This document shows positions 1-64,000 of a stretch of 64,000 nt of DNA, piece by piece (the stretch's first letter is position 1; the number at the start of each line of letters is the position of its first letter). The stretch is from a virus (taxonomy: Duplodnaviria > Caudoviricetes), in the IMG/VR virus record IMGVR_UViG_3300050514_000135, positions 33,102 to 97,101 of that record; one strand, written 5' to 3'. The notes under the pieces are model-generated. The model was not told the DNA's origin. It did no database searches and saw only the letters and a list, made by a program, of their open reading frames with translations. The position numbers were made by a program, and so were the translations under genes.

Positions 1-399
1 TGCGCGCTCTGCACGGGCGTCTGGGTGGGCATGGGGATGTCGCTGCTTTTCTCAGGTTTTCCACACGTTGGGGGTGACCTGTTGACGGACCTCTCGAGCC
101 TGGTTCGCCTGCTCGGCGTCGGTTCGGTGAGCGGGTGCGCGGCCCTGCTCTTCGTCGCGGTCTGGGAGAAGCTCGACACGCGCGGCGCGCTTTTATCGAT
201 TGAGAACGCGACGATGACGGTCCCCAACGCGCAGATCCACGCCCCGCGCGTGAAGTTCACGGGGGAGGCGTTCCAGCCGGAAGAGGCGCCGACCGACCCC
301 GTCTCCAGCGACAGCCGGCTGACCAAAAAAGTCCCGACGGATCGGCTTCGCATCGAGGCTAGCCGCCGCTCGCACCCGGAAAAAGACGGGGACAAGTGA
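1..399 (+). CDS. Membrane protein, 5' truncated, DUF1360-like
   Basis: Frame is open from base 1: CALCTGVWVG (CxxCxGxW motif) followed by two hydrophobic segments. Confidence 0.45.
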   Translation, partial: CALCTGVWVGMGMSLLFSGFPHVGGDLLTDLSSLVRLLGVGSVSGCAALLFVAVWEKLDTRGALLSIENATMTVPNAQIHAPRVKFTGEAFQPEEAPTDPVSSDSRLTKKVPTDRLRIEASRRSHPEKDGDK

Positions 400-462
400 C
401 GAGAGCGACAGAATTCGTCGCGTTCGGCACATAGGAGCCTAAAACCCGTGCAGCGAAAGAGC

Positions 463-664
463 GCCTGAGGTCCCCGAGGCTGCGGTCCGCAGCCGCTGCG
501 CTGGTACCGCGTGGACGACGCCCAGGGGCGCTTCCACCGCAGCCGGCCCGTGTTCGCGTTCGCAGTCCAGGCGGGTCGCGTGGTCGAGGCAGCGCCGATC
601 GCGCGCCGCAGGCTGCTCAGGGAGCGCGCGTTTGACGTTTTCGTGAGCCTCGGGGACCTCGGGC
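463..664. repeat. Inverted repeat pair flanking a ~165-bp spacer upstream of the integrase
   Basis: 467-481 GAGGTCCCCGAGGCT is the exact reverse complement of 646-660 AGCCTCGGGGACCTC; extends to 19 bp with 1 mismatch. Confidence 0.85.
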
Positions 665-686
665 TGGTCTGCGAGCTCATTCCGGG

Positions 687-715
687 TTGACCTTATAGAC
701 GGAAACTAGCATTAT
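687..715 (+). promoter_or_regulatory. Sigma70-like promoter of the integrase, probably giving a leaderless mRNA
   Basis: TTGACC (687-692), 17 bp, CATTAT (710-715), 7 bp, GTG start at 723. Confidence 0.6.
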
Positions 716-722
716 TGCCCAT

Positions 723-2300
723 GTGAAGAAGTCGCGCCGGCCGTCGATTACGCGCCTATTGGAAAGGCGTCACCAGGCCAAGGAGGCCAACGGCGCGAAA
801 ACGCCCGACGCTGCCGCGAGGATCGATTCTGCCGCGCCCGAGCCGGCACCGACGAAGAACGGGTCGTCCGAGCCGCCGGCAGCGTTCGCGGCTCAGGAGG
901 CGCCGACCAAGCCGAGCGTCCCCTCTCCCCTGAACCTGCGCAGCCCGGCGGACCTGGAGCGGCTGCGGGCGAACGAGTTCGACGCGGCCTGCAGGGCGGC
1001 GTGGGACGATGACTCGATCGAGCTGACTGAAGCCGACCTCGCGCGCATCGACGTCGCGCGTGCTCGGGCTCTGGCGTTCGCGAAGGACCAGGCATTGCTC
1101 GACTGGCTCGACGAGCCAGAACTAGAACTCGCGACTGATTCGCAAGGTCACGGAGCAACGCGGCTCTTCGGGGTTGCGCCAACACCGGCCGGCGGGGGAG
1201 CGACGGACGTTGCGTGGCTTCGGCCAGCTCTGCAGAGCAGCCCAACGTCCGCCCCGCCGGGCGAGATCTCGAGAGGAGGTGATGTCGATGCCAAAGATCG
1301 GGACCCCCGAAACGGACTTCATGAACCAGCGCCCCTCGTCCGCGTGACGGGGGGCGCGCTCGACGCCGACGCGCCGAAGCAGAGCTACGGGCCCGAGGAG
1401 GTGTTCAAGCGCTTCCTCATGAACCGCTCGGACGACACGCTGAAGGCGTACAAGGCCGACGTCGACGCCTTCGCGGCGTGGCTCGGCGTGAGCTCCGACG
1501 ACGCAGTCGGGCGCCTGCTCGGCCACGGCCTCGGCCCCGCGAACGCTCTCGTCATCGAGTGGCTCGACAGCATGCGCGAGCTCGCGCCGGCGACGCGCAA
1601 GCGCCGGCTCTCCGCGCTCCGCTCGGTCGTGCGCATGGCGCGTCGCCTGGGCGCCGTCGAGTGGTCGCTCGACGTCGACTCGCCGAAGGCGGAGGCGTAC
1701 CGCGACACGGCCGGCCCGACGGAGCACGAGTTCCACAAGCTCCTGCTCGCGTGCGGCGACGGGCTCGAGGGCCTGCGCAATCGCGCGCTCGTCCTGCTCG
1801 CCGTGCTCATGGCGTTCCGCCGGCGCGAGCTCGCCGCGTTCCGTCTCCAGGACTTCGACCGCGACCGGCGCCGCGTGTTCGTGCGCGGCAAGGGCGGGAA
1901 GAACTCGTGGGTCGGCGCGCCTGAAGAAGTGTACGACGCGCTGGTCGCGTGGCTCAACGCGCCCAAGACGATCGTCGGCGAGGACAACGACTCGGTCTTC
2001 CTGTCGCTCTCGCCGCGGACGTTCGGCGAGGCGCTCACGCGCAAGGGCGTCTACAACATCGTGACGAAGATCGGCGAGCGCGCCGGCGTGCGAGTCTGGC
2101 CGCACGCTTTGCGCCACGCGGGGATCACCGCGTCGCTCGACGCGAGCGACGGCGACGTGCGGATGGCCCAGCAGTTCGCGCGCCACGGCGACCCGAAGAC
2201 GACGATGGTCTACGACGACAACCGCACGGACATGGGTGGCCGAGCCGCGCGGCTCGTCGCCGGGAAGCTGATGCCGAAGAAGGGAGACGGGCATGGGTGA
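723..2300 (+). CDS. int: Tyrosine recombinase/integrase with a long disordered N-terminal extension
   Basis: SAM-like core-binding region (TLKAYKADV), then RNRAL, FRRREL, RGKGGK, HALRH, RHGDPKTTMVY giving the R-K-H-R-H-Y catalytic set. Confidence 0.93.
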   Translation: MKKSRRPSITRLLERRHQAKEANGAKTPDAAARIDSAAPEPAPTKNGSSEPPAAFAAQEAPTKPSVPSPLNLRSPADLERLRANEFDAACRAAWDDDSIELTEADLARIDVARARALAFAKDQALLDWLDEPELELATDSQGHGATRLFGVAPTPAGGGATDVAWLRPALQSSPTSAPPGEISRGGDVDAKDRDPRNGLHEPAPLVRVTGGALDADAPKQSYGPEEVFKRFLMNRSDDTLKAYKADVDAFAAWLGVSSDDAVGRLLGHGLGPANALVIEWLDSMRELAPATRKRRLSALRSVVRMARRLGAVEWSLDVDSPKAEAYRDTAGPTEHEFHKLLLACGDGLEGLRNRALVLLAVLMAFRRRELAAFRLQDFDRDRRRVFVRGKGGKNSWVGAPEEVYDALVAWLNAPKTIVGEDNDSVFLSLSPRTFGEALTRKGVYNIVTKIGERAGVRVWPHALRHAGITASLDASDGDVRMAQQFARHGDPKTTMVYDDNRTDMGGRAARLVAGKLMPKKGDGHG

Positions 2301-2721
2301 GCTAGCGTTCGCGAGCGTCGCGTACGAGACCGTCGCGTGCGGTCAGTGCGACATCGTGTTTGCCGTTCCGAGACAAGTCGTCGAGCGTTGGCGAAAGACC
2401 CACGAAGAGTGGTACTGCCCGAACGGGCACTGCCGATACTTCGCAGGAAAGAGCGACATCGAGGCGCTGAAGGAACAGCTCGCCGAGAAGGACCGCTTCA
2501 TCGAGAACGGGAAGAAGCGCGTGGAGTGGGCCGAGAAGCGCGCAGCCCACGAACGCGAGAACACGAAGCGCGCGCAGCGCAGCGCAGCCTCGTACAAGGG
2601 CAAGCTGAACCACGTGAAGACCCGGGTGGGCAACGGCGTCTGCCCGTGCTGCAATCGGTCCTTCACTAATCTCATGAGGCACATGCAGACGAAGCACCCG
2701 ACCTACAAGGGCGAGGATTAA
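2293..2721 (+). CDS. Zn-finger/coiled-coil phage protein
   Basis: CGQC...YCPNGH at the N-terminus, coiled coil, C-terminal CPCCNRSFTNLMRHMQTKH (C2H2-like). Confidence 0.75.
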   Translation: MGELAFASVAYETVACGQCDIVFAVPRQVVERWRKTHEEWYCPNGHCRYFAGKSDIEALKEQLAEKDRFIENGKKRVEWAEKRAAHERENTKRAQRSAASYKGKLNHVKTRVGNGVCPCCNRSFTNLMRHMQTKHPTYKGED

Positions 2722-3023
2722 TGCACGCCGAAGCCTTCATCGCGGCGCTCGCCGACTCGCGCGGGCACGAGCTCACGTCGCGGCGGCCGTGCAACTTCAA
2801 CCACGGCAACCCGGTCGCCGACTTCAACGCCTTCGACTTCCGCGAGCCCGGCATCGCCGAGGTCATGCTCGTGTTCTGCGCCGACTGCGGGGAGCTCGTC
2901 ACGCACCGGCGCATGAACATCTTCTACTCGTACGAGCACACCGAGGACTTCATTCAGATCTGCGGGTACCCGACGAGTGCCGTGCCGTTCGACCAGAGAC
3001 TCCGACCGCGAGGTGAGTCGTGA
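2721..3023 (+). CDS. Hypothetical protein
   Basis: Coupled to both neighbours; typical codon usage; CADC motif. Confidence 0.6.
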   Translation: MHAEAFIAALADSRGHELTSRRPCNFNHGNPVADFNAFDFREPGIAEVMLVFCADCGELVTHRRMNIFYSYEHTEDFIQICGYPTSAVPFDQRLRPRGES

Positions 3024-3286
3024 GTTGGAAACTCGAAGTCCGAACGCACGAGATGCAGGACGGCAAGTGGGTGCTCGTTCTCGACCACGCTTTCTACGGG
3101 ACCACGCGCGAGGACGCGCTCCACTACTCGGACTCGCACGAGCGCACCGACTCGTTCTACCGCGACACGGGCGGCGCGCTCGCGGCGCGCGAGAGCTACC
3201 GACTGAAGTCGTTCATCATCGTCAAGGGGCACTTCCGAGACGTCCCGACGCAGACCGAGGCCGAGTTCAAGAAGAGGAAGCGATGA
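3020..3286 (+). CDS. Hypothetical protein
   Basis: GTGA overlap upstream and ATGA overlap downstream. Confidence 0.6.
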   Translation: MSWKLEVRTHEMQDGKWVLVLDHAFYGTTREDALHYSDSHERTDSFYRDTGGALAARESYRLKSFIIVKGHFRDVPTQTEAEFKKRKR

Positions 3287-3681
3287 CAACGAAGACGTTC
3301 TACAAGCTCGGCGAGTACTACAAGAACGGGTTTTCGGGACCGACGCGCTACAAGTGCGAAGAGATGCACGGGACGGTCGTGGCGGAAGGCGTCGTGAGGA
3401 TCAGCAAGTACGGTGAACGCGAAGAGGTCGTGCTCGAGGCGACGCTCGCGGACACGCCGAAGCGAGCGTTCGATAAACTCGTGGCCGAGAAACAGCTCAA
3501 CGTCGAGGAAGCGAGGCTCGCGCTCGAGAAGGCGGAGAAGGCTCTGAAGAAAGCCAGCACCGCGCACGACGACTGGTTGGAGTACGAGGCTCGAGAAGAG
3601 GCTGAGAGAGCGCGGCGAGTCGAACTCGAGCGCGCCCGCTTGAACGAGCAGCGCGAGAGCCAGTACCGGGACAAGCCGTGA
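3283..3681 (+). CDS. Hypothetical coiled-coil protein (starts MTTKTFYK)
   Basis: ATG at 3283 overlaps the previous stop; GAGGAAG RBS; C-terminal coiled coil. Confidence 0.65.
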   Translation: MTTKTFYKLGEYYKNGFSGPTRYKCEEMHGTVVAEGVVRISKYGEREEVVLEATLADTPKRAFDKLVAEKQLNVEEARLALEKAEKALKKASTAHDDWLEYEAREEAERARRVELERARLNEQRESQYRDKP

Positions 3682-3860
3682 CCCACGGCGAGAAGATGGC
3701 GCGCGCGGCGCTCGCCCAGTGGATCAAGCTGTACGAGCGCCAGCAGAAGTGCGAGCAATGCCAGATCTCGGCCGCGCAGTGCGGGCGACACCGCACGAAG
3801 ACCGAATTCGACAAGCTCCTCGAGCAGAGTCGGCGCCTGCTTGCCGGCGGGCCGAACTAG
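3678..3860 (+). CDS. Small Cys-containing hypothetical protein
   Basis: GTGA overlap; CEQC...CGRH. Confidence 0.5.
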   Translation: MTHGEKMARAALAQWIKLYERQQKCEQCQISAAQCGRHRTKTEFDKLLEQSRRLLAGGPN

Positions 3861-3876
3861 CGACTAGAATTGCTCG

Positions 3877-4074
3877 ATGCGACGGTACGAGAAGCCGACC
3901 GTGACCGACCTCCCCGGCAGGGGGGACTGGGTCCGGAAGTTCCGACTGTTCTTCGCCGACCGGTACGAGGTCGTGGGCTTCAAGGGTGAGTCGGTGCTCG
4001 TGCGCGCGCTGCGCGACGGGGTCATCTACCGCGCGGAGGGCCGGGCCGAGGACCCGCGCTTCTCGGAGCTCTGA
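3877..4074 (+). CDS. Hypothetical protein, probably leaderless
   Basis: TAGAAT -10 box 6 bp before the ATG; coupled to the next gene. Confidence 0.55.
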   Translation: MRRYEKPTVTDLPGRGDWVRKFRLFFADRYEVVGFKGESVLVRALRDGVIYRAEGRAEDPRFSEL

Positions 4075-4514
4075 TGGCGCGCCACGTCCACTTCGACCGG
4101 TGCTTCGACGACGCCAAGGTGCGCCAGCTCTCGGTGCACCTGCCGGCGACGTTCGAGGCGCTGAACCGGATGGCGCCCTGGCGCAAGGGGCGGTGGCCGA
4201 CGCGCGTGAAGTGCATGACGCACACGCAGATCATCGAGGGACGGCGGCGCGGCGCCGGCCACGGCTTCACGTTCATCCGCGGCAACACGATCTGGATGAA
4301 CGCGCACATGACCGCGATGGGCTACTGGCTCGTGTACGTGCACGAGAACCTGCACCACGCCTTCCCCGATGCGACGGAAGAGGAGTTGAACTGCCGCGAG
4401 CTCCCGCAGGTCTACCGCGAGGTGTTCGGGCGCACGCTCACGCCCGCGTTCGCGCGAAAGCACGGCGTCGGTTCGCCAGTGCCGGGCGTCGGCGACCGGA
4501 GCTACTGCCGGTGA
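4074..4514 (+). CDS. Small zincin-like metallopeptidase
   Basis: HExxH motif YVHENLHH plus a downstream TEEE. Confidence 0.6.
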   Translation: MARHVHFDRCFDDAKVRQLSVHLPATFEALNRMAPWRKGRWPTRVKCMTHTQIIEGRRRGAGHGFTFIRGNTIWMNAHMTAMGYWLVYVHENLHHAFPDATEEELNCRELPQVYREVFGRTLTPAFARKHGVGSPVPGVGDRSYCR

Positions 4515-4777
4515 TGGACGAGGGCGCGCAGAAGTCCGCGTTCCCGGCGCTGTCCGAGTTCCCGGGCCAGGGCCTCTACCAGCACCACAAGGGCGGGTAC
4601 TACATGGCGCTGTTCGTGACGACGCACCACGAGACGAACGAGCCCTTCGTCGCGTACGTGCCTTACGGGCACCCGGAGAGTGGCGTGCGCGTGCGCGAGC
4701 TCTCGTCGTGGATAGAGAAGGTCAAGTGGGAGACGCACGGCCTGCTCGACTTCAGGTTCAAGCGGGTAGAACCGTGA
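4514..4777 (+). CDS. DUF1653-family protein
   Basis: GLYQHHKGGYY...HHETNEPFVAY...VRELSSW...FRF matches the DUF1653 pattern; ATG at 4514. Confidence 0.75.
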   Translation: MDEGAQKSAFPALSEFPGQGLYQHHKGGYYMALFVTTHHETNEPFVAYVPYGHPESGVRVRELSSWIEKVKWETHGLLDFRFKRVEP

Positions 4778-5007
4778 TCGAGCAGCTCATCAAGCTCGCG
4801 CGCGAGCGCCTGTTCTACGGCGAGCGACTCGAGCACGTCGCGCACTCGCTCGGGCTCAAGGCCGGCGACTACGCGCTCGGGCACCTCGCGGCGCGCGCCG
4901 CCGAGCTCGACCTCCGAAAGCGCCGAAAACCTGACCTGCAGGGTGTCCAGCTGCCGCTGCGACGCAAGGAGCGGCGCGCGGGGCGCGTGTGGTGGGTGCG
5001 GCGGTGA
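4774..5007 (+). CDS. Hypothetical basic protein
   Basis: GTGA overlaps on both sides. Confidence 0.5.
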   Translation: MIEQLIKLARERLFYGERLEHVAHSLGLKAGDYALGHLAARAAELDLRKRRKPDLQGVQLPLRRKERRAGRVWWVRR

Positions 5008-5327
5008 CCGAGTACGTCTTCTTGATACTCGGCCTAGGCTTCGTCAGCTCTGTCATCGGGTCGCTCGTGCTGTTCGACCGACGAGAAGCTCGGCGAGAGG
5101 ACCAGTGGCGCGTTCAGCAGCGCGTGCAGATGGACGAGACGGTCGAGTGGATGCAAGCCCAGCAGAAACGTCGCAGAGCCACGCACGCCGAGGTTCGAGC
5201 ACTGAGGTGGCCCGCAGTCCGAGCGCTGTGCGAGCGCGAGACCGGGCACTCGCCGTGCGAGTGCGCGACGCGCTTCGCCGCGGGAGAGAACGTCTTCTGG
5301 GCTCGCGAGCGACGGAGGGACTCTTGA
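5004..5327 (+). CDS. Hypothetical membrane protein
   Basis: N-terminal TM (YVFLILGLGFVSSVIGSLVLF); GTGA overlap. Confidence 0.55.
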   Translation: MTEYVFLILGLGFVSSVIGSLVLFDRREARREDQWRVQQRVQMDETVEWMQAQQKRRRATHAEVRALRWPAVRALCERETGHSPCECATRFAAGENVFWARERRRDS

Positions 5328-6235
5328 CCTCGTTCTGGGACCAGTTCGTGCCCCGGTTCGAGGGCAAGCCGCGCATCGAGCTCCGCGACAACCCGCGCGT
5401 GAAGAAGTGGGTGCAGGTCCTGCTCGACCACCGCGAGAACCTGGAGAACGCCGCCGGCGGGAAGCTCGGCGCCGTGCTCGGCTGCGGGCACTGGGGCTGC
5501 GTCGTGGACATGGCCGACCCGTGGGTGCTGAAGCTCACGATCGACCCGACCGAGGCGCACATCTGGGCGAGGATCACGGAGCTCCAGGCCGACGAGGTCT
5601 ACGGGCAGGACGGCTTCACGCGACTCAAGCGCATCTTCGAGTTGAAGCCCGGCATCCGCTACGGCGGGCGCATGAAGCGCGTCTACGGCATCGTGCGCGA
5701 GAAGATCGCGCCGGCGCTGAGGTGGGACCGGCGCCAGAGCGCGGCGCCGACCGTGCACACGCTGCGCAGACTCGGCATCGAGGTGCCCGACAACTATGTC
5801 GCGAACTTCAACTACAAGGAGCTGAAGCAGCTAGACACCTCTTCGGCGGCTAAACCGCTCTGGGTGAAGTCGAACATCGACGAGTTCGCGAACGCGATGG
5901 AGGGCCTCGTCGAGTACAAGGGCATCGGCAGGCAGTGGTACGAGCGGCTGCACATGAGTCGTCGCGACGAGATACGCGATCGTCTGCAGAACGTCCTGAA
6001 TCGAAAGTTCGGCGGCCCCATCGGCGGGCCGCTCGGTGAGTCGCTGGGCATGCTGCTCGACAACGACCTCGTGCTGCGCGATACGCACCTCGGGAACGTG
6101 GGCTGGCGCGTGTTCGAGGAGGTCGACGGCGACGAGGCGCCTGACTCGCTCGTGATATTCGATCCAGGCCACACGCCGACCGAGAAGCGCGAGCTCCCGG
6201 TCGAGGAGTGGCAGCACTTCGCGGCGCTGGGTTAG
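5324..6235 (+). CDS. Atypical protein-kinase-like protein
   Basis: Gly loop LGCGHWGCV, VLKLT lysine, helix-C Glu (TEA), catalytic loop RDTHLGN, IFDPG; TTG start after GGAGGG. Confidence 0.7.
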   Translation: MTSFWDQFVPRFEGKPRIELRDNPRVKKWVQVLLDHRENLENAAGGKLGAVLGCGHWGCVVDMADPWVLKLTIDPTEAHIWARITELQADEVYGQDGFTRLKRIFELKPGIRYGGRMKRVYGIVREKIAPALRWDRRQSAAPTVHTLRRLGIEVPDNYVANFNYKELKQLDTSSAAKPLWVKSNIDEFANAMEGLVEYKGIGRQWYERLHMSRRDEIRDRLQNVLNRKFGGPIGGPLGESLGMLLDNDLVLRDTHLGNVGWRVFEEVDGDEAPDSLVIFDPGHTPTEKRELPVEEWQHFAALG

Positions 6236-6237
6236 CC

Positions 6238-6594
6238 ATGACGGCCCGCGCCGCCGGCGTACTGCTCCGGGCCCGCTCGACGGGCCGCTACCTGTTCCTG
6301 CGCGAGGCGGACGGCACCTGGAACGTGCCCGGGGGCGGGATCGAGCCCGGGGAGGACGCCGAGGACGCGGCGCTGCGCGAGCTCGTGGAGGAGACCGGGT
6401 TCTACGGCACGCTCCGGATGAGCCGCGCCGCCTCGCATATCGGCGCGTACCGCCTCTACGTCGGCGAGGTCGAGAAGGAGTTCAAGCCCGAGCTCAGCGA
6501 CGAGCACGAGGCGTACGCCTGGACCAGACTCTGCGACGTGCCGCGGCCGCACCACCGCGGGCTCGATCGCTTCATCTGGCAGGCGTGCAATTAG
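6238..6594 (+). CDS. Nudix hydrolase
   Basis: Nudix box GGGIEPGEDAEDAALRELVEETG. Confidence 0.92.
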   Translation: MTARAAGVLLRARSTGRYLFLREADGTWNVPGGGIEPGEDAEDAALRELVEETGFYGTLRMSRAASHIGAYRLYVGEVEKEFKPELSDEHEAYAWTRLCDVPRPHHRGLDRFIWQACN

Positions 6595-7154
6595 CCCGGG
6601 ATCTCGATGATAGACACTTGCACGCTGCCGGACGAGATCACGCACGAGCCCGTGACGTCGGTGACGCGAACGTGGACGACATCCCCGCCTGGCGGGACCG
6701 TGTAGATGCAGTCCACGAAGCCGTCGTTGCTCGAAGCGTCTGTGCTCGTAGCGGGACGCATCACACCCTTGATGGAGTCGGCCTGGGGGATCGGGGTGAG
6801 GTTGTTGTCCACCCACCTGAAGTCGATCGAGTCGCCGACACCACCGAACCCGTCCGCGTGGCCGTGGAAGATCAGGTGGTAGGTCTTGCCGACCGTCAAC
6901 TGGAACGACTCGTTGTCGGGCTGAGTGATCCCGCGCGCGGCGGTTGCCGTGTCGAAGTGGAAGTTAGTCACACCGCCGATGTTTTGAGGGACGGTGTTCT
7001 TCGCCTCGTAATATTGCGGAGAGTCAGCGCCGCTCGACGTGAGTCCGTCGATCACGGCGGCGAGGTTGAGCACGAACTGCCCGATCGGGCTGCTGAGGCC
7101 GAACTGCGAGGCGACCGCCATCGCTCGGCTGTGAAGTTTGCTGGCCATCGTCAT
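6591..7154 (-). CDS. Putative virion protein, beta-sandwich C-terminus; paralog of 10861..11415
   Basis: Shared N-terminus SKLHxxAMxVASQFGLxSPIGQ; beta-rich C1q/BclA-like C-terminus. Confidence 0.65.
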   Translation of the reverse strand: MTMASKLHSRAMAVASQFGLSSPIGQFVLNLAAVIDGLTSSGADSPQYYEAKNTVPQNIGGVTNFHFDTATAARGITQPDNESFQLTVGKTYHLIFHGHADGFGGVGDSIDFRWVDNNLTPIPQADSIKGVMRPATSTDASSNDGFVDCIYTVPPGGDVVHVRVTDVTGSCVISSGSVQVSIIEIPG

Positions 7155-7158
7155 CTCC

Positions 7159-7785
7159 TCAGATCATGAACAGGTTGATCGGGTGCCCCTGCAGCGTCGC
7201 CGAGCCGTACTTCTGGCAATAGTCGGCGTGCAGGTCGTCGCGCCGGACGGGCGCGCTCGCGTCGTTCGCGTAGTACCAGAAGCTGCCGTCCTGCAGCACG
7301 ACGACGACGGCCTGGCCCGACGACAGCGCGTCGAGCTGCGCTTGCATCGCGGGCGGGAGCATCGCCTTCAGCTGGTTCGGCATGGGTGGGGTGCCGCCCG
7401 GAAACGCGGTCGGGACCTGGACAGCGACCACACCCGCGGTGAAGCCCCACTGCGTGAGCTTGACCTGGTCCACGGTGCACACGGCGGCAGGTGGGAGAGG
7501 CGGGGGCGTGGCGGTCGTCGTCGTGGACGCGGTCTTGTCCTTGTTCAGGTACCAGATCGCGGCTGCGCCGAGAGCGAGCGCTCCGAGCACCCAAGGCGCG
7601 GCGCTCGGGTTCGCCTGGAGCTTGCCCTCACGCGCGAGCGCGGCTCGCTTCGCGGAGGGCGACATCTTGTGGTACCAGAGCGCGCCGCAGACCGCGCCCG
7701 GGTTCTGCGCCGACTGTGACGCGCCGCGCACGCAGTCGCGCATCCACTTCTTCGGCGGTCTTCGCGGGTTGGTTTGCATCTTCAT
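7159..7785 (-). CDS. Membrane protein (NP tag, TM, HPxxxF C-terminal tag)
   Basis: MQTNP and LQANP, TM WVLGALALGAAAIWYL, ends LQGHPINLFMI. Confidence 0.75.
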   Translation of the reverse strand: MKMQTNPRRPPKKWMRDCVRGASQSAQNPGAVCGALWYHKMSPSAKRAALAREGKLQANPSAAPWVLGALALGAAAIWYLNKDKTASTTTTATPPPLPPAAVCTVDQVKLTQWGFTAGVVAVQVPTAFPGGTPPMPNQLKAMLPPAMQAQLDALSSGQAVVVVLQDGSFWYYANDASAPVRRDDLHADYCQKYGSATLQGHPINLFMI

Positions 7786-8483
7786 GGTCCGGGTCCAGAG
7801 TAAAAGTTTGGCTGTCGATGGAGCGTCGCGATCGTGTTCGCCTGGTAGTGACAGTCGGCCGTGAGCAGGTAGACCGTGTCCCCGTTGTCCGGATTGACGG
7901 GGTTGTTGGTGCGCTGCAGCGAGAGGAGCAGGATGCCGTCGGGCTCGAAGTTCGTCGGGTCGAGGGGGACGGGGATCTCGCTCGTCATGTGCCGGAAAGC
8001 TGAGCCAGGCGGCGCCTCGGTGGTGAAGACGGTCGTGCCCGTGAGGTCGTAGTTCTGCTGGTTGAAACCCTTCGCGTACGTCCAGGTGTAGCTCCAGGTG
8101 ACCTCGTTCGTTTCCGTGCCGTCCGTGAGCCAGTGCGCGTGCAGGAAGACCGGCGAGTTGAGCGCGTAGTCGTGCTGGAAGTGGTAGACGATGTCGACGC
8201 TCCGGCCGAGCGCGAAAGCGTACGCGCGAAACGCGCTGCCGCCGATGCTCTGTCGCGTCGGGTCACTGATGTCCGTGCCGGGCGTGTAGATCTGCCCGAC
8301 CATGTCCCTCCACCCGCCGTTCTGCGACGTGTAGAAGTTGATGTTGCCGAGCACGTTCAGGAGGCTGAGCGTCGTCGCCGCCGTTTCTTTTAGTCCCCTG
8401 CGCCAATTGCCCATCGCAGAGTGAAGCGACTTCTCGCCGCCGGAAGCTGAAAGCAAACCTAGAAGTCGACGTGTTGCTGACAT
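7782..8483 (-). CDS. Putative virion/spike protein with an SLHS N-terminal tag
   Basis: LLGLLSASGGEKSLHSAMGNW leader followed by a beta-rich domain. Confidence 0.65.
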   Translation of the reverse strand: MSATRRLLGLLSASGGEKSLHSAMGNWRRGLKETAATTLSLLNVLGNINFYTSQNGGWRDMVGQIYTPGTDISDPTRQSIGGSAFRAYAFALGRSVDIVYHFQHDYALNSPVFLHAHWLTDGTETNEVTWSYTWTYAKGFNQQNYDLTGTTVFTTEAPPGSAFRHMTSEIPVPLDPTNFEPDGILLLSLQRTNNPVNPDNGDTVYLLTADCHYQANTIATLHRQPNFYSGPGP

Positions 8484-8486
8484 GGA

Positions 8487-9074
8487 TCACACCATGAAGA
8501 AGTCGGCGGGGTGTCCGTTGAGAGCTGGCGTGCCCTTGGTCACGCTCGCGCCGACGAACTTCGCCAGCGCGGCGTTCTCGGCGTCGTCCGAGACCCACTT
8601 CGTGCCGTTCCACTTGTAGAAGCCGCAATCGACGGTCGAGAACGTGTGCGCGTTCTTGTTCGAGACGTAGTCGGCCTTCGGAGCGGGCCACTGCGCAACC
8701 GGTTGGGTCTTGTCCGGCGGCACGTACAGCTTGTACGTCGTGGGCTTCGACTTGACGTACGTCGTGAGCATCGCGTCCGTGATCGGGCACGGGAGAGCGC
8801 TCGGCGTCTCGGCCTTCGCCTCGGTGTCGCGCGACATCCACCACCAGATCCCGGCCGCGAGGAGACCTCCGCCAATGATCCACGGCAGCGCGCTCGGGTT
8901 CTCCTGGAGAGACTTGTTGCCAGCGATCTCGTCCGCGTACCTCTCGGCGTCCGCGTATCGATTGAAGACGCGCAGCACTTGGTTGTGCCACATGACGAAG
9001 TACGCCTGGTTCACGTTCGAGTAACGGATCGTGATCCCGTTCCCGACCTGCACGACACTTTGACGCCTCGCCAT
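8487..9074 (-). CDS. Membrane protein (small domain, LQENP, TM, HPADFFMV)
   Basis: ATG at 9074 (MARRQSVV); LQENP, TM WIIGGGLLAAGIWWWM, ends GHPADFFMV. Confidence 0.75.
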   Translation of the reverse strand: MARRQSVVQVGNGITIRYSNVNQAYFVMWHNQVLRVFNRYADAERYADEIAGNKSLQENPSALPWIIGGGLLAAGIWWWMSRDTEAKAETPSALPCPITDAMLTTYVKSKPTTYKLYVPPDKTQPVAQWPAPKADYVSNKNAHTFSTVDCGFYKWNGTKWVSDDAENAALAKFVGASVTKGTPALNGHPADFFMV

Positions 9075-9076
9075 CG

Positions 9077-9502
9077 TTACACCATGAAGAAGTCGGCTGG
9101 GTGACGCGCACCGGCGAGCGACTTCACGTAAGCGCAGTACTGGTTCATCAGGTTCGGACTCTTGACCGGCGCGCTGTTCTTGTCCTTGTAGTACCAGAAC
9201 TCGCCGTTTCCGAGCACCAGCACGTACGGCCTGCCGAACGGGAGGTCGGCCGGCGCGAGCTTGGTGGTGACGAGGAACTCGTAGGTCGAGGGGAACGGCA
9301 GCGTGATGTTCGTGGTGTTGCCGGCGAGCTGCTTCTCGACGAGCCACGCCTCGAACTTCGTCTTGTCGATGGGTAGGCAGCTGCCAGGCAGGGGTTGGAT
9401 CGGCTCAGCGCTGGAGCTCGCGCCCTTGCTCGTTCCTGACAGCAGCCACCACGCGCCCAGTACGCCAGCGCCGACCGCCCACGGGACCCAGTTGGTCGCC
9501 AT
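9077..9502 (-). CDS. Membrane protein, paralog of 7159..7785
   Basis: ATG at 9502; N-terminal TM; VLVLGNGEFWYY..SAPV shared with 7159..7785; ends HPADFFMV. Confidence 0.75.
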   Translation of the reverse strand: MATNWVPWAVGAGVLGAWWLLSGTSKGASSSAEPIQPLPGSCLPIDKTKFEAWLVEKQLAGNTTNITLPFPSTYEFLVTTKLAPADLPFGRPYVLVLGNGEFWYYKDKNSAPVKSPNLMNQYCAYVKSLAGARHPADFFMV

Positions 9503-10857
9503 TACGGTTGGTTCACTCCCCAGCGCTCCTTGTTCGGAGAGCTGTAGGCCCAGATCCCGGTCTGTCGAAAAACTTTTTCGGCCTTGTCCACGGTGTGCTC
9601 CAGTGCCGTTCCCCGAGCATACCCCAGTTGGCCGTACTGCACCGTGCCCTCGCTGACCCTGTACCCATCTGGGTTGATTAGTTCCCAAGTGGCGTGCTTG
9701 TGGACACGAAGCGTGAACACGCGCCCCGGGTCGTCTGCAGAGCCGTACTTGATGAGCGCGGTCTTGTTCCCGTTCGTGAAGGTGACCGTGTACGCGAGCG
9801 GGTTCTGCTGCAGGGAGAGGCCGGACGCTGCCTTGGGCGCGCCGACGACGATGCCCCCGACCACGACCGCGGCGACGCCCGCGAGCGCGACAGCGCCCCA
9901 CGGGAAGCCTGAGCTCTCGGTCGATCCCAAGCCAGGACTTGGTGTCGCTGTCGAGATCCCCGAGCTCGGCAGCGGCGCCGCCTCGTTCGTGCTCATGTAG
10001 TCCGCCGGCAGGACCACGCCTTTGGCGCACGACGCGCCGAGCGTGAAGAAGTCAGCCGGGTGGGGGGCGCCCGCTATGAAACAGGACGCCCCCGGCGCTT
10101 TTGGGTCCATCGCGTTCCACCTCTCCGCGAGGACCGCCGCGAGCAGCACGGGCAGCATGCGCGAGCCCTGGTAGATGTGGTCAGCGTAGCCCTGCGGGTC
10201 GAGGTCGGTGCAGCCGACCATGATGAGTCCGCCGCGCCGGCGCTTCGCCTTCCACGGCGGGGCCGGGTAGTCGATCGAGTAAGGCGTCGTCGCCGGCGGC
10301 ACGCCCACGTGCACCGACGTCGCCGGCACGTTGATCTCGGGCACCGGTGTGTCGGCTGCATAGGCTTCGGTGTTGCTCGTGAGCTTCTCCCAGAGCCAGT
10401 TCGCGGTCTCGGTCGTGCTCGCGTAGGGCGGGACCACGCTCGAGTACGAGTCGAGGAACAGGCGCTCGTTGTTTGCGGCGAGCGCCGCGAAGTCGAGCCA
10501 CGGCTTCATCCCGGCCGGGTTCAAGACGTGCTTGACCTTGTCGAGGTAGCCGACGTGGATCCCGTCGACGGCGACGACCGCGTCGACGCGCCCGCCGTCG
10601 CTCGACGAGAGCACCTGCGCGACGCCCTGGCAGCTCGCGCTGAACCCGAGCAGCCCGACTCGCAGCGGCGTCACGCCCGGCGCGTACTTCGCGATCATCG
10701 CTCGCACGCCGCCCCCGTACGGCGCGAGCGACTGCGCCCACGAGTCGGGGTTCGGCAGGTTGACGAACTTCGTCGGGCGCTTGAAGGCGGACTTCACCTG
10801 GTTCACGGGTATGCCGCCGTGATTCCAGGCGATCAGGACGTCCGCCTCCTCGGCCAC
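9502..10857 (-). CDS. Membrane-anchored alpha/beta-hydrolase-fold protein with a C-terminal extra domain
   Basis: GFSAS nucleophile elbow, VAVDGIH, DHIYQ; internal HPADFF; TM then LQQNP and ~95 aa domain. Confidence 0.65.
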   Translation of the reverse strand: MAEEADVLIAWNHGGIPVNQVKSAFKRPTKFVNLPNPDSWAQSLAPYGGGVRAMIAKYAPGVTPLRVGLLGFSASCQGVAQVLSSSDGGRVDAVVAVDGIHVGYLDKVKHVLNPAGMKPWLDFAALAANNERLFLDSYSSVVPPYASTTETANWLWEKLTSNTEAYAADTPVPEINVPATSVHVGVPPATTPYSIDYPAPPWKAKRRRGGLIMVGCTDLDPQGYADHIYQGSRMLPVLLAAVLAERWNAMDPKAPGASCFIAGAPHPADFFTLGASCAKGVVLPADYMSTNEAAPLPSSGISTATPSPGLGSTESSGFPWGAVALAGVAAVVVGGIVVGAPKAASGLSLQQNPLAYTVTFTNGNKTALIKYGSADDPGRVFTLRVHKHATWELINPDGYRVSEGTVQYGQLGYARGTALEHTVDKAEKVFRQTGIWAYSSPNKERWGVNQP

Positions 10858-10860
10858 GGC

Positions 10861-11415
10861 TCACACTTCCTGCACGAGCGCGTACGAGAGCCCGCCGAGC
10901 GCGTCGGCCGTGCCGGTGGCGCCGGTCACGCGGAGCTTCACCGTCTGGTTGACGCTGGGCGTGTGGAAGGTCTCGGCAGTCGGCTGGAAGTTCTCGTTGT
11001 TCGTGTTGGTGACCGGCGTGAGGAACGCGCCGTGATCGGCGTGCAGCACGGCGTTCGTGTTCGCGTCCACCCACTCGATCCCGATATTGGTCGTCTCGCC
11101 CGTGTAGTTCGCGAGCGTGAAGTGCGCGGTGAGCCGGTAGTTCTTGTTCCCCGTGAGAGTGAACACGCCGTTCAGCGGGTTGTACGGGATGTCGCCGTAA
11201 CCGGGCGTGTCCATCACGATGTCGGTGTTGGCGGCGAGCGACTGCCCACCACCGGCCGAGTATGAGGTCTGCACGTAGTCCTTGGCGACCGCCTGCGACG
11301 GGTGCGAGGACTGCTGCGAGACGCCGAGGATCCACTGCCCGATCGGGCTGCCGAGACCAAACTGCGAGGCGACCTGCATCGCCAGACCATGGAGTTTAGA
11401 ACGAGCCATGCTCAC
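10861..11415 (-). CDS. Putative virion protein, C1q/BclA-like beta domain; paralog of 6591..7154
   Basis: Shared N-terminal ~30 aa; NGVFTLTGNKNYRLTA beta pattern. Confidence 0.65.
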   Translation of the reverse strand: MSMARSKLHGLAMQVASQFGLGSPIGQWILGVSQQSSHPSQAVAKDYVQTSYSAGGGQSLAANTDIVMDTPGYGDIPYNPLNGVFTLTGNKNYRLTAHFTLANYTGETTNIGIEWVDANTNAVLHADHGAFLTPVTNTNNENFQPTAETFHTPSVNQTVKLRVTGATGTADALGGLSYALVQEV

Positions 11416-11786
11416 GCCTTCGCTTCGATGTTGGCTGCAGCAGCTGCTGCCGCCGCCTCTTTCTCGATCCGCACGTCCTCGTCGAGCTTCTTGTCGATGG
11501 CGCGCGCGGCGAGCTGGGTCCTGACGGCTACGACGACCGATACAGCGAACCAGATCAGGAGCATCGCCAGGAACGCTGCCTTGGGCGCGTGAGCGCCGGG
11601 CACGAAGCCGGAGAGGGCGAAGCCCGCGGCGAAGACGAGCAGGCGCTCGGCGGTCTTCCGAGCGTTCGTGTGCCGGTCCATGAGCTTGAACTGCTTCTTC
11701 CAGTCAGGCTCGTAGTCGTCGGGCGGGAGCATGTCTCGGAACTGCTCCTTCTCTTTGCCTTGCAATCCTTTTTGTTCGATGGCCAT
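11412..11786 (-). CDS. Two-TM membrane protein
   Basis: Two hydrophobic helices; AAGGAA RBS. Confidence 0.65.
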   Translation of the reverse strand: MAIEQKGLQGKEKEQFRDMLPPDDYEPDWKKQFKLMDRHTNARKTAERLLVFAAGFALSGFVPGAHAPKAAFLAMLLIWFAVSVVVAVRTQLAARAIDKKLDEDVRIEKEAAAAAAAANIEAKA

Positions 11787-11795
11787 CTCGTTCCT

Positions 11796-12095
11796 TTACT
11801 TCACAGGCACCGCGACGACCAGCGCGAGCTCCCCGTCCGGGTCGTCGTAGGTGAACTTCGGTCTTTCGTCGGGGTCCTCGGTCTCGCGCGGGAGTTCGCG
11901 CCGAGCCGCGGTCCAACCTTCGTCGGTGTACCCGCGGCACTCGCCGGTTGTGTCGATCAGGTGCACGTGGAGACTGCCCATGTACCCGACGTCGCGCGCG
12001 GCTTCGTGCAGGATGTCGCTCGGATCCGTGCCCTCGACCAACTTTGGCTTCGTCTTCTTGCCCACGACGGTGATCTCGTATCCCATGCCGCTCAC
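11796..12095 (-). CDS. Hypothetical protein
   Basis: GTG at 12095 overlaps the upstream TGA. Confidence 0.5.
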   Translation of the reverse strand: MSGMGYEITVVGKKTKPKLVEGTDPSDILHEAARDVGYMGSLHVHLIDTTGECRGYTDEGWTAARRELPRETEDPDERPKFTYDDPDGELALVVAVPVK

Positions 12096-12928
12096 CAGTA
12101 TCCGTAAAAGAATATGTAGTCGACTTGGCAATTGGCGTTCGACTTCGGGCCGAGCACAGCCGTCGGGCGCAGGTTCGTTGTGTTCAGTGGCAGCGTCAGC
12201 GTGATGTCGCCATCGAAGAGCGTGGTTCCGTTGCTGATGTCGAGAACCTGGACGTGAACCTTGGTGTCGTTGGGCAGCGCATACATGCGAACCTCCATCA
12301 CGCGAGGCCCGCCAGTGGTCGGGTCACCGATGATCGCGTTCGCCTTACTGATCACTGCCGCGCTCTTGGTCGCCGTCGCCGCATTGTCTGTTGAGATGAT
12401 CGTTAGGTCGGTATCGCCCGTGCTCGCTCCGAGAACGATTCGATTGCCGGTGGCAGCAGGATCGGCGCCGCCGCCGATAACCGCGTTGTTGGTTCCGATC
12501 GAAACGACCGCGTCTGCCGTCAGTGCGACGATCGCCAAACGATGGCAGAAGAAAAACCCTCCGACTCCTGCCACCGCTCCGCGGCACATTCCTGGGTCGG
12601 TGAAGTTGTGCCCGACAAGCACGTTGGCCGTGCTGGTCGTCGTGTTCACGCGCGATGAAGCGGTGCGGAGATCCGCGTTCGTCAACGCTGGGGTATTCGA
12701 ACCGGAAAGAGTGTTGCTGACGATCGCGAGATTGCTGATAGTGCCGCCCGCCGCGCTCGTCGGCGCGATATAACGAAAAGTTCTACCCTTCAGCGCCGTC
12801 GCGACGGCTGCCGGCAGCGCGGCAAAGTCGGGAACGTTCGCGCCGATGGTCGCCCCGGTGATGGTGACAGCGTTGCCCGCTACTAGTGAGCGCTCGCCGA
12901 CAGCGTCGTCGTGTACGGTGATGGGCAT
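12092..12928 (-). CDS. Putative spike/receptor-binding protein, lectin-like beta domain
   Basis: Thr/Ala/Gly/Asn-rich and beta-rich; ends VDYIFFYGYW; lies in the spike block. Confidence 0.6.
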   Translation of the reverse strand: MPITVHDDAVGERSLVAGNAVTITGATIGANVPDFAALPAAVATALKGRTFRYIAPTSAAGGTISNLAIVSNTLSGSNTPALTNADLRTASSRVNTTTSTANVLVGHNFTDPGMCRGAVAGVGGFFFCHRLAIVALTADAVVSIGTNNAVIGGGADPAATGNRIVLGASTGDTDLTIISTDNAATATKSAAVISKANAIIGDPTTGGPRVMEVRMYALPNDTKVHVQVLDISNGTTLFDGDITLTLPLNTTNLRPTAVLGPKSNANCQVDYIFFYGYW

Positions 12929-14223
12929 TAGGAGAACAATCCGATCGAGGCGCCGTTGTTGGCGTTCAGGATAGAGCTCTGCGGGGCGGCGACGATGGTC
13001 GCCCAGGTCACGGCTGCGGTCCCGCCGATGATCGCGTCAGACGCGCCCGTGATGGTCGGTGTGGCGTTGAACGTGAGCTTTCCTCCCGACCGCGTGCGGA
13101 CTCCGGTTCCACCGCTTCCCGTGCCCCAGAGTAGATCGTTGCCACTCAAGAAAGCATCGCACCTCACCTCGCCGTCCTCGACGAGTACGGCATCGCTCGT
13201 GGCGTCGAACACTGCCGCAGTACCGACGCGGGCGACGCCACCGTAGCGACAGCGCCAGCCGTTGTTGCCAGACTGCGAAAACAGCGTGTCGTAATCGAGG
13301 AAGGCGACCGTGCCGTTTTGAAAGGTCGGGCGAGACCGACATAGGCAGCCGAAGTAGGCCACGGTGCTGCCCGGGGCGGCGTGGATGACGCCCGTGTCGA
13401 TGAAGCACTCACACATGACCGCGCTCACGGGACAGTGGACGCGGCAGCCGTAGAAGAGCGGCGAGTTGGTGACCGTCGCGAGCGGCAGGACCGAGACGCA
13501 CACGTCGGCTTGCGTAAGGTACAAGTCCGACACGACGATCTGAGTACCGTTCGTGGTGAGCGCTCCGCCGAACTGAGCGGACAGGTTGTTGATCGCGAGG
13601 TACCCGATCTGAGTGAGGCTCTCGATCACGAACGTGTTACCCGCGGCGGCCGCGGCGGCGGTCGGGTTTCCAGGGATGGGGCTCGCGGCGAGGTTCACGC
13701 TGCCCCACGGGCTCGTGCGGTACACTCCGCCCCCGCCGTCCTTGTCGAGCCAGGCGAGCGCCCCCACGGTGCCACTCGTCAGTCGAACGCGTTGACCGGT
13801 GCGACCGGCTCCCATGCCGGCCTCGGTGACCGAGCTCGGCGTGTTCGTCGCGCGGTTCAAGGCCGTGACGGCGGAGAACCCGCCGCCGGGAGACGTATAG
13901 GTCGTCGTGGCGACGCCCTTGATTCGGAGGCAACCGGCGGAGCCGAGCGTGAACGTGAAGATGCACGGGTCGGTCGATGGCACGTCGGTCAAGTACGTGA
14001 CGGTCGTGTCCCCGACGATGTTCCAGACCACGCCCACGCGGCGCTGGCGCTCGGCGTCGGTCTTCAGCGCGGTGCCGGAGGTGAGGCCGGTGTTCGTGTC
14101 GAGTCCTGCGACCGGGTCGATGAACCACGCGGTCTGCGTCGAGGACGCGCCCGTGAGCGGTGCCACGCCCACCGAGACATTGAGATTCGCGTTCGGGGAG
14201 AGGATGACTTGCGGAGTCGTCAT
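12928..14223 (-). CDS. Spike/tailspike-like beta-helix protein (paralog 1)
   Basis: WFIDPVAGLDTNTG..ALKT..E..RR motif typical of the start of pectin-lyase-like folds. Confidence 0.7.
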   Translation of the reverse strand: MTTPQVILSPNANLNVSVGVAPLTGASSTQTAWFIDPVAGLDTNTGLTSGTALKTDAERQRRVGVVWNIVGDTTVTYLTDVPSTDPCIFTFTLGSAGCLRIKGVATTTYTSPGGGFSAVTALNRATNTPSSVTEAGMGAGRTGQRVRLTSGTVGALAWLDKDGGGGVYRTSPWGSVNLAASPIPGNPTAAAAAAGNTFVIESLTQIGYLAINNLSAQFGGALTTNGTQIVVSDLYLTQADVCVSVLPLATVTNSPLFYGCRVHCPVSAVMCECFIDTGVIHAAPGSTVAYFGCLCRSRPTFQNGTVAFLDYDTLFSQSGNNGWRCRYGGVARVGTAAVFDATSDAVLVEDGEVRCDAFLSGNDLLWGTGSGGTGVRTRSGGKLTFNATPTITGASDAIIGGTAAVTWATIVAAPQSSILNANNGASIGLFS

Positions 14224-15485
14224 GAGCGCAACCCCGCCATCGCTCCGTTATTGAGATTCCACATCGAGCTCTGAGCGGCGGCCGCGACCGTTGCCCACGT
14301 CACCGCCGCGGCTCCACCGAGCACGACGTCGCCGCCGGTCGATGTGATCGTCGGTTGGTTACCAGCGCTGTTCCAGGAGATGCCTCCCCTCGATCGCACC
14401 TGCACCGCGCCGCCGGTGTTCGTGTTGTTTAGACCCCAAAGAATCGCGGTATTGTCCATCTGCGCGAGGACGTCGATCACGACGTTGAACGAACCAACAC
14501 CGGTCCGGTCGAAACTACCGACGGCAGCTTGGACAGAAACGAACGCACCCAAGTTCGCCTGTATCTGCGCGTTCTGTAGGAACGACGGGGCTACTGCAAA
14601 GATGATGCGTCCCTGGTTAGCCAAGACTGTCGCGAAAGCCGCATGGCCGGAGATAATGAGAGTGGCTAGACCGCTCGACAGTGTGGCCACGTTAGAACAG
14701 CCGTTCAGACGTGGGTTACTGCCAATAACGAAACCCAGTTGCTGAGTCTGCATGCGACAGCCGGTCACCAAGAACTGGCTCGCTGATCCTGGGCACTGCG
14801 CGAAGGACAAGCGTCCGCCGGGGGCGTCCGCCTCAATCGCTAAGTTTTCTACCGATCCCACCCCGTTGAACAGCAGGCAATCGATCCCCGCTATGCGGGT
14901 GCCAAGGGTCTCGATAGCGAACGTGTCATTGACGGCCGGAGAGACGGCGGCCAGCGTCGTCGGGCTGATGAATTGAGACACACGCGCGGTGTTCGCCCCG
15001 AGATCAGCCAGAACCCACGCGAAGGCGCCGGAGTTGGCCCCGCTCGTGAGTCGCACGCGCCGCTGAACGTGAGCAGCCCAGACAATAGGAGTAGTCGTGT
15101 CCGCCAGTCGCGCGTCTTGACTGGTCGCCGCGTTCGTCGCCGTGAACGCAGTGACGACGCCGGTCGCTTGCAGTGTCGGAGTACCGGTCCAATTGATTCG
15201 CTGGTTCGAGACGTCGACGAGAGCGTCGATGAACTGAGTTGGAAAGTCCCCGGTCAACGCGACGCTGATCGTGCCGATTCCTGGCGCGAAGGATCGACCG
15301 TTCCACCGCCGAGCAAGTTCGGCCAAGGTCAATAGAGGGGAAGCGGCCGTACCGACGTTGTTGTCGTTGCCAGTCGTACTGCTCACTCCCCAATCGATCT
15401 GCGTGAGGTAACCCTCGTCCGTTCCCACGCCTGTCACCACGGCGAGGTTGGTGTTCGGAGAGAGAAGAACTTGTCCCGTCGTCAT
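14220..15485 (-). CDS. Spike/tailspike-like beta-helix protein (paralog 2)
   Basis: WGVSSTTGNDNNVGTAASPLLTLAELARR; both termini similar to 12928..14223. Confidence 0.7.
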   Translation of the reverse strand: MTTGQVLLSPNTNLAVVTGVGTDEGYLTQIDWGVSSTTGNDNNVGTAASPLLTLAELARRWNGRSFAPGIGTISVALTGDFPTQFIDALVDVSNQRINWTGTPTLQATGVVTAFTATNAATSQDARLADTTTPIVWAAHVQRRVRLTSGANSGAFAWVLADLGANTARVSQFISPTTLAAVSPAVNDTFAIETLGTRIAGIDCLLFNGVGSVENLAIEADAPGGRLSFAQCPGSASQFLVTGCRMQTQQLGFVIGSNPRLNGCSNVATLSSGLATLIISGHAAFATVLANQGRIIFAVAPSFLQNAQIQANLGAFVSVQAAVGSFDRTGVGSFNVVIDVLAQMDNTAILWGLNNTNTGGAVQVRSRGGISWNSAGNQPTITSTGGDVVLGGAAAVTWATVAAAAQSSMWNLNNGAMAGLRS

Positions 15486-15486
15486 C

Positions 15487-17163
15487 TCACTGCCTCACGT
15501 TGATGAAGGCATTGTTGGGAGGCGCGGCCACTGCCGGTGCAGTCGCCCAGTCAATGGCGGCGGCGCCGGCGAGTACGACGTCGAGTCCTGGTGTAGCGCC
15601 GGTCGCCGTGGGCTTGGTCACGTACATGACACCGCAGCCGTTGCGCACGCGGAGCGCGTTCGTCACCGTATTCCCTGCCGCGCCGTAGAAGATCGCTCCG
15701 CTAGTCGACATGACCCACATTGCGAAGTCTTCCACTCGCATCAGTTCGGTGAGGAAGCCGTTGACCACACCGAAGCACGCCCGCGGGTTGATGTCCTCGA
15801 GCGAGGAGCCGTTGCCCAGCAAGAAGGCCGCGTTGTTGACCCCGTTACCGTCCTGCAACCATCGATTGCTGATGATGTCCGCACCCTCGAGCGTCTGCAT
15901 CTCGGTGCACTGGCAGACGCCCTGGCAGAAGAAGTTACCCTTCCCGAAGGAGAAGGAGCTGCCGCCGATGACCTGGACGCCGTTCAGGTTGAACGTGCCC
16001 TCGACGATGTGCGTGCCGCCCGCGACTTGGATGAACTGAGCGCCGAAGACCTGGGCGACCGAAGCACGACCGCCGAGCATGTAGGAGTGCGGGATGATCG
16101 TGTTCGCGGCGGAGCCGATCGAGACGTCGCGCAGTCGGTAGATACAGTTCCCGAGAATTTGAACGTTGAAAGCTTGGAGCTGCGTGTCGAAAGTCTCTAT
16201 TACGTAGCTGTCTCCGATGGCCGGGTTGACGTTAGATACCGAGCCGGCAAAGACGACCGGTGCGATGAGTTGGAAGGTCCCGACGTTCGCGGTGGTCGCC
16301 CCGGGACTCGAGGTGATGAAGGTCACAGCGCCAGCGTTCGTGCCGCTGGTCATGCGGATGCGGCGATTGACGTGTGGGCCGAAGTTCTGCGCGGCGTCGA
16401 CGAGTTGCGTTCGAGTACCGGTCGCGGCGTTCTCGGCGGTGTAACCGGTGATTGTACCGGCGCCCACCTGGGTCATCGTGCCCTGGATATTCATCTGGCC
16501 GCCGCCGGTGAACGCAGTTCCCGCGCACGACCAGTTCGCGAAGAGCACGAGGTCCTGAGTCGGGAAAGTCCCGGCGAGCGTGACCGTGATCGACGTGAGA
16601 GCGGGCGAGAAAGTCCTGCCCATGAACCGGCGATTCAATTCGCCGATCGTCAAGAGTGGCGTGAGCGCCGTCGAGCCGTCGTTCGCGTCGTTGCCCGTCG
16701 CCGAGTTCACGAACCACGCGGCCTGCGTTAGGAACGGTAGCGTGAAGTCACGCACCCACGCCGCGCCGGTCCAGACCAGGATGTCGCCCGCGAAGAGGCC
16801 GGGCGGGAGCCCGCCACCAGGCGCGCCTTGAACAGTCGGCACCCACGTCGCGCCGTTCCAGACGAGCGTGTCGCCGACCGCTGGTGGCAGCGCGTTCGGC
16901 ACCCACGCACTCACGCCATCCCAGACCAGGATGTCGCCGAGCTCGACACCAGGAGGTAAGACGCCACCGGGCAGCGCGATCGGGATCCACTTCGTGCCGT
17001 TCCAGACAAGAGTGTTGCCAGGCGCTGGCGGGACCGCGTTCGCGACCCACGCCGAGCCGTCCCAGAACAAGATGTCGCCGATGTCGATCCCGAGCGGGAG
17101 GACGCCACCGGGGCCTCCGCCGCCGCCGGGCGAGTACGGGGTCTTGTCCCAGAAGTTCCTCAT
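15487..17163 (-). CDS. Spike/fibre protein with N-terminal GD(I/T)LxWxGxxW repeats (paralog 3)
   Basis: Five G[DN][IT]L[FV]W[DNT]G..W repeats, then WFVNSATGNDANDGSTALTPLLTIGELNRR. Confidence 0.72.
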   Translation of the reverse strand: MRNFWDKTPYSPGGGGGPGGVLPLGIDIGDILFWDGSAWVANAVPPAPGNTLVWNGTKWIPIALPGGVLPPGVELGDILVWDGVSAWVPNALPPAVGDTLVWNGATWVPTVQGAPGGGLPPGLFAGDILVWTGAAWVRDFTLPFLTQAAWFVNSATGNDANDGSTALTPLLTIGELNRRFMGRTFSPALTSITVTLAGTFPTQDLVLFANWSCAGTAFTGGGQMNIQGTMTQVGAGTITGYTAENAATGTRTQLVDAAQNFGPHVNRRIRMTSGTNAGAVTFITSSPGATTANVGTFQLIAPVVFAGSVSNVNPAIGDSYVIETFDTQLQAFNVQILGNCIYRLRDVSIGSAANTIIPHSYMLGGRASVAQVFGAQFIQVAGGTHIVEGTFNLNGVQVIGGSSFSFGKGNFFCQGVCQCTEMQTLEGADIISNRWLQDGNGVNNAAFLLGNGSSLEDINPRACFGVVNGFLTELMRVEDFAMWVMSTSGAIFYGAAGNTVTNALRVRNGCGVMYVTKPTATGATPGLDVVLAGAAAIDWATAPAVAAPPNNAFINVRQ

Positions 17164-18596
17164 GTCGTGCTCGCCACGATCCGCGAGAGGTTCAGAGCAT
17201 CCGTGTACGGGATCGCGGCGTAGAGCTTGTCAGTGCCTCCCACGTGCGTGTCCGAGACGGCACCCGTGAGCTCGGGCTTGTTCGCGCCGTAGTACACGCC
17301 GCCGCCGTTGTGCACGTCGATGCCGTAGGACACGGGCGCGATGAACGCCGCGGTCTGCCACATGCGCCCGGTGAAGCGGTAGAAGGCCATATCGCCGATG
17401 TCCACGCCGCCCGAGCCGCCGACCGTGATGAAACCGTGGTTCGTGACCGTCGCCTGCGCGCCGCCGGTCATCTGGAAGCCGCCCGCGCGGTTGACGACGC
17501 GGTCCATGGTCGCCCAGCAGCCGGCCTGTAGGATCGGCGTGCACGACTGGAACGCGGGCCCTCCCATTCGGTAGACGCCCGTCGAGAACGTCGGCACGCC
17601 GGACACCCACATGCAGCCGAGGAAGTCCGCGTTCGAGTCCTGGAAAGACGCCTGACCCACGTTGAACGGGAATTGGACACCGAAGAAGGTCAGGCGACCG
17701 AGCGACGAGGCGTTGGTCGCCACTCCGCCCTTGGCGGTCATCGGCTTGTCGACCTGCGGAACGATCGCCAGGTCGCGGATCACGACGTCGCCCGAGCCCA
17801 CGTTCTCGACGTCGATCCAGCCGAGCTGCGTCGCGGTCACGTCCTCGATGAACTCGGTGTCGCCGGGGTTCAGCACCGTGTCGGTGTTGAAGATGTCCGT
17901 GAAGTAGCTCGTGGTCGCGGTCGTCGCCGAGGGGAAGGCGAGCAGCCAGCCTACGGCGCCGGTCGCGCTGTCGCGCACGCGCTGGTTCGGGAACGTGTTC
18001 AGGACGCCGGGCGTGGTGTCGAGCACCGCGGCCGTGTGCGCGGTCTCGTCGTACGGCGTGAAAGCGGAGACCGTGCGCGTTGCGGAAGCGCTGGGCGTGC
18101 CCACGATCGTGGTCGTCGTGTTCGGCGCGGGCGCGAGGCGCACGTGCAGGTCCTGGAGCGAGAAGTCACCCTCGAGCGTGATGGTCGTGTCCTGCAGGAT
18201 CGACCTGTCGTTCAGACGGCACGCGAGCTCGGTCACGGTCAGGAGCGCCGTGGCGGGTGTGAAGCCGTCGTTGATGTCGCTGCCGGTCACGGCGTTGACG
18301 AACCACGTGGCCTGCAGCACGTAAGCGTTGACGCCGCACAGGCTCGCGGAGCCTCCCCCGGGGATCGTGACGTCGACCCGCCCCGGTCCCACGGCGGCCG
18401 AGACCCCGGCGCCGACGAAGTTCACGGTCGTGAACGACCCGATCGGCGCGCCCTGGTTCAGGAAGGCGAGCGTGTTGCCCGCGGAAGCGACGAAGTCGTC
18501 GACCTTCTGCGAGATAGCGAGGCGCCACGCGCCCAGTTTGCCGTGGAGCGATCTCTCGCTCGCGGCTGCTTTCAGGAGTGAGAGGATCCTGCCCAT
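17160..18596 (-). CDS. Spike-like beta-helix protein with an SLH N-terminal tag (paralog 4)
   Basis: LSLLKAAASERSLHGKLGAW leader; TTVNFVGAGV; WFVNAVTGSDINDG..LLTVTEL. Confidence 0.7.
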   Translation of the reverse strand: MGRILSLLKAAASERSLHGKLGAWRLAISQKVDDFVASAGNTLAFLNQGAPIGSFTTVNFVGAGVSAAVGPGRVDVTIPGGGSASLCGVNAYVLQATWFVNAVTGSDINDGFTPATALLTVTELACRLNDRSILQDTTITLEGDFSLQDLHVRLAPAPNTTTTIVGTPSASATRTVSAFTPYDETAHTAAVLDTTPGVLNTFPNQRVRDSATGAVGWLLAFPSATTATTSYFTDIFNTDTVLNPGDTEFIEDVTATQLGWIDVENVGSGDVVIRDLAIVPQVDKPMTAKGGVATNASSLGRLTFFGVQFPFNVGQASFQDSNADFLGCMWVSGVPTFSTGVYRMGGPAFQSCTPILQAGCWATMDRVVNRAGGFQMTGGAQATVTNHGFITVGGSGGVDIGDMAFYRFTGRMWQTAAFIAPVSYGIDVHNGGGVYYGANKPELTGAVSDTHVGGTDKLYAAIPYTDALNLSRIVASTT

Positions 18597-18626
18597 CGTG
18601 GTCCGATTTCGGTTTATCCTAACCCG

Positions 18627-19601
18627 ATGCCGCAGTTACGAGCACTCATCACGGGCGTCACCGGCCAGGACGGCTCGTACCTTTCCGAGCTACTACTCGA
18701 AAAGGGCTACGAAGTCCACGGCTTCGCTCGCCGCGGCTCGCGGGCCCCGGATCCCCGCGTGGCGATGCACTACGGGGACTTGTGCGACTCCGCGGCGCTC
18801 CGGGCGGCCCTGTCCGAGGTCGAGCCGAGCGAGGTGTACAACCTCGGAGCCCAGAGCCACGTCGCCGTGAGCTTCGACGAGCCCGCCTACACCTTCGCCG
18901 TCACGGCCACGCCCGTCTTCACGATGCTGGAGCACATTCGGGCGCGTGCCCCGCACACTCGACTGTACCAGGCGTCGTCTAGCGAGATGTTCGGCACCGA
19001 GCTCCCGCCACAGAGCGAGCACACGCCGTTCGCCCCGCAGTCGCCGTACGCCATCGCGAAGGTCGCCGCGCACCACGCGATCCAGCTCTACCGCAAGTAC
19101 GGGCTCTACGTCGTCAGCGGCATCCTGTTCAACCACGAATCACCGCGTCGCCCGGCGAACTTCGTCACTCGCAAGATCAGTCGATCGGTCGCGCGCATCG
19201 CGCTCGGCCTGCAGGACGAACTCGTGCTCGGCAACCTCGACGCCAGCCGTGACTGGGGCTTCGCCGGCGATTACGTAGAAGCCATGTGGCGCATGCTGCA
19301 GCAGAACGTGCCCAAGGACTACGTGATCGCGACAGGTGAGACGTTCACGGTGCGCGACTTCGTGATCCTCGCGTTCCGTTGCGCGGAGGACGTCACCGGC
19401 AAGCGCATGGACTGGGACAAGTACGTGCGCATCGACCAGAAGTTCAAGCGGCCGGCGGAGGTGCCGTACCTGTGCGGGGACGCTACGCGCGCGTTGGCTG
19501 AGCTCGGCTGGCAGCCTACCGTCCGCTTCCACGAGCTCGTGCGCCGGATGGTCGTGCACGACCTAGGCGAATGCGCGGTCCAAACAGCGCCGCGCGAATA
19601 G
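18627..19601 (+). CDS. gmd: GDP-mannose 4,6-dehydratase
   Basis: ALITGVTGQDGSYL, YNLGAQSHV, YQASSSEMFG, SPYAIAK, GILFNHESPRR, RDWGFAGDYV. Confidence 0.95.
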   Translation: MPQLRALITGVTGQDGSYLSELLLEKGYEVHGFARRGSRAPDPRVAMHYGDLCDSAALRAALSEVEPSEVYNLGAQSHVAVSFDEPAYTFAVTATPVFTMLEHIRARAPHTRLYQASSSEMFGTELPPQSEHTPFAPQSPYAIAKVAAHHAIQLYRKYGLYVVSGILFNHESPRRPANFVTRKISRSVARIALGLQDELVLGNLDASRDWGFAGDYVEAMWRMLQQNVPKDYVIATGETFTVRDFVILAFRCAEDVTGKRMDWDKYVRIDQKFKRPAEVPYLCGDATRALAELGWQPTVRFHELVRRMVVHDLGECAVQTAPRE

Positions 19602-19706
19602 CGCGCTCGTGCTGGGTGCAGTAGCAGTACTGGAGGCCGACGCATTGCCGCCCCACGCGCCGGCAGCGCTTGCCCGCGGTGAGCGCGTTCCACGCGCAGC
19701 GCTCGG

Positions 19707-20225
19707 TCACAGCGTCCTCATGACTTCCTCGAGCGTCGGCGCGTCGCGGTCGAGCGTCGAGAGGATCGGGTCCTTGACTAACTTGCCCCAGCCGATGCCG
19801 GCCGAGTCCCACTTGACGCGCCACTCGTGCGCGGGCAGGCGGGGGCCGTCGAAGCCATAGTGCACGGTCGCGAAGTCGTCCGAGAGAACGTAGTAGCCGT
19901 GCGCGCACCAGGGCGGGATGACCAGCGCGCACCCCTCCTCGGCCTCGAGCACGGTCAAGAAGTCCGCCTCGCCGGTCCGCATGTCGACGACTGCTTCCAG
20001 GATGCGCCCGCGCACGCAGCGCACGACCTTCGTGAGCGGCGCCTCGAAGGGGTCCTGGAAGTGAAGGCCGCGGAGGACGTTCGCGTACGACCTCACGCTG
20101 AGCTCGCGGACGATCGGCAAACAACCGGCGTGATCGAGCGCGTACTCCGCGCAGTAGCCACGTTCGTCGTGTGCCCAGTGCGGGCGCAGGAGCTTGGCGC
20201 CGCACTTCATCTCGCGGACGATCAC
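19707..20225 (-). CDS. rmlC: dTDP-4-dehydrorhamnose 3,5-epimerase-like cupin
   Basis: DERG, NVLRGLHFQ, KVVRCVRG..VDMR, IPPWCAHGY, WD..GI.W, ILS..D. Confidence 0.88.
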   Translation of the reverse strand: MIVREMKCGAKLLRPHWAHDERGYCAEYALDHAGCLPIVRELSVRSYANVLRGLHFQDPFEAPLTKVVRCVRGRILEAVVDMRTGEADFLTVLEAEEGCALVIPPWCAHGYYVLSDDFATVHYGFDGPRLPAHEWRVKWDSAGIGWGKLVKDPILSTLDRDAPTLEEVMRTL

Positions 20226-20401
20226 TCTCCACCGTCCCGGTTGTTCCACGTCGGGAGCCCGGCGTCGTTGCACGGGTTCACGGCGCCACCGCACCAGAAC
20301 CCGCTCTCGCACTCGATCACTCGATCACACGTGAGCCAGGCTCCGACCATGGCGCCAATGACGAACATTCCCACGCCGAAGAAGAACCCCTCGCCGTTCA
20401 T
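20222..20401 (-). CDS. Small TM protein
   Basis: ATGA-coupled; FFFGVGMFVIGAMVGAWL helix. Confidence 0.45.
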   Translation of the reverse strand: MNGEGFFFGVGMFVIGAMVGAWLTCDRVIECESGFWCGGAVNPCNDAGLPTWNNRDGGE

Positions 20402-21405
20402 CCCTCCAACCACTCCGGGTTGTCGAGGAACCATCGGACGGTGCGCTCGACGCCCTGCTCGAAGGTGTACGGCATGTCGAAGCCGGCGGCCTTGAGCTTC
20501 GCCCCGCTCATGGCGTAGCGGAAGTCGTAGCCGGGGCGCTCCTTAGCGAACGAGACGAGCTCGTAGCTCAGCGGCCTGCCCACGATGTCGGCGACGCGCT
20601 GGCAGAGCTCGAGGTTCGTGACCTCGCGCTCGCCCACGATGTTCCACTTGTCGAAGCGCGGATGCTCGCTGCGGTGCTCGAGTATCCAGCGCAGCGCGTG
20701 CGCGATGTTCGCGGCGTAGGTGTAGAAGCGGCTCGAGGGCTTCGTGCCGGTGTCGTCGGCGTGGATGGTCACGAGCTCGCCGCGCAGCACCTTGCGGATG
20801 GTCATCGGCAGGAACTTCTCCGGGTGCTGGCGCTCGGCGATCACGTTCATGACGTGGACAGCGCTCGAGTGCAGGCCGTAGGTGTTCGAGTACGCGCAGG
20901 CGAGCTCCTCGCCGGCGGCCTTCGACGCGCTGTAGGGGTTCGTCGAGCGGTAGCGGTCGAACTCGGTGAAGAGTTCGCCGGCATTGGCCGGGCCGAAGAC
21001 CTCATCCGTCGAGAAGTAGAGGAAGTACGGGGAGGGGATGCGATGCACCGCTTGCGTGCGCCACCACTCGAGCAGGTGCGCGGTCCCGATCACGTTGTCG
21101 TGGATAAACATCAGGGGCTCGGTGATGCTCCGGGTCACGTGCGTGCTGGCGGCGAGGTGGAGGACGGCGTCCACGTGGCCCAGTTGCCGGTCGACCGTAG
21201 CGTTGATCGGCGCGCGCAGGTCGTGCCACACGAACGTGACGCGCTTGCCGCACTCGGGCCAGCACTCGAGGTGCCGCAGGCGGTGGAGCGTGCTCGTCGC
21301 GTCGATGCGGTCGAGTCCGACCAGATCCCAGTCCGTGCGCCCGAGCAGGTGCTCGGCCACGTGGTGCCCGATGAAGCCGCAGAGGCCGGTGATCAGCACG
21401 CGCAT
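20398..21405 (-). CDS. rmlB: dTDP-glucose 4,6-dehydratase
   Basis: VLITGLCGFIG, HLAASTHV, STDEVFG, YSASK, QHPEKFLP, RPGYDFRYA. Confidence 0.9.
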   Translation of the reverse strand: MRVLITGLCGFIGHHVAEHLLGRTDWDLVGLDRIDATSTLHRLRHLECWPECGKRVTFVWHDLRAPINATVDRQLGHVDAVLHLAASTHVTRSITEPLMFIHDNVIGTAHLLEWWRTQAVHRIPSPYFLYFSTDEVFGPANAGELFTEFDRYRSTNPYSASKAAGEELACAYSNTYGLHSSAVHVMNVIAERQHPEKFLPMTIRKVLRGELVTIHADDTGTKPSSRFYTYAANIAHALRWILEHRSEHPRFDKWNIVGEREVTNLELCQRVADIVGRPLSYELVSFAKERPGYDFRYAMSGAKLKAAGFDMPYTFEQGVERTVRWFLDNPEWLEG

Positions 21406-22640
21406 CAGCCTATCACCCTCGGTCTCGGCAGCGGGACGATCCACTTACCGCCCTGCTCCGTGAACCACTGCTCGCGCTCCATGATCTCGTCCGCGTAGTT
21501 CCAGGCCGTGATGAGGCAGTAGTCGGGCGGCGAGTCGTGCATCCACCCTTCCGATACGATCCAGACGCCCGTGCCGGGCAGGAACTTGCCGATCTTCAGC
21601 GGCGCCCGGTCGTAGCAGCGCCGCACACTCACGCGCCGGGCCTCGAGCACGACCGCGTTCATGAGCGTGGTGCTCTTGGCCGTCGCGCCGTAGAGGTCCA
21701 CGGTCTTGCCCTGCTCCGCGAGCTCGGTGAGCATGCTCGCGAGGCCGTGGATGGTCTCCCACGCCTGCTTCACGAACTTCGCCTCGAGCCCCTGGAACAA
21801 GTCGATGCGCTCGCCGGACACGCACCGGTACACGTCGTCGTCGTCGTAGACCGCGGAGTCGAGGCACGCGACGAGCATGAGCGACCCGCCGTGGATCTCC
21901 GCGTAGTCGACATCGATCAAACGCATGCCGTGGCGCTTCAGGAACTTCCGCACCGGGTCGATGCTGAGGTAGCTCACGTGCTCGTGGTAGATCTGGTCGA
22001 ACTGGCCGCCGACCATCGTGTCCACGACGTAGGCGTTCTCGATGTAGAAGACGCCCGTGTCCGGGTCGAGCAGCGTCTTGACGCCCTCCAGGACTGCGTC
22101 CAGGTCGTCGATGTGCGCGAAGCAGTGCCGGGCGATGACCTGATCGAACTTCCCGAAGTCTTCGACCAGCTTCCGCGCGATGGCGGCGTCGAAGAACGCC
22201 GGGATGCTCAGGCCGATGTCGCAGTCCCCCACGTCGCTGTGGATGTTCTGGGCGGGATCGACGTTCACCTTCACGTGGTGCAGCCCCCTGAAGGTCCGCA
22301 GGAACGCGCCGTTGTTCCCGCCGATCTCGAGGATCTTCGCGTACGGGTATTCGCTGAGGAACCGGTGCACGCGTTCGTAGTGCTGACTCAGCGACGGCAT
22401 GTCCGGCGTCGCGTAAGCGTACTCGCTGAAGAGCTTCGCCCCGTCGACCGCGATCGTGAGCTGGTGCAGGCCGCACGCCCCGCACTTGACCATGCACAGT
22501 GGGTAGCGCTCAGCGTGCACGGCGGAGGAGTGGTCGGCGTGGAGGTCGTTCGCGAGCGGGATCGCGCCGAGGTCGAGGACCACGTCCGCGCCCTGCTCGG
22601 CGGCGAGCTCGACCTTGCAGAAACGGCAGCGTCTTGTCAT
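21405..22640 (-). CDS. NDP-hexose C-methyltransferase (C3'-type, Zn-binding N-terminus)
   Basis: CRFC...LDLGAIPLAN...CGACGLHQL, LEIGGNNG, HCFAHIDD, FDQIYHEH, IHGGS, YGATAKS, KIGKFLPG, AWNY. Confidence 0.9.
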   Translation of the reverse strand: MTRRCRFCKVELAAEQGADVVLDLGAIPLANDLHADHSSAVHAERYPLCMVKCGACGLHQLTIAVDGAKLFSEYAYATPDMPSLSQHYERVHRFLSEYPYAKILEIGGNNGAFLRTFRGLHHVKVNVDPAQNIHSDVGDCDIGLSIPAFFDAAIARKLVEDFGKFDQVIARHCFAHIDDLDAVLEGVKTLLDPDTGVFYIENAYVVDTMVGGQFDQIYHEHVSYLSIDPVRKFLKRHGMRLIDVDYAEIHGGSLMLVACLDSAVYDDDDVYRCVSGERIDLFQGLEAKFVKQAWETIHGLASMLTELAEQGKTVDLYGATAKSTTLMNAVVLEARRVSVRRCYDRAPLKIGKFLPGTGVWIVSEGWMHDSPPDYCLITAWNYADEIMEREQWFTEQGGKWIVPLPRPRVIG

Positions 22641-23470
22641 GGCAGCCTCAGTGGGAGCACGTCCCGGAAGTTGTCGTACACGAAGCGGTGGGCTCGGGCG
22701 AAGACCTCGTTGTCGCCGCCGAACGAGTTCGCGAGTTGGGCGTAGATCTCCGAGTCGCGCGTGACGGCGCCGATGCCGCCGTTCGCGTTGGTCTTGTGCT
22801 CGCACGCGATCGGGATGAGGAGGCCGTTCCAGCCGTGCCGACGCGCCATGCACGCGAGACCGTAGTCGTAGCCGTGGTGCACGATCGTGAACGGCCACCA
22901 GCTCCAGCCGTTGACCTGGTCGAGCAGGGCGCGTCGCACGAGCATTGACTGCCCGTCCGTGTACACGATCGGGCGCTCCGTCGTCGTGCGCTGGCCGTGC
23001 GTCTCGGCGTCCCGCATGTTCGACCAGAAGTCGGTGCGGCAGACCTGCTGCCAGGCGTACGGCGCCTTGTAGAGCCCCGGTCGGCCGAGCCCGGTCGAGC
23101 CGCCGAACCCTGCTAAGCCGAGCCGCTCGTCGTGCTGGAACGCGGCTAGCACGCGCGTGTCCCACCCCTTCTCCTGGATGAGGAAGTCGTCGTGGATGTA
23201 GACCAGGACGTCGCTGTCGCTCGCGTCGGGTCGAGCGCAAGCGGCCTCGTAGAGCTCGTGCAGCGCCCACGGGATGCCGCGGTTGTTCTGCTCGCCGGTG
23301 ACGATCGAGCGGTCGGCGAGCTTCTCCTTGGGCAGCCCGTGCGTGCTCGCGAAGCAACCGTTGCCGACGCCGATGAGCTGGACCGGGTTGTCGGCGTTCT
23401 CGAGCGCGAGGCCGACTGACTCCCGGAACAGGTCGGGCATGCACGTGACGACGCAGAGGCGGAGTCTCAC
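22637..23470 (-). CDS. GT-A fold glycosyltransferase
   Basis: DVLVYIHDD (DxD-like), GLAGFGG, YTDG, HHGYD; GTG at 23470. Confidence 0.75.
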   Translation of the reverse strand: MRLRLCVVTCMPDLFRESVGLALENADNPVQLIGVGNGCFASTHGLPKEKLADRSIVTGEQNNRGIPWALHELYEAACARPDASDSDVLVYIHDDFLIQEKGWDTRVLAAFQHDERLGLAGFGGSTGLGRPGLYKAPYAWQQVCRTDFWSNMRDAETHGQRTTTERPIVYTDGQSMLVRRALLDQVNGWSWWPFTIVHHGYDYGLACMARRHGWNGLLIPIACEHKTNANGGIGAVTRDSEIYAQLANSFGGDNEVFARAHRFVYDNFRDVLPLRLP

Positions 23471-24108
23471 AGCACGAGCCCCACGCCGATGCCGAGAGGC
23501 TTCTCGACGCCGATGTAGTCGGCGATCGGTATCCAGAGACCCTCGTCGCGTCCCCTCCGCCAGGCTTTCGCGACTCCAGGACAAGCGAGCGTGTCGTGCA
23601 GGATCACGAGCGAGCCGGGCCGCCAGTGCTCGCGCACGAGCTCGATGTCCTGCCACACGCCGACCTCGCTGTGGTCGCCGTCGATGAACGCCACGTCCAC
23701 CTCGAGCCCGTCCAGGAACTCGCGCGCCTCGGGGCCGTGGCTGTCGCAGCGCAGGTGCTCGATCAGGATGTCATCGAAGTTAGCGACGAGCTCGGGGTAG
23801 CGGGGGTGCTGGCCGTCGTCGATCGAGTGCATCTCCCAGTATCCGCACCAGCGGGAGATCATCACCGCGGCGCCGCCACTCGCCGACCCGATCTCGAGGT
23901 AGGTCTCGTCGCCGTGCGAGAGCCGGTTCAGGAGCACGAGCAGCGCGCCGAACTCGTCCGGGTTCTGCTGCAGCGACAGGCCGCCCTCTTTCGCGTACCC
24001 GTTGCCGAAGTGCGCGAGGCTGTCCGTGCCCGCGTCCCGGATCTCCTGCACCGCGACCGAGAACTGCTCGGGCGCCCTAGCTCGCAACTTGTCGATCGTA
24101 TCCATCAC
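23467..24108 (-). CDS. Class I SAM-dependent methyltransferase (Methyltransf_24-like)
   Basis: YLEIGSASGG, DVAFIDGDHS, GSLVILHD. Confidence 0.85.
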   Translation of the reverse strand: MMDTIDKLRARAPEQFSVAVQEIRDAGTDSLAHFGNGYAKEGGLSLQQNPDEFGALLVLLNRLSHGDETYLEIGSASGGAAVMISRWCGYWEMHSIDDGQHPRYPELVANFDDILIEHLRCDSHGPEAREFLDGLEVDVAFIDGDHSEVGVWQDIELVREHWRPGSLVILHDTLACPGVAKAWRRGRDEGLWIPIADYIGVEKPLGIGVGLVL

Positions 24109-24785
24109 GGCAGCTCCAGCGGGGTTTTTCTAGTCTCGCTCCCCGGCGCGCCGCCCCACTTGCGGACGTACCGGCGGTAGTTCGCCTGCATGTACCCGTG
24201 GAAGATCTTGTTCTCCTCGGGCGTCATCGCCTTCAGGTAACCGTTCAAGACGTGGTCGTAGCACGTCGTGTCGATCTCGCGCATCTTCACGCCCGCGTGG
24301 CGCATGCGGTGCCAGTAGTCGACGTCCTCGTAGTACGCCGGCCAGAACCCCTCGTCGAACGGCCCGACCCTCCTCCACGCCGCGTGCTTCAGGAGGAACA
24401 CGCAGAACGTCGTGTGCGTCACGGTCTTCGGGAAGATGAACTCGGCGTCGGTGGTGACCGCCTCGTGCACCATCTCGGCGATCGTGTTCTCGTGCAGGCG
24501 CACGTCGTCGTTCGAGATGATGATCAGGGTGTCGCCGTCGTCGTAGAAGTTGAACAGCAGGTTCCACGACGCGCTGACGCCCAGGTTGGTCCGCTTCTCG
24601 TAGTTGAACACGCTGAAAGGGATCGAGGCGTGCGCCTCCACGTTGAACACCTTCCGGACGTCAGCCCCGTTGTCCACGATCGTAAACAAGTCCGGCGGGC
24701 GCGAGCCGAGCGCGGCGGAGCGGTAGAGCTCCTGCAGGAGGTCGAGCCGCCGCACGCACGGCACGCCGAGGACGACGCGCGTCAC
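24105..24785 (-). CDS. Glycosyltransferase family 2
   Basis: IVDNG, NLGVSASWN, ISNDD, VGPFDEGFWPAYYEDVDY. Confidence 0.85.
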   Translation of the reverse strand: MTRVVLGVPCVRRLDLLQELYRSAALGSRPPDLFTIVDNGADVRKVFNVEAHASIPFSVFNYEKRTNLGVSASWNLLFNFYDDGDTLIIISNDDVRLHENTIAEMVHEAVTTDAEFIFPKTVTHTTFCVFLLKHAAWRRVGPFDEGFWPAYYEDVDYWHRMRHAGVKMREIDTTCYDHVLNGYLKAMTPEENKIFHGYMQANYRRYVRKWGGAPGSETRKTPLELP

Positions 24786-25000
24786 TTCTTCGCCGCCTCT
24801 CGGGCTCGTTCGACGAGCGCGCGCAGTGCGAGCAGCTCGCGCATCGCGTCCAGCACGACGACGTAGTGGATCGTGAGCGGCTGCCCCGACCGAGACATTC
24901 CCATCGGGTTGTAGATGACCTCCGACTTCAGGCACTCGATCGCCGCGCGGATGTCTTCCTCCGGTCTTGGCTGGCCGGTGACGTCTTCGAACTCAACCAC
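24782..25000 (-). CDS. Hypothetical protein
   Basis: Overlap-coupled small ORF. Confidence 0.45.
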   Translation of the reverse strand: MVEFEDVTGQPRPEEDIRAAIECLKSEVIYNPMGMSRSGQPLTIHYVVVLDAMRELLALRALVERAREAAKK

Positions 25001-26225
25001 GCGCCCTCATCTCCGCGAACCAGTCACGCAGCAACCTGCCCACGTTGCTCGAGTGGAACGTCTCGCGCGGCCAGTCGACTCGGGACTTGACCGGCTCGCG
25101 GTGCACGCGCTGCATGGCCTCGACGAGCGCGTCGAGCGAGTAGTCGGCCTGCGTCGCAGTCGGCTCCCAGTGGTAGGTCGGCGGCACCGCCTGCTCTCCC
25201 ATGCGCGGGATCAGGATGTCGTCCTCGCCGAGGAAGTCGCGGGGCCCGCCCGAGTCGGTCGTGATCACGCGGCGTCGCGCGAGCTTCGCTTCCAGGAGCG
25301 GCATGTCGACGCCCTCGCCGCGACTCGCCGACACGTACACGTCGCCGTTGCCGTGGATGTCCTCGATCATCTGCTTCCGCGTGAGGACGCGCCGGTCGAC
25401 GACGATCGCGGAGTTTCGGGACGTCCAGCCGTTGCTCGCCGCCTCGTGACTGAACGTCGCCTCGTGGATGAAGTACTCCGGTGCGGGGTAGCCGACCTGC
25501 GCCGTCGCGGTCTTCAGCCACAGCCGCGCCTGGCCCGGCTTGAAGGCGCGCATGAACGCGCGGATGAGGTTCTCGGGAGCCTTCCGCTGCTCCCACGCGC
25601 CGATCCAGTAGAAGGTCCGGACGCTCCTCGGCGGGGGCAGCTGCAGGAGCGCGTCGTCGTCGAAGAACGGGACAGGCACCCACCGAACATTCGTCGAGCC
25701 GGCGTCGCGCAGCGCCCTCTCGTTCGCCGTGCACGGCACCCACACGCCCTCGAGCGTGTTGAGGTAGCGCGCGATGGCCGGCGTCGCGCGGAGCCGCTCG
25801 AACATCGTGTAGAACACGCGGGGCCGCGGCTTCCTGTCGAGCACCTGCCGGATGCACGGGATGAGCACGTCGGGGCGGTGGAAGCACGTCGACCAGACGT
25901 AGGCGTCGTGGGTGTCGGCGCTCCGCGACAAGCCGGCGGCCTCGGCAGCGACCTCCGGCAGCAGCCCGGCTTCGGGGACCACCGGGTAGAGCCGCGCGTC
26001 CACCCCCGCCTCGACCATCGCGCGGGCGTAGCGCCGAGCCAGGATGTCCCAGCCGACGTTCAGGCGGTTCCACGGGCAGTCGAGCACGACGAGCGGCCGG
26101 CCGTCTCGGGCGCGGTGCAGCGCGGCGGCCTGCGGCGCGACGGGCCTCTTCTTGGGCCGCGCCGTCTTCGGGCCGTGCTTGTATCTCAGCGCACGGGCGC
26201 GCCGCGTGATCTGCATCGCCATCAC
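24993..26225 (-). CDS. Glycosyltransferase family 4 (GT-B), basic N-terminal extension
   Basis: FYWIGAWEQRK, DVYVSASRGEGVDMPLLEA. Confidence 0.85.
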   Translation of the reverse strand: MMAMQITRRARALRYKHGPKTARPKKRPVAPQAAALHRARDGRPLVVLDCPWNRLNVGWDILARRYARAMVEAGVDARLYPVVPEAGLLPEVAAEAAGLSRSADTHDAYVWSTCFHRPDVLIPCIRQVLDRKPRPRVFYTMFERLRATPAIARYLNTLEGVWVPCTANERALRDAGSTNVRWVPVPFFDDDALLQLPPPRSVRTFYWIGAWEQRKAPENLIRAFMRAFKPGQARLWLKTATAQVGYPAPEYFIHEATFSHEAASNGWTSRNSAIVVDRRVLTRKQMIEDIHGNGDVYVSASRGEGVDMPLLEAKLARRRVITTDSGGPRDFLGEDDILIPRMGEQAVPPTYHWEPTATQADYSLDALVEAMQRVHREPVKSRVDWPRETFHSSNVGRLLRDWFAEMRARG

Positions 26226-27382
26226 GCGACCTCCGCGCGGGGCAGCTTTGAACGCACCCACCGCGCCACCTCGCGACCGACGGCCGGCGCGTGGTGGTTC
26301 TGCCACGGCCACTCCTTGCTGCCGAAAGTGCGCTGCGGCGGGCGCGGGTTCTTCGCCATGTGCTGCATCGCCGCGGAGAGGTCCTCCACGCGGTAGTCGA
26401 CGCACGTCGAGCCTCGCCCCCAGATCGCGTCGTAGTCGGGCAGGAGCACCGTGCCGTTGCCGACGATGAGCCGGTCGTCGTCGCCGAGGAAGTCGGTGGG
26501 CCCGCCGGACGGCGTCGTGATGACGCGGTTTCCGGAGAGCTTCGCCGCGAACGCCGGCATGTCGATGCCCTCGCCGCGCGACGCCGAGACGTAGACGTCG
26601 TGCGTGTGGTGCAGCACGACCATCTGGTGCTGGGAGAGCAGGTCGCGGATGACGCGGATGTCACGATCGGTCTCCGCGTACGTCCAGCCCCTGTTCTCGA
26701 CGCACTCGTGGGCGATGACCTCCTCCGCCAAAGCGTACGAGCTGTATCGCCACGGTGCCGGACCGATCTTGAGCGTGAGCGTCGCCTCGCCCGGCCTGAA
26801 CGCTCGCATGAACGCCTTGATCAAATTGTGCGGGGCCTTGCGCGGCTCCCAACGACCGATCCAGTAAAAGGCCGGCCGATCGTACTCGGCATCGTGGCAG
26901 CGCTCGGCCAGGTGCGGGTCGTGGTCGAAGAACGGGACGTGGACGAAGTGAGCGTTCTTCACGCCCGCGCGCTGCAGGGCGTGCAGGTTCGCCGAGCACG
27001 GGACGAGCACGCCGTCGAGCTGGTTCAGGAGCGGCACGAGCTCGGGCTGCACGTTCAGGCGCTCGAACATGGTGTAGAAGAGCGCCGGCTTCTTGTAGAG
27101 CTGGCGGTAGTTGATCACGCGCTGCAGGACCTTCACCTGCCCCGAGTCGGGCCCGCCGAACGCGCCGGACCAGAGGTAGGCGTCGGCGGGGCGCGGGCCG
27201 GGACCGATCATGTGCCCGACCTCGCGCTCAACGACCGGGTGGCGCTCCTCGAGCAGCGGCAGCCACGAGTGCAGGCGCACCTCGAGCCCGCCGAGCTCCA
27301 TCGCGCGGGCGTACGCGCGCGAGGCGATGCACCAGCCGTCGAAGAACCGGTCGAAGAGCGTTTCGAATAGGACGACGGTCAC
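26222..27382 (-). CDS. Glycosyltransferase family 4 (GT-B), tandem paralog
   Basis: FYWIGRWEPRK, DVYVSASRGEGIDMP. Confidence 0.85.
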   Translation of the reverse strand: MTVVLFETLFDRFFDGWCIASRAYARAMELGGLEVRLHSWLPLLEERHPVVEREVGHMIGPGPRPADAYLWSGAFGGPDSGQVKVLQRVINYRQLYKKPALFYTMFERLNVQPELVPLLNQLDGVLVPCSANLHALQRAGVKNAHFVHVPFFDHDPHLAERCHDAEYDRPAFYWIGRWEPRKAPHNLIKAFMRAFRPGEATLTLKIGPAPWRYSSYALAEEVIAHECVENRGWTYAETDRDIRVIRDLLSQHQMVVLHHTHDVYVSASRGEGIDMPAFAAKLSGNRVITTPSGGPTDFLGDDDRLIVGNGTVLLPDYDAIWGRGSTCVDYRVEDLSAAMQHMAKNPRPPQRTFGSKEWPWQNHHAPAVGREVARWVRSKLPRAEVA

Positions 27383-27383
27383 C

Positions 27384-27635
27384 CTAGTCCGCCTCGCTCC
27401 AGTCCTCGGCGAGTACGTCCGTCTGCGACGCGAGCCACGGGACGAACTCGTTCTGAGCAGTCTTCATAACGATGAACGGCGCCCTCGCGACATCGAAGTT
27501 CTCCGTCTCTTCGGAACTCCAGCCCGCTGTCACGTACATCAGCCACATACCCTTGCCGTTCCAACCGTTGCGCTCGACGCGCTTGCCCTCGCGCAATCGC
27601 TTGAGCGCCTCGCCGAAGTCAAATTCTTCTTTCAT
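27384..27635 (-). CDS. tad2: DUF2829 / Tad2-like anti-defence nucleotide sponge
   Basis: FGEAL..L..G..V.R.GWNGKGM ... MKTAQN..VPWLASQTDVLAEDW, the hallmark DUF2829 sequence. Confidence 0.85.
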   Translation of the reverse strand: MKEEFDFGEALKRLREGKRVERNGWNGKGMWLMYVTAGWSSEETENFDVARAPFIVMKTAQNEFVPWLASQTDVLAEDWSEAD

Positions 27636-27647
27636 CGTCTTCCTCCT

Positions 27648-27836
27648 TCAGAGTTGAACCGAGTCCTGCACGAACCTCTTTGCCACCCCGTACTTGCGAT
27701 TGCCCCGCGTCATGTTCTTAGCGCCGTACAGAGGTTCGAGCCGGAACACTTCGCGGATCAAGTCGATGAACCGGCGCGCGTCGCGGTGCTTCTCCCTGTC
27801 TGCCTTCTCCCACTTCCTGGCTCGCGGCTTCCCCAC
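27648..27836 (-). CDS. Small basic hypothetical protein
   Basis: Fills the gap between groES and tad2 on the same strand. Confidence 0.45.
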   Translation of the reverse strand: MGKPRARKWEKADREKHRDARRFIDLIREVFRLEPLYGAKNMTRGNRKYGVAKRFVQDSVQL

Positions 27837-27839
27837 GGC

Positions 27840-28130
27840 TCAGTCCTCGATCACCAGGAGCACGTCTTCCTCGAGCACTGCGAGCAGCTCGCGGCCGTCG
27901 AGCTTGAGCTCGTTGCCCGCCCACTTGCCGAACATGACGCGGTCGCCCGGCTTCACGCACGGCTCGCGGAGCTTCCCGTTGTCGAACGTCTTGCCGCGTC
28001 CGACGGCGACGACCACGCCCTCGATCGGCTTCTCCTTCGCTATGTCCGGGATGATGATCCCGCCAGAAGTCTTGTCCTCGTTCTTCACGCGCTCGATGAG
28101 CACGCGGTCGTGCAGTGGTCTCAGGTTCAT
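27840..28130 (-). CDS. groES: Co-chaperonin GroES
   Basis: MNLRPLHDRVL...KTSGGIIIPD.AKEKP..G.VVAVG.G...VKPGDRV.FGKWAG.E. Confidence 0.95.
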   Translation of the reverse strand: MNLRPLHDRVLIERVKNEDKTSGGIIIPDIAKEKPIEGVVVAVGRGKTFDNGKLREPCVKPGDRVMFGKWAGNELKLDGRELLAVLEEDVLLVIED

Positions 28131-28143
28131 GTCGCTCTTCCTT

Positions 28144-28596
28144 TCAGTGCAGGTGGTTCTCCGACGCGGGGTGCGCCGGGCAGTGGTCGAGGTGGTGCGC
28201 GCACGCGGCCGAGCAGGCCAGCTCGAACTTCGAGCTGATCAGCCACTCGTGCGGGACGCTCGTCCAAGAAGTGGACCTCTTCGGGACGCTCACGCGATCC
28301 TTCAGGCCGCAGACGTTGCAGTACACGTCCACGCGGTCGTACTTCCGGTTGATGAAGTCGGCGAGCCAGTCGCCGACGGTGAACCGGACGACCACGAGCA
28401 GCGGCCACGCGAGCATGCCGAGCGTCATGACCAGGTAGTTCGTGCCCCGCGACGCCCAGCGCAGCGGCCAGCGCATGCCCTTCGTCAGGTGGATCGTCCG
28501 GCGGAGACCGGCCTGGATCTCCACCGTGTTCGAGGCTGCCGCGGTGAAGCCGACCACGCCGCCGAGCCAAGCCCAGAAGAGCGCCTCGCGGATCAC
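28144..28596 (-). CDS. Membrane protein with C-terminal Cys cluster
   Basis: Two TMs; CNVC...CSAAC. Confidence 0.55.
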   Translation of the reverse strand: MIREALFWAWLGGVVGFTAAASNTVEIQAGLRRTIHLTKGMRWPLRWASRGTNYLVMTLGMLAWPLLVVVRFTVGDWLADFINRKYDRVDVYCNVCGLKDRVSVPKRSTSWTSVPHEWLISSKFELACSAACAHHLDHCPAHPASENHLH

Positions 28597-28952
28597 GACT
28601 TCTGCTCCTTGAGCTTCTTGCGTGCCTGGCGCGCGCTGGCCGCGATCACGGCGTACCCGATCCGGTTCACGCCCTCCGCCGCGAGCCCGCCGGCGATGGC
28701 CTTCGCGCGCTCGGGGTTCTTCTTCACGAAGTCGCCGATCTTGCCGACGCCCTCCAGGAAGCGCTCGACGCTGACGACGGCACGCTCAGGGTCGCGCTCG
28801 ACTACCTCGAGCGTCTTGTCGGCGAAGTCGACGGCGCGGCCGATGCCGCGCGCGATCAGGAGTTCCAGCTCGCTCGGCTCGCGCTTTGGTTTCTCCGGCG
28901 TCGGCTTGCGACGCACGCTCTGCCCGTTCTTCTTTCGCTTGGGCTTCTTCAC
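28593..28952 (-). CDS. Hypothetical protein
   Basis: GTGA-coupled to the HTH gene. Confidence 0.6.
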   Translation of the reverse strand: MKKPKRKKNGQSVRRKPTPEKPKREPSELELLIARGIGRAVDFADKTLEVVERDPERAVVSVERFLEGVGKIGDFVKKNPERAKAIAGGLAAEGVNRIGYAVIAASARQARKKLKEQKS

Positions 28953-29116
28953 GCGTGAATCCTCAACTTCAACTGCTGCGCCGCCATCTTGATGCGCTCG
29001 ACGACCGACGCTCGCACTTTCTCACCGGCCACGTACTTGCGGACGGTGCGGACGTCGACCAGCGACTCGGCGGCGACGCGCCGGATCTCGATCTCGGTCC
29101 ACTTCTCGGTCGACAT
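28949..29116 (-). CDS. 55-aa LacI/Cro-type HTH regulator (missing from the ORF track)
   Basis: Manual translation MSTEKWTEIEIRRVAAESLVDVRTVRKYVAGEKVRASVVERIKMAAQQLKLRIHA; stop overlaps the next GTG. Confidence 0.7.
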   Translation of the reverse strand: MSTEKWTEIEIRRVAAESLVDVRTVRKYVAGEKVRASVVERIKMAAQQLKLRIHA

Positions 29117-29154
29117 CTGTGCGCAGTATGTGCAATATGCGCACAGATTGTCAA
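29115..29154 (-). promoter_or_regulatory. Sigma70 promoter overlapped by a palindromic operator
   Basis: TTGACA (29154-29149), 18 bp, CATACT (29130-29125), 8 bp, ATG; inverted repeat ATCTGTGCGCA at 29115-29125 and TGCGCACAGAT at 29138-29148. Confidence 0.8.
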
Positions 29155-29213
29155 CGACGGTGTGGAATCCAGCGACGGTTGCCGCGAAAACTGCTCGGGG
29201 CTACCGTGCCGCG

Positions 29214-29957
29214 ATGAGATACCTGCTCTTCCTCTTCGTCTTCTTGCTCGCGTGGCCCGCGGCCGCGACCCCGCTCAGCCGGGCCCTGTTCGTGGTCGCC
29301 CAGGCGCTCCCCGCGCCGTACGCGCCCCCGGACAAGGCCGAGACGGCCGCCGTGGAGCGCGCCGCGTTCCTGGGCAAGCTCGCCGGCGGGCTCGCCAGCG
29401 CGGCCCAGGAGGCCACCTGCGAGGGGGACTACGCCGCCGACTCCGAGTGCCGGCGCAAGTGGCCGGGGCCGGCCGAGGAGGTCGCCGCGTTCGCCCTGAC
29501 GCTCGGGTGGTTCGAGTCCAAGCTCGACCCGGAGGTGCAGGCCGGCCGGTGCGCCGTGTGGGGTCCGGCGCCGTCGCAGATCGGCTGCGACGGGCAGCTC
29601 TTCCGGTCCGGGTACGCGCCCCCGGCGCTGGTCGGCGTCGAGCGCAGGACCAAGTGGGGCCTCGTCGTGTTCACGTCGAACACGGTCTTCCAGGTGAAGG
29701 TCGCGACCAACGAGCGCGTCCGCGAGATAGTCGGCGACGGCGAGATGCACGTGTTCGAGGCGAGCCGCGAGGCGGTCAAGATCATCAGCTCGAGTCGCGG
29801 CAACTGCCGCGCGGCAGCGAGCTGGCCCGAGTGCGTGGCGACGTCCTACGCGGGGTCGTCGACGTTCAAGCAGGCACCGATCCGCGCCGCGATGTTCCGC
29901 AAGGTCCTGCCGAAGGTGCGGGCGGCGATGAGGGACCCCGATGCCCCCTCCGCGTGA
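29214..29957 (+). CDS. Secreted Cys-rich protein, possible lysozyme-like fold
   Basis: Signal peptide MRYLLFLFVFLLAWPAAA; WFESKLDP resembles a transglycosylase Glu motif; TACCGT -10 box 6 bp upstream. Confidence 0.55.
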   Translation: MRYLLFLFVFLLAWPAAATPLSRALFVVAQALPAPYAPPDKAETAAVERAAFLGKLAGGLASAAQEATCEGDYAADSECRRKWPGPAEEVAAFALTLGWFESKLDPEVQAGRCAVWGPAPSQIGCDGQLFRSGYAPPALVGVERRTKWGLVVFTSNTVFQVKVATNERVREIVGDGEMHVFEASREAVKIISSSRGNCRAAASWPECVATSYAGSSTFKQAPIRAAMFRKVLPKVRAAMRDPDAPSA

Positions 29958-30056
29958 CGACCGGTTCCGCGACGTGCTGCTCAACGAGGGCTGCACGGTC
30001 GCGGGCATCGTCCTCCTGGCGTTCGCGATCTCGCTCATGCTGTCGCTGACGATACT

Positions 30057-30611
30057 GTGGTGGCGATCGTGATCGAGATCTCCCGCCGGTCCTTCCTGCT
30101 CGGCACGGCGTCGCTGATCCCTAGTCGGGGAGTCGCCGCGCCGCCGGTCGACGGGACCGTGCTCATCGGCGACAGCCACGCCTACATGATGAACCGCGCC
30201 TTCCATGATGTCGCGCACGCCTACGACAGGCGCGTCGCGGTGGTCGCGCACGGCGGGTCGAGCGTGCGGCAGTGGCTCGTCAAGAAGTGGGTGCAGCGAG
30301 AGGTGCTCGCGAAGTACCCGGACGCGACGCTGCTCCTGGTCTCGCTCGGCACGAACTGCACGCGCTCGGAGCGACCGCGCCTCGCGGACGACATCCGGCG
30401 CCTGGTGTCCGAGAGCGGCGTGAGCGTGTCGTGGCTCCTGCCCCCGCCGATGAAGTTCGACACGACGTACCTGCGCGACGCCGTCAAGCAAGTCACCGGC
30501 GTCTTCCCGATCGACCCAGGACCTCTCCCGATGCTGCGCGACAAGATCCACGCGACGCCGAAGGGCTACTACATGTGGGCGCAGACGATCGCCGACACGC
30601 TCTGGTCGTGA
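30057..30611 (+). CDS. SGNH/GDSL hydrolase with a Tat-like signal
   Basis: SRRSFL; IGDSHA, G, LGTN, DKIH blocks. Confidence 0.8.
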   Translation: MVAIVIEISRRSFLLGTASLIPSRGVAAPPVDGTVLIGDSHAYMMNRAFHDVAHAYDRRVAVVAHGGSSVRQWLVKKWVQREVLAKYPDATLLLVSLGTNCTRSERPRLADDIRRLVSESGVSVSWLLPPPMKFDTTYLRDAVKQVTGVFPIDPGPLPMLRDKIHATPKGYYMWAQTIADTLWS

Positions 30612-30612
30612 C

Positions 30613-30783
30613 TCACGTCAAAGGGCGAGCCCAGAACACGCCGGCGTCGTCGACCGCGACCTCGTACTTCTTCTGCTCGTGATTCACGAAGCCCAGCCAG
30701 CGCACCTTCCCTGTCGGGCGCTGGGGTTCATCGGGGCCCGGCTCGTGCGGGCCCTCGTGACTGCCGTTACCGTAGAGCAGCAC
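30613..30783 (-). CDS. 56-aa hypothetical protein containing VRWLG (missing from the ORF track)
   Basis: Manual translation from the GTG just after the 30786 stop: MLLYGNG...GKVRWLGFVNHEQKKYEVAVDDAGVFWARPLT. Confidence 0.45.
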   Translation of the reverse strand: MLLYGNGSHEGPHEPGPDEPQRPTGKVRWLGFVNHEQKKYEVAVDDAGVFWARPLT

Positions 30784-30785
30784 GA

Positions 30786-31079
30786 TCAGGTCGGCGTGTA
30801 GAACGCGCCGAGCGCCGAGCGGAGACTCTGCTCGCCGTCGACCGTGCGGAACTCGCCCGTGTCGGTCCCGAGCGCGGCGGTGCGTGTGATGAAGCGCCCG
30901 ACCTTGGAGTGGAGCGACTGCTGACCACCGACGGACATCGCCGAGGAGTGGAGCGCGGCGGCGTCGGGCAGGAGGTGCGTGTCGAGCAGCGCGGCGCGCA
31001 TGTAGTGGCGACCGAGCGGCGAGTGGAGCGAGATCTCGCCACCGGCCGCTTTCAGGAGACTGAGGTGCTTGCTAGCCAT
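30786..31079 (-). CDS. Small protein made of GGExSLHSxLG repeats
   Basis: GGEISLHSPLGRHY / GGQQSLHSKVGRF / DGEQSLRSALGAFY; TAGACT -10 box upstream. Confidence 0.7.
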   Translation of the reverse strand: MASKHLSLLKAAGGEISLHSPLGRHYMRAALLDTHLLPDAAALHSSAMSVGGQQSLHSKVGRFITRTAALGTDTGEFRTVDGEQSLRSALGAFYTPT

Positions 31080-31089
31080 GACCCGGAGT

Positions 31090-31386
31090 CTACTCCTTAT
31101 CCGCGGCCGGGCACAGCCCCGCGGCGCGGTTCCGGCGCAGGATGCGCACCCAGCGCGCGAAAGCGTGCGCCACCGCCTTCGTGACCGAGCCCGTGCCGCT
31201 GCACCACTTGCAACCGAGGTTCACGTCCACGGTCCGGTAGGCGCCGTCGACCTCCACGACTCGCTTGACGGCCCGGTGACCGCGCCCGCCGCACGGGTCG
31301 CACGGGCAGAGCGTGTCGCGGTGCGCCTCCGGCTGCTTCAGCCGCTCGAGTTTGAAGCGGTCGCTGTCCTTGCGTCGCTTGCCCAC
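31090..31386 (-). CDS. DnaJ-type Zn-finger small protein
   Basis: CDPCGGRG...CKWCSGTG. Confidence 0.6.
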   Translation of the reverse strand: MGKRRKDSDRFKLERLKQPEAHRDTLCPCDPCGGRGHRAVKRVVEVDGAYRTVDVNLGCKWCSGTGSVTKAVAHAFARWVRILRRNRAAGLCPAADKE

Positions 31387-31395
31387 GGCCGGAGT

Positions 31396-31656
31396 CTAGT
31401 CCGTTTTTTTCTTTGGGTCGGGCACTTTCTGGACGCCGCTCGGCGTCAACTTCTGCGAGACCCGCTCCATTTTTTGGGAGCTCGCTCGGATCTTCTGACG
31501 CGCTAGCTTCATCGCCTCGTGCGGGTCCGTCTCGCGGATCGCCTGCACCTCGGACGTGACGGGGTCGTCCTCGTCTTCTTCGTCGACCGGAATGATCGGC
31601 CTCACCGAGGGGAATGGGTCGGGTAATTCAAGAGCCGGGTCCGTTGCCATGTCCAT
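31396..31656 (-). CDS. Hypothetical protein
   Basis: GAGGAGG RBS; coupled to the upstream gene. Confidence 0.55.
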   Translation of the reverse strand: MDMATDPALELPDPFPSVRPIIPVDEEDEDDPVTSEVQAIRETDPHEAMKLARQKIRASSQKMERVSQKLTPSGVQKVPDPKKKTD

Positions 31657-32024
31657 CACCTCCTCATTCGCTGCTCCTTGAGCGTCCTCATGATCTCGTT
31701 CGACTCGTTCAGTGCCTGAGTCGTCTCTTCCAGCTTTTCGGAGACGAGCTTCAGCGTCTCGCGCGACGTCGTCAATTCCCCGGTCACCTGGACCACGACG
31801 GCGTTCGTCTTGTCCGCTAGCTTCAACATCTCGCCCGTGTTCGCCTTCGCGTCGTCGAGTCTCGCCTGCTTCTCGGACAGAAGTTTCATCGTTAGCCAGA
31901 CCACGACGCTCGCCAGGACGACGATTGCGAGGCCCGGCAGGCCGGACGTCGCCAGCTTCTCCGCCCCCGACGCGATACCGTCCGGCGTTTGGAGGAAGCT
32001 TAGGCTTGTCAGCCACAGCGTCAC
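31656..32024 (-). CDS. Holin-like single-TM coiled-coil protein
   Basis: GLPGLAIVVLASVVVWL TM plus coiled coil, directly downstream of the endolysin. Confidence 0.55.
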   Translation of the reverse strand: MTLWLTSLSFLQTPDGIASGAEKLATSGLPGLAIVVLASVVVWLTMKLLSEKQARLDDAKANTGEMLKLADKTNAVVVQVTGELTTSRETLKLVSEKLEETTQALNESNEIMRTLKEQRMRR

Positions 32025-32851
32025 GCGGCCTCGGGGAGCGTCGCTGCCTCGACCTCTGCCGCGGCCCACGTCTTCGCCCCTACCACCCCGTCCACTTTGA
32101 GTGCCTCGCCCGTGACGACGTCCTTGTGCTTGCCCTGCCACGCGATCGTGGCGAGCTCGGTGAGCGGTCCGAAGGCGCCGTCCGCGACGATGCCGAGGAA
32201 GCGCTGCCAGTCCTTCACGGCGGTGCCGAACGAGCCGCGGCGCAGCGTCGGCTGCTTCGGCGCGTTGAAGACGCCCTGCGCGACGCGCTTGAGTTTCTGC
32301 ACGACCGTGGGCTGGCCGCTCGGGAACGGCTCGCCGAGCTCGTCGCAGCGGCGCTTGATCGCGGCGGAGAGCGCTTTCATGTGGTTCGTGATGCGATCGG
32401 CGACCGTCTTGCCAAAGCCCTCATAGTAGTGGTTCGCGTGCATGCCGGAGCTGACGCCCCAGAGGTCGCCGCGCGCGCAGGCATCGAGCACGTTGTTCTT
32501 CGGCTTGCTCGCCGTGCCGACGATGTAGCGCTCCATGTCCGCGCAGGCGTCGACGTCGTTGCTGTAGCTACGGAAGCAGACCGAGTACGTCGTGGACGTG
32601 CCGTCCGCGTTCGGGTGCGTGTCCTTGTAGAGGAACGAGGTCTGCGCGTCGCACGGGGGCACGCCGGCTTGCACGGCCCCGCGGTTCCTCGAGATCCTGC
32701 CCTCGACGCTGCTCCAGCCTCGTCCGTAGCGCGTCTCGAGAAAGTCGACGCCCTGGCAGACCTGCGACTCGACCAACGACGGCGGGCGCCCGAAGTTCCG
32801 GTTGAACCCGAGGTCGATGAACACCTTCTCGTCGGCGTGGATGCCCATCAC
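32021..32851 (-). CDS. Endolysin with a C-terminal peptidoglycan-binding domain
   Basis: PG_binding_1 pattern LRRGSFGTAVKDWQRFL..ADGAFGPLT...VDGVVGAKTW; N-terminal ETRYG..W..N.GA catalytic-like region. Confidence 0.82.
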   Translation of the reverse strand: MMGIHADEKVFIDLGFNRNFGRPPSLVESQVCQGVDFLETRYGRGWSSVEGRISRNRGAVQAGVPPCDAQTSFLYKDTHPNADGTSTTYSVCFRSYSNDVDACADMERYIVGTASKPKNNVLDACARGDLWGVSSGMHANHYYEGFGKTVADRITNHMKALSAAIKRRCDELGEPFPSGQPTVVQKLKRVAQGVFNAPKQPTLRRGSFGTAVKDWQRFLGIVADGAFGPLTELATIAWQGKHKDVVTGEALKVDGVVGAKTWAAAEVEAATLPEAA

Positions 32852-33357
32852 GTCACCACGACGACGTTCTTGCCCTGGTTCGGGTCCCAGTAGCGGCTCG
32901 CGACGCGGTCACCGTTGTCCCACTCCCAGTTCCACTGCATGCTCGAGTCCGGCGGCCACGAGACGGCCCACGGCGGCGCGATGCACACCTCGCCGTGCGA
33001 GATCCACGTCTTGTTGTTGTTGAAGGCCCAGAAGAATAAGAACTGATCCCATTGCTGAGCGAGGTCGCGCGTGCTGAGCGGGCCTCCGTACAAGCGCCAA
33101 CGCGGGCGCACGTTCGGGTCCTGCAGCGCGAGTCGCTGCTCGGGCGACATCGAGTTGTAGAGCACGGTGTCGATCAGGATGCCGCGCACGAACGCGCTCG
33201 AACTCGCGTCGCAGGGCAGCCCGTTGCCGGCTGCGACGAACCCGCGCGGCAGGCCGAGTCGGCCGTCTCCCGCGTCCTCGGGCGCGCGGAGTATGTCCGC
33301 CGGCGGCGCGGGCGGCGGAACGAAGTCACCGGGTGTGATCCAGTCGACCACGATCAC
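32848..33357 (-). CDS. Hypothetical Trp-rich protein
   Basis: GTG at 33357 after AAGGA; overlap-coupled. Confidence 0.6.
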   Translation of the reverse strand: MIVVDWITPGDFVPPPAPPADILRAPEDAGDGRLGLPRGFVAAGNGLPCDASSSAFVRGILIDTVLYNSMSPEQRLALQDPNVRPRWRLYGGPLSTRDLAQQWDQFLFFWAFNNNKTWISHGEVCIAPPWAVSWPPDSSMQWNWEWDNGDRVASRYWDPNQGKNVVVVT

Positions 33358-33608
33358 TCCTTGTTGATCGGCGTGCGCGCGAGCCACTCGTCGTCGAGGT
33401 GGTTCGTCTCGATATACGCGACGGCGCCCTTCAACGCGCGCACCCACATCTTGGGGTCGACGACCTTGCCGCTCGTCATGGCGAAGTCGAACATGTCGAC
33501 CATGATCGGCGCGATGTGGTCGGCGACGACGGGCTCGGTCTCCGCGAGCGTCGTGAGCAGGTTCACGAGCGGGAGCAGGTTCGGTTGGATCGGTACGGGC
33601 ACGCTCAT
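33354..33608 (-). CDS. Hypothetical protein
   Basis: ATGA-coupled. Confidence 0.55.
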   Translation of the reverse strand: MSVPVPIQPNLLPLVNLLTTLAETEPVVADHIAPIMVDMFDFAMTSGKVVDPKMWVRALKGAVAYIETNHLDDEWLARTPINKE

Positions 33609-33886
33609 CGCGGTGGCTCACTTTCCTTGTCGCAGCGGACCCAGGTCCGGATCTCCTCCTTGAACCGCGCGTCCTCCGCCTTGCGCTCGGGGCAGTCCGG
33701 TCCCTGGCCCACGCACTTCATCGCGAGCCGCGCCTCGTGCGCGGCGACGACCTTGCCGAGGTCGGCCTCCGTGCACGGCTCCTGCGATGTCGCGCCGCAA
33801 CCCGCGCTCGCGCCGGTGAGTCCGTACAGCACACCCATCGTAAAGAGATAGGCGCCGAGCAGGGCTGGAAGTTTCACTCTTGACAT
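33605..33886 (-). CDS. Putative lipoprotein in the lysis region
   Basis: Hydrophobic N-terminus ending SAGC (lipobox-like). Confidence 0.55.
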   Translation of the reverse strand: MSRVKLPALLGAYLFTMGVLYGLTGASAGCGATSQEPCTEADLGKVVAAHEARLAMKCVGQGPDCPERKAEDARFKEEIRTWVRCDKESEPPR

Positions 33887-33896
33887 CCTACCACAC

Positions 33897-34136
33897 TCAT
33901 TCCTCTTGCTTTTTCGCGGGGATGCGGATCTGACCGGTGACGCGGCGGGCGCGCTCGAGGTCGTAGGCGAGGCCCTTGAGCTCCTCCTCGAACGGCGTGA
34001 TGGGTCCTGCCTGCCACGGTTTCTTCTCAGCCCACGCGACGACGGCGTCGACTATCGCGCCCTCGGCGCGTCGGATTAGCTCGGACTTTGGGTCGCTCAC
34101 GCGTAACAAGATAGGCGCCGCCGGCGAGCCCGGCAA
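33897..34136 (-). CDS. Hypothetical protein (start probably near 34100)
   Basis: Plausible helical ORF; overlaps the 3' end of the upstream gene. Confidence 0.4.
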   Translation of the reverse strand: MPGSPAAPILLRVSDPKSELIRRAEGAIVDAVVAWAEKKPWQAGPITPFEEELKGLAYDLERARRVTGQIRIPAKKQEE

Positions 34137-34851
34137 TCACGCCGAGCGTCAGAAGCGGCGACGTGCCGCTGGCTGCCCCACTGCTGACCGACGCGCCCGA
34201 CAGCCAGGGCAGGACGTGCGCCTCGCTGACCGGCGCGAGGAGCTTGCCCAGCGACTGGTGCGGGTACTCCGCGTCCTTGTAGCGGTAGTACCAGAGCGCT
34301 CCCTGGTTGAAGACGCCCTCGCCCGGCTTCGGCATCGGAGGGACGGCGCTCGCGGCCGGCAGATCGATCAGGCCGGCGGGCTTGAGCACGGCCTCGCGGA
34401 AGGCGTAGTCGCCGTTCATGTGCGAGTCGGTGGAGCCCTTGTCGCTCGTCACACTCACGAGATTGAACTTGCCCGCCGCGGCGTCCTTCGCCGCCTTCTG
34501 GTAGCCGGTGTAACCGGAGCCGAACGTCGAGTCCATGAGCACGACGCCGGCGACGTCGCCGCGGTCCGCGTCGTTGTTGAGAAGAGGGCTTACGAACCCG
34601 AGGCCCGCCGAGTAGCTCACGAAGACGAGCTTGCCGTCGATGCCGTACTTCTTGCGGATGTTGGGCGTGACGCGGCCGGAGCCGTCCTTGAACGAGCTGT
34701 AGAAGTTCGCGTACGCCGTCGAGCAGTACTTGTCCTCGCCGCCGCACACGAACCCGAGCGAGGCGGGGTCGAGCCCCACGAGCTTCGTGCCGGCGGGCCA
34801 AGCGACCTTCGAGGGAGGCGTCGCCTTCAGGAACAGCACGCCGTCGGTCAT
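34027..34851 (-). CDS. Tail-anchored alpha/beta-hydrolase-fold protein
   Basis: VSYSAG elbow, VVLMDS, PHQ; C-terminal TM then VRANP and poly-Arg. Confidence 0.65.
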   Translation of the reverse strand: MTDGVLFLKATPPSKVAWPAGTKLVGLDPASLGFVCGGEDKYCSTAYANFYSSFKDGSGRVTPNIRKKYGIDGKLVFVSYSAGLGFVSPLLNNDADRGDVAGVVLMDSTFGSGYTGYQKAAKDAAAGKFNLVSVTSDKGSTDSHMNGDYAFREAVLKPAGLIDLPAASAVPPMPKPGEGVFNQGALWYYRYKDAEYPHQSLGKLLAPVSEAHVLPWLSGASVSSGAASGTSPLLTLGVIAGLAGGAYLVTRERPKVRANPTRRGRDSRRRRRVG

Positions 34852-35474
34852 CGAGCACCCGGCTTCACTCGCACGGTCGCCCACACGATCCCGACGCCGA
34901 CGGCGACGATCGCTAGTCCCGAGAGTATGCCCATGCCCGAACCTCCCGGCCCCGTCGCGCCCGCACCGGCGAAAGCCTTCTCCAGGTACTCCTGCCTGAC
35001 CTTCACGCACTGCTCGTACGTGACGCCGCTCGGGCAGACCGAGGTCGGCACGGCCTGCGCGCCGTTGAACCCGAAGTGGTAGTGGCCCATGTCGCCGCAC
35101 GCGCCGAATTGCTTCCAGCGCCCGCCCCACACGCCGCCTTGCGATTCCCACCACTCGCCGAGCTTCGTGTGCGTCTCGCACGTGTTCGGGATGAGGTCGA
35201 GGTCGATCGCGTGACCGAGCGTGTGCATCGAGCGGCAGAAGTCCGCCTGCGAATAGCCGAGGTCGACCTGCTCCTGCTGCGCCGAGCACGTGCGACCTAC
35301 GGAACGGATCTTCGGCGACCAGCCGTGCGCGGTGGCGTACGCGATCAGCGCCTCGACCTTGGGTCGCACCGCGGGCACGAGGTCGTCGAGCGTCTTGGTC
35401 GGCTGGAAGAGTTCGACCGTCGCCGCTCCGAGCCACTGCACTCGCGCGCCGCGCTTCACCCACTGCACGCTCAT
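34848..35474 (-). CDS. Tail-anchored M15-family peptidoglycan peptidase with WLG leader
   Basis: GRT...Q, SMHTLGHAIDL, WGGRW...DMGHYH; leader MSVQWVKRGARVQWLGA; C-terminal TM. Confidence 0.82.
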   Translation of the reverse strand: MSVQWVKRGARVQWLGAATVELFQPTKTLDDLVPAVRPKVEALIAYATAHGWSPKIRSVGRTCSAQQEQVDLGYSQADFCRSMHTLGHAIDLDLIPNTCETHTKLGEWWESQGGVWGGRWKQFGACGDMGHYHFGFNGAQAVPTSVCPSGVTYEQCVKVRQEYLEKAFAGAGATGPGGSGMGILSGLAIVAVGVGIVWATVRVKPGAR

Positions 35475-36472
35475 AGGAGGAAGTACCAGACTGCGGCAGC
35501 AACCGCGGCGAGGCCCCCGACAACGACGACCGGCGACGTCCCGGAACCGGAGGACGAGCTCGACCCGCCGAACAACTGGTCCGAGAGGTCGGGCACGCCC
35601 GGGACGAGGTTCCCCTTCGGCCACTTCACGGTCGCGTTCAGCTTGTCCATGTACGCCTTGGCGAGCGTCGTGGGAGCGTTGGTGGGGCAGCTGAGCTGCG
35701 GCTCGTTCGTCGGCGCGCCGCGGATGAAGTACTCGCAGTCCTTCTTCAGCTTGAACTTCTGGAACGCGATCTCGTCCTGCCCGACCGCGGACCAGTCGAT
35801 CGGCTCGCCCGGCGCGGCGACCGGGCCGATGTAGCCGTTGTAGTAGACCGCGTAGTTGTAGTCGGTGCAGGTGAACTTCGAGTTGACGACGCCGATGTTC
35901 TTCGCCGCGCCGCACTCCTTGATAGACGTCGGCGTGAGCGTCTGCTCGCCCGCGGCGTCGTAGCTCTCCTTCGACTCGAGGTACCGCACCTGCCTCGGTG
36001 CCCAGCGCGAGTTCACGGGCGCCGGCGGACAGCCCGCCGCGGTCAGCGAGGCGTCGCTCGCGAGTCCCTTCGTGATCGCGAGGTCGCGCATCGTGAGGTA
36101 GGCGCGCACCGAATAGATCGCCCGGGCCGAGACCTTGGCCTTCGCCCCGACCGAGGACATCGTGTCGACGACGAGGTCCTCCATCGTGGAGCCGTGCGCG
36201 ACCGGGATCTTGCTACCGATCCACTCGCCGATGATCCCACCGATGATCCCGCAACCGACCGCGACTGCGGGGCCGGCCGCCGCGCACAGTCCAGCACCGG
36301 CGATCGTGCCGCCGACCTTGCCGTACGCCTTGAGAGACTCCTCGTCGATCGCGCCGCGCCGCGCGATGACCTCCTTCGTGAGCGCGTTGTTCTCGAGCTT
36401 GTCGTAGCCCGTGTATGCGCCGACGCGCCCGAGCCAGAGCACGCGCCGCGGCCTCACCCACTCGACGTTCAT
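35471..36472 (-). CDS. Membrane protein with WLG leader and glycine-zipper
   Basis: MNVEWVRPRRVLWLG; GxxxG zipper; C-terminal TM. Confidence 0.7.
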   Translation of the reverse strand: MNVEWVRPRRVLWLGRVGAYTGYDKLENNALTKEVIARRGAIDEESLKAYGKVGGTIAGAGLCAAAGPAVAVGCGIIGGIIGEWIGSKIPVAHGSTMEDLVVDTMSSVGAKAKVSARAIYSVRAYLTMRDLAITKGLASDASLTAAGCPPAPVNSRWAPRQVRYLESKESYDAAGEQTLTPTSIKECGAAKNIGVVNSKFTCTDYNYAVYYNGYIGPVAAPGEPIDWSAVGQDEIAFQKFKLKKDCEYFIRGAPTNEPQLSCPTNAPTTLAKAYMDKLNATVKWPKGNLVPGVPDLSDQLFGGSSSSSGSGTSPVVVVGGLAAVAAAVWYFLL

Positions 36473-37044
36473 GTCACCCACCAAGCGACTCCGACGATCG
36501 CGGCGATCAAGAGCAGGGGAGCGATCGACTGCTTGGCGCCGGTCGCGATCGTCGGCGGATTGAGCTGCTCCTTGATAGACGCGGCCCAGGTCTTGTAGCC
36601 GTCACCGGTCGGGTGGATGCCGTCATCCTTGGCGACGGTCGGCTGGTCGATCGTGCGCGCGTTCGCGGCGATGACCGCCGCGATGAGCTCGGGGTACTCC
36701 CACGGGAGCTTTCCCGGCATGAGCCAGACGACCTCAGCGCCGGAGCCGCGGATCTTCACCGCGAGCTCGTTGACCTGCGCCTTCAGCGTCGCCGCGGGTA
36801 CCTTCCCCTTCGTGTCGTTGCTGCCCAGCGAGACCAGCACGCGCTTAGGGGTCAGCGCGAGCGCCGTCGCGAGGTCGGCGGACGCGAGCCACTGCGCGAC
36901 CGTCGTCCCGGTCTTGGCGAACGCCTGGAAGGGCTCCGGCGCCAGCGCCTCCTTCAAGGGCACGGCGAGGCCCACGGCGAGCGAGTCCCCGATGAGCACC
37001 GTGGGCTTGTCCCCGACGGCCCCGAGCCACTGCACGCGCGCCAT
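36469..37044 (-). CDS. Tail-anchored SGNH hydrolase with WLG leader
   Basis: MARVQWLG; IGDSLA, SLGSND, DGIHPT; C-terminal TM. Confidence 0.82.
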   Translation of the reverse strand: MARVQWLGAVGDKPTVLIGDSLAVGLAVPLKEALAPEPFQAFAKTGTTVAQWLASADLATALALTPKRVLVSLGSNDTKGKVPAATLKAQVNELAVKIRGSGAEVVWLMPGKLPWEYPELIAAVIAANARTIDQPTVAKDDGIHPTGDGYKTWAASIKEQLNPPTIATGAKQSIAPLLLIAAIVGVAWWVT

Positions 37045-37748
37045 CAGATCCACCCCAGGAGGTACGCCGCGCCGCCGACCGCGAAGGCACCGAGCGCGAG
37101 CGTGCCGAGTCCGGGTCCCGAGCTCGCGGACGAGCTCAGCGGGTTCGCTCCGAGCCAAGCGGCCGCGGCGTTGCTGTAGCCGAACGCGCGACCCGGGTAG
37201 TCGGCGGAGACGCCGCCGGTCGAGCAGTCCGCGATCACGTTCCACCGATTAGGCGCTGTGCACTTGCTGCTGGTGCCGCACTTCACGCTGCCGGCGTTGT
37301 ACGCGATCACGGTCTTGATCGGGTTGCCGCCGTACTTGGTCATGAGTTCCGACAGCAGCTTCGCGCCGAGGTCGACGTTCAGCGCCGGGTCACTGAGGAG
37401 CTCGTTGACGGACACCTTCCTCCCCGCCTGGTCGCTCGCGGTAGCGGGCAGGAGCCCCATGAGTCCGTAGCAGCACGACGAGTGCGCGTCTTGCTTCCCG
37501 CCGCTCTCGGTCGCCATCACGCCGTCGACGAACTGCGGCCAGAGCTTGTACTTGGCCGCCGCGGCGTCGACGATGGCGCGCCACTGCTTCACCTCCTCGG
37601 GGAGCTTCAGGGCCTTCGCGCCCTCGTTCTCGATCTCGATGAGGCCCTCTGGTGTCCAGCGAGCTCGCGGGCCGCTGCAGCCGGACTCGAACCACTGCGC
37701 CGGCGTCGAGACGGCGCCGAGTCCGAGCATGTAGTCGAGCGGGTGCAT
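37044..37748 (-). CDS. Tail-anchored SLT lytic transglycosylase with HPLDY tag
   Basis: MATESGG, GLMGL, NVDLGAKLL, AYNAG; N-terminal MHPLDYMLGLG; C-terminal TM. Confidence 0.88.
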   Translation of the reverse strand: MHPLDYMLGLGAVSTPAQWFESGCSGPRARWTPEGLIEIENEGAKALKLPEEVKQWRAIVDAAAAKYKLWPQFVDGVMATESGGKQDAHSSCCYGLMGLLPATASDQAGRKVSVNELLSDPALNVDLGAKLLSELMTKYGGNPIKTVIAYNAGSVKCGTSSKCTAPNRWNVIADCSTGGVSADYPGRAFGYSNAAAAWLGANPLSSSASSGPGLGTLALGAFAVGGAAYLLGWI

Positions 37749-37752
37749 CGCA

Positions 37753-38430
37753 TTATCGTTTGAACTTGAGAACCATGCCGGGCGACTGGTAGCGAGCCTT
37801 CGCTTTCGCTTCCTCGCGACTGTGCGCGCGGACGTAACCGTCGATCGCGCCGACGTCATCGTAGTAGCGGTAGAGCGGCGCCCCGACACCCCAGTATCGA
37901 CCGCGGCGGTCGTAGCCTCCTTGATTAAGAGGCACGCGTTCGAGGTAGATGTCGAACTGCGGCTCGCCAGCGTTCTCTTGCAACGCCGCGCCGCTCCCTC
38001 CGAGCAGGATGAGGAACAGGCCGACGACGAGCGCTCCGCCCACGACGTAGACCATGCTGTCGCCGGACTCGGAAGAAGAGGACGGCACCGCCCCCGGCTT
38101 AGCGGGAGGGGGGGTTCCGGGAGACGAGGACGGTGCCGAAGTCGGGGGCGCGAGCCAGCCAGGCGGCGGCTTCAACGGCCAGTCCCAGCCCGCCGGGTAG
38201 CCTGGCGGGCGCGGCGGAGGCCACGGTTGCCCCGTCAAGGACCAACCGAAGGGCGGGTCCTTCGGGAAGTCGCCGGTCGGCAACCACTGCATTCCCGTGA
38301 GGTCCCAGAACGGCGGCTTCGGTGGTGGCCACGGACCGGTCCAGCCGGGTGGGGCCGGAGCCGCGGGCAGAACTTGGCCTAGCGTGCCACGCACGCGCTC
38401 GTCGATCGGCTTGCTCCACTCCACCTTCAC
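37753..38430 (-). CDS. Pro/Trp-rich membrane protein with a C-terminal small domain
   Basis: MKVEWSKP..GTLGQ leader; PPGW repeats; TM; LQEN then GGYD..GRYWG.GAPLY domain. Confidence 0.7.
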   Translation of the reverse strand: MKVEWSKPIDERVRGTLGQVLPAAPAPPGWTGPWPPPKPPFWDLTGMQWLPTGDFPKDPPFGWSLTGQPWPPPRPPGYPAGWDWPLKPPPGWLAPPTSAPSSSPGTPPPAKPGAVPSSSSESGDSMVYVVGGALVVGLFLILLGGSGAALQENAGEPQFDIYLERVPLNQGGYDRRGRYWGVGAPLYRYYDDVGAIDGYVRAHSREEAKAKARYQSPGMVLKFKR

Positions 38431-38433
38431 GGC

Positions 38434-39183
38434 TCAGCGCTTCCTGCGACGCTTGCGCGGCCTACCCATGCCGGCCGTCGCACCGACGCCGACGTAGAAG
38501 TTCTCCTGCAGCTTCGGGGCGCCCAAGAACAGGGCAGCGCCGATTCCGACCACGATGAGGCCGCCGATGACCAGCGGCAGCGTGTTCGACGACGTGTCCG
38601 TCGCCGGTGTCGTCGGCGCCTGGTTAGGTGTGACGCGCACGTCGGCCGGGTTGACTGGCGGCTGAGGTCCGCCGCACTGCGCGATGCAATTGACCAGGTT
38701 GAAGACGTAACCGGGCGAGTTCGGCGGCACGCCTGTCGCCTGGAGGCAAGTGTCGACGCACGCCTGCGAGCCGGCGGGAACCTGGGGCAGGCCGGGGATC
38801 TGCGGCGGTGTTCCGGGTAGCGGTGCTGAACCACCGAACGGTGGAAACTGCCCTGGCTGCACGAAGCCCTTCGCCCACGCCTCGAGCGCGGCGACCTGAC
38901 CGGTCGTCGGCGTGTCCGCCGGCAATTGCTTGAACGTCACGGGTTGCCCATTGAGCGCCGTCCAGTAATCGACGAAGGCGTCCATCATGGCTTGGTCGCG
39001 TGCGGACCAATAACCCGTCAGGTCCTGCGAAGTGCCGTAGTCGGTGACCGGCACGTTGCCGTACAGGTTCTTCCACGACAGCAAGAGAGCCTTCGCCTTG
39101 AGCTGCAGCGCCGGCACCTCGCCGAGTCGCGAGACCGCGCCGAGCCACGAGACTTTCTTCTTGGATACCCACTGAACTTGCAT
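38434..39183 (-). CDS. Tail-anchored membrane protein with WLG leader
   Basis: MQVQWVSKKKVSWLG..RLG; Cys hairpin; TM; LQEN; RPRKRRRKR tail. Confidence 0.75.
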   Translation of the reverse strand: MQVQWVSKKKVSWLGAVSRLGEVPALQLKAKALLLSWKNLYGNVPVTDYGTSQDLTGYWSARDQAMMDAFVDYWTALNGQPVTFKQLPADTPTTGQVAALEAWAKGFVQPGQFPPFGGSAPLPGTPPQIPGLPQVPAGSQACVDTCLQATGVPPNSPGYVFNLVNCIAQCGGPQPPVNPADVRVTPNQAPTTPATDTSSNTLPLVIGGLIVVGIGAALFLGAPKLQENFYVGVGATAGMGRPRKRRRKR

Positions 39184-39187
39184 CGGC

Positions 39188-40087
39188 TTACCTTCCGGTC
39201 ATGACCGTGGTCTGGGCGACGTAGCGCTGGCCGGTCTTCCAGACGTTCACTTCGGACCCGTCGATGTGGCGCTTGCCCACGTACATGTAGCGCGCGTTGG
39301 CGGGCGTGATCATGACAATGTCCCACGGCTCGCTGGAGCTGTTGCGCCAGTTCTTGCCGCGATAGGCGTAGGCGTACCCGGACTTCGGGTGCGGCGGGTT
39401 AGCCTGCAGCATCGGCGATGCCTTGCTCAGGAGCAGCGCACCGACGGCCAGCGCCGCGATCCCGCCGGCGATGTAGAGACCGGTGTTCGACGACGCGCTC
39501 TCCGCGGGCGGCGACGTGGGCGGGGGCGTCACCGGCGGCGGCGTCACGGGAGGAGGTGTTACCGGCGGTGGGATGATGACCGGAGGGACGATGATCGGCG
39601 GCGGTGCCTGTCCAGCACAGAGCGACAAGCACGTGGCGAGGTTCACCGGGTCCAAAGCGTACTTCTGCTGGCAGTTCTGCGCGCAGATCACCGGGTCAGG
39701 ACTCGGCCCGGGATTCGGGTTGATCCCCTTGCTGACGGCCCAGTTCTGCAGCGCCTGCAGGTGCGGCGCGTCGGGGGGAGCGGCGACGGTCCCGCCCTCG
39801 CCAGCGACGCCCGTCGCGAGGTGTGGCGGCTTGCCTCCGCTGTTCCACCAGACGCTGAACGACTCGAGCGTCGCGCCGTCGCGGATCTTGGTGAACGGTG
39901 GAAGGAAGTCCCCGGGCTTCGTCCCGTAGTCCTGGAACGCCGCCGACTGATTCCCCTCGCCCTGCGCCCACGCGGAGAGCAGGGTCTTGATCTGGACCAT
40001 CTCCGCCTCGGTCGCGCCGAGCGTGCCGGGCACGCGGCCGAGCCACTGCGTCCTCGGTTCTCGCTTCACCCACTGCACTTGCGTCAT
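39188..40087 (-). CDS. Membrane protein with WLG leader, paralog of 38434..39183
   Basis: MTQVQWVKREPRTQWLGRVPGTLG; DYGT..D shared; PPVTPP repeats; TM; LQANP plus small domain. Confidence 0.75.
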   Translation of the reverse strand: MTQVQWVKREPRTQWLGRVPGTLGATEAEMVQIKTLLSAWAQGEGNQSAAFQDYGTKPGDFLPPFTKIRDGATLESFSVWWNSGGKPPHLATGVAGEGGTVAAPPDAPHLQALQNWAVSKGINPNPGPSPDPVICAQNCQQKYALDPVNLATCLSLCAGQAPPPIIVPPVIIPPPVTPPPVTPPPVTPPPTSPPAESASSNTGLYIAGGIAALAVGALLLSKASPMLQANPPHPKSGYAYAYRGKNWRNSSSEPWDIVMITPANARYMYVGKRHIDGSEVNVWKTGQRYVAQTTVMTGR

Positions 40088-40362
40088 GACTTCTTCTTTC
40101 CGTTCTCGTAGAGCGCCCACGCTAGCACGAACGCCTCGATGCTCGCCGCGCCGGCCAGTGAGTACTTGATCAGGTTCGGGCCTCTCAGCCCCACTACGTA
40201 CATGCCCACACCGACGAGCGCCGCGCGCATCGCCGTGTGGAAGATCATCACCGGGATAGCTGAGACGTCGCCAGCGACGAGCGCCTCGGCGCTCTCGCCC
40301 GAGGGGAGACCGGCGAGCGTGCTCGGCGCGCGCATCGGTTTGACCCAGGTGACGGCAGACAC
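40084..40362 (-). CDS. Small two-TM membrane protein
   Basis: MSAVTWVKP leader; two hydrophobic helices. Confidence 0.7.
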   Translation of the reverse strand: MSAVTWVKPMRAPSTLAGLPSGESAEALVAGDVSAIPVMIFHTAMRAALVGVGMYVVGLRGPNLIKYSLAGAASIEAFVLAWALYENGKKKS

Positions 40363-40363
40363 C

Positions 40364-40555
40364 TCACAACCTCCCCGTCTTCAGCGAGCCTACAGCTTTC
40401 ACCCCTCCGTAGATCGCCAGAGCTAGCAAGCCGAGCAGGAAGAGCGTCGGGACAACGCCCGACGTCTCGACAGCCGCCGAGGCGCCGAGCGTGTCAGGCA
40501 CGCGGCCTAGCCACTCGACCCGCTGCGTCCTCTGCTTGACCCAAGTGACCCTCAC
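40364..40555 (-). CDS. Minimal leader + TM protein
   Basis: MRVTWVKQRTQRVEWLGRVPDTLG, then a TM only. Confidence 0.7.
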   Translation of the reverse strand: MRVTWVKQRTQRVEWLGRVPDTLGASAAVETSGVVPTLFLLGLLALAIYGGVKAVGSLKTGRL

Positions 40556-40929
40556 CGGAGCCCTCCTCCTGCGATGAACCCGAGCGCGAGCGCGGCCACA
40601 CCTACGCCGAGCAGCAACGCGATCGAGTTGTCACCAGAACTCCCGGCAGACGCCGAGCAGAACGGCATCTTCTCGATCTCCTTGTCGAGCTGCATCGAGA
40701 CTGGGTCGGTCTTGTCCGGCCCAAACAGTTCCAAGATCCGCGCGCAGTTCGGGTACGCGGTGACGATCCCTTTTTCGACGCAGTTGTCGAACTCGCTGGT
40801 GTAGCAGGGCGGGAAGTACGACACAGCTTCTTTGAAGCGCTCGTCGTTGGTCAGACCAAGGCGCCCGCTCGGCAGCTTACCCAGCCACTGAACACCGTGA
40901 GCACTCTGCTTGACCCAAGTGACCCGCAC
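40552..40929 (-). CDS. Tail-anchored Cys-rich protein with WLG leader
   Basis: MRVTWVKQSAHGVQWLGKLPSGRLG; 4 Cys; C-terminal TM. Confidence 0.72.
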   Translation of the reverse strand: MRVTWVKQSAHGVQWLGKLPSGRLGLTNDERFKEAVSYFPPCYTSEFDNCVEKGIVTAYPNCARILELFGPDKTDPVSMQLDKEIEKMPFCSASAGSSGDNSIALLLGVGVAALALGFIAGGGLR

Positions 40930-40944
40930 TTAGCCTCCTCCGCC

Positions 40945-42147
40945 TCAGGCGGCGTACCGACCGCGCTTCTTGTGCCGGCGGCGCTTCGGGTTCTGCTGGA
41001 GACGACCCGCGGCGGACTTCGGCAGCTTCGGGGGCTTCCCGAAGAACGCGAACGCGCCGAGCGCGAGACCGGCGAGCGCGAGCGCTCCGACGCCGCCGAG
41101 GCCGGTCGACGTCGACGAGACGGCGGGGTTGGCGACGCAGTCACCCGTAGCGTTGCGGGTGTAGTTCGCCGGGCACTTGTCAACGCACTTGCCGTTCACG
41201 CAATCCTGCGTAGGCGAGCAGCCAGCGTTGTCGGTGCAACCGGGTGCGGGGCCGGGCGTGCCGGTCTTGCAGTCCGGATTGAACGCGCTCTTCGACTGGT
41301 CGATGCTCCCGCACTGGGCCGGGACGGCGACGGACCCGTCGAGGTAAGTCTGCACGTAGATCGCCGCCGCGCAGGTCGTGGGACCGAGCTTGCCGTCCGC
41401 GCCGATCGGGCAGATCTTCTGCGTCGCGAGCGCAGCGTTGATCTTGGCCTGCAGCGCACCGACGTTCGTCGGTGACCCGCCCTCGAGCGCCGCTTGCGCC
41501 AGGCACGTGGGGTCACAGGCGACGACGCAAGCGTCAAACGCCGCGGGGTTGTTTTGATTCTGCGCCGTGCACTTCTGCGCGCACATGTTGTAGCAAGACT
41601 TGTAGGTGATCGTATCGTGCAAGTCGCCTTGCCCGAGTCGACCGGTTCGTCCGATCCATTGCACGCGCCGCGCGCCGAAGATCGGGTGGAACGGGGGCAT
41701 CGGCCGAGCCTGATTCGTCCACGTGATCGTGGTGGTACGTCCAAAGGGCACGATGAACGGCGTCTCGACGAACGGGAAGATCGACTGCCGGGTGTAGAAC
41801 GGGATGGGCACCGTCGCCACGGGCTCGGGCGGCGGCGGGACCATCGCGCCGACCTGGTACGTGACGCCGCCGTCGTACGTGCAGTAGCTCGTGCCGGGGC
41901 CGTAGTACTGGTACGCCTTCTTGTAGACGCCGCACGTGACGTAGCTCGCGCCGTAGGTCTGGCCGAGACTCAGGAGCTGGTTCACGCCCTGCTGGTGAGT
42001 GATCCACCCGGGCGGCGTGTAGGCGTACACGACCGATCCGTTGCCGAACTTCTCGCGCACGGTGAACGTCCACGACTCGGCGTCGTACGGTTGACCGAGT
42101 CGGCCTTGCTTTCCGGCCATCGGTTTGGTCCAGTTCACGTGCTTCAT
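40945..42147 (-). CDS. Cys-rich tail-anchored protein with two leader copies and a PG-binding-like motif
   Basis: MKHVNWTKP..GRLGQ and internal RVQWIGRTGRLGQ; VGALQAKIN...ADGKLGPTT; EGF-like Cys; TM; LQQNPKRRRHKKR. Confidence 0.72.
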   Translation of the reverse strand: MKHVNWTKPMAGKQGRLGQPYDAESWTFTVREKFGNGSVVYAYTPPGWITHQQGVNQLLSLGQTYGASYVTCGVYKKAYQYYGPGTSYCTYDGGVTYQVGAMVPPPPEPVATVPIPFYTRQSIFPFVETPFIVPFGRTTTITWTNQARPMPPFHPIFGARRVQWIGRTGRLGQGDLHDTITYKSCYNMCAQKCTAQNQNNPAAFDACVVACDPTCLAQAALEGGSPTNVGALQAKINAALATQKICPIGADGKLGPTTCAAAIYVQTYLDGSVAVPAQCGSIDQSKSAFNPDCKTGTPGPAPGCTDNAGCSPTQDCVNGKCVDKCPANYTRNATGDCVANPAVSSTSTGLGGVGALALAGLALGAFAFFGKPPKLPKSAAGRLQQNPKRRRHKKRGRYAA

Positions 42148-43025
42148 GTAAACAATCTCCTGTCCGAGTTTTGAAACAGTTTGCCAGACCGGGTCGGCAG
42201 CTGACTGCAGTCGGGCCAGAGCTCGACGGTGAGCGCGCCGGCGACGCGACCGTAGTGGGCCGTGGTCGGGAACATGAAGAGGAACCGGTCCTCCTGCGCG
42301 ATTGCGCCGAGGTCCGTGGGCGGCGTCACGCTGCAGATGTCCGCGGGGTCGAACTGGTTGACGCTCGCGTAGAGCACCACGCGTCCGGGGCCGTAGACCG
42401 GGATGTACGTCTCGAAGTCGCGGTTGTCGCGCCACGTGCCCAGCATGCCGAGCCCCGGCTCGAGGGGCATGCCGCTGTTCGGTGGCACGTACGGGACGAG
42501 CGGCGGGCGGTAGAGCAGCGCGGTGTCGTTCCCCTCGAACGAGACGTCGCGCCCGCCGCCCATGCTCGCGTCGCTGAAGCGGTTCCCGGCCTGGCCGAGG
42601 AGCTGGTGGCGGAGGTGCCACGAGATGTTGCCGCCCGGCGGCTGCCAGAACGGCTCGCGGATCAAGATCTCGAACGGCCGCCCGGGGCAGTCGGGGTTCG
42701 CGCCCGTGAGGAGGCCGGCGAGCGTCTGCGCCGTGTGCACGGCACGCACGACGATCGCGCCATGGTTCGGGATGTCGACGACGACGAGCCGGAACAGGTA
42801 CCGGTGGTACTGGTCCGTGGTCGGGGCGAGCGGCACCTCGATGCCCGTCGAGCTCATGTCGCCGACGTACGGGGACGAACCGACCGCGATGTTGCGCAGT
42901 TGGAACGCGCTCGACACCACGTCGAGCAGCACCGGGCAGCCGCAGAGCCAGTGCCGGTGGTCAGCGCCTACGTGCGCGATCTCGGTCTGTGCTGCGGTTG
43001 CGGGTCCGATCTTCTCAAGTTCCAT
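42144..43025 (-). CDS. Beta-rich putative virion structural protein
   Basis: No TM; alternating beta patterns; follows the candidate capsid genes. Confidence 0.55.
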   Translation of the reverse strand: MELEKIGPATAAQTEIAHVGADHRHWLCGCPVLLDVVSSAFQLRNIAVGSSPYVGDMSSTGIEVPLAPTTDQYHRYLFRLVVVDIPNHGAIVVRAVHTAQTLAGLLTGANPDCPGRPFEILIREPFWQPPGGNISWHLRHQLLGQAGNRFSDASMGGGRDVSFEGNDTALLYRPPLVPYVPPNSGMPLEPGLGMLGTWRDNRDFETYIPVYGPGRVVLYASVNQFDPADICSVTPPTDLGAIAQEDRFLFMFPTTAHYGRVAGALTVELWPDCSQLPTRSGKLFQNSDRRLFT

Positions 43026-43041
43026 CCGTCACACCCTTCGC

Positions 43042-43662
43042 TCAGGGCGGACAGATGCCCTTTTCCTTGAGGACCGCGAGCGCGTCCTGGATCGAGATCT
43101 GCGCGTAGCAGTTGCTGCGCGGGAGACGCATGACGTGGAGGCTGACGATGACCTCGGTCGGGATCTCGTCGGGGTCGACGAGGGCGCGGGTGTTCGTGAA
43201 GGTGGCGATGGCCGACGCCCCGCACGTGAGCACGAGGCCCACCGGGCAGACGCAGCTGAACGCCTCCTCGAAGTTGCCGAGCGGGGTCGGGTCGCTGGAG
43301 ATGACGAAGTTGCACCACGTGCGGATCTGCAGCGTGATGTCGATGTCCGGGTTCTGCGCGTATGCGGTGTTCGCGATGTCGCGGAGAGGGTTGCCGGGAA
43401 AGTAGTTCGGCCGGCGGACGGTCGCCTGGACGTCCTTCAACCAGACGTCGACCTCGGCGAGCTCCTCGAACTTGACGGGCAAGGGTTGGTTGGCGGTCGC
43501 GCTCGTGAACGAGGCGCGGAGGTTCAAGATCTCCCAACCGCCGATCGCGCTCGAGACGATGCCGCGCGCGCTCGCTCCGGAGTACAGGAGCGTCGCAGCG
43601 AGCTTCGGATCGAACTCCGCAATCTCGCCCAACGTGAACTGGCGGGGGGCTGTCTTTCGCAC
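43042..43662 (-). CDS. Beta-rich putative minor capsid protein (jelly-roll candidate)
   Basis: GTG at 43662 after GAGG; beta-strand pattern ending EVIVSLHVMRL. Confidence 0.5.
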   Translation of the reverse strand: MRKTAPRQFTLGEIAEFDPKLAATLLYSGASARGIVSSAIGGWEILNLRASFTSATANQPLPVKFEELAEVDVWLKDVQATVRRPNYFPGNPLRDIANTAYAQNPDIDITLQIRTWCNFVISSDPTPLGNFEEAFSCVCPVGLVLTCGASAIATFTNTRALVDPDEIPTEVIVSLHVMRLPRSNCYAQISIQDALAVLKEKGICPP

Positions 43663-43704
43663 TGTGACCTCGAATCCAAAAGAGAGTGAGTGAAGAGGCG
43701 GTGC

Positions 43705-43734
43705 GGGGTGCCCGAGCGTGAGCCCGAGCACCCC
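43705..43734 (-). terminator. Stem-loop terminator/attenuator after the candidate major capsid gene
   Basis: Minus-strand RNA GGGGUGCUCGGGC-UCAC-GCUCGGGCACCCC, a 13-bp stem whose two mismatches are G-U pairs only on the minus strand; pyrimidine-rich tail follows. Confidence 0.7.
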
Positions 43735-43749
43735 TCGCCGTTAGTCCGA

Positions 43750-44961
43750 TCACTCGTCGGGGTTGACGGTCGCCTTGCGGTTCTCGAGCAGGATCTTGAG
43801 GTTCTCCTTGCCCTGCTTGGTGAGGCCCGAGAGGTGGGCCGTACCCTTGAGCGCGCTCTGCTGGAGCAGGCCCTGGATGTAGCTCGACTCGAGCAACATC
43901 TGGAACTGCAGCGAGTCCGGGTAGACGTAGTTCAGGTAGTCGATGCACGCGCTCGGGAAGAGCTCGACTCCGAACAGGCCCACGCCGAACGAGAAGCACC
44001 CGCCGGGGATGGTGTACGCCGACGAGTAGCCGACGCCGCACGCGGTGTCCTCGGTCAGGATGCCCGGCGCCGGAGACGGGATGGTCTCCAGGTCGAGCAC
44101 GCCCTCGCGACGCATCGCTTCGAGGAAGCAGCAGTCCTGCTCGACGCGCGACAGCCCGATGCGGATCGTGGTCGTCGGGACGTAGAGCAGCGGGCGCTGG
44201 AAGCAGTACATCTTGTGCCCGAGGCCGGTTCCGGTGAAGTGCCCGTAGGTGTTGCCGGCAGTCGGTGCACCGATGCACTCGGTGCCCGCGTCGCCGACGA
44301 CGACGTTCTGCGGGATGAAGAGCCGATCGTAGCCCTTGTCGTGCAACACGCTGTTCGTCGCGATGACGTACTTCTGCGCGGCCGCGAGCGAGTCGCCCGC
44401 ACCGCCGAAGACGTTGGGCTTCGGCCAGACGCCGATGTGGCTCGCGAGCTCGTCGACGACGACGATGCGGCGGCCCATGCGGATCTGCAGGCGATACGCC
44501 TGGACGAAGTTCTCGCCGAAGATCTGCCCGGGACCACCCCAGTCGAGCGCCGCATTGCGCGCGGCAGCGTCGCCGGCGAGTCCGCCGACAGGAACGCAAC
44601 CGTCGAAGCACGGCGTGGCCGAACCCGCGTCGGGCTCGGTGACCAGCGCGCCGGGGAGCGCGAACTGGCGACCCTCAGCGATGAAGGTCAAGAACGCGCC
44701 GAGGGCCAAGAACGGCGTCTCGACGCGCGCGCCGGTGAAGGCGCCGGTGATCTGACGACCGGGACAGGCTTCCGCCTCGGTGTCGACGTTGAAGAACTGG
44801 AGGCCCGCCTCGAACCGAGCGAACTCGGCCGGGGTGAGTGGCATCTTCAACTGGGTCTGGTCGCTGATGATCGCCGTGATGGCGGTCCACGGGAGGTTCA
44901 CTGCCTCGCCGATGCTCGAGACCTTCTTCCAGGCTTGTGCGTTGTTGGTGACGTTGGCCAT
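43750..44961 (-). CDS. Candidate major capsid protein (non-HK97, possibly jelly-roll)
   Basis: 403 aa, no TM, beta-rich; strong purine-rich RBS GGAAGGAAAAAGAGAG, A-rich upstream leader and downstream hairpin suggest high expression. Confidence 0.5.
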   Translation of the reverse strand: MANVTNNAQAWKKVSSIGEAVNLPWTAITAIISDQTQLKMPLTPAEFARFEAGLQFFNVDTEAEACPGRQITGAFTGARVETPFLALGAFLTFIAEGRQFALPGALVTEPDAGSATPCFDGCVPVGGLAGDAAARNAALDWGGPGQIFGENFVQAYRLQIRMGRRIVVVDELASHIGVWPKPNVFGGAGDSLAAAQKYVIATNSVLHDKGYDRLFIPQNVVVGDAGTECIGAPTAGNTYGHFTGTGLGHKMYCFQRPLLYVPTTTIRIGLSRVEQDCCFLEAMRREGVLDLETIPSPAPGILTEDTACGVGYSSAYTIPGGCFSFGVGLFGVELFPSACIDYLNYVYPDSLQFQMLLESSYIQGLLQQSALKGTAHLSGLTKQGKENLKILLENRKATVNPDE

Positions 44962-45053
44962 GTTCTCTCTTTTTCCTTCCGACCGACCGCGGGTCATCCG
45001 CTCCGGCCGCTCAAACAAACTTTGGTTTCGGGGTTAGTTTTTTCTGTCGTGGT

Positions 45054-46913
45054 TTACTGGCGATTCGCTCCGGAGAACTCCAGCGACCGGCGCGTCATGT
45101 CGTCCATGTTGCCGTTCGAGCGAGCTCCGGCGATGACCGCGGGCGGTGCCGCCTGCGGGACAGTCGGCTGCACGTCGGTGAACACCTCGACCGGCACGGG
45201 ACCGGCACCCGGCATGAGCGGCTGCACGCCCGAGTATCCGGGCGGAGGCAGCGCGTTCGTCACCGGGACGCCAGTCGGCGGTTGCTTCTCGATCACGAGG
45301 CACACTCCGTAGGGGAGCATGACCGCGTTGCCGGGTTGCCAGTACGAGCTCGGGTCCCCGCCGCCGTTCATGGCGCTGATGGCGTCGATGCTGACGCCTC
45401 CAGCAGCCGCGAGAGCGCTGAGGTCCTCGCCCGCCTGGACGACGTGACGACACTCGGTGTTGTTGTTGTACTTGGCGCAGTTCGGGCAGAGCGTCTCGCA
45501 GTTCGAGTAGCAGCCGTTGAAGCCACCGCACTCCGTGCAGTTGCCCAAGCGACCGGTGTTGACGAACGTGCGAGCTTGCTGACCCGGACGGCCGACGCCG
45601 TTCGCGTCGCCGAGCTGGTAGATCGATCCGCCACCGGCGCCCATCGGCGACTGGATGACGGGCGGAGTCTGCTGGCCCGGAGCGAGCTGCGGGATGAAGG
45701 GGCGCGTGGCGAAGAGCTTCGCGACGTTCTCCTGGATGTACGCCTGCTCCATCGGGTAGGCGCGGTTTCCGAAAGTGGCCTTGCCCGCGTCCGCCGCGTT
45801 GACCTTGAAGATCGCCGGGGCTGCGTACCAGTCCCAGAGCATCTTCAGGCCGTTCGCGCCGAAGCCGACGGCGACGCCGCCGAGCACCCACGGGATGAGC
45901 CCGCGGCCGCGCGTGAAGTACGTGCCGGCCATGCCAGCCGCGGCTCCACCGAGCTGCGTGGCGAGGCGCCAAGCGTCCGGCTTCATGCGGTAGGCTGCCG
46001 CCGCGTCCTTGCCGTAGTACGGGTTCGTCCCGTCCTTCGGCTTGCGCGTCGCGACGAGGCGGTCGGCGACGTCAGCGGCCGTGAGGCCGATGAACACCGC
46101 GATGGCCGCGACGCCGTACGCCCGGATCGAGCTCATGCTGAATGCTCCGTCGGCGTTCTCGTAGAGCACCGGAGCGTGACCCGACACGAGTCCGAGCCCG
46201 ATGGGGTTCTCCTGCATCATGCGCCGGCGACCCCCGCCCTTCCGCTTGTGCCGGCGGCGTCGAGTGACCTCGACGACCTGCACCTGGGCGGCCTTGGCCG
46301 CGGGGAGACGAACGATGTGAGTCTTGGCGACGGTCGAGCGACGGCTGCGACGACGCTTCTTCGCGTGGCTGCGCTTCTTGCCGTGACTGCGCCGTTTCGC
46401 CTTCTTCGTGTGCTTGCGCTTCCGGCGGCGTTTCGCGCCGCCCGCTCCCATAGCCATGGCCATGAGCGGAGTCATGCGACGAGACCGCTTAGCCCTGCGC
46501 TTGGCCTTCCGCTTGCCCTTCTTGCCCTTACGCTTGCGCTTCTTGGAGGGGTTTTCCGAAAGTGCCATTTGTTCTTGCTCCTCATTCTCCTCGTACCGGT
46601 GACCCCGGCCACGATTCTCTGAAAGTTTGGGGTTCGCGGTCAACTCTTGCCGGCGTGCCGGTCGTTTCTTCATCTTCGAGATCTTGCCGATGTTCGACGT
46701 GCCGTACTTGCTCTTGAGCGCCGAACGCATCTTCTTGAACGCCGCGATCTGCGCCGCTGAGCGCTTCTTCTTCCGGGGATTGTCCTTCAACACTTTGGCC
46801 ACCGGGTTCTCCTCAATCACAGGCGCGTGCGACGCACGCGGAGTTTTTTTCTTCAAGTAGTCGGCGAGACGTTTCTGAAAACGCAGCGCGGTCTTGGTCG
46901 GCTCGTGCATCAT
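45054..46913 (-). CDS. Arg/Lys-rich core-like membrane protein with NP repeats and a LysM domain
   Basis: Poly-basic tracts separated by EENP/KDNP/TANP/SENP/QENP; about 3 TMs; Cys cluster; LysM HVVQAGEDLSALA...VSIDAISAMN...QPGNAVMLP. Confidence 0.75.
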   Translation of the reverse strand: MMHEPTKTALRFQKRLADYLKKKTPRASHAPVIEENPVAKVLKDNPRKKKRSAAQIAAFKKMRSALKSKYGTSNIGKISKMKKRPARRQELTANPKLSENRGRGHRYEENEEQEQMALSENPSKKRKRKGKKGKRKAKRRAKRSRRMTPLMAMAMGAGGAKRRRKRKHTKKAKRRSHGKKRSHAKKRRRSRRSTVAKTHIVRLPAAKAAQVQVVEVTRRRRHKRKGGGRRRMMQENPIGLGLVSGHAPVLYENADGAFSMSSIRAYGVAAIAVFIGLTAADVADRLVATRKPKDGTNPYYGKDAAAAYRMKPDAWRLATQLGGAAAGMAGTYFTRGRGLIPWVLGGVAVGFGANGLKMLWDWYAAPAIFKVNAADAGKATFGNRAYPMEQAYIQENVAKLFATRPFIPQLAPGQQTPPVIQSPMGAGGGSIYQLGDANGVGRPGQQARTFVNTGRLGNCTECGGFNGCYSNCETLCPNCAKYNNNTECRHVVQAGEDLSALAAAGGVSIDAISAMNGGGDPSSYWQPGNAVMLPYGVCLVIEKQPPTGVPVTNALPPPGYSGVQPLMPGAGPVPVEVFTDVQPTVPQAAPPAVIAGARSNGNMDDMTRRSLEFSGANRQ

Positions 46914-47452
46914 GGCGAAACAAAGCCTCGGCTGTCAACGACGCATCCTGACGGGAGCGGCATGCGCCACGCGAGTGGTGTCCCTTGACCGGTGACCAAC
47001 AGGTCAACCGGATGAGAGAACTCGTGCTCGTAAAACCCTCGTGCATGTCCCGCGCGTCGGTAGCGAATGAAAGCGACCTTGCCGACACGATGCCACGAGC
47101 CTTTTGGAATGTCGATACGACCGATCGGCAAGGGCTGACCGTTGCCGAAGTACACGCGCGCGTCCTGCAGCACAACTGGTGACACTTGTGCACGCGACGT
47201 GCGCCCGCGCTTGTCGCGAACGATGTGCATGTCGCAGCGACTGAGCAGGCGCCCCTCCGTGTCGTGAACCAGCACGAATTCCGGCGGAATCTTGATGTCG
47301 CTCGGCATCCCGTAGTAGTCGAGTTTATGCCTGCCGACGCGCCTCACTTGCTCGACGCTCACGAACTCGAGGTGGGTCGAGCGCACGAGCAGCGAGCCGG
47401 TCTTGCAGTAGCCGGTGTTGCAGACTGTCGCTTGTGCAATTCGGGACGTCAT
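46910..47452 (-). CDS. Hypothetical protein (start possibly 47308, MPSDIK)
   Basis: IRY...YEHEF...RGF pattern; coupled to the downstream gene. Confidence 0.6.
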   Translation of the reverse strand: MTSRIAQATVCNTGYCKTGSLLVRSTHLEFVSVEQVRRVGRHKLDYYGMPSDIKIPPEFVLVHDTEGRLLSRCDMHIVRDKRGRTSRAQVSPVVLQDARVYFGNGQPLPIGRIDIPKGSWHRVGKVAFIRYRRAGHARGFYEHEFSHPVDLLVTGQGTPLAWRMPLPSGCVVDSRGFVSP

Positions 47453-48321
47453 CAGGGTGTCGCCGAGGCTAGCGCGCGCTTCATCGACATCGACGAGCCC
47501 ACGAGGTAGAGGCCGAACCCGACCAGGCCGATGATGCCGACCGTCGCGATGAGCTTCGTGTAGTCGTTGACCGCCGGCGCTCCGGCGTTCTTCTCCGCGG
47601 CGGCGGCGAGCTTCACCGACTCAGCGCCGTCGAGCAGGGCCTTCGTCTGCGCGGCAGCCTGCTCGGGCGTGGCCTTGCCGCTCGTCACGAGCTCCGTCTG
47701 ATTGTTCGAGAGCGTGCGCAGCATCTTGTTCGTGGAGACCGTTGACGCGAGCGCGAACGACTCCTTGACGATCCCGTACGCGGCGAGCGCGATGAGCCCG
47801 TTACCGACGATGCCGCCGGCGATGAGGAGCGGCAGGATGCCGACTGTTCCTGAACCGTGCGCGGTGTTGCCCGACGTCGCGTCGAGGAGCACGGGCTTGC
47901 CGCCCACCACGCCCACGCGCATCGCGTCGGTCGGCAACGCCTCGACCACGAAATCTTGAAGCTGATTGCTGTAGATCAACTTGCGCTTGTTCGCGAGCAC
48001 GTCGCTCGCGCCGTCGACCGCGATCTTGCCCATCGCGACCAGGTCCACTGCCTGCTGGTCGAGGTCAGGACCCCAAGCTCCTGGATCGACTGCGCCGCCC
48101 TCGCCGCCGGTGCCGGACATGAACGGCAGCCCGAGGTCCTCGCGCACCTTCTTCAGTCCGAGATAGGACTTCACCATGGCGTCGCGCGACGCCTGCGTGC
48201 TGTCGCGCAGCGCGGTGATGAGCGCGGTCCAAGCGTCCAGGTTCGGGTCCGCCGGTTGCCCGAGCATGCGCTTCAGCGCGACGGGGATCTGCAGCGGGTT
48301 AGCCCATTTCGTCGTCGTCAT
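47452..48321 (-). CDS. Two-TM membrane protein
   Basis: MTTTKWANP...MLGQ; two hydrophobic helices. Confidence 0.7.
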   Translation of the reverse strand: MTTTKWANPLQIPVALKRMLGQPADPNLDAWTALITALRDSTQASRDAMVKSYLGLKKVREDLGLPFMSGTGGEGGAVDPGAWGPDLDQQAVDLVAMGKIAVDGASDVLANKRKLIYSNQLQDFVVEALPTDAMRVGVVGGKPVLLDATSGNTAHGSGTVGILPLLIAGGIVGNGLIALAAYGIVKESFALASTVSTNKMLRTLSNNQTELVTSGKATPEQAAAQTKALLDGAESVKLAAAAEKNAGAPAVNDYTKLIATVGIIGLVGFGLYLVGSSMSMKRALASATP

Positions 48322-49238
48322 TGGGTAGTCCTCATCTTCGACATGCGATCGTAGAGGTTCAGACCGAGCGTCGCCGCGCTGATCGCGAGTCCCCCGATCA
48401 AGATCTTCTCGAGCGTCGTGAAGTGCTCGCTCTTCTGCGCTGCCTCGCGCTCCTGCTCGGTCTGCGTCTGCCCCAGCCACTGCATGCGAGGCTTGGTCCA
48501 GACGACCGGCTTCGGTTTCGTCTCCCAGATCACCCTGGTGGTGAGCCCCGCGGTGCTGGTAGGCGGGGCTCCGACGCCGACGAAGATCCCGCGGTCGACG
48601 AAGTTGTGCTGTTCGGGATTGAACTGTGTCTGCGCGCCGCTGAAGCAGGCGTGCGCGTCGCACAGCACCTTGATGTTCGGCACGCTGACGACACGCTCGC
48701 GCTGGAACGGCACGCACTCACCGAGTCGGAGCTCGGACAGGCTCGGGTCCGCGTAGTTCCACTTGTCGTTGAACCAGACGACGCAGAGCACGTGCTCGAT
48801 GACGTCGCCGCCGTACCCGTGACCTACGATCGCCACGTGCATTCCGACGGAACCGAACGCCGACGCGCAGAGCACGAGCAGTCCGTCGCAGTCGTCGCCC
48901 TTCAGGCACGGGATCTCGTTGCCGAGCTCGTCGTGGTGGGGCTTCGCCGGGTCGCAAGCGAGTAGATGCGCCTTGGGGATGTATTCCGCGTTGATCGGGT
49001 CAGGCACCCAGAGCTTGGTCTGCGCGGCCTTCAAGATCACGCGCGCCCGCGCCGACGGCGAGTCGACGGCCTGCCCCAGGTTCCTCGCCTCGTCGAGGCG
49101 GTCGATCGCCCAGCTCCGCACGTAGGCGTTGCTCATCCCCTCCGCGACGAACTCGGCCACGCGGTCGAGCGAGGTGCGCGTACCCTGCTCTCCGTACGGG
49201 TGCGACCTCACGTCGGAGACGAACGGGCGCGGCGGCAT
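48318..49238 (-). CDS. Transglutaminase-like Cys protease/transamidase, membrane-anchored
   Basis: GDDCDG (Cys), EHVLC (His), WNYADPS (Asp) triad; C-terminal VVWTKPRMQWLGQ followed by a TM. Confidence 0.78.
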   Translation of the reverse strand: MPPRPFVSDVRSHPYGEQGTRTSLDRVAEFVAEGMSNAYVRSWAIDRLDEARNLGQAVDSPSARARVILKAAQTKLWVPDPINAEYIPKAHLLACDPAKPHHDELGNEIPCLKGDDCDGLLVLCASAFGSVGMHVAIVGHGYGGDVIEHVLCVVWFNDKWNYADPSLSELRLGECVPFQRERVVSVPNIKVLCDAHACFSGAQTQFNPEQHNFVDRGIFVGVGAPPTSTAGLTTRVIWETKPKPVVWTKPRMQWLGQTQTEQEREAAQKSEHFTTLEKILIGGLAISAATLGLNLYDRMSKMRTTQ

Positions 49239-49246
49239 CGCGAGTC

Positions 49247-49276
49247 AGTATGCCCTCGCCTCTCTCCCGCCTGCAA
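49247..49276 (-). promoter_or_regulatory. Promoter of the structural operon, leaderless
   Basis: TTGCAG (49276-49271), 18 bp, CATACT (49252-49247), 8 bp, ATG; same geometry as the 29.1-kb promoter. Confidence 0.6.
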
Positions 49277-49331
49277 CGTGTCGCGTTTCCGCTCACCGCT
49301 CGGCGCGTGCACTTTTAGGCACAGTTGTGAA

Positions 49332-50936
49332 TTAGGAGACGGGTCCGCCGTTCGGTCCTACGACGGAGACGTTCGACTGCGGGTTCGTCGCGGCGACCTG
49401 CGGCGGGGGCTGCTGCTGGCTCATCGCCTGCTGCATCTCGGGAGTCATCTGCTTCGACAGCTGCACGAAGCGTTCGGCGCGCTGTAGCGCGGCCTCCTCG
49501 GCCTCCGCCTGCTCCCGCTGCGTCTCGCGGCGCTGCTGCACCATCGTGTTGCGCTCCTCTCGGAACTCTTTGACGATCCCGCGCGCCTCTTTCAGGATGC
49601 CGCGCCCGGCCTCGGCGAGCTTGTCGCCGTTGTACATGGCCATCGTGACCGCGTCGACCGGCGAGCCGGTGGCCTTGTCGAAGACCGCGCGCATGTGCGG
49701 GAGCTCCTTGATCACGTGCGGCAGGACGTTCTCCTCGTCCTTCGTCGGCGGCTCTGGTTCTTCGCGCTCGGGAGGCGCGAACGTCTTCACGTAGCGACGA
49801 CCGAGGCTTGCCATCTCGGAGGCCATCGCGAGCGTCGATTGAAACTGCTCGATTGGCGACGGCGGGTCAGGCTTCTTCTCCTCCGGCTTCGGAGGGGGCG
49901 GTTGCTGCTGCTGGCCGTAACCCGGGTACATCATCCCCATGTACGGGTTCTGGTACATGCTCATCATGTAGGGCAGGAACGGCAGGAGGTGCGGCGGGAT
50001 CTGCGGCTGCGCCTGCTGCGGCTGCTGCGCCGCGCGCTTGACCTCCTCGATCAAGCTCGCGTTCTCGCGCGTGAGCTGCATGAGCATCGCGACCACGTTC
50101 GGGTCCATCATGCCGGGCGCCATCGGGTAAGGCATCTGCGGCATCTGCGGCATCTGCGGTGCCTGCGGCTGAGGTGCTGGCGGCGGTTGCGCTTGCTGAG
50201 GCTGCTGCATCGGCATCGGCATCGGCATCGGCATCGGGTACGGCATCGGCATCATCTGCGGCATCATCTGCTGCGGCATGCCGTAGCCCCACGGCGGCGG
50301 TTGCTGCTGCGGCCAACCCTGCTGCGGCGGTGGGCCCTGCATCGGGTTCGGCATCATCGGGCCGTAACCCGGGTACCCGTAACCGGGAGGCGGTTGATTC
50401 TGGTTCGACACGTCGTCAACCTCCTCGCGCTCGGCGAAGTTCACCTTGCCGGTGGCTTTCTGATAGTTCGTGCTGTCGCAGATCCACCACTTGTAGACCG
50501 CCCGAGCGCCCCTCCAGTGGTTGTTCGCCAGGTGGTCGACCATCTTCGGCCAAGTGTCGATCGCCGCGACGGCCTTCGTCGGGACGCGGTCGTCCGTGAC
50601 GGGCTCGATCTGCTGGAAGCGCACGTACGCCCCGGGATTCTCGCGCGCCGCCATCTCGTACTTGTGCGGGTCCGGAGCGTCGAATCGAATGTTCGTATCG
50701 CCTGCTGCTTTTCTTTTTGCCACGTGGTTCATCACCTGGTTCAGTCGCGCACTCTCTGGATCGTAGCCGATGTTGTTCGCGACGCTCGGGTCGATCGGAA
50801 CGTTCGAGTACGGGAGTCCTGTCTGCGGATTTACCGGAGTTCCAGGCGGGTACATCGGTCCCGGCTTGATGTCGGCCCGCCTCGTAGGAGTCTTCTCCCG
50901 TTTCTTCTTCGGCTTCTGTTTCTCTTCGTCGGCCAT
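49332..50936 (-). CDS. Pro/Gln/Met/Tyr-rich low-complexity protein with C-terminal coiled coil
   Basis: Long PQM tracts (GGCATC/CTG repeats at 50100-50350), flanked by ordered domains. Confidence 0.75.
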   Translation of the reverse strand: MADEEKQKPKKKREKTPTRRADIKPGPMYPPGTPVNPQTGLPYSNVPIDPSVANNIGYDPESARLNQVMNHVAKRKAAGDTNIRFDAPDPHKYEMAARENPGAYVRFQQIEPVTDDRVPTKAVAAIDTWPKMVDHLANNHWRGARAVYKWWICDSTNYQKATGKVNFAEREEVDDVSNQNQPPPGYGYPGYGPMMPNPMQGPPPQQGWPQQQPPPWGYGMPQQMMPQMMPMPYPMPMPMPMPMQQPQQAQPPPAPQPQAPQMPQMPQMPYPMAPGMMDPNVVAMLMQLTRENASLIEEVKRAAQQPQQAQPQIPPHLLPFLPYMMSMYQNPYMGMMYPGYGQQQQPPPPKPEEKKPDPPSPIEQFQSTLAMASEMASLGRRYVKTFAPPEREEPEPPTKDEENVLPHVIKELPHMRAVFDKATGSPVDAVTMAMYNGDKLAEAGRGILKEARGIVKEFREERNTMVQQRRETQREQAEAEEAALQRAERFVQLSKQMTPEMQQAMSQQQPPPQVAATNPQSNVSVVGPNGGPVS

Positions 50937-50941
50937 GTCAT

Positions 50942-51265
50942 TCAGACCGCGGTGACGACCGGCGTCGCCGCGCTCACGAAACTCGGTACCTTCATGTTCA
51001 GAGCGCCCCGGAAGAGCTTGGTCACGATCGCCTCGACCTGCGCCGCCGTGTACCAGAGTCGGTTACCAAGCGCGTTGGTCGTGAGCGTGATCTCCCTCAC
51101 GATGGTCGAGCCGACGGCCGTCGTCGAACTTCCGGTGACGTCGAAGCCCAGCGCTTGGGCAGTCGCGGCGACCTCGAGTTGCGTGTTCAACACGCGCAGG
51201 CGCGTCTTGTTAATCGGTTGGTATCCGACGAGGCACGTGTAGCTGAGTACGGCTTGGAAGGACAT
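50942..51265 (-). CDS. Hypothetical protein
   Basis: AGGAG RBS; coupled. Confidence 0.6.
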   Translation of the reverse strand: MSFQAVLSYTCLVGYQPINKTRLRVLNTQLEVAATAQALGFDVTGSSTTAVGSTIVREITLTTNALGNRLWYTAAQVEAIVTKLFRGALNMKVPSFVSAATPVVTAV

Positions 51266-51495
51266 CAGGTCTCCTGCTCTTTGCTCTTGCCGTTCCTCTT
51301 CTTCGCTGCCGGCTCAGGATCGTTCAACGAACGAAACACCGGGTCCTTGCTTAGCCACTCGTGCAGAGCCTGCGCGACGATCGAGGAGTACGGGACACCT
51401 AGTTGCTTGCTCACCACGTCGACCCTCTCATACTGCTCGGTCTTCAAATAGACCACCAGTCGAGTCTTCTTGGCGGGGCTCTCGTCCTCGGACAT
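51265..51495 (-). CDS. Ribbon-helix-helix DNA-binding protein
   Basis: KTRLVVYL (strand), EQYERVDVVSKQLG, YSSIVAQALHEWL. Confidence 0.7.
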   Translation of the reverse strand: MSEDESPAKKTRLVVYLKTEQYERVDVVSKQLGVPYSSIVAQALHEWLSKDPVFRSLNDPEPAAKKRNGKSKEQET

Positions 51496-51501
51496 CTCGC
51501 C

Positions 51502-51972
51502 TCAGGTCGTAGCGGACTGCACTGGCGGGTCCACTTGGGAACCGTTGGGTGGCTGGGCCGCCTGCTCTTCTTCGTCCGGTTCGTCGTTCTCGCTGTTGAA
51601 CCACTCCGCGGTCGCGACCGCGACGTCTTCCTTGATCCACGTCTCGCGGACGCGCGTGACGTCCTTCAACCACACGACCTCGACCGTGCCGAACGGCAGG
51701 CCGTTGAAGGTGCCGTCGGGGGCGTCCTGCTTCTTCGGCAGGATGATCCAGTAGAGCAACTGGTAGTGCGCCGGCGTCGACTGGATGTCGTCGTCATCGT
51801 CCGTGATCTCGAGCTGGGGCACGAAGCAGATGACCGACAGGAGCACCGGGTAGCTGGCCGGGTCCTCCTTGCTCAGGCGAACGTGCACCTCCTTGCCCTC
51901 GGCGTCGCGCAGCTTGTCGCCCGACCGGATGACGTTGCCGTTCGAGAGTTCGAGCGACTCGATGATCTTCAT
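51502..51972 (-). CDS. Acidic hypothetical protein
   Basis: GGAGG RBS before MKIIES. Confidence 0.6.
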   Translation of the reverse strand: MKIIESLELSNGNVIRSGDKLRDAEGKEVHVRLSKEDPASYPVLLSVICFVPQLEITDDDDDIQSTPAHYQLLYWIILPKKQDAPDGTFNGLPFGTVEVVWLKDVTRVRETWIKEDVAVATAEWFNSENDEPDEEEQAAQPPNGSQVDPPVQSATT

Positions 51973-52027
51973 GCCGTTTCCTCCGCGCACTGCCTGACAC
52001 TCGTGTGCCCAGGTGGTGACACGGAGG

Positions 52028-52057
52028 AATATGCAAGCACTGGCCGGCCCCAGTCAA
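52028..52057 (-). promoter_or_regulatory. Sigma70-like promoter
   Basis: TTGACT (52057-52052), 18 bp, CATATT (52033-52028) in an intergenic gap. Confidence 0.6.
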
Positions 52058-52060
52058 GTT

Positions 52061-52450
52061 TCAGTTGTCGGCGGGGTCGGGCAGGGCGGCGATGAAGTCC
52101 CAACCTTTCACGGTCAAAGTCGCAAAAAGCTGCGAGCACCCGAGCCTTCCGTGATCGAGTCGGACGTACCCCTCCCGCATGAGGGCATTCGCGACTTTTG
52201 AGCCGGAGCGGTAGCCGAGGCACATTCTGCGCACGGCCCTCGAGACCCGGCCGTCGCTCGCGAGCTCCACCAAGAACGCGAACTGCAGCACGGTAAGCCC
52301 GTCGATCGTCCCCCTCAACCCGTTCGGGCTCCGGTACATCGACAGGCCCTGCGTCTTGCTCAACCAACCGGCGTGGTTGCGCTTCAGGTTCAGGCGCTGC
52401 GCCTCGTCGAACAGCTCGACGACTTCTTTGCGGAGTTCGGGCGTCCACAT
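52061..52450 (-). CDS. Putative winged-helix protein
   Basis: LTVLQFAFLVEL...ALMREGYV...LTVKG (MarR-like pattern). Confidence 0.5.
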   Translation of the reverse strand: MWTPELRKEVVELFDEAQRLNLKRNHAGWLSKTQGLSMYRSPNGLRGTIDGLTVLQFAFLVELASDGRVSRAVRRMCLGYRSGSKVANALMREGYVRLDHGRLGCSQLFATLTVKGWDFIAALPDPADN

Positions 52451-52454
52451 CAGG

Positions 52455-52789
52455 TCACTCGCGCGGCGGCTCGAGGTAGGTGATCGGCTTGTCCAGCTTC
52501 TTCGCGTGCTCGATGCCGCGTCGCGTGGACTGACCGACGTACGTGTTCACGTTCACGACGATCACCTCGTCGGCCTGCTCGATCTTCTTGAGCGTGAGAT
52601 CGTCGATCATCGCCTTCTGCTCGTCGCTGATCGGCACCATGTCGACGTGGTGCCAGAAGCCGGGCAGCAGGACGATCTTCCCGCGCAGCGTCTCGCGCTG
52701 CGCCACTCCGAGCTGCTGCAACTTGAACTTGCTCGAACCGATGATGGCCACTTGTTTGGGTCGCATGGTCTCCTCCTTCTCGTACTCCA
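52455..52789 (-). CDS. Nucleoside 2-deoxyribosyltransferase-like Rossmannoid protein
   Basis: VAIIGSSKF...KKIEQADEVIVVNVNTYVGQSTRRGIEHA; start uncertain. Confidence 0.6.
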
Positions 52790-52840
52790 TGGGCGACAGC
52801 TTCGCGCGCATGCGCGCGTCGCACCTGCTGTCGTAGTCGG

Positions 52841-53356
52841 TCAAGTCGTGCTCTCCAACGCTGCGAACATCTTCTCGTAGAACTTCGCGAACGGGCACCA
52901 CCTCAGGAACTCCTCGCGCGTGAACCAGGTCACTGGGCAGCCGAGCTCGCACTCGCGCGGGTGCTCGTCGTCGCCGACCGCGTCAAACTTCCTCGTCTGC
53001 ACGCGGAACACGAGACAGTACGTGCCGCGCCCGTCGTTGAAGTGCGGCTCAGTCGGCGCTTCATAGATCTGCTTGTACGTGAACGAGACCAAGCCGGTCT
53101 CCTCTTGAAGTTCGCGCGCGCACGCCACGCCCGGAGTCTCACCCTCCTCGACGAGACCGCCCGGCATCGTCCAGCCGCCGTAGCGCTTGTTCCAGACGAC
53201 GAGCATGCGCCCGTCTTCGCGGGTGACGTACGCTACTGCGGCGCGGCGCATCAGGTTGCAGCCGGGATAGTCCGCGCAGATCAACTTGCTGTCGATCCCG
53301 TCGATCGTGTGGTGGGTCGCCGGCTCTCCGCACCGCTCGCACTTCAGTTCGGTCAC
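52841..53356 (-). CDS. Nudix hydrolase with an N-terminal Zn ribbon
   Basis: CERC...C; GGLVEEGETPGVACARELQEETG. Confidence 0.85.
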   Translation of the reverse strand: MTELKCERCGEPATHHTIDGIDSKLICADYPGCNLMRRAAVAYVTREDGRMLVVWNKRYGGWTMPGGLVEEGETPGVACARELQEETGLVSFTYKQIYEAPTEPHFNDGRGTYCLVFRVQTRKFDAVGDDEHPRECELGCPVTWFTREEFLRWCPFAKFYEKMFAALESTT

Positions 53357-54141
53357 GGCGCCACCCATTGCAGAGAACTGATCAGTTCTTCCGGCGGTTC
53401 CTCGCCGAGCGAGGTCAGGTCCTTCACGGGCACGCCGACGAGCTTGGCCGCCGCGGCCTCGATGCGCATCCCGTCGGAGATGCGACCGCCCACGAGCCAG
53501 ACCTCGTCGCAGCGCTTGATGAGCGAGCAGTCCGCGCGCAGGCCCTGCTCGCGGTACGACTCGTCGAGCTGGCTCGCGAGCACGATCCAATCCGCGACCG
53601 TCGAGTAGCCTGACTTGAACGCCCACGCGCACCAGCGCGCGGCGCGCGCGATGTTCGCGTCTCGGTCGGGACCCGATAGCGGGTGCGCGATGTAGACGAC
53701 CTTCATGTCGCGGTAGTGGACATCCGCGGCGCGGCGCTCGTCGACGAGCCGGTTGTTGTCCTGCTGGAGCTGGGTGATCGTCTTTTTTAGACCAACGATC
53801 ACGTCCTCGACGTCGCCGAGTGTTTTGAGCCCGGCGACGCGCTTCCGCAGCCCGGTCACCTCGGAGGTGATCGACTGCTCGACCCAAGTCGCGATCTCGT
53901 CCGGCTTCGTTTCGCCCTCGATCGACCTGTGCACGTTCGTGAACTCGGCCAAGCGCAGGAGCTGCGCCTTGAACGTGTCCCGTTCGACGATGACCCGCTT
54001 CACGCAGGTTGCAGGGGAGAGGTACCCGCTCGGGTCGCGATCGTCGTCCGAGCCGTAATCCTCGTCGTGCTCCACGAGCACGCCCTTGACCTCCGCGAGC
54101 TCGCACGACGCCTCGGTGATCACCTCGATCGTCGGCATCAC
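53353..54141 (-). CDS. Coiled-coil + DUF4406/NDT-like domain protein
   Basis: VVYIAHPLSG...NIARA...RCDEVWLVGGRISDGMRIE. Confidence 0.7.
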   Translation of the reverse strand: MMPTIEVITEASCELAEVKGVLVEHDEDYGSDDDRDPSGYLSPATCVKRVIVERDTFKAQLLRLAEFTNVHRSIEGETKPDEIATWVEQSITSEVTGLRKRVAGLKTLGDVEDVIVGLKKTITQLQQDNNRLVDERRAADVHYRDMKVVYIAHPLSGPDRDANIARAARWCAWAFKSGYSTVADWIVLASQLDESYREQGLRADCSLIKRCDEVWLVGGRISDGMRIEAAAAKLVGVPVKDLTSLGEEPPEELISSLQWVAP

Positions 54142-54383
54142 TCACCACCCGCCCACAGCAGGAGTTCTTGGTGCAGGTTCATCGCGTACAGCACCTCCCG
54201 CACCGGCGCCATCTCGGCATCCACGCGCGGCGCCGTCGGGTGCTTGCCGTACACCTCGAACCACCACGAGCCCGAGCGCACGCGCACGACGAGCACGCCG
54301 TCCTCGTCGAAGTACGCCTCGCGTCGCTCGCGCGGCCGGTTGATCCCCCGCAAGAAGGTCTCCGTCTGGGTCTGTTGCATCAC
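54138..54383 (-). CDS. Hypothetical protein
   Basis: GGAGGA RBS; coupled. Confidence 0.5.
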   Translation of the reverse strand: MMQQTQTETFLRGINRPRERREAYFDEDGVLVVRVRSGSWWFEVYGKHPTAPRVDAEMAPVREVLYAMNLHQELLLWAGGE

Positions 54384-54889
54384 TCCTCCAGTGCCTTGAT
54401 CAGTTGCTTCTTCAGTCTCTCGTGCGTGGCCTTGAGCTGCTCCTGCTTCTCGCTCGCCACGTGCAGAGCCAAGGTCGCTCGTTCGACCTCTTGCTTCTTG
54501 AAGGCGACGTCCTCGTCGGCCTTCACCACGAGCTCGCGCATCGCCTTGACTTCGAGGTAGAGCGAGTCGGTGTCGATCGCCGCGTGCGACGAGCACGCCA
54601 TGTTCTCGCACGTCGCGGTCACGGAATTGAAAGCGTTCGTCTTGCACAGTGGGCAGGCGATGAACTCGTAGTGCGAGTCGTTCCCGTTCCCGTTCTTCTT
54701 CCCGTTGGGCTCGAACCCTATCTTCTTCAGGTCGGAGACCGTGTTCTTGAGCGCGCGGTGGTCCTCGCTGTCCGAGAACACCGTCTGCCTCCCGTCAGAC
54801 GCGGTCACCCGATGGTGGCCGCGCGACGTGCGCTCGACCGAGAACCCCTGTCTCCGGAGCTCGGTGCGGAGCTTGTCGAAGTCGCTCAC
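54380..54889 (-). CDS. HicA-like N-terminal domain fused to a Zn ribbon and coiled coil
   Basis: LRRQGFSVERTSRGHHRV...SDHRALKN...LKKIG; CPLC...C. Confidence 0.55.
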   Translation of the reverse strand: MSDFDKLRTELRRQGFSVERTSRGHHRVTASDGRQTVFSDSEDHRALKNTVSDLKKIGFEPNGKKNGNGNDSHYEFIACPLCKTNAFNSVTATCENMACSSHAAIDTDSLYLEVKAMRELVVKADEDVAFKKQEVERATLALHVASEKQEQLKATHERLKKQLIKALEE

Positions 54890-55899
54890 GGCTCGGTCTC
54901 CCACTCCTCTAGCAGGCACCTGAACACGGCGTACGGGTTCGACCCGACCTCGGCCGACTGCTCGACCGTGAAGCCCGCAGCAGCGGTGTGCCCGCCCCCG
55001 CCGTGCGCCTTGCAGAACGCGCCGACGTCGTAGCCGCTGTGGCTGCGCGTCGAGAACGTGAGCTGGAGCTTGTCCGCGTCCACGCGGTAGTGGAAGCCGG
55101 CGACGATGTCGGTCATCGCCTTGCCGAACTTCTCCTTCTGCGACTTCTCCAAGATCTCAGCGGCGTCGCTCGTCGTGTACACGCCCTGGAACACGTGCAC
55201 GAGCGTACCCTTCTTGGTCACGAACGGGTGCGCCTCCTTGAGCGCGTTGTTCGCCGACTCTACCTTCTTGTCGAAGAGCACAGGGCCGAGTGACCCGACC
55301 GTCGACATCGTCTTCTCGATGCCGAGCGTGAGCGCGTCATTACCCCAGAACATCAGCGCCTCGGCCTGCCAGCACGCCTCCTGCCAGCGCTCGTCGTGCT
55401 TCTTCCACGTGTCGCGTATGCCAGCGAGTTCAGCGAATTCATGAACCGAGTTTTTGATCTCATTCCACTCGTTCGCGTCCCGCAATGGCTTCCACACGTG
55501 CTCGTACGCGAGCCACGCGCCGCACTCGTTCCTGTCGTTCTCGCCATACGCCCCGAGCCCGGCCTTGACGAACAGCATCGTGACGTCGCGCTGGGTCGGG
55601 TGGTGGTCGAGGACGATCGTGCCAGCCTCGAGCCAGTGCTTGAGCTGCAGCGGGTGACGAACGCAGTCGTCTTCGCCCTCTCGGCTCGCGTCCCACGACT
55701 TGATGTGCGGGCTGAAGTCGCAGAACAGGTCGCCGGGTCGCGGCTCCAGCGCGCGATGCTCCTCCGTCCCGTGCTTCACGAACAGGACCTCGACGTCCGG
55801 CAGAGCGTCCTTGACGATGAGCGCGCTCGCGTACCCGTCCGGGCAGTTCGCGTGCGTGATCAGGCGCTTCACCTGCTTCAGTTTCTCGATCGAGATCAC
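54886..55899 (-). CDS. DHH/DHHA1 phosphoesterase
   Basis: HANCPDG, CDFS, VLDHH, RDTW, GGGGHTAAAGF. Confidence 0.88.
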   Translation of the reverse strand: MISIEKLKQVKRLITHANCPDGYASALIVKDALPDVEVLFVKHGTEEHRALEPRPGDLFCDFSPHIKSWDASREGEDDCVRHPLQLKHWLEAGTIVLDHHPTQRDVTMLFVKAGLGAYGENDRNECGAWLAYEHVWKPLRDANEWNEIKNSVHEFAELAGIRDTWKKHDERWQEACWQAEALMFWGNDALTLGIEKTMSTVGSLGPVLFDKKVESANNALKEAHPFVTKKGTLVHVFQGVYTTSDAAEILEKSQKEKFGKAMTDIVAGFHYRVDADKLQLTFSTRSHSGYDVGAFCKAHGGGGHTAAAGFTVEQSAEVGSNPYAVFRCLLEEWETEP

Positions 55900-56087
55900 T
55901 TGAACACCTCCTCCAGGCTGATCACGCGCTTCTTGTCGGCCGCGTCCTGCGCCTCGACCGACTCGACGCCGTTCTCGTACATCTCCTTCATGTCGCGGTA
56001 GTTGCGCCGCGACAGGTAGTGCTTCGTGACGCGCGAGACGCGGTCGATCTCCGCGACCTCGCGCAGGCGCTTCAGCACGGACGACAT
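55896..56087 (-). CDS. Hypothetical protein
   Basis: Overlap-coupled. Confidence 0.5.
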   Translation of the reverse strand: MSSVLKRLREVAEIDRVSRVTKHYLSRRNYRDMKEMYENGVESVEAQDAADKKRVISLEEVFK

Positions 56088-56425
56088 CAGTTCCCGCCCT
56101 TCGCCAGCGCCTCGACGATGTCGTTCGGGACGGCGAACTTCGCCATGCCGTCGGCGAGCCGCGACATCTCCTCGTCGGTCGGGAACGTCTTTTGGAACTC
56201 GCGCAGGCCAATGGCCATGCGGAGCGAGAAGCGCGCCGACGCCATGATCTCCTCGGGCGCAGGCTTCTCCTTCTGGGCGTCGTAGTCCGCGAGGTAGAGG
56301 CTCAGTTTCTCGATGTACTCGTCGAGGTCGAGCTGGCGCGCCAGGTGCGCGACGTCGTAGATGCGCGCCTGGATCTCCAGCTCAGCCTCGGTCAGCGTCT
56401 CGGCCATCGTCGTGCTCTCGGTCAT
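56087..56425 (-). CDS. Hypothetical protein
   Basis: Overlap-coupled; GAGGAG RBS. Confidence 0.6.
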   Translation of the reverse strand: MTESTTMAETLTEAELEIQARIYDVAHLARQLDLDEYIEKLSLYLADYDAQKEKPAPEEIMASARFSLRMAIGLREFQKTFPTDEEMSRLADGMAKFAVPNDIVEALAKGGN

Positions 56426-56688
56426 GTTTTTCTCCTCTGTTGGTTGTCACACTCGTCCACGTGATCTGCCGCGGCCCTCAGCGCGTTCGCGAACGCGCCC
56501 GCCGGCGTCTCCCCTCGCGCCGACAGCTCGATCGACCTGAGCTGCCGGTTCTCCTTGTTGTAAAGCTCCGCCGCCGGCTTCAGGCTCGCGGGGTCGGGGA
56601 AGAGTCGGACGGAGACGGACCACTCCATCTCCATGCGGTCACGGCGCATAGCACTGAAAGCCACGTTGAACTTCTCGTCGACAATCAT
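56422..56688 (-). CDS. Hypothetical protein
   Basis: Overlap-coupled. Confidence 0.55.
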   Translation of the reverse strand: MIVDEKFNVAFSAMRRDRMEMEWSVSVRLFPDPASLKPAAELYNKENRQLRSIELSARGETPAGAFANALRAAADHVDECDNQQRRKT

Positions 56689-56903
56689 CCCGTCTTCCCT
56701 CCGATAATCAGGTCCAGCTCGACCTCGCGCGGCACGAAAGAGTTACACGAGCACGCCCGTCCCGCGCCGCCGGGACTCCCGTCGTACTCGCCGTGCAGGC
56801 AGTGCCGGCGCGAGGCATCCTCTTTAGTCGAGCCCAGGCCGTTGTCCACGAACTCGGCGTGGTCGTCGCGAGGGTGCCCGCAGTTGGCGCATAGGTCGGT
56901 CAC
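56685..56903 (-). CDS. Small Cys/His Zn-binding protein
   Basis: CANCGH...H...C...CSC; GTG at 56903. Confidence 0.55.
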   Translation of the reverse strand: MTDLCANCGHPRDDHAEFVDNGLGSTKEDASRRHCLHGEYDGSPGGAGRACSCNSFVPREVELDLIIGGKTG

Positions 56904-57484
56904 TTGAACTGCCTCCACGACCGCGACGGCACCGGCCCGCGCGCGGCCTCCTCGACGTAGTTGCCGCCGTAGAGCTCGACCTCGCCGTGCACCGTGTGGA
57001 AGCGCATCTGCGCGACCCGCATGCCCGCGTACAGGCGCACCGCGTGACCCACGACCGTGACCTCCAGCGTGTACTGCCCGTTGAAGCCGGTGTCGCCGTA
57101 GCCGGCAGTCTGGTGGATGGACACGCCGAGCCTCCCGAGAGAGCTCTTCCCGTCGATGATCGGCACGAACACGTCGGTGTAGACGCGCTCGACCGTGTGC
57201 ATGAGGTAGAGCTGGCCGGGCCTCAACACGATCCCTTCGCCAGAGATCTTCTCTTTTCGAGTCTTGTTCTCGCGCCGACTGTCGAGCTCTTCGTGCAGCA
57301 CCTTGATACCGGTGACGAACGACCACAGCGGGTCGACCCACTGCTGTCGACGCTCGTACGTCACGACGTCGTCCCCGAGCGTCAGGTCCACACTGTTCGG
57401 GTTCACGTGCTCGGGCACGAACGGGTCGATCTCGATCGTCCCTGCCTTGATGTACTCGCGGATCGCGGGGCCGGTGAGGATCAC
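56900..57484 (-). CDS. dcd: dCTP deaminase
   Basis: MILT...I.IDPF...NPNSVDLTLG, DGKSSLGRLG, AGYGDTGFNGQYTLE, LYAGMRVAQMRF. Confidence 0.92.
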   Translation of the reverse strand: MILTGPAIREYIKAGTIEIDPFVPEHVNPNSVDLTLGDDVVTYERRQQWVDPLWSFVTGIKVLHEELDSRRENKTRKEKISGEGIVLRPGQLYLMHTVERVYTDVFVPIIDGKSSLGRLGVSIHQTAGYGDTGFNGQYTLEVTVVGHAVRLYAGMRVAQMRFHTVHGEVELYGGNYVEEAARGPVPSRSWRQFK

Positions 57485-57708
57485 TTTTTTCTCTCCTTCG
57501 CGCACTTCGGGCACATCGCCCTGCGACGCACACCTTCGCCAGACGGCACGTCGTACAACCACTGCCATTCGTCCGGGAGCGTCTCGACCTCGATATCGAC
57601 CTCGAGATCGCCGCCGCCGATGCTGAACTCGCCTAGCTCGACCACGTACTCCTGCGTGGTCTCGCAACCGCTCATGTCGCACACCGCGATGAGCTTGACG
57701 TAGATCAC
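57481..57708 (-). CDS. Small Zn-ribbon protein
   Basis: CDMSGC...CPKC. Confidence 0.55.
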   Translation of the reverse strand: MIYVKLIAVCDMSGCETTQEYVVELGEFSIGGGDLEVDIEVETLPDEWQWLYDVPSGEGVRRRAMCPKCAKERKK

Positions 57709-58406
57709 GGCTCGCCCTCCTTCGGCCGGCTTTTACCCCTGTTCTCAGCCAAGCACGCTTCTCGCTTTGCGAGCGTGCCGGTCTTCAATGCGACCTCTCG
57801 TCGCGCGGTGATGCGCGCGGTCTGTGCGGTGATGTCGAATCTAGCCGCGAGAAAGTGAACCGAATGGTCAGCAGCAAGGCGTCGAATCTCGACACGCTCG
57901 AGATCAGATAATCGCGCCCGTCTTCGGGCTCTCCCGGAATTATCGGTCATCGTCAAATAGCGCAGATTATCTCGCGCCGGATTCAACGAATTGCGATCAC
58001 GATGATCGACCTCGTGCCCTTTTGGGCGAGGACCCAAGAACGCCTCAGCGACTAGCAGATGAACGAAGTAGCGCTTTCTGCCGTCCAGGGTCACCATCGG
58101 GTACAGAGCAGTGTTGATCAACCAAGGTGCCAGCCTCCCGTTCGGACGACATACCTGGCCAAGCGAAGAGACTCGCGCGCCCGGCACAAGCGAAACATAG
58201 CGCCACTCAGCAGGAAGAATCTCGCCGTTTCGATGTTGCAAGAAGATTCGGATGCCTGGGAGCAGCGCATGCAGCACGTCGGTCGTGTCCCTCAAGGAGG
58301 CGCCGTGAAGTCGATCGCGAAGCGGCTTAGGCAGCATCTCCCAATGCGTGCGACATAGCTCGTAGATGCTGGCTGCACCTTCGCAGACGTAGCAGGCTCC
58401 CTTCAT
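57705..58406 (-). CDS. HNH homing-endonuclease-like protein (NUMOD4/HNH_3)
   Basis: EWRYV...VSSLGQV, VHLLVAEAFLGPRP..EVDHRDRNSLNPARDNL; visibly more AT-rich codons. Confidence 0.82.
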   Translation of the reverse strand: MKGACYVCEGAASIYELCRTHWEMLPKPLRDRLHGASLRDTTDVLHALLPGIRIFLQHRNGEILPAEWRYVSLVPGARVSSLGQVCRPNGRLAPWLINTALYPMVTLDGRKRYFVHLLVAEAFLGPRPKGHEVDHRDRNSLNPARDNLRYLTMTDNSGRARRRARLSDLERVEIRRLAADHSVHFLAARFDITAQTARITARREVALKTGTLAKREACLAENRGKSRPKEGEP

Positions 58407-58551
58407 CAGTTGAGCTCCTCTCGCTGCGGGCAGTCCTCGCCGACCGCGGCGCCGCAGTCCGGGCACGCGATGTCGAGCGTCGCGCAGTCGTGGACCGCGG
58501 CGCTCTCGACGAGTCGTCCCGGGCACGCGGTCTTCACTCGGTCGTCCTCGG

Positions 58552-58878
58552 TCACGGCGTCACCGTCGAGGCGTCGATCGCCGCGTTCCCTGGACACTGG
58601 CAGAAGTGCATTCGCCTGTCCTTCTCTACCTGGACTACGCCTCGGTACACGGAACCGTGCTCGCACGTGACCGAGTTGAAGCTGTCGACGTTCACGAGCC
58701 GGTCCTCGCACGGCGACTCGCACGACGGCGGCCCCGCCCACGCGACGATGATCGACAGCGCGCTGAACACGACACCCACCGCGCCCCATCCGGCGCTCAT
58801 CAACACGTACTTCCACTTCGGCATGTAATCCGGCTCCTTCTCCTCGGGTGCGGCGCTGGTGCGGTAGGGTGACTTCAC
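58552..58878 (-). CDS. Small membrane protein (PYR motif, Cys-rich)
   Basis: MKSPYRTSA; one TM; Cys pairs. Confidence 0.5.
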   Translation of the reverse strand: MKSPYRTSAAPEEKEPDYMPKWKYVLMSAGWGAVGVVFSALSIIVAWAGPPSCESPCEDRLVNVDSFNSVTCEHGSVYRGVVQVEKDRRMHFCQCPGNAAIDASTVTP

Positions 58879-59146
58879 TCTCGCCCCTCTATCGCGAGCA
58901 TCATATCGATCACGCACTCGCGCACCGTCTGATGTCGAAGTTCAGGAACGGCGTCCATTCGCCATTCAACGTCCCAACGCTTGCAAAAGGCGACGACACC
59001 AGGACACGCACACGCGAAGACTTGCTCGTCGGAGACGTGCACGAATGGCACGTGCTCGAGTCTCGTCTCCTTCCAGGCGTCGGCGGTCCCGGTCAGCGAG
59101 ATGGTTAAGACGCACCACGTAAGCAGCGCCAGCGTTCGATTCGGTT

Positions 59147-59425
59147 TCAAGACTTCTCTCCCTCCGCGTCGCACCGGCCCGTCTTCAAGAACCGCTCGAC
59201 CGCGACGTGCGCGCACTCGGGACAGCACGCCATCGACCCGAGCGGCGTCGCGCCGGCCAGGTAGATCCACGTGTTCGGCTCCGGCGGTGTCGAGGGCTTG
59301 GCCTTGCCGCAGACGATGCACGCCTCGGGCGCTAGTTCGGTCACCACCAGTTGTACTTTCTGGACAGAACCCCGACGCCCCAACCGATCGCGAACACGCT
59401 CGGGTACGTCACTAACAGCCACCAA
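59147..59425 (-). CDS. Small Zn-binding protein
   Basis: CIVC...CCPEC. Confidence 0.45.
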   Translation of the reverse strand: MVAVSDVPERVRDRLGRRGSVQKVQLVVTELAPEACIVCGKAKPSTPPEPNTWIYLAGATPLGSMACCPECAHVAVERFLKTGRCDAEGEKS

Positions 59426-59429
59426 GAGC

Positions 59430-59681
59430 TCACGGTCCCCTCTCGTCCGCGCAGCCGGCGCATTGTGTACAACCGAGCGGTATCTTCTTCCCGCAGTGCT
59501 CGCACTTCAGTGTCAAGAAGCGGCGAAACTCAGCGAGTTTACGATCAAGCTCGTCCGCATAGCCGTCGACTTCTTTGAGGCTCTTCTCTTCTTTCGTCGC
59601 TTTGAGCGAGCCTCGGAACCAGTCGAGGTCGCACAGCAGAGCCTCGCGCGGCGATAACTTTCGCTTGAAGACTGTGCTCAC
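59430..59681 (-). CDS. Small coiled-coil/Zn-ribbon protein
   Basis: GTG at 59681 overlaps the upstream stop; CEHC...CTQC. Confidence 0.5.
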   Translation of the reverse strand: MSTVFKRKLSPREALLCDLDWFRGSLKATKEEKSLKEVDGYADELDRKLAEFRRFLTLKCEHCGKKIPLGCTQCAGCADERGP

Positions 59682-60121
59682 CTCATCCTCCCCAACTTCC
59701 AGAGCCCCATCCCGATCGAGTCCACGCAGTTGTGGTCGTAGTCCTTCGCCCTCGGCCGCAACGGAACTCGCGCGAGCTCGGCCGGCGTCAGGCACCGGAG
59801 CACGCGGTTGTTGTGGATCCTCTTCGGCACGCTGCCCTTCCACGTCGTCGGCCACACGGTCTCGACCTGCCCCCGGTGACGGTAGAACTCCTCGATGCGC
59901 CCGACCTTGCGCGCGATCGAGAGCAGGGCGTTCACGTCCTTCTCGCGCGGGCGGCCGAACGGCATCTCGACGAGCACGTTCAGGAGTCCCGCGGTCGGCC
60001 TGGGCGGGGCGTCCATCATCGCCTCGAAGGGGCCGAACCACGCGCGCGAGAGTTCGCCGTCGTGGAACCAGGACCACGCGGAGACCTCGCCGGGGTCGAA
60101 GTTGAGGAGGTCGCGGATCAC
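59678..60121 (-). CDS. RuvC-like Holliday junction resolvase
   Basis: FDPG, VLVEMP, PTTWKG..K, HN.VDSIGM (RNase H-fold acidic set). Confidence 0.7.
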   Translation of the reverse strand: MIRDLLNFDPGEVSAWSWFHDGELSRAWFGPFEAMMDAPPRPTAGLLNVLVEMPFGRPREKDVNALLSIARKVGRIEEFYRHRGQVETVWPTTWKGSVPKRIHNNRVLRCLTPAELARVPLRPRAKDYDHNCVDSIGMGLWKLGRMR

Positions 60122-60293
60122 GCCTCGTCCACCAATTTCTGGAGCGCGCGGCGCACCTTCTCGCGAGCGTCCAAGTCGATGCCGCAGTCCTCGACCGGGA
60201 CCTCGAGAACGATCGGCTGGCCGACGACCTTTCGAACGACGTCGACGGTCACGTACTCCTCGGCGATGGTCGCGAGCTCGATTCGGATGCGTT

Positions 60294-60500
60294 TCATGAC
60301 TGGGCCTCCTTGATCTCGCGCTCGAGTTGATCAGCCCAAGCATGGAGGTCGTCGCTCTCGCGTGATAACTCCCGCAACCGATCGACGAGCTTCAATCGGT
60401 CCAGCGTGACGACGTCCGCGGCAGCGTCCAACCTGAACTCGAGAGGGACCTGCACCTCGAGTGGCAGCATCCGCGCCACGTCCTTCGCCTTCTTGATCAC
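60294..60500 (-). CDS. Hypothetical protein
   Basis: Overlap-coupled. Confidence 0.45.
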   Translation of the reverse strand: MIKKAKDVARMLPLEVQVPLEFRLDAAADVVTLDRLKLVDRLRELSRESDDLHAWADQLEREIKEAQS

Positions 60501-61459
60501 GACCGCGCCCCCAGGATGTCCTCCTCATGCGGGATCAGCTTCCGGTACTGGACCCAGCCGTTCAGGTTACCGAGGAAGTGCGTGCGATCTCCGGGCAGCA
60601 CGACCGAGTCACCGTTCTCGTGGTACTCCGCGCCGATCCATCGCCATCGATTGCCGACCCAACGCCACTTGGGTTGGCTAAACATCGCGAGTTCTAGATT
60701 GGTCATCGGGCGCGCCACGTGCTCGAACGGCGCCATGTGCCCGCTCGCGAGCATCATGTCGGTTCGAGCGATCGACTTCTCAGGGTGCTCGCCCTCGTTC
60801 TGCTTGTCGTACGACACGCGGGCGCAGCGACCGATCGAGATTTTGCACACCGCGTCCGGGAATTCCGACTCGTTCGTGACCACGATGTCGAACGCCTCGC
60901 TGGGCGACACGAGCGGTGTGTGCCAATCGCCGTAGTCCAGCGCCCTCGGGTTCCCGTTCGCGTAGAGCTCCCGCATCGCGTGCGCGAGGTCGCGGAAGTC
61001 CGGGTGCGCGTCCTTGTTGTCGCGCAGGTTGAAGAAGTTCGACCACTCGGTGCCGGTGACGAGCGCTGTGTGAAACATGAACGGCTCGAGGAGCCGGTTC
61101 GTGATCTGCTTGTGGATGCCGTGCTTCAAAAGCCGCGCAGCCTGCTCTACTGCGGCGTCTCGTGCGGCTTCCCACTCAATCGCGGCGAACTTTCCTGCAT
61201 CAGGCGAAACATCCTGCTCGGCCTGCATCCCCTTTTGGTTCTTGCCCCAGTGCGTCGGCACGTACGGGTCCTCGAGCACGCGCGCGATCATCTTCTCGAC
61301 GGGGATCGCCCGCGAGCTCGCGCTGCTCTTGCTTAACATCTTGTGCGTGTTCACCTCGGCCAGGATGATGCGCGGGTGCACGCACTCGAACGTGGTCAGG
61401 CGGTGGCCGGCTGGGGATACGGAGTCGCAGATGATCTTGGAGGATGTTGTCGTGGTCAT
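60497..61459 (-). CDS. thyX: FAD-dependent thymidylate synthase (phage type)
   Basis: RIILAEVNTHKMLSKSSASSRAIP, HKQITNRLLEPF, NFFNLR..AHP, RCARVSY, HMAPFEHVA. Confidence 0.88.
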   Translation of the reverse strand: MTTTTSSKIICDSVSPAGHRLTTFECVHPRIILAEVNTHKMLSKSSASSRAIPVEKMIARVLEDPYVPTHWGKNQKGMQAEQDVSPDAGKFAAIEWEAARDAAVEQAARLLKHGIHKQITNRLLEPFMFHTALVTGTEWSNFFNLRDNKDAHPDFRDLAHAMRELYANGNPRALDYGDWHTPLVSPSEAFDIVVTNESEFPDAVCKISIGRCARVSYDKQNEGEHPEKSIARTDMMLASGHMAPFEHVARPMTNLELAMFSQPKWRWVGNRWRWIGAEYHENGDSVVLPGDRTHFLGNLNGWVQYRKLIPHEEDILGARS

Positions 61460-61713
61460 TTTCCTGGTCCTGGCATCGGTCGTATGGGTCTGTCGACCTG
61501 AATATTATTCAGAGTCTCGAGGCGCTCGATCTCGTGGTTCAGGTACCATCTCGCTTTACGAAGATCCTCGAGCTCGCTGCCCTTGTGCGCGGCGCGCGCG
61601 ATGTACTTCACGGTGTTGCCGAGAGCGAAGCCGAGCTTCCAGTCGTCGATCACGTCGATGACCTCGAACCTGCCTGCGTTGTAGTGCTTCGGGTGGTTGA
61701 CGGAGTCGCTCAC
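61456..61713 (-). CDS. DUF3310 family protein
   Basis: DSVNHPKHY...EVIDVI...FALGNTVKYIARA.HK..EDLRKARWYL. Confidence 0.88.
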   Translation of the reverse strand: MSDSVNHPKHYNAGRFEVIDVIDDWKLGFALGNTVKYIARAAHKGSELEDLRKARWYLNHEIERLETLNNIQVDRPIRPMPGPGK

Positions 61714-61901
61714 GGCCCGTCCTCCAGCTTCACGGTCACGCGCACGCGCTTGCCTACCCAGTTCTCCGGGATGATCTTGCCCGCGCCGACCGCGACGTTT
61801 GCGACGCCTTGGTCATTCTCGGCGAGCACGCACATCTGCCCCTGCGCGACGATCACCTCACCCTTCCACTCAATCTCTTTTTTGGTGCCTGCGTAGTGCA
61901 T
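61710..61901 (-). CDS. Hypothetical protein
   Basis: GAGGAGG RBS; MHYAGTKK. Confidence 0.5.
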   Translation of the reverse strand: MHYAGTKKEIEWKGEVIVAQGQMCVLAENDQGVANVAVGAGKIIPENWVGKRVRVTVKLEDGP

Positions 61902-62704
61902 CACGCCCTCCTCGCGCTCACGACTGACTCCTTGAACAAGCGGACGCCCGGGATCGCCCGGTTGCCCTTCGCGAGCTCGTCCTGGATCTTCTTCGTGTCC
62001 GGCGAGCAGAGGTAGCGGGGGACCTGCTCGGGGTTCACGACCTCGAACTTCTCCACCTCGCGCACGGAGACGCCCTGCGGCGCGACCACGGGCTCGTACG
62101 CCCCCATTGACTGCGTCGCCGCCATCGCGGTCGGCGCCGCGGAGGCGGCCTGCAGCGCCGCGACGTTCGCGTCCTGCTTCGCAGCCATGTAGCCGGCGAT
62201 CTTGCCCTTGAGCGTCTCCTCCGCCTCCTCGAGCGCGGTCAGGACCGGCTTGAAGAGCGCGTTCGTCGCCTTCGCGGCGTCGTTCAACGGCTTCGTGATC
62301 TTCTTCCGCTCGCCCTCGACCAGCGCGTACTCGGACTTCACCTCGCGCAGGAGCTGCGCCGCGAACTCCTGCTGCGCGTCGGTCGCGATCTCGAACGCCC
62401 GCAGGCGCGGCAGCGCATCCGGGTTCGTCCACTGGACTCTCGCGATGACCTCGCGCGCCATGTTCGCCGTCGCCTCGGATGCTTTTTGAATCTCACTGCT
62501 CACGGTCGCCTCCTGCACGCTGCAATTCTCGCCGGTCACCGGCACACCGCACGCCCCGCACGGCGCCGAGAAGTTCGCCGCCGCGTCGTACACGGTCACG
62601 CGGTAGCCTGAGCCGGGGAAGTGCTCGGGGACCCTGTTGGACTCGATGCAAGAGCGGCACGCCGCGTCGCCGCTCTTCCACGCCCAGCCTAGCCAGTTGA
62701 GCAC
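61901..62704 (-). CDS. Coiled-coil phage protein (Gam/Gp157-like C-terminus); start may be 62503
   Basis: RKKITKPL...LFKP...; VPRYLCSPD..KI...IPGVR. Confidence 0.6.
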   Translation of the reverse strand: MLNWLGWAWKSGDAACRSCIESNRVPEHFPGSGYRVTVYDAAANFSAPCGACGVPVTGENCSVQEATVSSEIQKASEATANMAREVIARVQWTNPDALPRLRAFEIATDAQQEFAAQLLREVKSEYALVEGERKKITKPLNDAAKATNALFKPVLTALEEAEETLKGKIAGYMAAKQDANVAALQAASAAPTAMAATQSMGAYEPVVAPQGVSVREVEKFEVVNPEQVPRYLCSPDTKKIQDELAKGNRAIPGVRLFKESVVSARRA

Positions 62705-64000
62705 TCACGCCGCCTTCCTCTCCGGCGCCCACGGCACCAGTCTCCCGTTCGAGTCCTTGACGACCTTCGCCGACTTGCTCCACTTGCGCGCGAGCAGCGT
62801 CTCGACCGTCGGCGGGATGTCCGGCAGAAACGGTGACGCACCCGCGATCATCAACCGCTCGAGTTCCATCGCTCGGTCGTGCGCGCGGTAGTCGTCGTCG
62901 GTCTCGACCACGAATTCGTCGTGAATGAAGTTCACCGGGCGCGAGCCGTACAGCGGCGAGCCCGGTTGCGCGTAGCACGCCTCCGCGATCAGGAAACCTG
63001 CCGCCTTCGCGGCGTCGGCGGCGAGCGCCTGGAACCAGCCGTTCGCGTACTCGGTGAAGTTCAGGTCGCCGCGGAACCGGTTCGACATGAAGTACCGGAT
63101 CTGCGTCTGCCCGCTGTTCATAAACTTCTTCGCGTCAGCGAGGTAGAGCGGTGCCTCGGGCCACGCGCCGAGCCAGAAGTCCTTGAGCGCGAACGCCTCG
63201 CTCGGCTCGATGATGACGTTGTAGTTTTTTCGGCCGTAGTCGATCAACTTCAGCGGCCCGAGCCCTCCGGGCAGTCCGAAGTCGGCGACCTTGCCGGTCT
63301 GGCGCGCGAGGTAGACGCGACCCTTGCGGTCGATCTCGAACTCCGCGTGCGCCTCGTCGTAGCTGATGTGCAGGATCTTCGACGCCATCTCGAGGTGCGG
63401 GTCGAGGCCCTTGTTCAGCATCTCGCCCATGCGCGTCTGGCCGAACTTCCACAGGCAGACCTGCGACCACGTGCGCAGCTCGAAGCCGGAGAAGTCGGCG
63501 ACGATAAAGATCTTCCCCGGGCGCGGCTCCGCGCACTCGCGCATGCCGTTCGACGTCGACCAGTTCTGGGTCTGCCCCTTGCCGAAGTTGTTCCCGCCCT
63601 TGGTGCGCCCGCTGTTCGCCAGATCGAACTTCGGCTGGATCGGGTACTCGGTGCCCATCTGCAGGAGCGGCACGTCGCTCTTCAGCATGTGCTCGAAGTG
63701 CGAGAGTTCGGCGTACTTCCTCAGCAGCGGGTGCTGCGCGCGCGAGCACACGTCCTTGTCGGTCACGACCGACTCGCGCTGCTTCGCGATCTTCCTCTCG
63801 ATGGAGGCGCGGCGCGCCGGCACCGACTCGTGCTCCAGCGCGGCCTCGAGAAACTCGAGCTTCTTCATCGCGGTCTTCGTGAGAGGCACGACGTGACCGG
63901 CGGCCTGCTTCTCGGCGACGACCAGCGCCTGCACGGGCGCCTTCTTCTTCGTGTACTTCTTGATCTCCCCGGTCTTCTTGTTCTTCGTGACGTGCACGAT
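62705..64000 (-). CDS. polA: Family A DNA polymerase, C-terminal part (5' end outside the window)
   Basis: SGRT, motif A ADFSGFELR, DPH, motif B RQTGKVADFGLPGG, motif C FIHDEF. Confidence 0.92.
   Translation of the reverse strand: MVHVTKNKKTGEIKKYTKKKAPVQALVVAEKQAAGHVVPLTKTAMKKLEFLEAALEHESVPARRASIERKIAKQRESVVTDKDVCSRAQHPLLRKYAELSHFEHMLKSDVPLLQMGTEYPIQPKFDLANSGRTKGGNNFGKGQTQNWSTSNGMRECAEPRPGKIFIVADFSGFELRTWSQVCLWKFGQTRMGEMLNKGLDPHLEMASKILHISYDEAHAEFEIDRKGRVYLARQTGKVADFGLPGGLGPLKLIDYGRKNYNVIIEPSEAFALKDFWLGAWPEAPLYLADAKKFMNSGQTQIRYFMSNRFRGDLNFTEYANGWFQALAADAAKAAGFLIAEACYAQPGSPLYGSRPVNFIHDEFVVETDDDYRAHDRAMELERLMIAGASPFLPDIPPTVETLLARKWSKSAKVVKDSNGRLVPWAPERKAA

Follow-up and report, generated by a model that had tools for sequence, protein, structure and literature searches.

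Genes and features of the block

The window, i.e. the whole stretch of 64,000 nucleotides analysed here, comes from an uncultured rhizosphere/soil virus with a circular genome of about 93 kb, which presumably infects bacteria and is probably temperate, because it encodes a tyrosine integrase (table 1). One relative sits in a Gemmatimonadaceae MAG bin, which is weak evidence on the host, and near letter-for-letter copies of the region occur in contigs of a further run. The block of genes at 34848–49238 probably serves as the operon for particle building in a virus that is large, tailless and probably equipped with an internal membrane. Eleven of its genes, all on the minus strand between 34848 and 48321, begin with a short tag, i.e. 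one or two hydrophobic-x-Trp-hydrophobic units that usually close with Leu-Gly (LG).

All the N-termini listed in an earlier note on this DNA were found at these genes. Its count of about 12 leaders becomes 11 N-terminal tags and two internal copies, of which that in 40945–42147 had been missed. The start codons of the tagged genes are credible, since six of the 11 overlap the stop of the preceding gene and four further ones lie 1–15 nt from the upstream stop; that of 47452–48321 overlaps the stop of the enzyme gene. As the note had held, a Sec signal is lacking: the tagged proteins have neither an N-terminal h-region nor the twin Arg of a Tat signal, and in a hydropathy scan their transmembrane (TM) helices are only C-terminal and present in 10 of the 11. 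The cargoes, i.e. an M15 peptidase (below cut-off), an SGNH esterase and domains of no recognized kind, are mostly unrelated, as had been claimed, but 38434–39183 and 39188–40087 encode paralogues. The adjacent gene at 34027–34851 has a TM helix and lacks the leader.

Table 1. Coordinates of the features in the window.
Feature	Positions	Strand	Remarks
Tyrosine integrase	723..2300	+	context gene
Second SGNH	30057-30611		Tat-like signal
M15-like peptidase, two-unit tag, C-terminal TM	34848..35474	-	PF13539 E 3e-4, below cut-off
333-aa tagged TM protein	35471..36472	-
SGNH esterase, one-unit tag, C-terminal TM	36469..37044	-	PF13472 E 2.6e-9
SLT lytic transglycosylase, C-terminal hydrophobic tail	37044..37748	-	PF01464 E 2e-19; variant leader ending LGLG, without Trp
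225-aa Pro/Trp-rich tagged TM protein	37753..38430	-
249-aa tagged TM protein	38434..39183	-	paralogue of 39188-40087
299-aa tagged TM protein	39188..40087	-	swappable module behind xNP junction
92-aa hydrophobic protein, first tag unit alone	40084..40362	-
63-aa protein, scarcely more than tag and TM	40364..40555	-
125-aa tagged TM protein	40552..40929	-
400-aa Cys-rich tail-anchored protein, N-terminal tag	40945..42147	-	
Second, internal tag copy of 40945..42147	41632..41664	-	residues 162-172, at module junction
Conserved 293-aa protein, no N-terminal tag	42144..43025	-	possible vertex protein
Candidate second capsid protein, conserved, 206-aa	43042..43662	-	LG site at residues 11-12
Candidate major capsid protein	43750..44961	-	beta sandwich of jelly-roll-like form, bearing insertions; residues 17-18 are an IG site
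Basic xNP-repeat core-like protein	45054..46913	-	hydrophobic segments and two LG sites inside, followed by a Cys cluster and a weak LysM
Conserved 180-aa block protein, no leader	46910..47452	-
Conserved 289-aa tail-anchored protein	47452..48321	-	weak leader ending MLG; 18 homologous matches
Transglutaminase-fold cysteine enzyme, candidate maturation protease	48318..49238	-	C117, H149, D164; tag-bearing linker; C-terminal TM
Internal tag copy of the enzyme	48471..48533	-	residues 236-256; links core to small TM module

Distribution and evolution of the tag

The tag is found in 11 of the 18 genes of the block and in none of the 136 other genes (Fisher p=1.6e-12, for a pattern chosen post hoc); residue shuffles gave 0.09 tag matches on average, with a maximum of 3 in 20,000. 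Eight of the 12 anchored virion-block genes of a relative sequenced whole (G002, 77.6 kb) versus four of its 123 other genes carry a looser pattern, which was picked after those genes had been seen (p=1e-7), and the strict pattern of the window carries over only in part to other clades. A match of the leader was looked for among Pfam and NCBIfam profiles and none was found. The single long VxW...LG leader that was first described is a real motif, but two elements describe it better: a short unit (hydrophobic-x-W-hydrophobic) that is repeated, and an LG site with a wider use.

Over ten clades, comparison of the first 12 residues gives a score of 19.4 for proteins of one genome versus 14.7 for orthologues (p=2e-8), the latter the same as for random pairs (14.7), whereas for the 25 residues that follow LG the score is 27.3 for orthologues versus 14.3 for proteins of one genome; for this dissociation of leader and cargo, label permutation gives p=0.0003. 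Judging from these alignments, leaders track the genome and not the cargo, orthologues match only past LG, and the conserved, putatively mature part begins at LG; in the protein at 47452–48321, homology with distant clades begins at LG. Fused copies add to the picture: the tag is retained internally in three fused M15 homologues, and in G002 a module like the start of 37753–38430 follows an internal LG. Both the within-genome leader scores and the fused copies support the earlier proposal that the tag is modular, acts at the protein level and has been grafted onto unrelated cargo. A copied DNA cassette, spread by gene conversion or serving as a translation-coupling element with no role for the peptide, would account for the likeness of leaders within a genome and for starts that overlap upstream stops, but it is hardly credible, given that the Val, Leu and Gly codons of the leaders in the window differ synonymously and that many clades retain W-L-G, also at positions inside proteins. 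The tag may be spread by copying, but this leaves its conservation unexplained.

The 55 homologues of the M15-like peptidase illustrate the variation of the tag: Trp units are in tandem in 17, and neither a Trp unit nor LG precedes the cargo in seven. The residue at the site is small (G/A/S) in 42 of 45, with Gly swapped for A/S/D/T/E in 13 of 45, and W-L is more constant than G. Over the LG sites compared, Gln is the commonest next residue (15–19 of 52), with Ala, Glu, Leu and others at about two thirds of the sites; Pro directly follows the site in only 1 of 74 cases and is somewhat, not decisively, enriched at P2′ (6–10 of 52, versus a background of 6–7%). The hydrophobic P2, the small P1 and the rarity of Pro after the site fit the specificity of papain-fold proteases.

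The cysteine enzyme

The AlphaFold model of the enzyme (pLDDT 85.5) best matches the putative protease 3kd4 (Z 11.4, 145 aligned, rmsd 3.2), followed by factor XIII (Z 11.0), LapG (8.8) and PeiP (8.3); the top 37 fold matches are mostly of the transglutaminase superfamily, and none is of the Ulp1/adenain fold. The C117/H149/D164 triad, in the order Cys-His-Asp, is found in 41/41 homologues. By core fold and triad, the enzyme belongs to the transglutaminase-like cysteine superfamily, in line with the earlier description of a transglutaminase-like enzyme that bears a copy of the tag; no family was returned by PHROGs, NCBIfam and PDB sequence searches. LapG and PeiP are proteases of this superfamily; the transglutaminase fold also covers cross-linking and acyl-transfer enzymes.

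The hydrophobic-x-Trp of the enzyme sits in its own linker, and Trp238 is retained in 40 of the 41 enzymes, among them soluble forms whose C-terminus lies just past it; the Trp unit therefore suits docking rather than cutting. Stand-alone enzymes retain the Trp unit and lack LG. In many relatives, the TM module is encoded by a gene of its own that bears a leader, and at one locus (L027) the orthologue of 35471–36472 is fused behind the enzyme. A tag follows the enzyme in 25 of 26 fused versus 3 of 15 stand-alone forms, a distribution that only about three fusion/fission events would be needed to produce. In fused forms, the linker is moderately like the leaders of its own genome (rank 1–5 of 12). 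The LG behind fused enzymes may just be left over from the leader of the fused gene.

Leader and protease co-occur, the enzyme being present in all related loci of sufficient length (the partial loci L039–41 and L043 are outside this count). Some distant relatives, however, have the enzyme and few leaders: in L045, most TM proteins and both capsid candidates are without a clear LG leader.

We give a slim chance to a true transglutaminase, i.e. an enzyme forming cross-links between the Gln behind LG and Lys of further virion proteins. In its favour, Z is 10–11 for factor XIII and transglutaminases 2/3, and Gln is the commonest residue at that place, but other residues take up about two thirds of the sites, SSIP-1 (see below) has no Gln after G-M/L-G, and those prokaryotic members that have been characterized, LapG and Pei among them, are hydrolases.

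Candidate capsid proteins

The model of the 43750–44961 product (pLDDT 89.4, pTM 0.85) weakly matches the capsid proteins of SPV1, HHIV-2, P23-77 and PRD1 (best Z 5.9, Foldseek E 5e-3), which makes it a candidate major capsid protein. Its top BFVD match is the unnamed I1ZBH9 (211 aa, prob 0.97), possibly a protein of SSIP-1; profile comparison with gp45–47 of SSIP-1 was not significant. A hydrophobic-Gly pair stands at the place of its IG in 42 of 61 homologues versus a background of 28% (p=4e-11, relatedness ignored), several distant homologues being without the site, and all 11 close orthologues of 43042–43662 have hydrophobic-Gly near the start, with variable sequence upstream. Both proteins lack a membrane anchor, and in both an LG-type site, newly found here, closes a variable N-terminal extension; several candidate virion proteins thus share a site of this type where their variable extensions end. 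Atlas searches with the 206-aa and 293-aa proteins, based on low-confidence models, were uninformative; gene order makes the latter a possible vertex protein.

Relation to known systems

Among the closest likenesses is the cultured Salisaeta phage SSIP-1, which contains a membrane and has MCPs of two types (PMC6356626). Its gp34, annotated as a structural protein, matches the enzyme (hhalign 96.9%, E 1.7e-10), and has RGMG in its linker; in six genes of SSIP-1, G-L/M-G/A occurs close to the start. Both viruses share the core-linker-TM enzyme, G-L/M-G leaders, xNP motifs on neighbours and a similar order of the core protein and three conserved genes, but the leaders of SSIP-1 are without the Trp unit, its genome is 44 kb as opposed to 93 kb, and its P-loop protein gp40 has no homologue in the circular genome studied here. 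No function of gp34 was found in the part of the literature that we covered. Geoglobus pleomorphic virus 1 was considered as another relative of gp34, and rejected as a weak match that the enzyme profile does not recover.

In the virus itself no match to Terminase_6N was found and, as regards an FtsK/A32 packaging ATPase, the circular genome gave neither a Pox_A32 match nor a fitting Walker A, the only two credible Walker A proteins being helicase-like. The Odin and FLiP groups likewise are without an FtsK/A32 packaging ATPase according to a survey from 2018 that deals with double jelly-roll viruses of prokaryotes and mentions no protease (PMC5894146). Single-protein scans of IMG/VR and tblastn against cultured phages returned no matches, and the literature that we covered holds no description of this system or virus group.

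T4 and SPN3US, both tailed phages of the HK97 type, use serine proteases that cut after Glu. According to PMC10052503 (citing Mullaney and Black 1996), short N-terminal peptides target many virion proteins to the particle in T4 and SPN3US (gp245) and are removed by a protease of the virus, from which a C-terminal piece is likewise cut off by the protease itself. The likeness with the T4 prohead protease gp21 lies in short N-terminal peptides on many proteins, here candidate virion proteins; however, the cargo in T4/SPN3US is soluble, whereas here it is tail-anchored and the enzyme is a cysteine enzyme of the transglutaminase fold. Capsid and core precursors are cut by adenain at sites containing Gly, and adenain would share with the present proposal a cysteine protease in a jelly-roll virus, but the triad order (His-Asp/Glu-Cys) and fold of the Ulp1 family differ from the Cys-His-Asp, transglutaminase-fold and often membrane-anchored enzyme found here; vUlp1 is the protease of that family in polintons/virophages (PMC11161782). 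LapG/BTLCP and PeiW/PeiP have the same fold and triad (Z 8.8 and 8.3) at 12% identity, although the enzyme matches neither Pfam nor NCBIfam. The substrate of LapG is an adhesin and that of Pei is pseudomurein.

C39 double-glycine systems also combine an N-terminal peptide ending in Gly with a papain-like enzyme, but they use Gly-Gly and an ABC exporter, whereas here the pair is Leu-Gly, the genome has no exporter and the tag is kept internally. Non-Sec export of the N-terminal domain across the host membrane is very improbable. Basic residues behind the TM in most proteins (positive-inside rule) and the mostly even Cys counts of the N-domains do predict an N-out topology, and the cargoes are wall enzymes; however, the tag is conserved at internal positions, SLT-plus-TM proteins are leaderless in L018, L041, L043 and L045, no transporter gene was seen, and the second SGNH has a Tat-like signal instead. 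Because of the internal copies, the leaderless relatives and the LG on anchorless capsid candidates, both export, which is unlikely, and the C39 analogy drawn in the earlier note are unsupported.

A putative docking and maturation system

Most likely, leader and enzyme form an undescribed docking-and-cutting system for virus-particle building, with LG as the candidate cleavage site. We lean, if not strongly, towards a joint reading in which the tag would act as a docking signal followed by a cut after a small residue, analogous to T4 and adenovirus maturation, in a virus whose layout makes it distant kin of SSIP-1. The Trp unit (hydrophobic-x-Trp-Leu/Val, single or tandem) would bring the tail-anchored proteins and the enzyme to the assembly site, and the Leu-Gly that follows (sometimes Leu-Ala/Ser) would be cut by the transglutaminase-fold cysteine protease, which may trim tag leaders, capsid N-terminal extensions and fused polyproteins during maturation, all cut sites sharing one membrane face with the enzyme. 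We infer that the proteins are located in the virion, that they dock, that proteolysis takes place and at which bond, and that the sites share a face.

A modest chance is left to docking alone, where the motif, LG included, stays uncleaved and loads whatever protein it is fused to by binding the capsid, a scaffold or the surface of the membrane, the substrate of the enzyme lying elsewhere, e.g. in the host wall or at xNP junctions. The greater constancy of W-L than of G, the avidity that tandem copies (17/55) would add, stand-alone enzymes that hold the Trp unit without LG, within-genome dialects that fit co-evolution with a binding partner, and the occurrence of the enzyme where leaders are scarce all agree with it; LG at the end of the variable extensions of the capsid candidates and the sharp switch of homology at LG would be left unexplained.

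The docking-and-cutting reading can be extended, more tentatively, to a widespread, undescribed lineage of bacterial viruses that are large and tailless and count SSIP-1 as a distant member, in which a transglutaminase-fold protease and a genome-specific peptide code load and mature virion proteins: the Trp unit would dock, LG would be cut on one membrane face and xNP on the other, and any enzyme gaining a tag and a tail anchor would be recruited. Proteolytic maturation occurs in tailed phages and in eukaryotic jelly-roll viruses; for prokaryotic jelly-roll membrane viruses, the literature covered reports no maturation protease. If the proposal is true, the enzyme would mature virions with a fold unreported for this task in prokaryotic jelly-roll viruses, and would be an independent solution. 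The tag would also explain how such viruses add or swap wall-degrading enzymes, while the SSIP-1 homologue of the enzyme opens the claim to a direct check by N-terminal proteomics, and the unit of about seven residues could serve as a tool to load proteins on membrane particles. The natural grafting of the tag on SGNH and M15 hints at a loading like that by the capsid targeting sequence (CTS) of T4.

A shared tag on the anchored proteins of the virion block

The N-terminal tag of 11 C-terminally anchored proteins and the enzyme of transglutaminase fold encoded in the same region form a real and apparently undescribed system, in which cleavage of the tag is putative. No published description was found in the literature searched, and the leader matches no family in Pfam or NCBIfam. 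Every N-terminus listed in the earlier note was confirmed as real. The leader is built from a short unit, hydrophobic-x-W-L/V, single or double and usually closed by LG; two internal copies are also found, one of them in the enzyme (see table). The motif occurs within the first 20 residues of 11 of the 18 genes at 34000-49300 and in none of 136 elsewhere in the genome, a pattern picked on the window genome itself, the mean count in shuffled sequences being 0.09. In the complete relative G002 (77.6 kb), a hydrophobic residue followed by Trp lies near the start of 8/12 anchored virion-block proteins versus 4/123 others.

Features of the window
Coordinates	Strand	Feature	Remark
6591-18596		Second virion-like gene block	Other common motifs, of HP-x-D/N-F and S-L-H-S-x-L-G types
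18627-27382		Sugar-modification cluster	Apparent nucleotide-sugar dehydratases, methyl-/glycosyltransferases, judged from sequence only
27840-28130		GroES-like gene	Cpn10 likewise in related loci L002/L003
30057-30611	+	Second SGNH enzyme	32% identity to tagged SGNH; Tat-like signal, no tag or tail anchor
30613-30783		56-aa ORF outside the block	Internal VRWLG, no TM; may be chance
34027-46913		x-E/A/Q-N-P (xNP) motif	Post-TM tails; repeats in 45054-46913
34848-35474		M15-like peptidase	
36469-37044		Tagged SGNH	
39188-40087		Anchored protein with the shared 80-residue tail	
Within 40945-42147		Internal tag copy	
42144-43025		293-aa protein	
43042-43662		206-aa protein	
43750-44961		403-aa protein	Candidate capsid protein
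45054-46913		Basic core-like protein	
46910-47452		180-aa protein	
47452-48321		289-aa protein	
48318-49238	-	Enzyme	Internal tag copy
49332-50936		Pro/Gln/Met-rich protein	Just upstream of enzyme

Leaders were compared across ten genomes, one per clade and with paralogues taken out. Over the first 12 residues, unrelated proteins of the same genome are more alike (similarity 19.4) than orthologues across clades (14.7, the random level), whereas past the LG the pattern is inverted (27.3 for orthologues, 14.3 within genomes); the within-genome likeness is absent in three of the ten, all gene-poor. Clear dialects are seen in related loci, namely MxLxWLG (L020/L026), YxSLG (L012/L016) and FFxxLG (L042). 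Modules are exchanged at the LG on one side of the TM and, on the other, at xNP, a second motif lying after the TM at the swap junction; thus, the last 80 residues of one anchored protein are found on the 289-aa protein in L016, L024 and L025. The leader codons vary synonymously and, therefore, selection acts on the protein; a passive DNA cassette as the explanation of the shared leader fits worse.

The closest untagged relatives of the tagged SGNH protein have an N-terminal signal anchor in place of the tag. Another related locus, L019, holds at 3129-6947 a series of small soluble genes with an aromatic start ending in NP (e.g. W-Q-N-P), resembling a tag for internal proteins.

The enzyme

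The enzyme has 40 homologues, and Cys117, His149 and Asp164 are invariant in the alignment. Its structure model matches the transglutaminase superfamily, LapG and PeiP among the members; cross-linking of virion proteins by such an enzyme fits worse than a role as maturation protease. Trp238, preceded by a hydrophobic residue, is conserved in 40 of 41 enzymes, including soluble forms terminating a few residues later, and is followed by LG in 25/26 forms fused to downstream TM cargo versus 3/15 stand-alone forms, a distribution that amounts to about three state changes on the tree. The motif previously described between the catalytic domain and the enzyme's own TM is present, but it is a fusion junction, because many relatives encode the TM tail in a small gene of its own that bears a leader, and in others a different cargo is fused at this place. 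The internal LG may have been inherited along with the fused gene, but it has since been retained.

Residues 217-222, directly after the catalytic core, form an invariant G-x-F-V-G-V, which may have a structural role or serve in self-processing. Intein-like insertions right before the catalytic Cys, observed in P0023 and deduced from length/split matches in L024-L028, suggest an essential gene. The upstream Pro/Gln/Met-rich protein, conserved in most close relatives, is a candidate scaffold and a possible partner of the Trp unit.

An enzyme homologue, gp34 (hhalign 96.9%, E 1.7e-10), is annotated as structural in the cultured Salisaeta phage SSIP-1, where its neighbours have xNP motifs and leaders of the G-L/M-G kind; such leaders are present on gp35, gp36, gp37, gp39, gp52 and gp53. 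This phage contains a membrane and has two types of major capsid protein (PMC6356626).

The virion block and a capsid candidate

The gene order enzyme, 289-aa, 180-aa, basic core-like, 403-aa, 206-aa and 293-aa proteins, with numerous tagged TM genes behind it, is shared in synteny by over 10 loci. The 403-aa product is a likely candidate for a capsid protein, since its model is a confident beta sandwich with insertions and its best fold matches, themselves weak and aligned mostly as one barrel, include jelly-roll capsid proteins. A hydrophobic-Gly pair ends the variable N-terminal extension in 42/61 of its homologues (background 28%); for the 206-aa protein, all 11 close orthologues show the same. 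Thus, the LG-type site is not confined to membrane proteins; the Trp unit is mostly missing from these sites.

Proposed mechanism

In the simplest account, the tag would be split in two. LG (hydrophobic P2, small P1, Pro almost never next) would be a protease site common to capsid, core and membrane proteins, and the Trp unit a docking element common to the anchored proteins and the enzyme; LG sites and Trp units would share one face with the enzyme's catalytic domain, and the basic and xNP tails would point towards the genome. Against it, the Gly is substituted in 13/45 M15 homologues, chiefly by Ala or Ser, L045 has the enzyme yet few leaders, and the dialects fit the enzyme's own linker only moderately. 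A docking motif that is never cleaved is a real, if rather improbable, rival. The distribution of charge and the even numbers of Cys in the tagged proteins suggest an N-out topology, which the split tag leaves unaccounted for; an export leader fits worse.

The split tag would work most like the propeptides of the tailed phages T4 and SPN3US and like adenain. The enzyme belongs to neither the T4/SPN3US nor the adenain protease family, and tag and enzyme are not members of the double-glycine export systems. The T4 and SPN3US propeptides act as prohead-targeting sequences, and a viral protease, which also trims itself, cuts them off (PMC10052503).

Genome and source

The parent record (97,101 bp; rhizosphere metagenomes) repeats its first 3.7 kb at its end and, therefore, represents a circular genome of about 93.4 kb, with a GC content of 67% and a tyrosine integrase. 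No packaging ATPase was detected in the whole circular 93 kb genome: the search gave no Terminase_6N match, and neither an A32-type ATPase nor a gp40-like protein homologous to that of SSIP-1 was found. Region 34000-49400 is matched almost exactly by contigs from a run that was not flagged among the possible sources. Protein starts resembling the motifs of the second virion-like block are also present in G002, L042 and L045.

What the first reader, a model, noticed from the sequence alone, without database searches (positions are those of the whole stretch)
42144..45053. Three consecutive soluble beta-rich proteins with expression signals marking the first as the major capsid protein
Seen in sequence: 43750-44961 has an A-rich ~90-bp leader, a very strong RBS and a downstream 13-bp hairpin that is fully paired only on the coding strand. 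Two further TM-less, Cys-containing beta-rich genes follow. Inference: one major and two minor jelly-roll-type shell proteins, with stoichiometry set by the attenuating hairpin.
Basis: inference. Interest (0 to 1): 0.7.

Follow-up and report, generated by a model that had tools for sequence, protein, structure and literature searches.

The report
Jelly-roll capsid trio of tailless virus
Three neighbouring genes of an undescribed 93-kb bacterial virus with no tailed-phage genes most likely encode its protein shell: two are predicted jelly-roll proteins, and the first carries conserved high-expression signals, so it is probably the main building block.

Summary
Three soluble, acidic, Cys-containing proteins (403, 206 and 293 aa) are encoded on the minus strand at 42144-44961, among membrane-protein genes. 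The record is a 93,375-bp virus genome with no HK97 capsid, terminase, PRD1-type capsid or FtsK/A32 ATPase match.

The trio and its flanks are syntenic in eight related metagenomic viruses, down to 34% identity. The 13-bp hairpin after g1 is the strongest compact stem-loop on that strand in the 64-kb window. A top-ranked stem-loop sits in the same gap in four diverged relatives, one with a U-tract. A purine-rich leader before g1 occurs in every relative examined. The Shine-Dalgarno match, however, is not exceptional.

Best reading (0.6): g1 is the major capsid protein, g3 a vertex or second shell protein, and g2 a shell partner. The "major versus minor" ranking and the attenuation idea remain inference, because no RNA or particle data could be obtained.

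This scan noted the same trio earlier on other DNA (e1-5350404, e1-3052359). It appears undescribed in the literature searched.

The parts
44962..45053 (-). 92-nt A-rich 5' leader of g1. It contains a stem-loop at about 44980-45009, followed by an unstructured GA-rich stretch up to the ATG.
   Evidence: Composition is 33 A, 22 C, 27 G and 10 T. The stem-loop followed by an open purine tract is seen in the window, L003 and L002. A GA-rich tract before the ATG occurs in all 7 relatives examined.
43750..44961 (-). g1: 403 aa, 43.0 kDa, pI 5.1, 10 Cys. Predicted single jelly roll with long loop insertions and a C-terminal helical region. Candidate major capsid protein.
43705..43734 (-). 13-bp GC-rich stem-loop (2 G-U pairs, 4-nt loop) in the g1-g2 gap. 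Candidate partial terminator or 3' stabiliser.
   Evidence: Strongest compact stem-loop on the strand. z -4.6. Stem-loops in the same gap rank first or second in L002, L003, L005 and L006.
43042..43662 (-). g2: 206 aa from a GTG start, 22.4 kDa, pI 5.1, 6 Cys with a conserved FxCVCPxG motif. Fold not determined.
   Evidence: Start set by a 100%-identical 206-aa database protein and by alignment A3. Homologues follow g1 in every related locus. Weak predicted association with g1/g3.
42144..43025 (-). g3: 293 aa, 32.0 kDa, pI 5.7, 5 Cys. Predicted single jelly roll. Candidate vertex (penton) or second shell protein. Its stop codon overlaps the start of the next gene (ATGA).

Best explanation
g1-g2-g3 form the conserved shell module of an undescribed, tailless, probably membrane-lined dsDNA virus with a 93.4-kb genome.

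- g1 is the major capsid protein. It is a single jelly roll whose eight-strand core is spread over residues ~25-335, with large loop insertions and a helical C-terminal arm.
- g3 is a second single-jelly-roll protein, most likely the fivefold-vertex (penton) protein or a second shell protein. It is translationally coupled to a C-terminally anchored membrane protein.
- g2 is a third conserved soluble protein that probably binds g1.
- g1 has its own leader: a 5' stem-loop followed by an unstructured purine-rich ribosome-loading region.
- g1 is followed by a strong stem-loop that either ends part of the transcripts or protects the 3' end of a g1 message. Either way g1 would be made in excess over g2 and g3, which lie only 42 nt beyond the stem-loop and so depend on read-through.

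Shown: the sequence features, their conservation, and the predicted folds. Inferred: presence in the virion, relative abundance, and what the hairpin does.
For: Fold:
- g1 (pTM 0.71) and g3 (pTM 0.81) model as jelly rolls.

No competing capsid candidate:
- The whole 97-kb record has no match to Phage_capsid (HK97), PRD1 P3, Terminase_6N, FtsK or Pox_A32.

Core status:
- The order [50942][49332][48318][47452][45054]-g1-g2-g3-[40945] is kept in eight related loci at 34-72% g1 identity.
- g1 is the best-conserved protein against the closest relative: 70%, versus 64% for g2, 54% for g3 and 45-63% for the neighbours.
- The three are soluble and acidic among membrane proteins.

Expression signals:
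- The hairpin is the top stem-loop of its strand in 64 kb.
- Different-sequence stem-loops rank first or second in the same gap in L002, L003, L005 and L006. The L005 one is followed by UUUUU.
- The GA-rich leader is present in all relatives.

Predicted association:
- Complex prediction with g2 as partner against g1+g3 gave weak support: score 0.35, best of 3 controls 0.00.
- The mark was reached by 58 of 80 solved complexes and 2 of 110 mismatched pairs. At 0.60 or under it was reached by only 7 of those 80 and by both mismatches that passed.
- The runs agree in at least 0% of contacts, and the partner's pLDDT is at least 70.
- Replacing g1 dropped the score to 0.00.

Link to a cultured tailless virus:
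- The upstream gene 48318-49238 matches SSIP-1 structural protein gp34 (blastp E 5.6e-5, similar length and register).
Against: - Foldseek found nothing at E <= 0.001 in PDB for g1.
- No sequence or profile link to any solved capsid protein.
- g2's fold is unknown.
- The SD match of g1 is weaker than that of g3 and other neighbours.
- The hairpin lacks a U-tract here and is absent in L008 and L009.
- In distant relatives g1 is not the best-conserved gene.
- There are no transcript, proteome or particle data.
Confidence: 0.6

Rival explanations
1. The shell is built from heteromeric capsomers of two or three co-major proteins (g1 with g2 and/or g3), as in sphaerolipoviruses and P23-77. On this view there is no single 'major' protein with two 'minor' ones.
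For: - Viruses with vertical single jelly rolls use two adjacent capsid genes that form heterodimers (PMC6414509).
- SSIP-1 is said to encode two capsid protein types (PMC6356626).
- g1 and g3 both hit these capsid proteins.
- g2 shows weak predicted association that depends on g1.
- All three genes are equally universal in relatives.
Against: - The stem-loop and separate leader single out g1.
- The three families show no profile similarity to one another.
- g3's best match is a probable penton chain rather than a facet protein.
Confidence: 0.2
2. They are virion proteins but not the shell: spikes, receptor binders, cement, or sub-capsomer proteins between shell and membrane. The true capsid protein would be an unrecognised gene elsewhere.
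For: - Much of the genome is unannotated.
Against: - Receptor-binding proteins are usually variable, whereas g1 is aligned full-length in every relative and has 69 diverged cluster representatives.
- The other conserved soluble protein of the block (49332-50936, 534 aa) aligns over only about 150-185 aa even in the closest relative.
- No other capsid family was found.
Confidence: 0.12
3. The hairpin does not set stoichiometry. It would be an ordinary full terminator with g2-g3 transcribed from their own promoter, a processing or stability site, or a DNA-level protein-binding palindrome.
For: - There is no U-tract after the stem in the window.
- The opposite strand folds nearly as well in context (-32.6 vs -33.9).
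- L008 and L009 have no hairpin.
- In the L003 clade an upstream segment can pair with the 5' arm, giving an alternative fold.
Against: - Only 42 nt separate the stem from the g2 start, which leaves little room for a promoter.
- The G-U pairs favour an RNA role on the coding strand.
- The sequence is not conserved but the position is, as expected of terminators.
- The L005 version is a canonical stem plus U-run.
Confidence: 0.3
4. The three proteins are not virion components. They would be soluble beta-sandwich proteins with an enzymatic or host-interaction role.
For: PHM-like and carbohydrate-binding folds are among the matches. No family annotation exists.
Against: - No conserved His or metal-site pattern appears among the invariant columns.
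- The genes sit inside a block of conserved membrane and structural-type genes, one of which is related to an SSIP-1 structural protein.
- Most top matches among Foldseek-ranked chains are viral capsid proteins.
Confidence: 0.05

Closest known systems
[quoted passage not shown]
   Same: - Tailless-type gene content.
- A run of consecutive mid-sized structural proteins (gp44-gp48).
- The window gene 48318-49238 matches SSIP-1 structural protein gp34 (E 5.6e-5).
- The g1 family's conserved N-terminal PLTxxEF...F motif aligns to gp45. It is the best of 57 SSIP-1 proteins, but hhalign E is only ~1e-3 and probability 17-22%.
   Different: - The genome is twice as large (93 vs 44 kb).
- There is no HMMER-level match of g1, g2 or g3 to SSIP-1.
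- g1 is about twice the size of gp45/gp46.
- SSIP-1's capsid protein folds are not solved, as far as I know, so the comparison cannot be structural.
Portogloboviridae (Sulfolobus polyhedral virus 1): capsid proteins VP4 (hexamers) and VP10 (pentamers)
   Same: [quoted passage not shown]
- No packaging ATPase is among SPV1's assigned functions.
- Here a protamine-like basic protein is encoded directly upstream of g1.
   Different: - SPV1 is an archaeal hyperthermophile virus with a 20-kb genome.
- There is no sequence similarity.
- g1 is more than twice as long as the SPV1 chain.
- Which SPV1 chain is VP4 or VP10 was not verified here.
Vertical single-jelly-roll viruses (Sphaerolipoviridae, Simuloviridae, P23-77: VP4/VP7 or VP16/VP17 plus penton VP9)
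   Same: - Adjacent genes for single-jelly-roll shell proteins, and an internal membrane with many small membrane proteins.
- There the penton docks on a membrane protein (PMC6414509). Here g3 overlaps the start of a membrane-protein gene.
   Different: - Those viruses have 16-30-kb genomes and a packaging ATPase. No FtsK/A32-type ATPase was found here.
- The only Walker-A proteins are a primase-helicase and a UvrD helicase.
- There is no sequence similarity.
PRD1 (Tectiviridae) coat protein P3 and other double-jelly-roll capsid proteins
   Different: - The g1 model holds one beta-sandwich, not two.
- There is no match to the P3 Pfam family.
- No packaging ATPase was found.

Membership tests
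Viral jelly-roll capsid proteins (structural class) | Eight-stranded beta-sandwich (jelly-roll) core | tested here: met
   [not shown]
Viral jelly-roll capsid proteins (structural class) | Protein is the main component of the particle shell | not testable with these tools
Vertical single-jelly-roll, two-capsid-protein viruses (Sphaerolipoviridae, P23-77 and allies) | Two adjacent single-jelly-roll capsid genes whose products form heteromers | tested here: inconclusive
   g1 and g3 are jelly rolls, but they are separated by g2. The only association tested (g2 against g1+g3) gave weak support: 0.35 vs control 0.00.
Vertical single-jelly-roll, two-capsid-protein viruses (Sphaerolipoviridae, P23-77 and allies) | FtsK/HerA (A32-like) packaging ATPase in the structural module | tested here: not met
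   The 97-kb record has no PF01580 or PF04665 match. Its two Walker-A ORFs are a primase-helicase and a UvrD helicase.
Vertical single-jelly-roll, two-capsid-protein viruses (Sphaerolipoviridae, P23-77 and allies) | Sequence or profile similarity to VP4/VP7/VP16/VP17 | tested here: not met
   Profiles A1-A4 against all PDB chain sequences gave no capsid hit at E <= 10.
Double-jelly-roll capsid proteins (PRD1 P3 type) | Two jelly rolls in one chain | tested here: not met
   The g1 model has about 12 strands forming one sandwich spread over residues 25-335. PF09018 gave no match.
Portogloboviridae-like architecture | A single-jelly-roll hexamer protein plus a single-jelly-roll penton protein, a nucleoprotein core and no packaging ATPase | tested here: inconclusive
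   [not shown]
SSIP-1-like tailless phages | Homologues of SSIP-1 virion proteins | tested here: inconclusive
   There is one modest hit: gene 48318-49238 to gp34, E 5.6e-5. The g1-to-gp45 link is a 21-31-column motif only. HMMER searches of the record were empty.
HK97-fold tailed phages (Caudoviricetes) | HK97 capsid protein and large terminase | tested here: not met
   PF05065 and PF03237 gave no match at E <= 1 in the whole record.
Intrinsic (rho-independent) terminator | GC-rich stem-loop directly after a gene | tested here: met
   13-bp stem with 10 G-C pairs and dG -26.4, starting 16 nt after the g1 stop codon.
Intrinsic (rho-independent) terminator | U-tract immediately 3' of the stem | tested here: not met
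   The stem is followed by GCACCGCC in the window, and the consensus scan does not list it. The L005 counterpart does carry UUUUU.

The most novel reading that the evidence does not exclude
These genes may mark a lineage of bacterial viruses with 70-120-kb genomes. Such viruses would build a large membrane-lined icosahedral shell from single-jelly-roll proteins and fill it without any packaging motor. The DNA would be condensed by the protamine-like protein encoded next to g1 and the shell assembled around it. That would be a bacterial counterpart of the archaeal portoglobovirus design, at four to five times the genome size.
Probability: 0.2. Interest if true: 0.85.

Novelty: new variant of a known kind. 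Interest (0 to 1): 0.6.

Why it matters
Known bacterial viruses with jelly-roll shells and internal membranes have genomes of about 10-44 kb and use an ATPase motor. A widespread soil and groundwater group at 70-93 kb with single-jelly-roll shell candidates and no recognisable motor would extend the size range of this architecture. It would also raise the question of how such a genome is packaged.

Naming g1 as the probable major capsid protein gives a marker gene with 69 diverged cluster representatives. That marker can be used to find these viruses in metagenomes, where standard phage markers all miss them. It also gives a defined target for expression, antibody production and cryo-EM.

Tried and rejected
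- **Family searches.** Pfam and PHROGs on g1-g3 and their neighbours gave no family.
- **Phage collection.** tblastn of g1 against 50,697 phage records gave no match.
- **Foldseek.** Against PDB, g1 gave only weak papillomavirus L1 rows (E 6e-3, TM 0.15), which I do not count. Against BFVD, the best g1 row was an unnamed 211-aa entry (I1ZBH9, probability 0.97, E 4.8e-3). I could not identify it, so I do not use it.
- **ESM Atlas.** No usable hit for g1. For g2 its own model is poor (pTM 0.19) and the neighbours are meaningless.
- **Paralogy among the three.** hhalign among the three families found none, so a 'three paralogues' reading is rejected.
- **PDB sequence profiles.** Nothing found.
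- **SSIP-1.** HMMER searches of the record with A2, A3 and A4 were empty.
- **Hairpin covariation.** The RNAalifold test failed because MAFFT misaligned the four gap sequences. I compared the stems by eye instead.
- **Shared promoter motif.** A search for the conserved upstream motif elsewhere in the window found only the motif itself.
- **Genome collection.** The genome-contig scan found no relative, so the host was not tested.
- **Tools unavailable.** The SPV1 record and two papers (PMC3344969, PMC6842630) were not held.
Full report
**Context.** The window is bases 33102-97101 of a 97,101-base IMG/VR virus record. The first 3,726 bases of the record repeat at its end with one mismatch, so the genome unit is 93,375 bp, either circular or terminally redundant. 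GC content is about 66%.

Recognisable genes include:
- an integrase, GDP-sugar enzymes and glycosyltransferases;
- a family-A polymerase, a UvrD helicase and a primase-helicase.

Six-frame family searches of the whole record found no HK97 capsid, PRD1 P3, Terminase_6N, FtsK or Pox_A32 match. The only two Walker-A ORFs are the replication helicases.

**The observation.** On the minus strand:
- g1 is 43750-44961 (403 aa, 43.0 kDa).
- g2 is best placed at 43042-43662 (206 aa, GTG start). This follows a 100%-identical 206-aa database protein and the alignment of relatives.
- g3 is 42144-43025 (293 aa).

All three are acidic (pI 5.1-5.7), contain 10, 6 and 5 Cys, and lack a convincing TM helix. 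Eight of the ten flanking genes I profiled carry TM segments, and most of those eight are basic.

The g1 leader is 92 nt with 36% A. The 20 nt before the ATG are 90% purine. The anti-SD duplex energy is -9.3 kcal/mol, in the top 7% of background. It is weaker than that of g3 (-10.5) and of the gene at 40552 (-12.1), so the RBS is good but not exceptional.

The hairpin at 43705-43734 has 13 uninterrupted pairs, two of them G-U, and a 4-nt loop, with dG -26.4. It is the strongest compact stem-loop on the minus strand of the entire window. Its z-score is -4.6 against dinucleotide shuffles. In 60-nt context the energies differ little (-33.9 vs -32.6).

**Relatives.**
- g1 has 18 close to moderate homologues and 69 representatives at 50% clustering, down to 22% identity.
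- g3 has 33 homologues.
- g2 has 7 by word search, but a g2 gene follows g1 in every related locus.

Eleven related contigs were fetched. In eight of them the order [50942][49332][48318][47452][45054]-g1-g2-g3-[40945] is kept, wherever the contig extends that far. This holds at g1 identities from 72% down to 34%.

Against the closest relative, g1 is the most conserved protein of the block: 70%, versus 64% for g2, 54% for g3 and 45-63% for the others. In distant relatives it is not the top gene.

None of the three families has a Pfam or PHROG match or a profile match to any PDB sequence. They are not detectably related to one another.

**Folds.** The g1 model (19-row alignment) has pLDDT 72.7 and pTM 0.71. 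Its strands are spread from residue 29 to 334, with long insertions, and helices fill residues 336-393.

An exhaustive structural search gave only moderate scores:

Non-viral sandwiches (PHM, discoidin, CBM) scored alongside these.

Re-alignment of Foldseek's top 1000 chains gave:
- iridovirus, STIV, a chain of the P23-77 VP16-VP17 complex, vaccinia D13, polyomavirus and picornavirus capsid proteins below these.

PMC6414509 states that the first 40 residues of the HHIV-2 penton protein VP9 are disordered, and that capsid subunits are lettered A-X and a. Chain b starts at about residue 40, so I take it to be VP9. This is an inference, not a check of the entry.

**Expression signals in relatives.** A GA-rich tract directly before the g1 ATG is present in all seven relatives examined. 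In the window, L003 and L002 it is preceded by a stem-loop whose outer pairs differ between viruses.

After g1, related loci show the following:
- Stem-loops of unrelated sequence occupy the g1-g2 gap in L002, L003, L005, L006 and L010.
- In L002, L005 and L006 the gap stem-loop ranks first among all stem-loops of the locus strand. In L003 it ranks second.
- The L005 version is a canonical stem plus UUUUU.
- L008 has no hairpin, and in L009 g2 starts 12 nt after g1.
- Between the window and L003 the inner stem and both G-U positions are the same, while the outer stem differs by paired changes. I judged this by eye. The automatic covariation test failed on a poor alignment.

In the window, g2 starts 42 nt after the stem and g3 starts 16 nt after g2. 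g2 and g3 therefore most simply depend on read-through.

The g3 stop overlaps the ATG of the next gene (ATGA). That gene encodes a Cys-rich, C-terminally anchored membrane protein.

**Association.** Complex prediction with g2 as partner against g1 and g3 returned weak support: score 0.35, best of 3 controls 0.00.
- The mark was reached by 58 of 80 solved complexes and 2 of 110 mismatched pairs.
- At 0.60 or under it was reached by only 7 of those 80, and by both mismatches that passed.
- The runs agree in at least 0% of contacts, and the partner's pLDDT is at least 70.
- Replacing g1 gave 0.00.

This is a hint, no more.

**Comparison with known viruses.** Earlier notes of this scan on other genomes name SSIP-1 as the closest cultured virus, so I tested that.
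- HMMER searches of the SSIP-1 record with the three profiles were empty.
- hhalign of the g1 profile against all 57 SSIP-1 proteins ranks structural protein gp45 first. The match rests on a 21-31-column PLTxxEF...F motif (E about 1e-3 per comparison, probability 17-22%), which is marginal after 57 tests.
- Independently, the conserved upstream gene 48318-49238 matches SSIP-1 structural protein gp34 (E 5.6e-5, same length and register).

So a distant tie to SSIP-1 is plausible but thin.

In design, the nearest parallel is the archaeal portoglobovirus SPV1 (PMC8459092):
- a single-jelly-roll hexamer protein and a single-jelly-roll penton protein;
- no packaging ATPase among its assigned functions.

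Here a 619-aa protein with a strongly basic N-terminal half (pI 10.7) is encoded directly upstream of g1.

The sphaerolipovirus model has two jelly-roll capsid proteins plus a penton docked on a membrane protein (PMC6414509). It fits the gene neighbourhood, but the ATPase it requires is missing here.

**Verdict.**
- The jelly-roll fold is supported for g1 and g3.
- Shell function is the best available reading in a genome with no other capsid candidate.
- g1 is singled out by conserved expression signals.

The major/minor ranking, the role of g2, and attenuation by the hairpin remain inferences. I found no description of this virus group in the paper library. The scan itself has reported the same trio on other DNA.

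Noticed in passing
G000 1-3726 and 93376-97101 (window 60275-64000): The record ends repeat its first 3,726 bases with one mismatch. The genome unit is therefore 93,375 bp, circular or terminally redundant, although IMG/VR classes the record as linear and 57% complete.
   Followed up: yes
window 48318-49238 (-): This conserved 306-aa protein with one TM segment matches SSIP-1 structural protein gp34 (304 aa). blastp E is 5.6e-5 with 26.5% identity over 98 residues in the same register. It is the only sequence-level link to a cultured virus that I found.
   Followed up: partly
whole record G000: No recognisable DNA-packaging ATPase or terminase. The only Walker-A ORFs are a 932-aa primase-helicase (G000 9588-12383) and a UvrD-type helicase (G000 24454-26322).
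   Followed up: partly
window 42144-42147: The g3 stop codon overlaps the ATG of the next gene (ATGA). That gene encodes a 400-aa protein with 18 Cys and a C-terminal TM anchor. The overlap suggests translational coupling of a penton-like protein with a membrane protein.
   Followed up: partly
L003 11216-11290, L002 4680-4760, L004 846-945: In the ~70%-identity clade, a segment just after the g1 stop can pair with the 5' arm of the hairpin. This gives two mutually exclusive folds, like an antiterminator/terminator pair. The window lacks this segment.
   Followed up: no
window 44980-45009 (-): A stem-loop sits in the g1 leader, followed by an unstructured purine tract. Equivalent stem-loops with different outer pairs occur in L003 and L002. 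It could be a 5' mRNA stabiliser.
   Followed up: partly
window 18582-27463: The virus encodes a GDP-mannose 4,6-dehydratase, a second NAD-dependent epimerase/dehydratase and two group-1 glycosyltransferases. It may therefore make its own sugar modification, possibly of virion proteins or of the host surface.
   Followed up: no
L005-L007, L010, L011 (contig names): Several distant relatives come from contigs labelled Hain-H14/H41/H51-01um. The label looks like a 0.1-micrometre filter fraction of a groundwater series, which would fit free particles, but the sample description was not checked.
   Followed up: no
window 53353-54141 and 54886-56301 (-): A DUF7768/DUF4406-domain protein (E 8e-18) and a protein with a DHHA1 domain (E 2.5e-5) lie upstream of the structural block.
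   Followed up: no

Follow-up and report, generated by a model that had tools for sequence, protein, structure and literature searches.

A 619-residue protein encoded in a 64,000-nucleotide stretch of viral DNA (hereafter the window) may be a virion protein that binds and condenses DNA on the viral membrane of a large bacterial virus from an undescribed lineage, a reading that we favor but hold tentatively. On this reading, the 235-residue polycationic N terminus would bind the viral dsDNA and help to condense it by charge, in the manner of protamines, histone H1 tails and arginine-rich capsid arms. An invariant Asn-Pro junction joins this basic region to a Gly/Ala-rich three-helix domain that would sit in or on the viral lipid membrane, so that the genome would be tethered to the membrane beneath a jelly-roll shell, while a Cys-rich module and a LysM domain on the opposite side would engage peptidoglycan when the particle encounters the cell wall or departs from it. 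A co-encoded Cys-His-Asp enzyme most likely recognizes the recurring L-x-E-N-P elements, and cleavage at maturation would free some or all of the basic blocks from the anchor. Judging from gene content, the virion probably contains a membrane. A single gene with three separable domains and one motif would offer a testable handle on another mode of genome organization in bacterial viruses, in a virus lineage that is invisible to standard marker searches.

Architecture and family of the 619-residue protein

The start codon of the gene shares bases with the stop codon of the gene upstream (ATGA), and its product is identical to entry P0001 of the protein collection. The gene, its upstream partner and the parts of the protein are as follows:

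45054..46913, minus strand: whole open reading frame, 619 aa, stop codon included, GC3 of 0.85
46910..47452, minus strand: conserved 180-aa protein, translationally coupled to the 619-aa protein (ORF list; homologs in relatives)
46209..46913, minus strand: basic N-terminal region, aa 1-235, with unalignable counterparts in homologs
46050..46136, minus strand: helix 1, aa 260-288, the most hydrophobic, with conserved D281, D284 and R285
45915..45974, minus strand: helix 2, aa 314-333, Gly/Ala-rich with weak hydrophobicity, following an invariant PDAWR
45807..45896, minus strand: helix 3, aa 340-369, carrying a GGxAxGFGxN motif
45477..45539, minus strand: Cys cluster CxxCx5Cx3Cx3CxxC, aa 459-479, with six Cys, all invariant
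45300..45455, minus strand: LysM domain with flanking C488 and C538, aa 487-538, from profile matches and an AlphaFold2 model
45057..45284, minus strand: Pro/Ala/Val-rich C-terminal tail, aa 544-619, with little conservation and modeled at pLDDT below 50

A preliminary description of this DNA, made from the letters of the sequence, had proposed a long Arg/Lys-rich N terminus followed by three hydrophobic segments, a CxxC cluster and a LysM domain, and this tripartite architecture (basic region, membrane core, Cys/LysM) proves real and is conserved throughout a large family. Residues 1 to 245 contain 17.6% K and 16.7% R and carry a net charge of +69, and the region includes a block at aa 122-236 with a net charge of about +51. 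The KR block also contains DNA repeats, in the form of 2 to 5 tandem copies of 9 to 21 nt, which are trivial.

The middle segment is predicted by AlphaFold2 as three long helices (260-288, 314-333 and 340-369; pLDDT of about 75-81), which agrees with the number of hydrophobic segments previously described, but their hydrophobicity is only marginal: Kyte-Doolittle peaks reach 1.64-1.8 for helix 1, less than 1.2 for helix 2 and 1.39 for helix 3, and the summed Hessa energies are all positive (+3.5, more than +7 and +5.7, respectively). With these values, stable membrane integration and a count of three spans are tentative. The closest structures to the helix triplet are triplets of transporter transmembrane helices with Z scores of 7-8, which is below significance for helical proteins, and a feature search of the ESM Atlas with the membrane domain was uninformative, returning unnamed clusters only (scores of 0.85 or less).

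The C-terminal modules proved as described. Six Cys residues (C459, C462, C468, C472, C476 and C479) are invariant in homologs, and conservation is at least 90% for C488 and C538; the position of this latter pair on either side of the LysM domain suggests a disulfide. Pfam LysM (PF01476) matched the single sequence with an E value of 0.0085 (16.5 bits against a threshold of 20.9) and gave weak matches in 7 of 12 homologs, while the best eight matches of the family profile in the PDB were all LysM domains (E values of 2e-4 to 0.06) that spanned all 46 residues; profile positions 257-310 also picked up multi-LysM proteins. The AlphaFold2 model of residues 487-534 shows the beta-alpha-alpha-beta order of LysM (strand 487-491, helices 498-505 and 509-515, strand 530-534; pLDDT 73-82). 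The domain is thus the same module of about 45 aa as PF01476, differing in that the sequences are singly below threshold, that a Cys pair flanks it and that a six-Cys cluster lies ahead of it.

The protein is a member of a large unannotated family that is newly recognized here. An exhaustive profile search defined the family, with 352 representatives at an E value below 1e-10 and 64 below 1e-30, and the membrane core was present in 106 of the representatives inspected. About 80% of these 106 proteins have an N-terminal extension with a K+R fraction of 0.25-0.46 and a net charge of about +30 to +90. The extensions are unalignable among homologs and of differing kinds, either KKRR-type (KR-rich) or with H1-like AKKPAAKK repeats (P0122 and P0109), which suggests that selection has kept the charge and not the sequence, as would be expected of a binder of polyanions such as DNA. 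The N termini of P0044, P0051 and P0064 instead consist of acidic DDNP repeats, so NP repeats can occur without charge blocks, although P0051 and P0064 may have miscalled starts like that of P0009. We considered whether P0009 and P0012 naturally lack the basic region and rejected this, as their frames are open upstream; the short forms seen in the family are artefacts, either of annotation or of contig ends. This amounts to a systematic annotation error, in which gene callers, including those behind an NCBI record, start at an internal Met and lose the basic domain. At least 100 metagenomic clusters show the tripartite design, which is therefore probably the means by which viruses of this group tether their DNA to their membrane.

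Close relatives are few. Three other contigs make up the near clade in IMG/VR, a profile search of genome contigs with the neighboring capsid candidate (see below) returned no relatives, and tblastn with the 619-aa protein and the capsid candidate found no match in 50,697 GenBank phage records. Binning of HYV99614.1 hints at Gemmatimonadaceae as hosts, and the presence of an integrase suggests that there may be prophages. We found no description of the lineage or the protein in the literature.

Asn-Pro motifs and the neighboring Cys-His-Asp enzyme

All eight motifs named in the preliminary description are present, and the second start that it had proposed has the signal described for it:

46803..46817, minus strand: IEENP, aa 33-37 (motif scan)
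46776..46790, minus strand: LKDNP, aa 42-46 (motif scan)
46611..46643, minus strand: LTANP (aa 91-95) and LSENR (aa 97-101) (motif scan)
46548..46595, minus strand: YEENE (aa 107-111) and LSENP (aa 118-122), with Met116 in between (motif scan)
46566..46583, minus strand: possible internal start (MALSENP...), with GAGGAG at 46583-46578, a 9-nt spacer and ATG at 46568-46566
46203..46217, minus strand: junction motif MQENP, aa 233-237, with N236 and P237 invariant in alignment A1
46152..46166, minus strand: LYENA, aa 250-254, with L250 invariant and N253 nearly invariant

The internal start is putative: the GAGGAG ahead of ATG 46568 is a product of the motif region's own Glu codons, and among related loci L004 has AGGAG at equal spacing ahead of the equivalent Met while L003 and L006 lack that Met.

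Within the genome, the motifs are concentrated in this protein. A hydrophobic residue stands at -3 for 8 of the 9 Asn residues in the first 260 aa, the commonest form being L-x-E-N-P, and the pattern [LIMVFY]xxN[PR] occurs six times there, a count that none of 20,000 shuffles reached and that is 3 or less in every other protein of the genome. In a logo of 119 Asn sites from 12 homologs, L occupies -3 at 53 sites, E occupies -1 at 57 and P occupies +1 at 49, against background frequencies of about 5% for each residue. All 12 aligned homologs share the NP directly ahead of helix 1, which is also found in every distant member read. Asn is better conserved than Glu, with A, D and Q also found at -1, which marks Asn as the key residue and led us to reject a T4-type LxE-cut motif. 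We also do not favor NP plus a basic run as an SPKK-like DNA-binding turn, since K/R at +2 to +4 after NP is only at background level. Cleavage at the motifs, if it occurs, would release two basic blocks, one of 49 aa (+16) and one of 115 aa (+51), along with short peptides. In many family members L-x-E-N-P copies are sparse or missing in the basic region (often 0-1), so multisite processing would be lineage specific at best.

A candidate for the cleaving enzyme is encoded nearby, in the same conserved module as the capsid candidate:

48318..49238, minus strand: 306-aa Cys-His-Asp enzyme with a C-terminal transmembrane segment, candidate maturation protease, three genes upstream of the 619-aa protein
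43750..44961, minus strand: major capsid candidate, 403 aa, directly downstream of the 619-aa protein, from synteny and a model with pLDDT 74

In the 306-aa enzyme C117, H149 and D164 are invariant, in Cys-His-Asp order, and one ortholog carries an intein-like insertion precisely at the invariant Cys. The homolog in L011 (36% identity over 232 aa) matches PF01841 (Transglut_core) with 23.8 bits against a 23-bit threshold; the enzyme of the window itself matched neither PF01841 nor other Pfam families, and the family profile had no match in the PDB. From these sequence features, the enzyme is a member of the transglutaminase-like superfamily and a candidate protease or transglutaminase.

Capsid module and genome packaging

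Gene order was read in eight relative loci, and in each of them the gene for the 619-aa protein lies immediately upstream of a capsid candidate of about 400 aa, and homologs of other module genes are kept as far as distant relatives. The capsid candidate models as a beta-sandwich with weak structural neighbors (Z scores of 5-6), including the SPV1 capsid chain (Z of 5.7, 131 residues aligned, rmsd of 3.6), HCIV-1 (Z of 5.4), FLiP (Z of 4.9) and PRD1 P3 (Z of 4.9, 159 aligned, rmsd of 6.0), with the single-jelly-roll proteins (SPV1 and HCIV-1) scoring slightly higher than P3 and FLiP. Foldseek searches of the PDB and BFVD with the model returned only matches with E values above 0.01 (papillomavirus L1 and assorted capsids), hhalign detected no homology among three consecutive beta-rich proteins (probability below 1%), and 10 proteins of the structural block had no match in PHROGs. 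The late gene block that holds the 619-aa protein also encodes at least 10 proteins with strong transmembrane segments, among them an SLT enzyme with a C-terminal transmembrane segment, as well as an M15 cell-wall enzyme. Proteins of 403, 229 and 293 aa are the shell candidates.

The genome is a complete unit of 93,375 bp that encodes roughly 115 proteins; CheckV rates this complete genome as 57% complete. Seven hallmark Pfam families were searched in its six frames and gave no terminase, portal, HK97 capsid, FtsK or A32-type ATPase: PF03237, PF03354, PF04466, PF04860 and PF05065 were unmatched at E values up to 1, and PF01580 and PF04665 (FtsK/HerA and A32 packaging ATPases) had no matches. 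With no terminase large subunit, portal or HK97 match, we found nothing among these markers that would place the virus with the tailed phages (Caudoviricetes). The P-loop (Walker A) proteins of the genome are a primase-helicase and a UvrD-like helicase only. Because most genes of the lineage are without known relatives, absence of an ATPase at the sequence level is weak evidence that none is encoded. Full neutralization of the 186,750 phosphates of the genome would by arithmetic from charge and genome length take about 2,700 copies of the 619-aa protein, so condensation by this protein alone would likely be partial.

To our knowledge, every well-studied large dsDNA virus of bacteria uses an ATP-driven motor to fill a shell formed beforehand, and the virus-encoded DNA-condensing proteins that we know of come mainly from eukaryotic viruses and from a few archaeal ones. 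SPV1 combines a single-jelly-roll shell, an inner membrane and a nucleoprotein core without a packaging ATPase (PMC8459092, PMC8812541), and a packaging ATPase is missing from both SPV1 and FLiP, which are icosahedral membrane viruses (PMC8812541). Even with these two as precedent, replacement of the motor by DNA condensation is speculation here. There is a smaller chance, and we regard it as doubtful, that the family as a whole is the membrane-anchored nucleoprotein of widespread, undescribed bacterial viruses of about 60-120 kb, which would have a portoglobovirus-like build, DNA condensed on the membrane without portal pumping and L-x-E-N-P maturation cuts made by a transglutaminase-fold protease.

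Alternative roles and comparison with known systems

The preliminary description had gone further in proposing a polyprotein like adenovirus pVII/mu, which would be cut at every motif into free basic peptides and a membrane/LysM fragment, with condensation at the membrane replacing an ATP motor. The predicted spacing into 49-aa and 115-aa blocks plus short peptides, the conservation of the Cys-His-Asp enzyme in the module and a complete genome with no detected packaging ATPase, as in SPV1 and FLiP (PMC8812541), would all fit. Even so, we find this version unlikely, since homology to pVII/mu and adenain is absent, a cross-linking transglutaminase or a deamidase is an equally good reading of the neighboring enzyme, many members have no more than one motif copy within the basic region, and an undetected ATPase says little in a lineage whose genes mostly lack known relatives. 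A low-copy delivery protein (pilot or penetration) would put the same domains to another use: it would be stored with the DNA, and upon infection its helices would enter the host membrane, LysM would grip peptidoglycan and the tail would escort a DNA end into the cell. Cleavage at the Asn-Pro junction during maturation might arm the hydrophobic part; autocleavage at Asn-Pro is reportedly found in reovirus mu1 and FlhB/EscU. Marginal hydrophobicity suits proteins that are soluble first and membrane active later, LysM domains are typically extracytoplasmic and here have a potential disulfide at their flanks, the conserved NP lies right before the hydrophobic domain in aligned and distant members alike, and the SLT and M15 cell-wall enzymes share the gene block. 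We nevertheless take this role to be on the unlikely side, if a serious contender, as a tail of +69, or up to +90, far exceeds what holding one DNA end needs, the gene adjoins the capsid gene and is translationally coupled in an operon, as for an abundant component, and autocleavage requires a folded context whereas the junction is modeled as disordered (pLDDT 31-41).

Topology bears on a further possibility, in which the protein stays out of the virion as a host-envelope-anchored factor that fixes the site of replication or assembly to membrane and wall, or that acts in egress or lysis. An N-in/C-out orientation with a periplasmic LysM is the simplest positive-inside reading of the +69 N terminus, and most other LysM proteins are enzymes or anchors associated with the wall; the place of the gene within the conserved capsid module, upstream of the capsid candidate at every relative locus read, makes such a role improbable. 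The loop after helix 1 has a net charge of about +4 as counted from the sequence, which conflicts with a simple N-in/C-out three-span arrangement. The favored reading, a virion protein that condenses DNA on the viral membrane, makes its own demand on topology: PRD1 acquires its membrane by inward vesiculation, a route that would leave a cytoplasmic +69 tail outside the vesicle, facing the capsid and away from the DNA, so that a LysM-out/DNA-in topology would need a different assembly route. We consider it highly improbable that the polycationic region, instead of binding DNA, has anionic components of the envelope as its targets (lipids, LPS, teichoic or capsular polymers) or serves as a propeptide to be discarded or a spacer akin to a scaffold. 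The acidic DDNP-repeat N termini that replace basic ones in P0044, P0051 and P0064 speak for this, but about 80% of members are at +30 to +90, some with H1-type AKKP repeats typical of DNA condensers, and two of the three acidic cases (P0051 and P0064) have perhaps miscalled starts.

Adenovirus provides an analogy only. A Pfam scan of the 619-aa protein at E values up to 0.1 matched LysM and none of pVII, V and mu, and adenain (Peptidase_C5, PF00770) was unmatched in six frames of the genome at E values up to 10, so the homology implied by a pVII/mu-like polyprotein was not found. Adenovirus pVII and pre-mu (pX) are Arg/Lys-rich proteins that condense dsDNA in an icosahedral jelly-roll capsid; their precursors carry several copies of a short cleavage motif, in which the fourth position ahead of the cut is hydrophobic, and adenain, the cysteine protease of the virus, is encoded nearby. 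The protein of the window shares a basic region with repeated motifs and a cysteine enzyme nearby, with cleavage putative, but its motif is L-x-E-N-P rather than (M/I/L)XGX-G, its basic part continues into a membrane domain and LysM, and the neighboring enzyme differs from adenain in being transglutaminase-like with Cys-His-Asp order.

SPV1 (Portogloboviridae) resembles the present virus in its jelly-roll-like capsid, here a candidate, and in that no packaging ATPase was found, with the membrane here predicted from genes. SPV1 is an archaeal 20-kb virus, whereas the genome here is 93 kb with a bacterial-type host, and its nucleocapsid protein VP1 is separate, whereas the candidate DNA-binding part here is fused to a membrane anchor; as far as we know, VP1 is neither polycationic and low in complexity nor membrane anchored.

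Genome maps of tectiviruses mark LysM proteins in the Bam35-Toil group (PMC5894146). Like P7, P11, P14, P18 and P32 of PRD1/Bam35, the 619-aa protein brings putative membrane segments and a wall-binding or wall-degrading module beside the capsid gene, and it had no Pfam or PHROG match to any of these membrane-associated proteins. We know of none among them with a polycationic domain, and PRD1 packages its DNA with the P9 ATPase, whereas a packaging ATPase was not detected here. In having a predicted disordered polycationic arm that keeps its composition and not its sequence, the protein resembles the hepatitis B core C-terminal domain, the N-terminal arms of jelly-roll capsid proteins, protamines and histone H1 tails; it differs from arginine-rich capsid arms in that its structural part is a putatively membrane-associated three-helix module and its arm is much longer (200-350 aa across the family).

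Genomic setting and the conserved module

The 619-aa protein under study has a GC3 of 0.85, usual for genuine genes in this genome (66% G+C), and its ATG shares the sequence ATGA with the stop codon of an upstream 180-aa gene, which places it in a tightly coupled operon. It belongs to a seven-gene module whose order is kept from near to distant relatives (loci L003, L004, L006, L007 and L011 to L014, on contigs of about 26 to 121 kb), among which the module proteins fall to 25 to 35% identity. This morphogenetic module could provide a marker set for the virus lineage.

42144-49238, the module: Cys-His-Asp enzyme, 290-aa protein with 2 TMs, 180-aa protein, target, capsid candidate (~400 aa), ~210-aa and ~290-aa proteins
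48318-49238, minus strand, transglutaminase-like Cys-His-Asp enzyme (306 aa)
45054-46913, minus strand, target (619 aa)
43750-44961, minus strand, capsid candidate (403 aa)

The first 3,726 bases of the 97,101-bp IMG/VR record that holds the window (33102-97101) recur at its end with one mismatch, which points to a unit of 93,375 bp, either circular or with terminal redundancy, that is very probably complete; the record is classed as "linear," with a CheckV completeness of 57%. The genome encodes a family A DNA polymerase, a primase-helicase, helicases, an integrase, ThyX, a NUDIX protein, a DHH phosphoesterase, an SLT protein, and an M15-like peptidase. Six-frame Pfam searches at E values up to 1 gave no match to three terminase families, portal, HK97 capsid, FtsK/SpoIIIE, or A32 ATPase, and Walker A motifs are confined to the replication helicases. 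The structural block had no PHROG match and no tblastn match among GenBank phages, and the late block encodes at least 10 proteins with strong TM segments. The capsid candidate, directly 3' of the target gene, has 18 homologs and was modeled as a β-sandwich (pLDDT 74), with best structural neighbors that are weak but include jelly-roll capsid proteins from viruses with internal membranes; these fit, without proving, a membrane-containing jelly-roll virus.

Structural neighbors of the modeled capsid candidate
SPV1: Z 5.7, 131 residues aligned
HCIV-1: Z 5.4
HHIV-2: Z 5.3
FLiP: Z 4.9
PRD1 P3: Z 4.9

A widespread family with a basic arm

A word-index search recovered 11 homologs in addition to the target itself, and an exhaustive search with its C-terminal 380 aa as a profile returned 2,789 matches, many through LysM alone (352 at E < 1e-10 and 64 at E < 1e-30). 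The helical core is present in 106 proteins among the matches listed, about 80% of which carry an N-terminal extension of 100 to 350 aa with a K+R fraction of 0.25 to 0.46 and a net charge of +30 to +90. These extensions cannot be aligned and differ in type, from KKRR-type to histone H1-like AKKPAAKK repeats (homologs P0122 and P0109). The nearer half of the family is characterized by LysM and the Cys cluster, and distant members retain CxxC. One of these distant members, P0167 (L011:10001-12112), has a folded N-terminal part matching Pfam DUF6582 (E 5e-7) before its basic region, a match that ties this uncharacterized Pfam family to the virus module.

Natural short forms lacking the arm were considered and rejected. 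The frame of P0009 is open over 616 codons and encodes the full Arg-rich region, P0012 extends to a contig edge, and the annotated start of HYV99614.1 (NCBI, from a Gemmatimonadaceae MAG) is the internal Met of MAMLENPG. The called starts of L013:5326-7176, L014:2-1471, and P0176/P0177 (HYV99614.1) all lie at the internal Met of an M-L-E/D-N-P junction, upstream of which a 200-aa Arg-rich region is in frame and open and was dropped by gene callers. Since the short forms are start-calling or contig-edge artifacts, the basic arm is close to universal; its loss looks like a systematic artifact, with annotation pipelines routinely discarding it. The original observation on this protein is real and far stronger than a single sequence implied: the target defines an unannotated, widespread family that keeps one genomic position in a virus lineage not previously described.

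Domain architecture and a possible role in the virion

The Arg/Lys-rich N terminus reported in the preliminary description was borne out, with all 8 punctuating motifs found, 34% Lys plus Arg in residues 1 to 245, and a net charge of +69. So was the Cys cluster (CxxCx5Cx3Cx3CxxC, residues 459 to 479, with additional Cys at 488 and 538). The proposed LysM domain is weak from one sequence (E 0.0085, under Pfam's threshold) and solid at the family level: it accounts for 8/8 best PDB matches of the 12-homolog profile, spanning the full 46-residue domain, and AlphaFold2 models a β-α-α-β fold there (pLDDT 73 to 82). The "about 3 TMs" are only partly confirmed: three long helices were modeled by AlphaFold2 (260-288, 314-333, and 340-369), but they are Gly/Ala-rich with marginal hydrophobicity, and their closest structural neighbors, transporter TM-helix triplets at Z 7 to 8, are not significant for helical proteins. 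As for the suggested second start, GAGGAG does stand 9 nt before an ATG (46583-46566) and consists of Glu codons of the motif region. L004 has AGGAG at the same spacing ahead of the equivalent Met, which L003 and L006 lack; an internal start is possible but unsupported.

The most economical reading is that the target would be a tripartite structural protein: a polycationic arm that would bind the genome, a helical domain in or on a viral membrane, and a LysM that would face peptidoglycan during entry or exit. The earlier likening to adenovirus pVII/mu holds as a functional analogy only, as the target has no homology to pVII/mu and the virus encodes no adenain. Topology poses a difficulty, because the +69 N terminus must stay cytoplasmic, and inward pinching of the membrane, as in PRD1, would leave the arm facing the capsid rather than the DNA; the model would thus require either that a membrane-bound DNA condensate be wrapped or that a rearrangement follow assembly. 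Full neutralization of 186,750 phosphates at +69 per copy would take about 2,700 copies, and neutralization by the target alone is likely partial. That DNA condensation stands in for a packaging motor is a speculative possibility with precedents: SPV1 has a nucleoprotein core beneath a membrane beneath a single-jelly-roll shell, and both it and FLiP lack a packaging ATPase (PMC8459092, PMC8812541). We found no described counterpart in the literature of a putative DNA-condensing arm fused to a membrane anchor and LysM; the components and logic are of known kinds.

Asn-Pro motifs and the Cys-His-Asp enzyme

A hydrophobic residue precedes 8 of the 9 Asn in residues 1 to 260 at position -3, and this stretch holds 6 matches to [LIMVFY]xxN[PR], a count reached in 0 of 20,000 shuffles, with every other protein of the genome having at most 3. 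For 12 homologs, 119 Asn sites of the N-terminal regions were tallied: L occupies -3 at 53, E occupies -1 at 57 (where A, D, and Q are seen as well), and P or R occupies +1 at 49 and 24, respectively, against a background of about 5% for each residue. Asn-Pro is invariant in the copy directly before helix 1 in the aligned homologs, and every distant member read likewise has NP ahead of this helix. In many members the basic block itself contains no copies, and some members have DDNP runs in acidic surroundings.

Our best guess from these sequences is that L-x-E-N-P is recognized by the enzyme encoded alongside it, given that enzyme's invariant Cys-His-Asp triad, the Pfam Transglut_core threshold reached by its L011 homolog, and an insertion at the catalytic Cys of its L003 ortholog (L003:6501-7697). 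The motif may mark cleavage, autocleavage at Asn-Pro, or a nonproteolytic role. The insertion is roughly 140 aa long, lies exactly between GDD and the catalytic Cys of GDDCDG, starts with CFAEGTLVL, ends with VSQ|C, and has weak Pfam Hint/Hint_2 matches (E 0.003 to 0.02). Inteins are typically Hint-like, and a mini-intein probably interrupts the active site of this putative viral maturation enzyme.

Elsewhere, L/M-x-x-N-P occurs on the minus strand in other proteins at 9813, 23973, 37154, and 39409 (LQQNP twice, LGANP, and LQANP), shortly past a TM helix at 9813 and 39409 and at the C terminus of the SLT protein at 37154; its excess across the proteome is only about twofold. A V-x-W-x-K ... 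W-L-G leader, which the target lacks, would be a distinct signal for addressing or maturation. It begins many late membrane proteins (34848-41000); the MTTTKWANP N terminus of the protein at 47452-48321 is just a weak variant, and the Cys-His-Asp enzyme carries the leader element VVWTKPRMQWLGQ immediately before its C-terminal TM.
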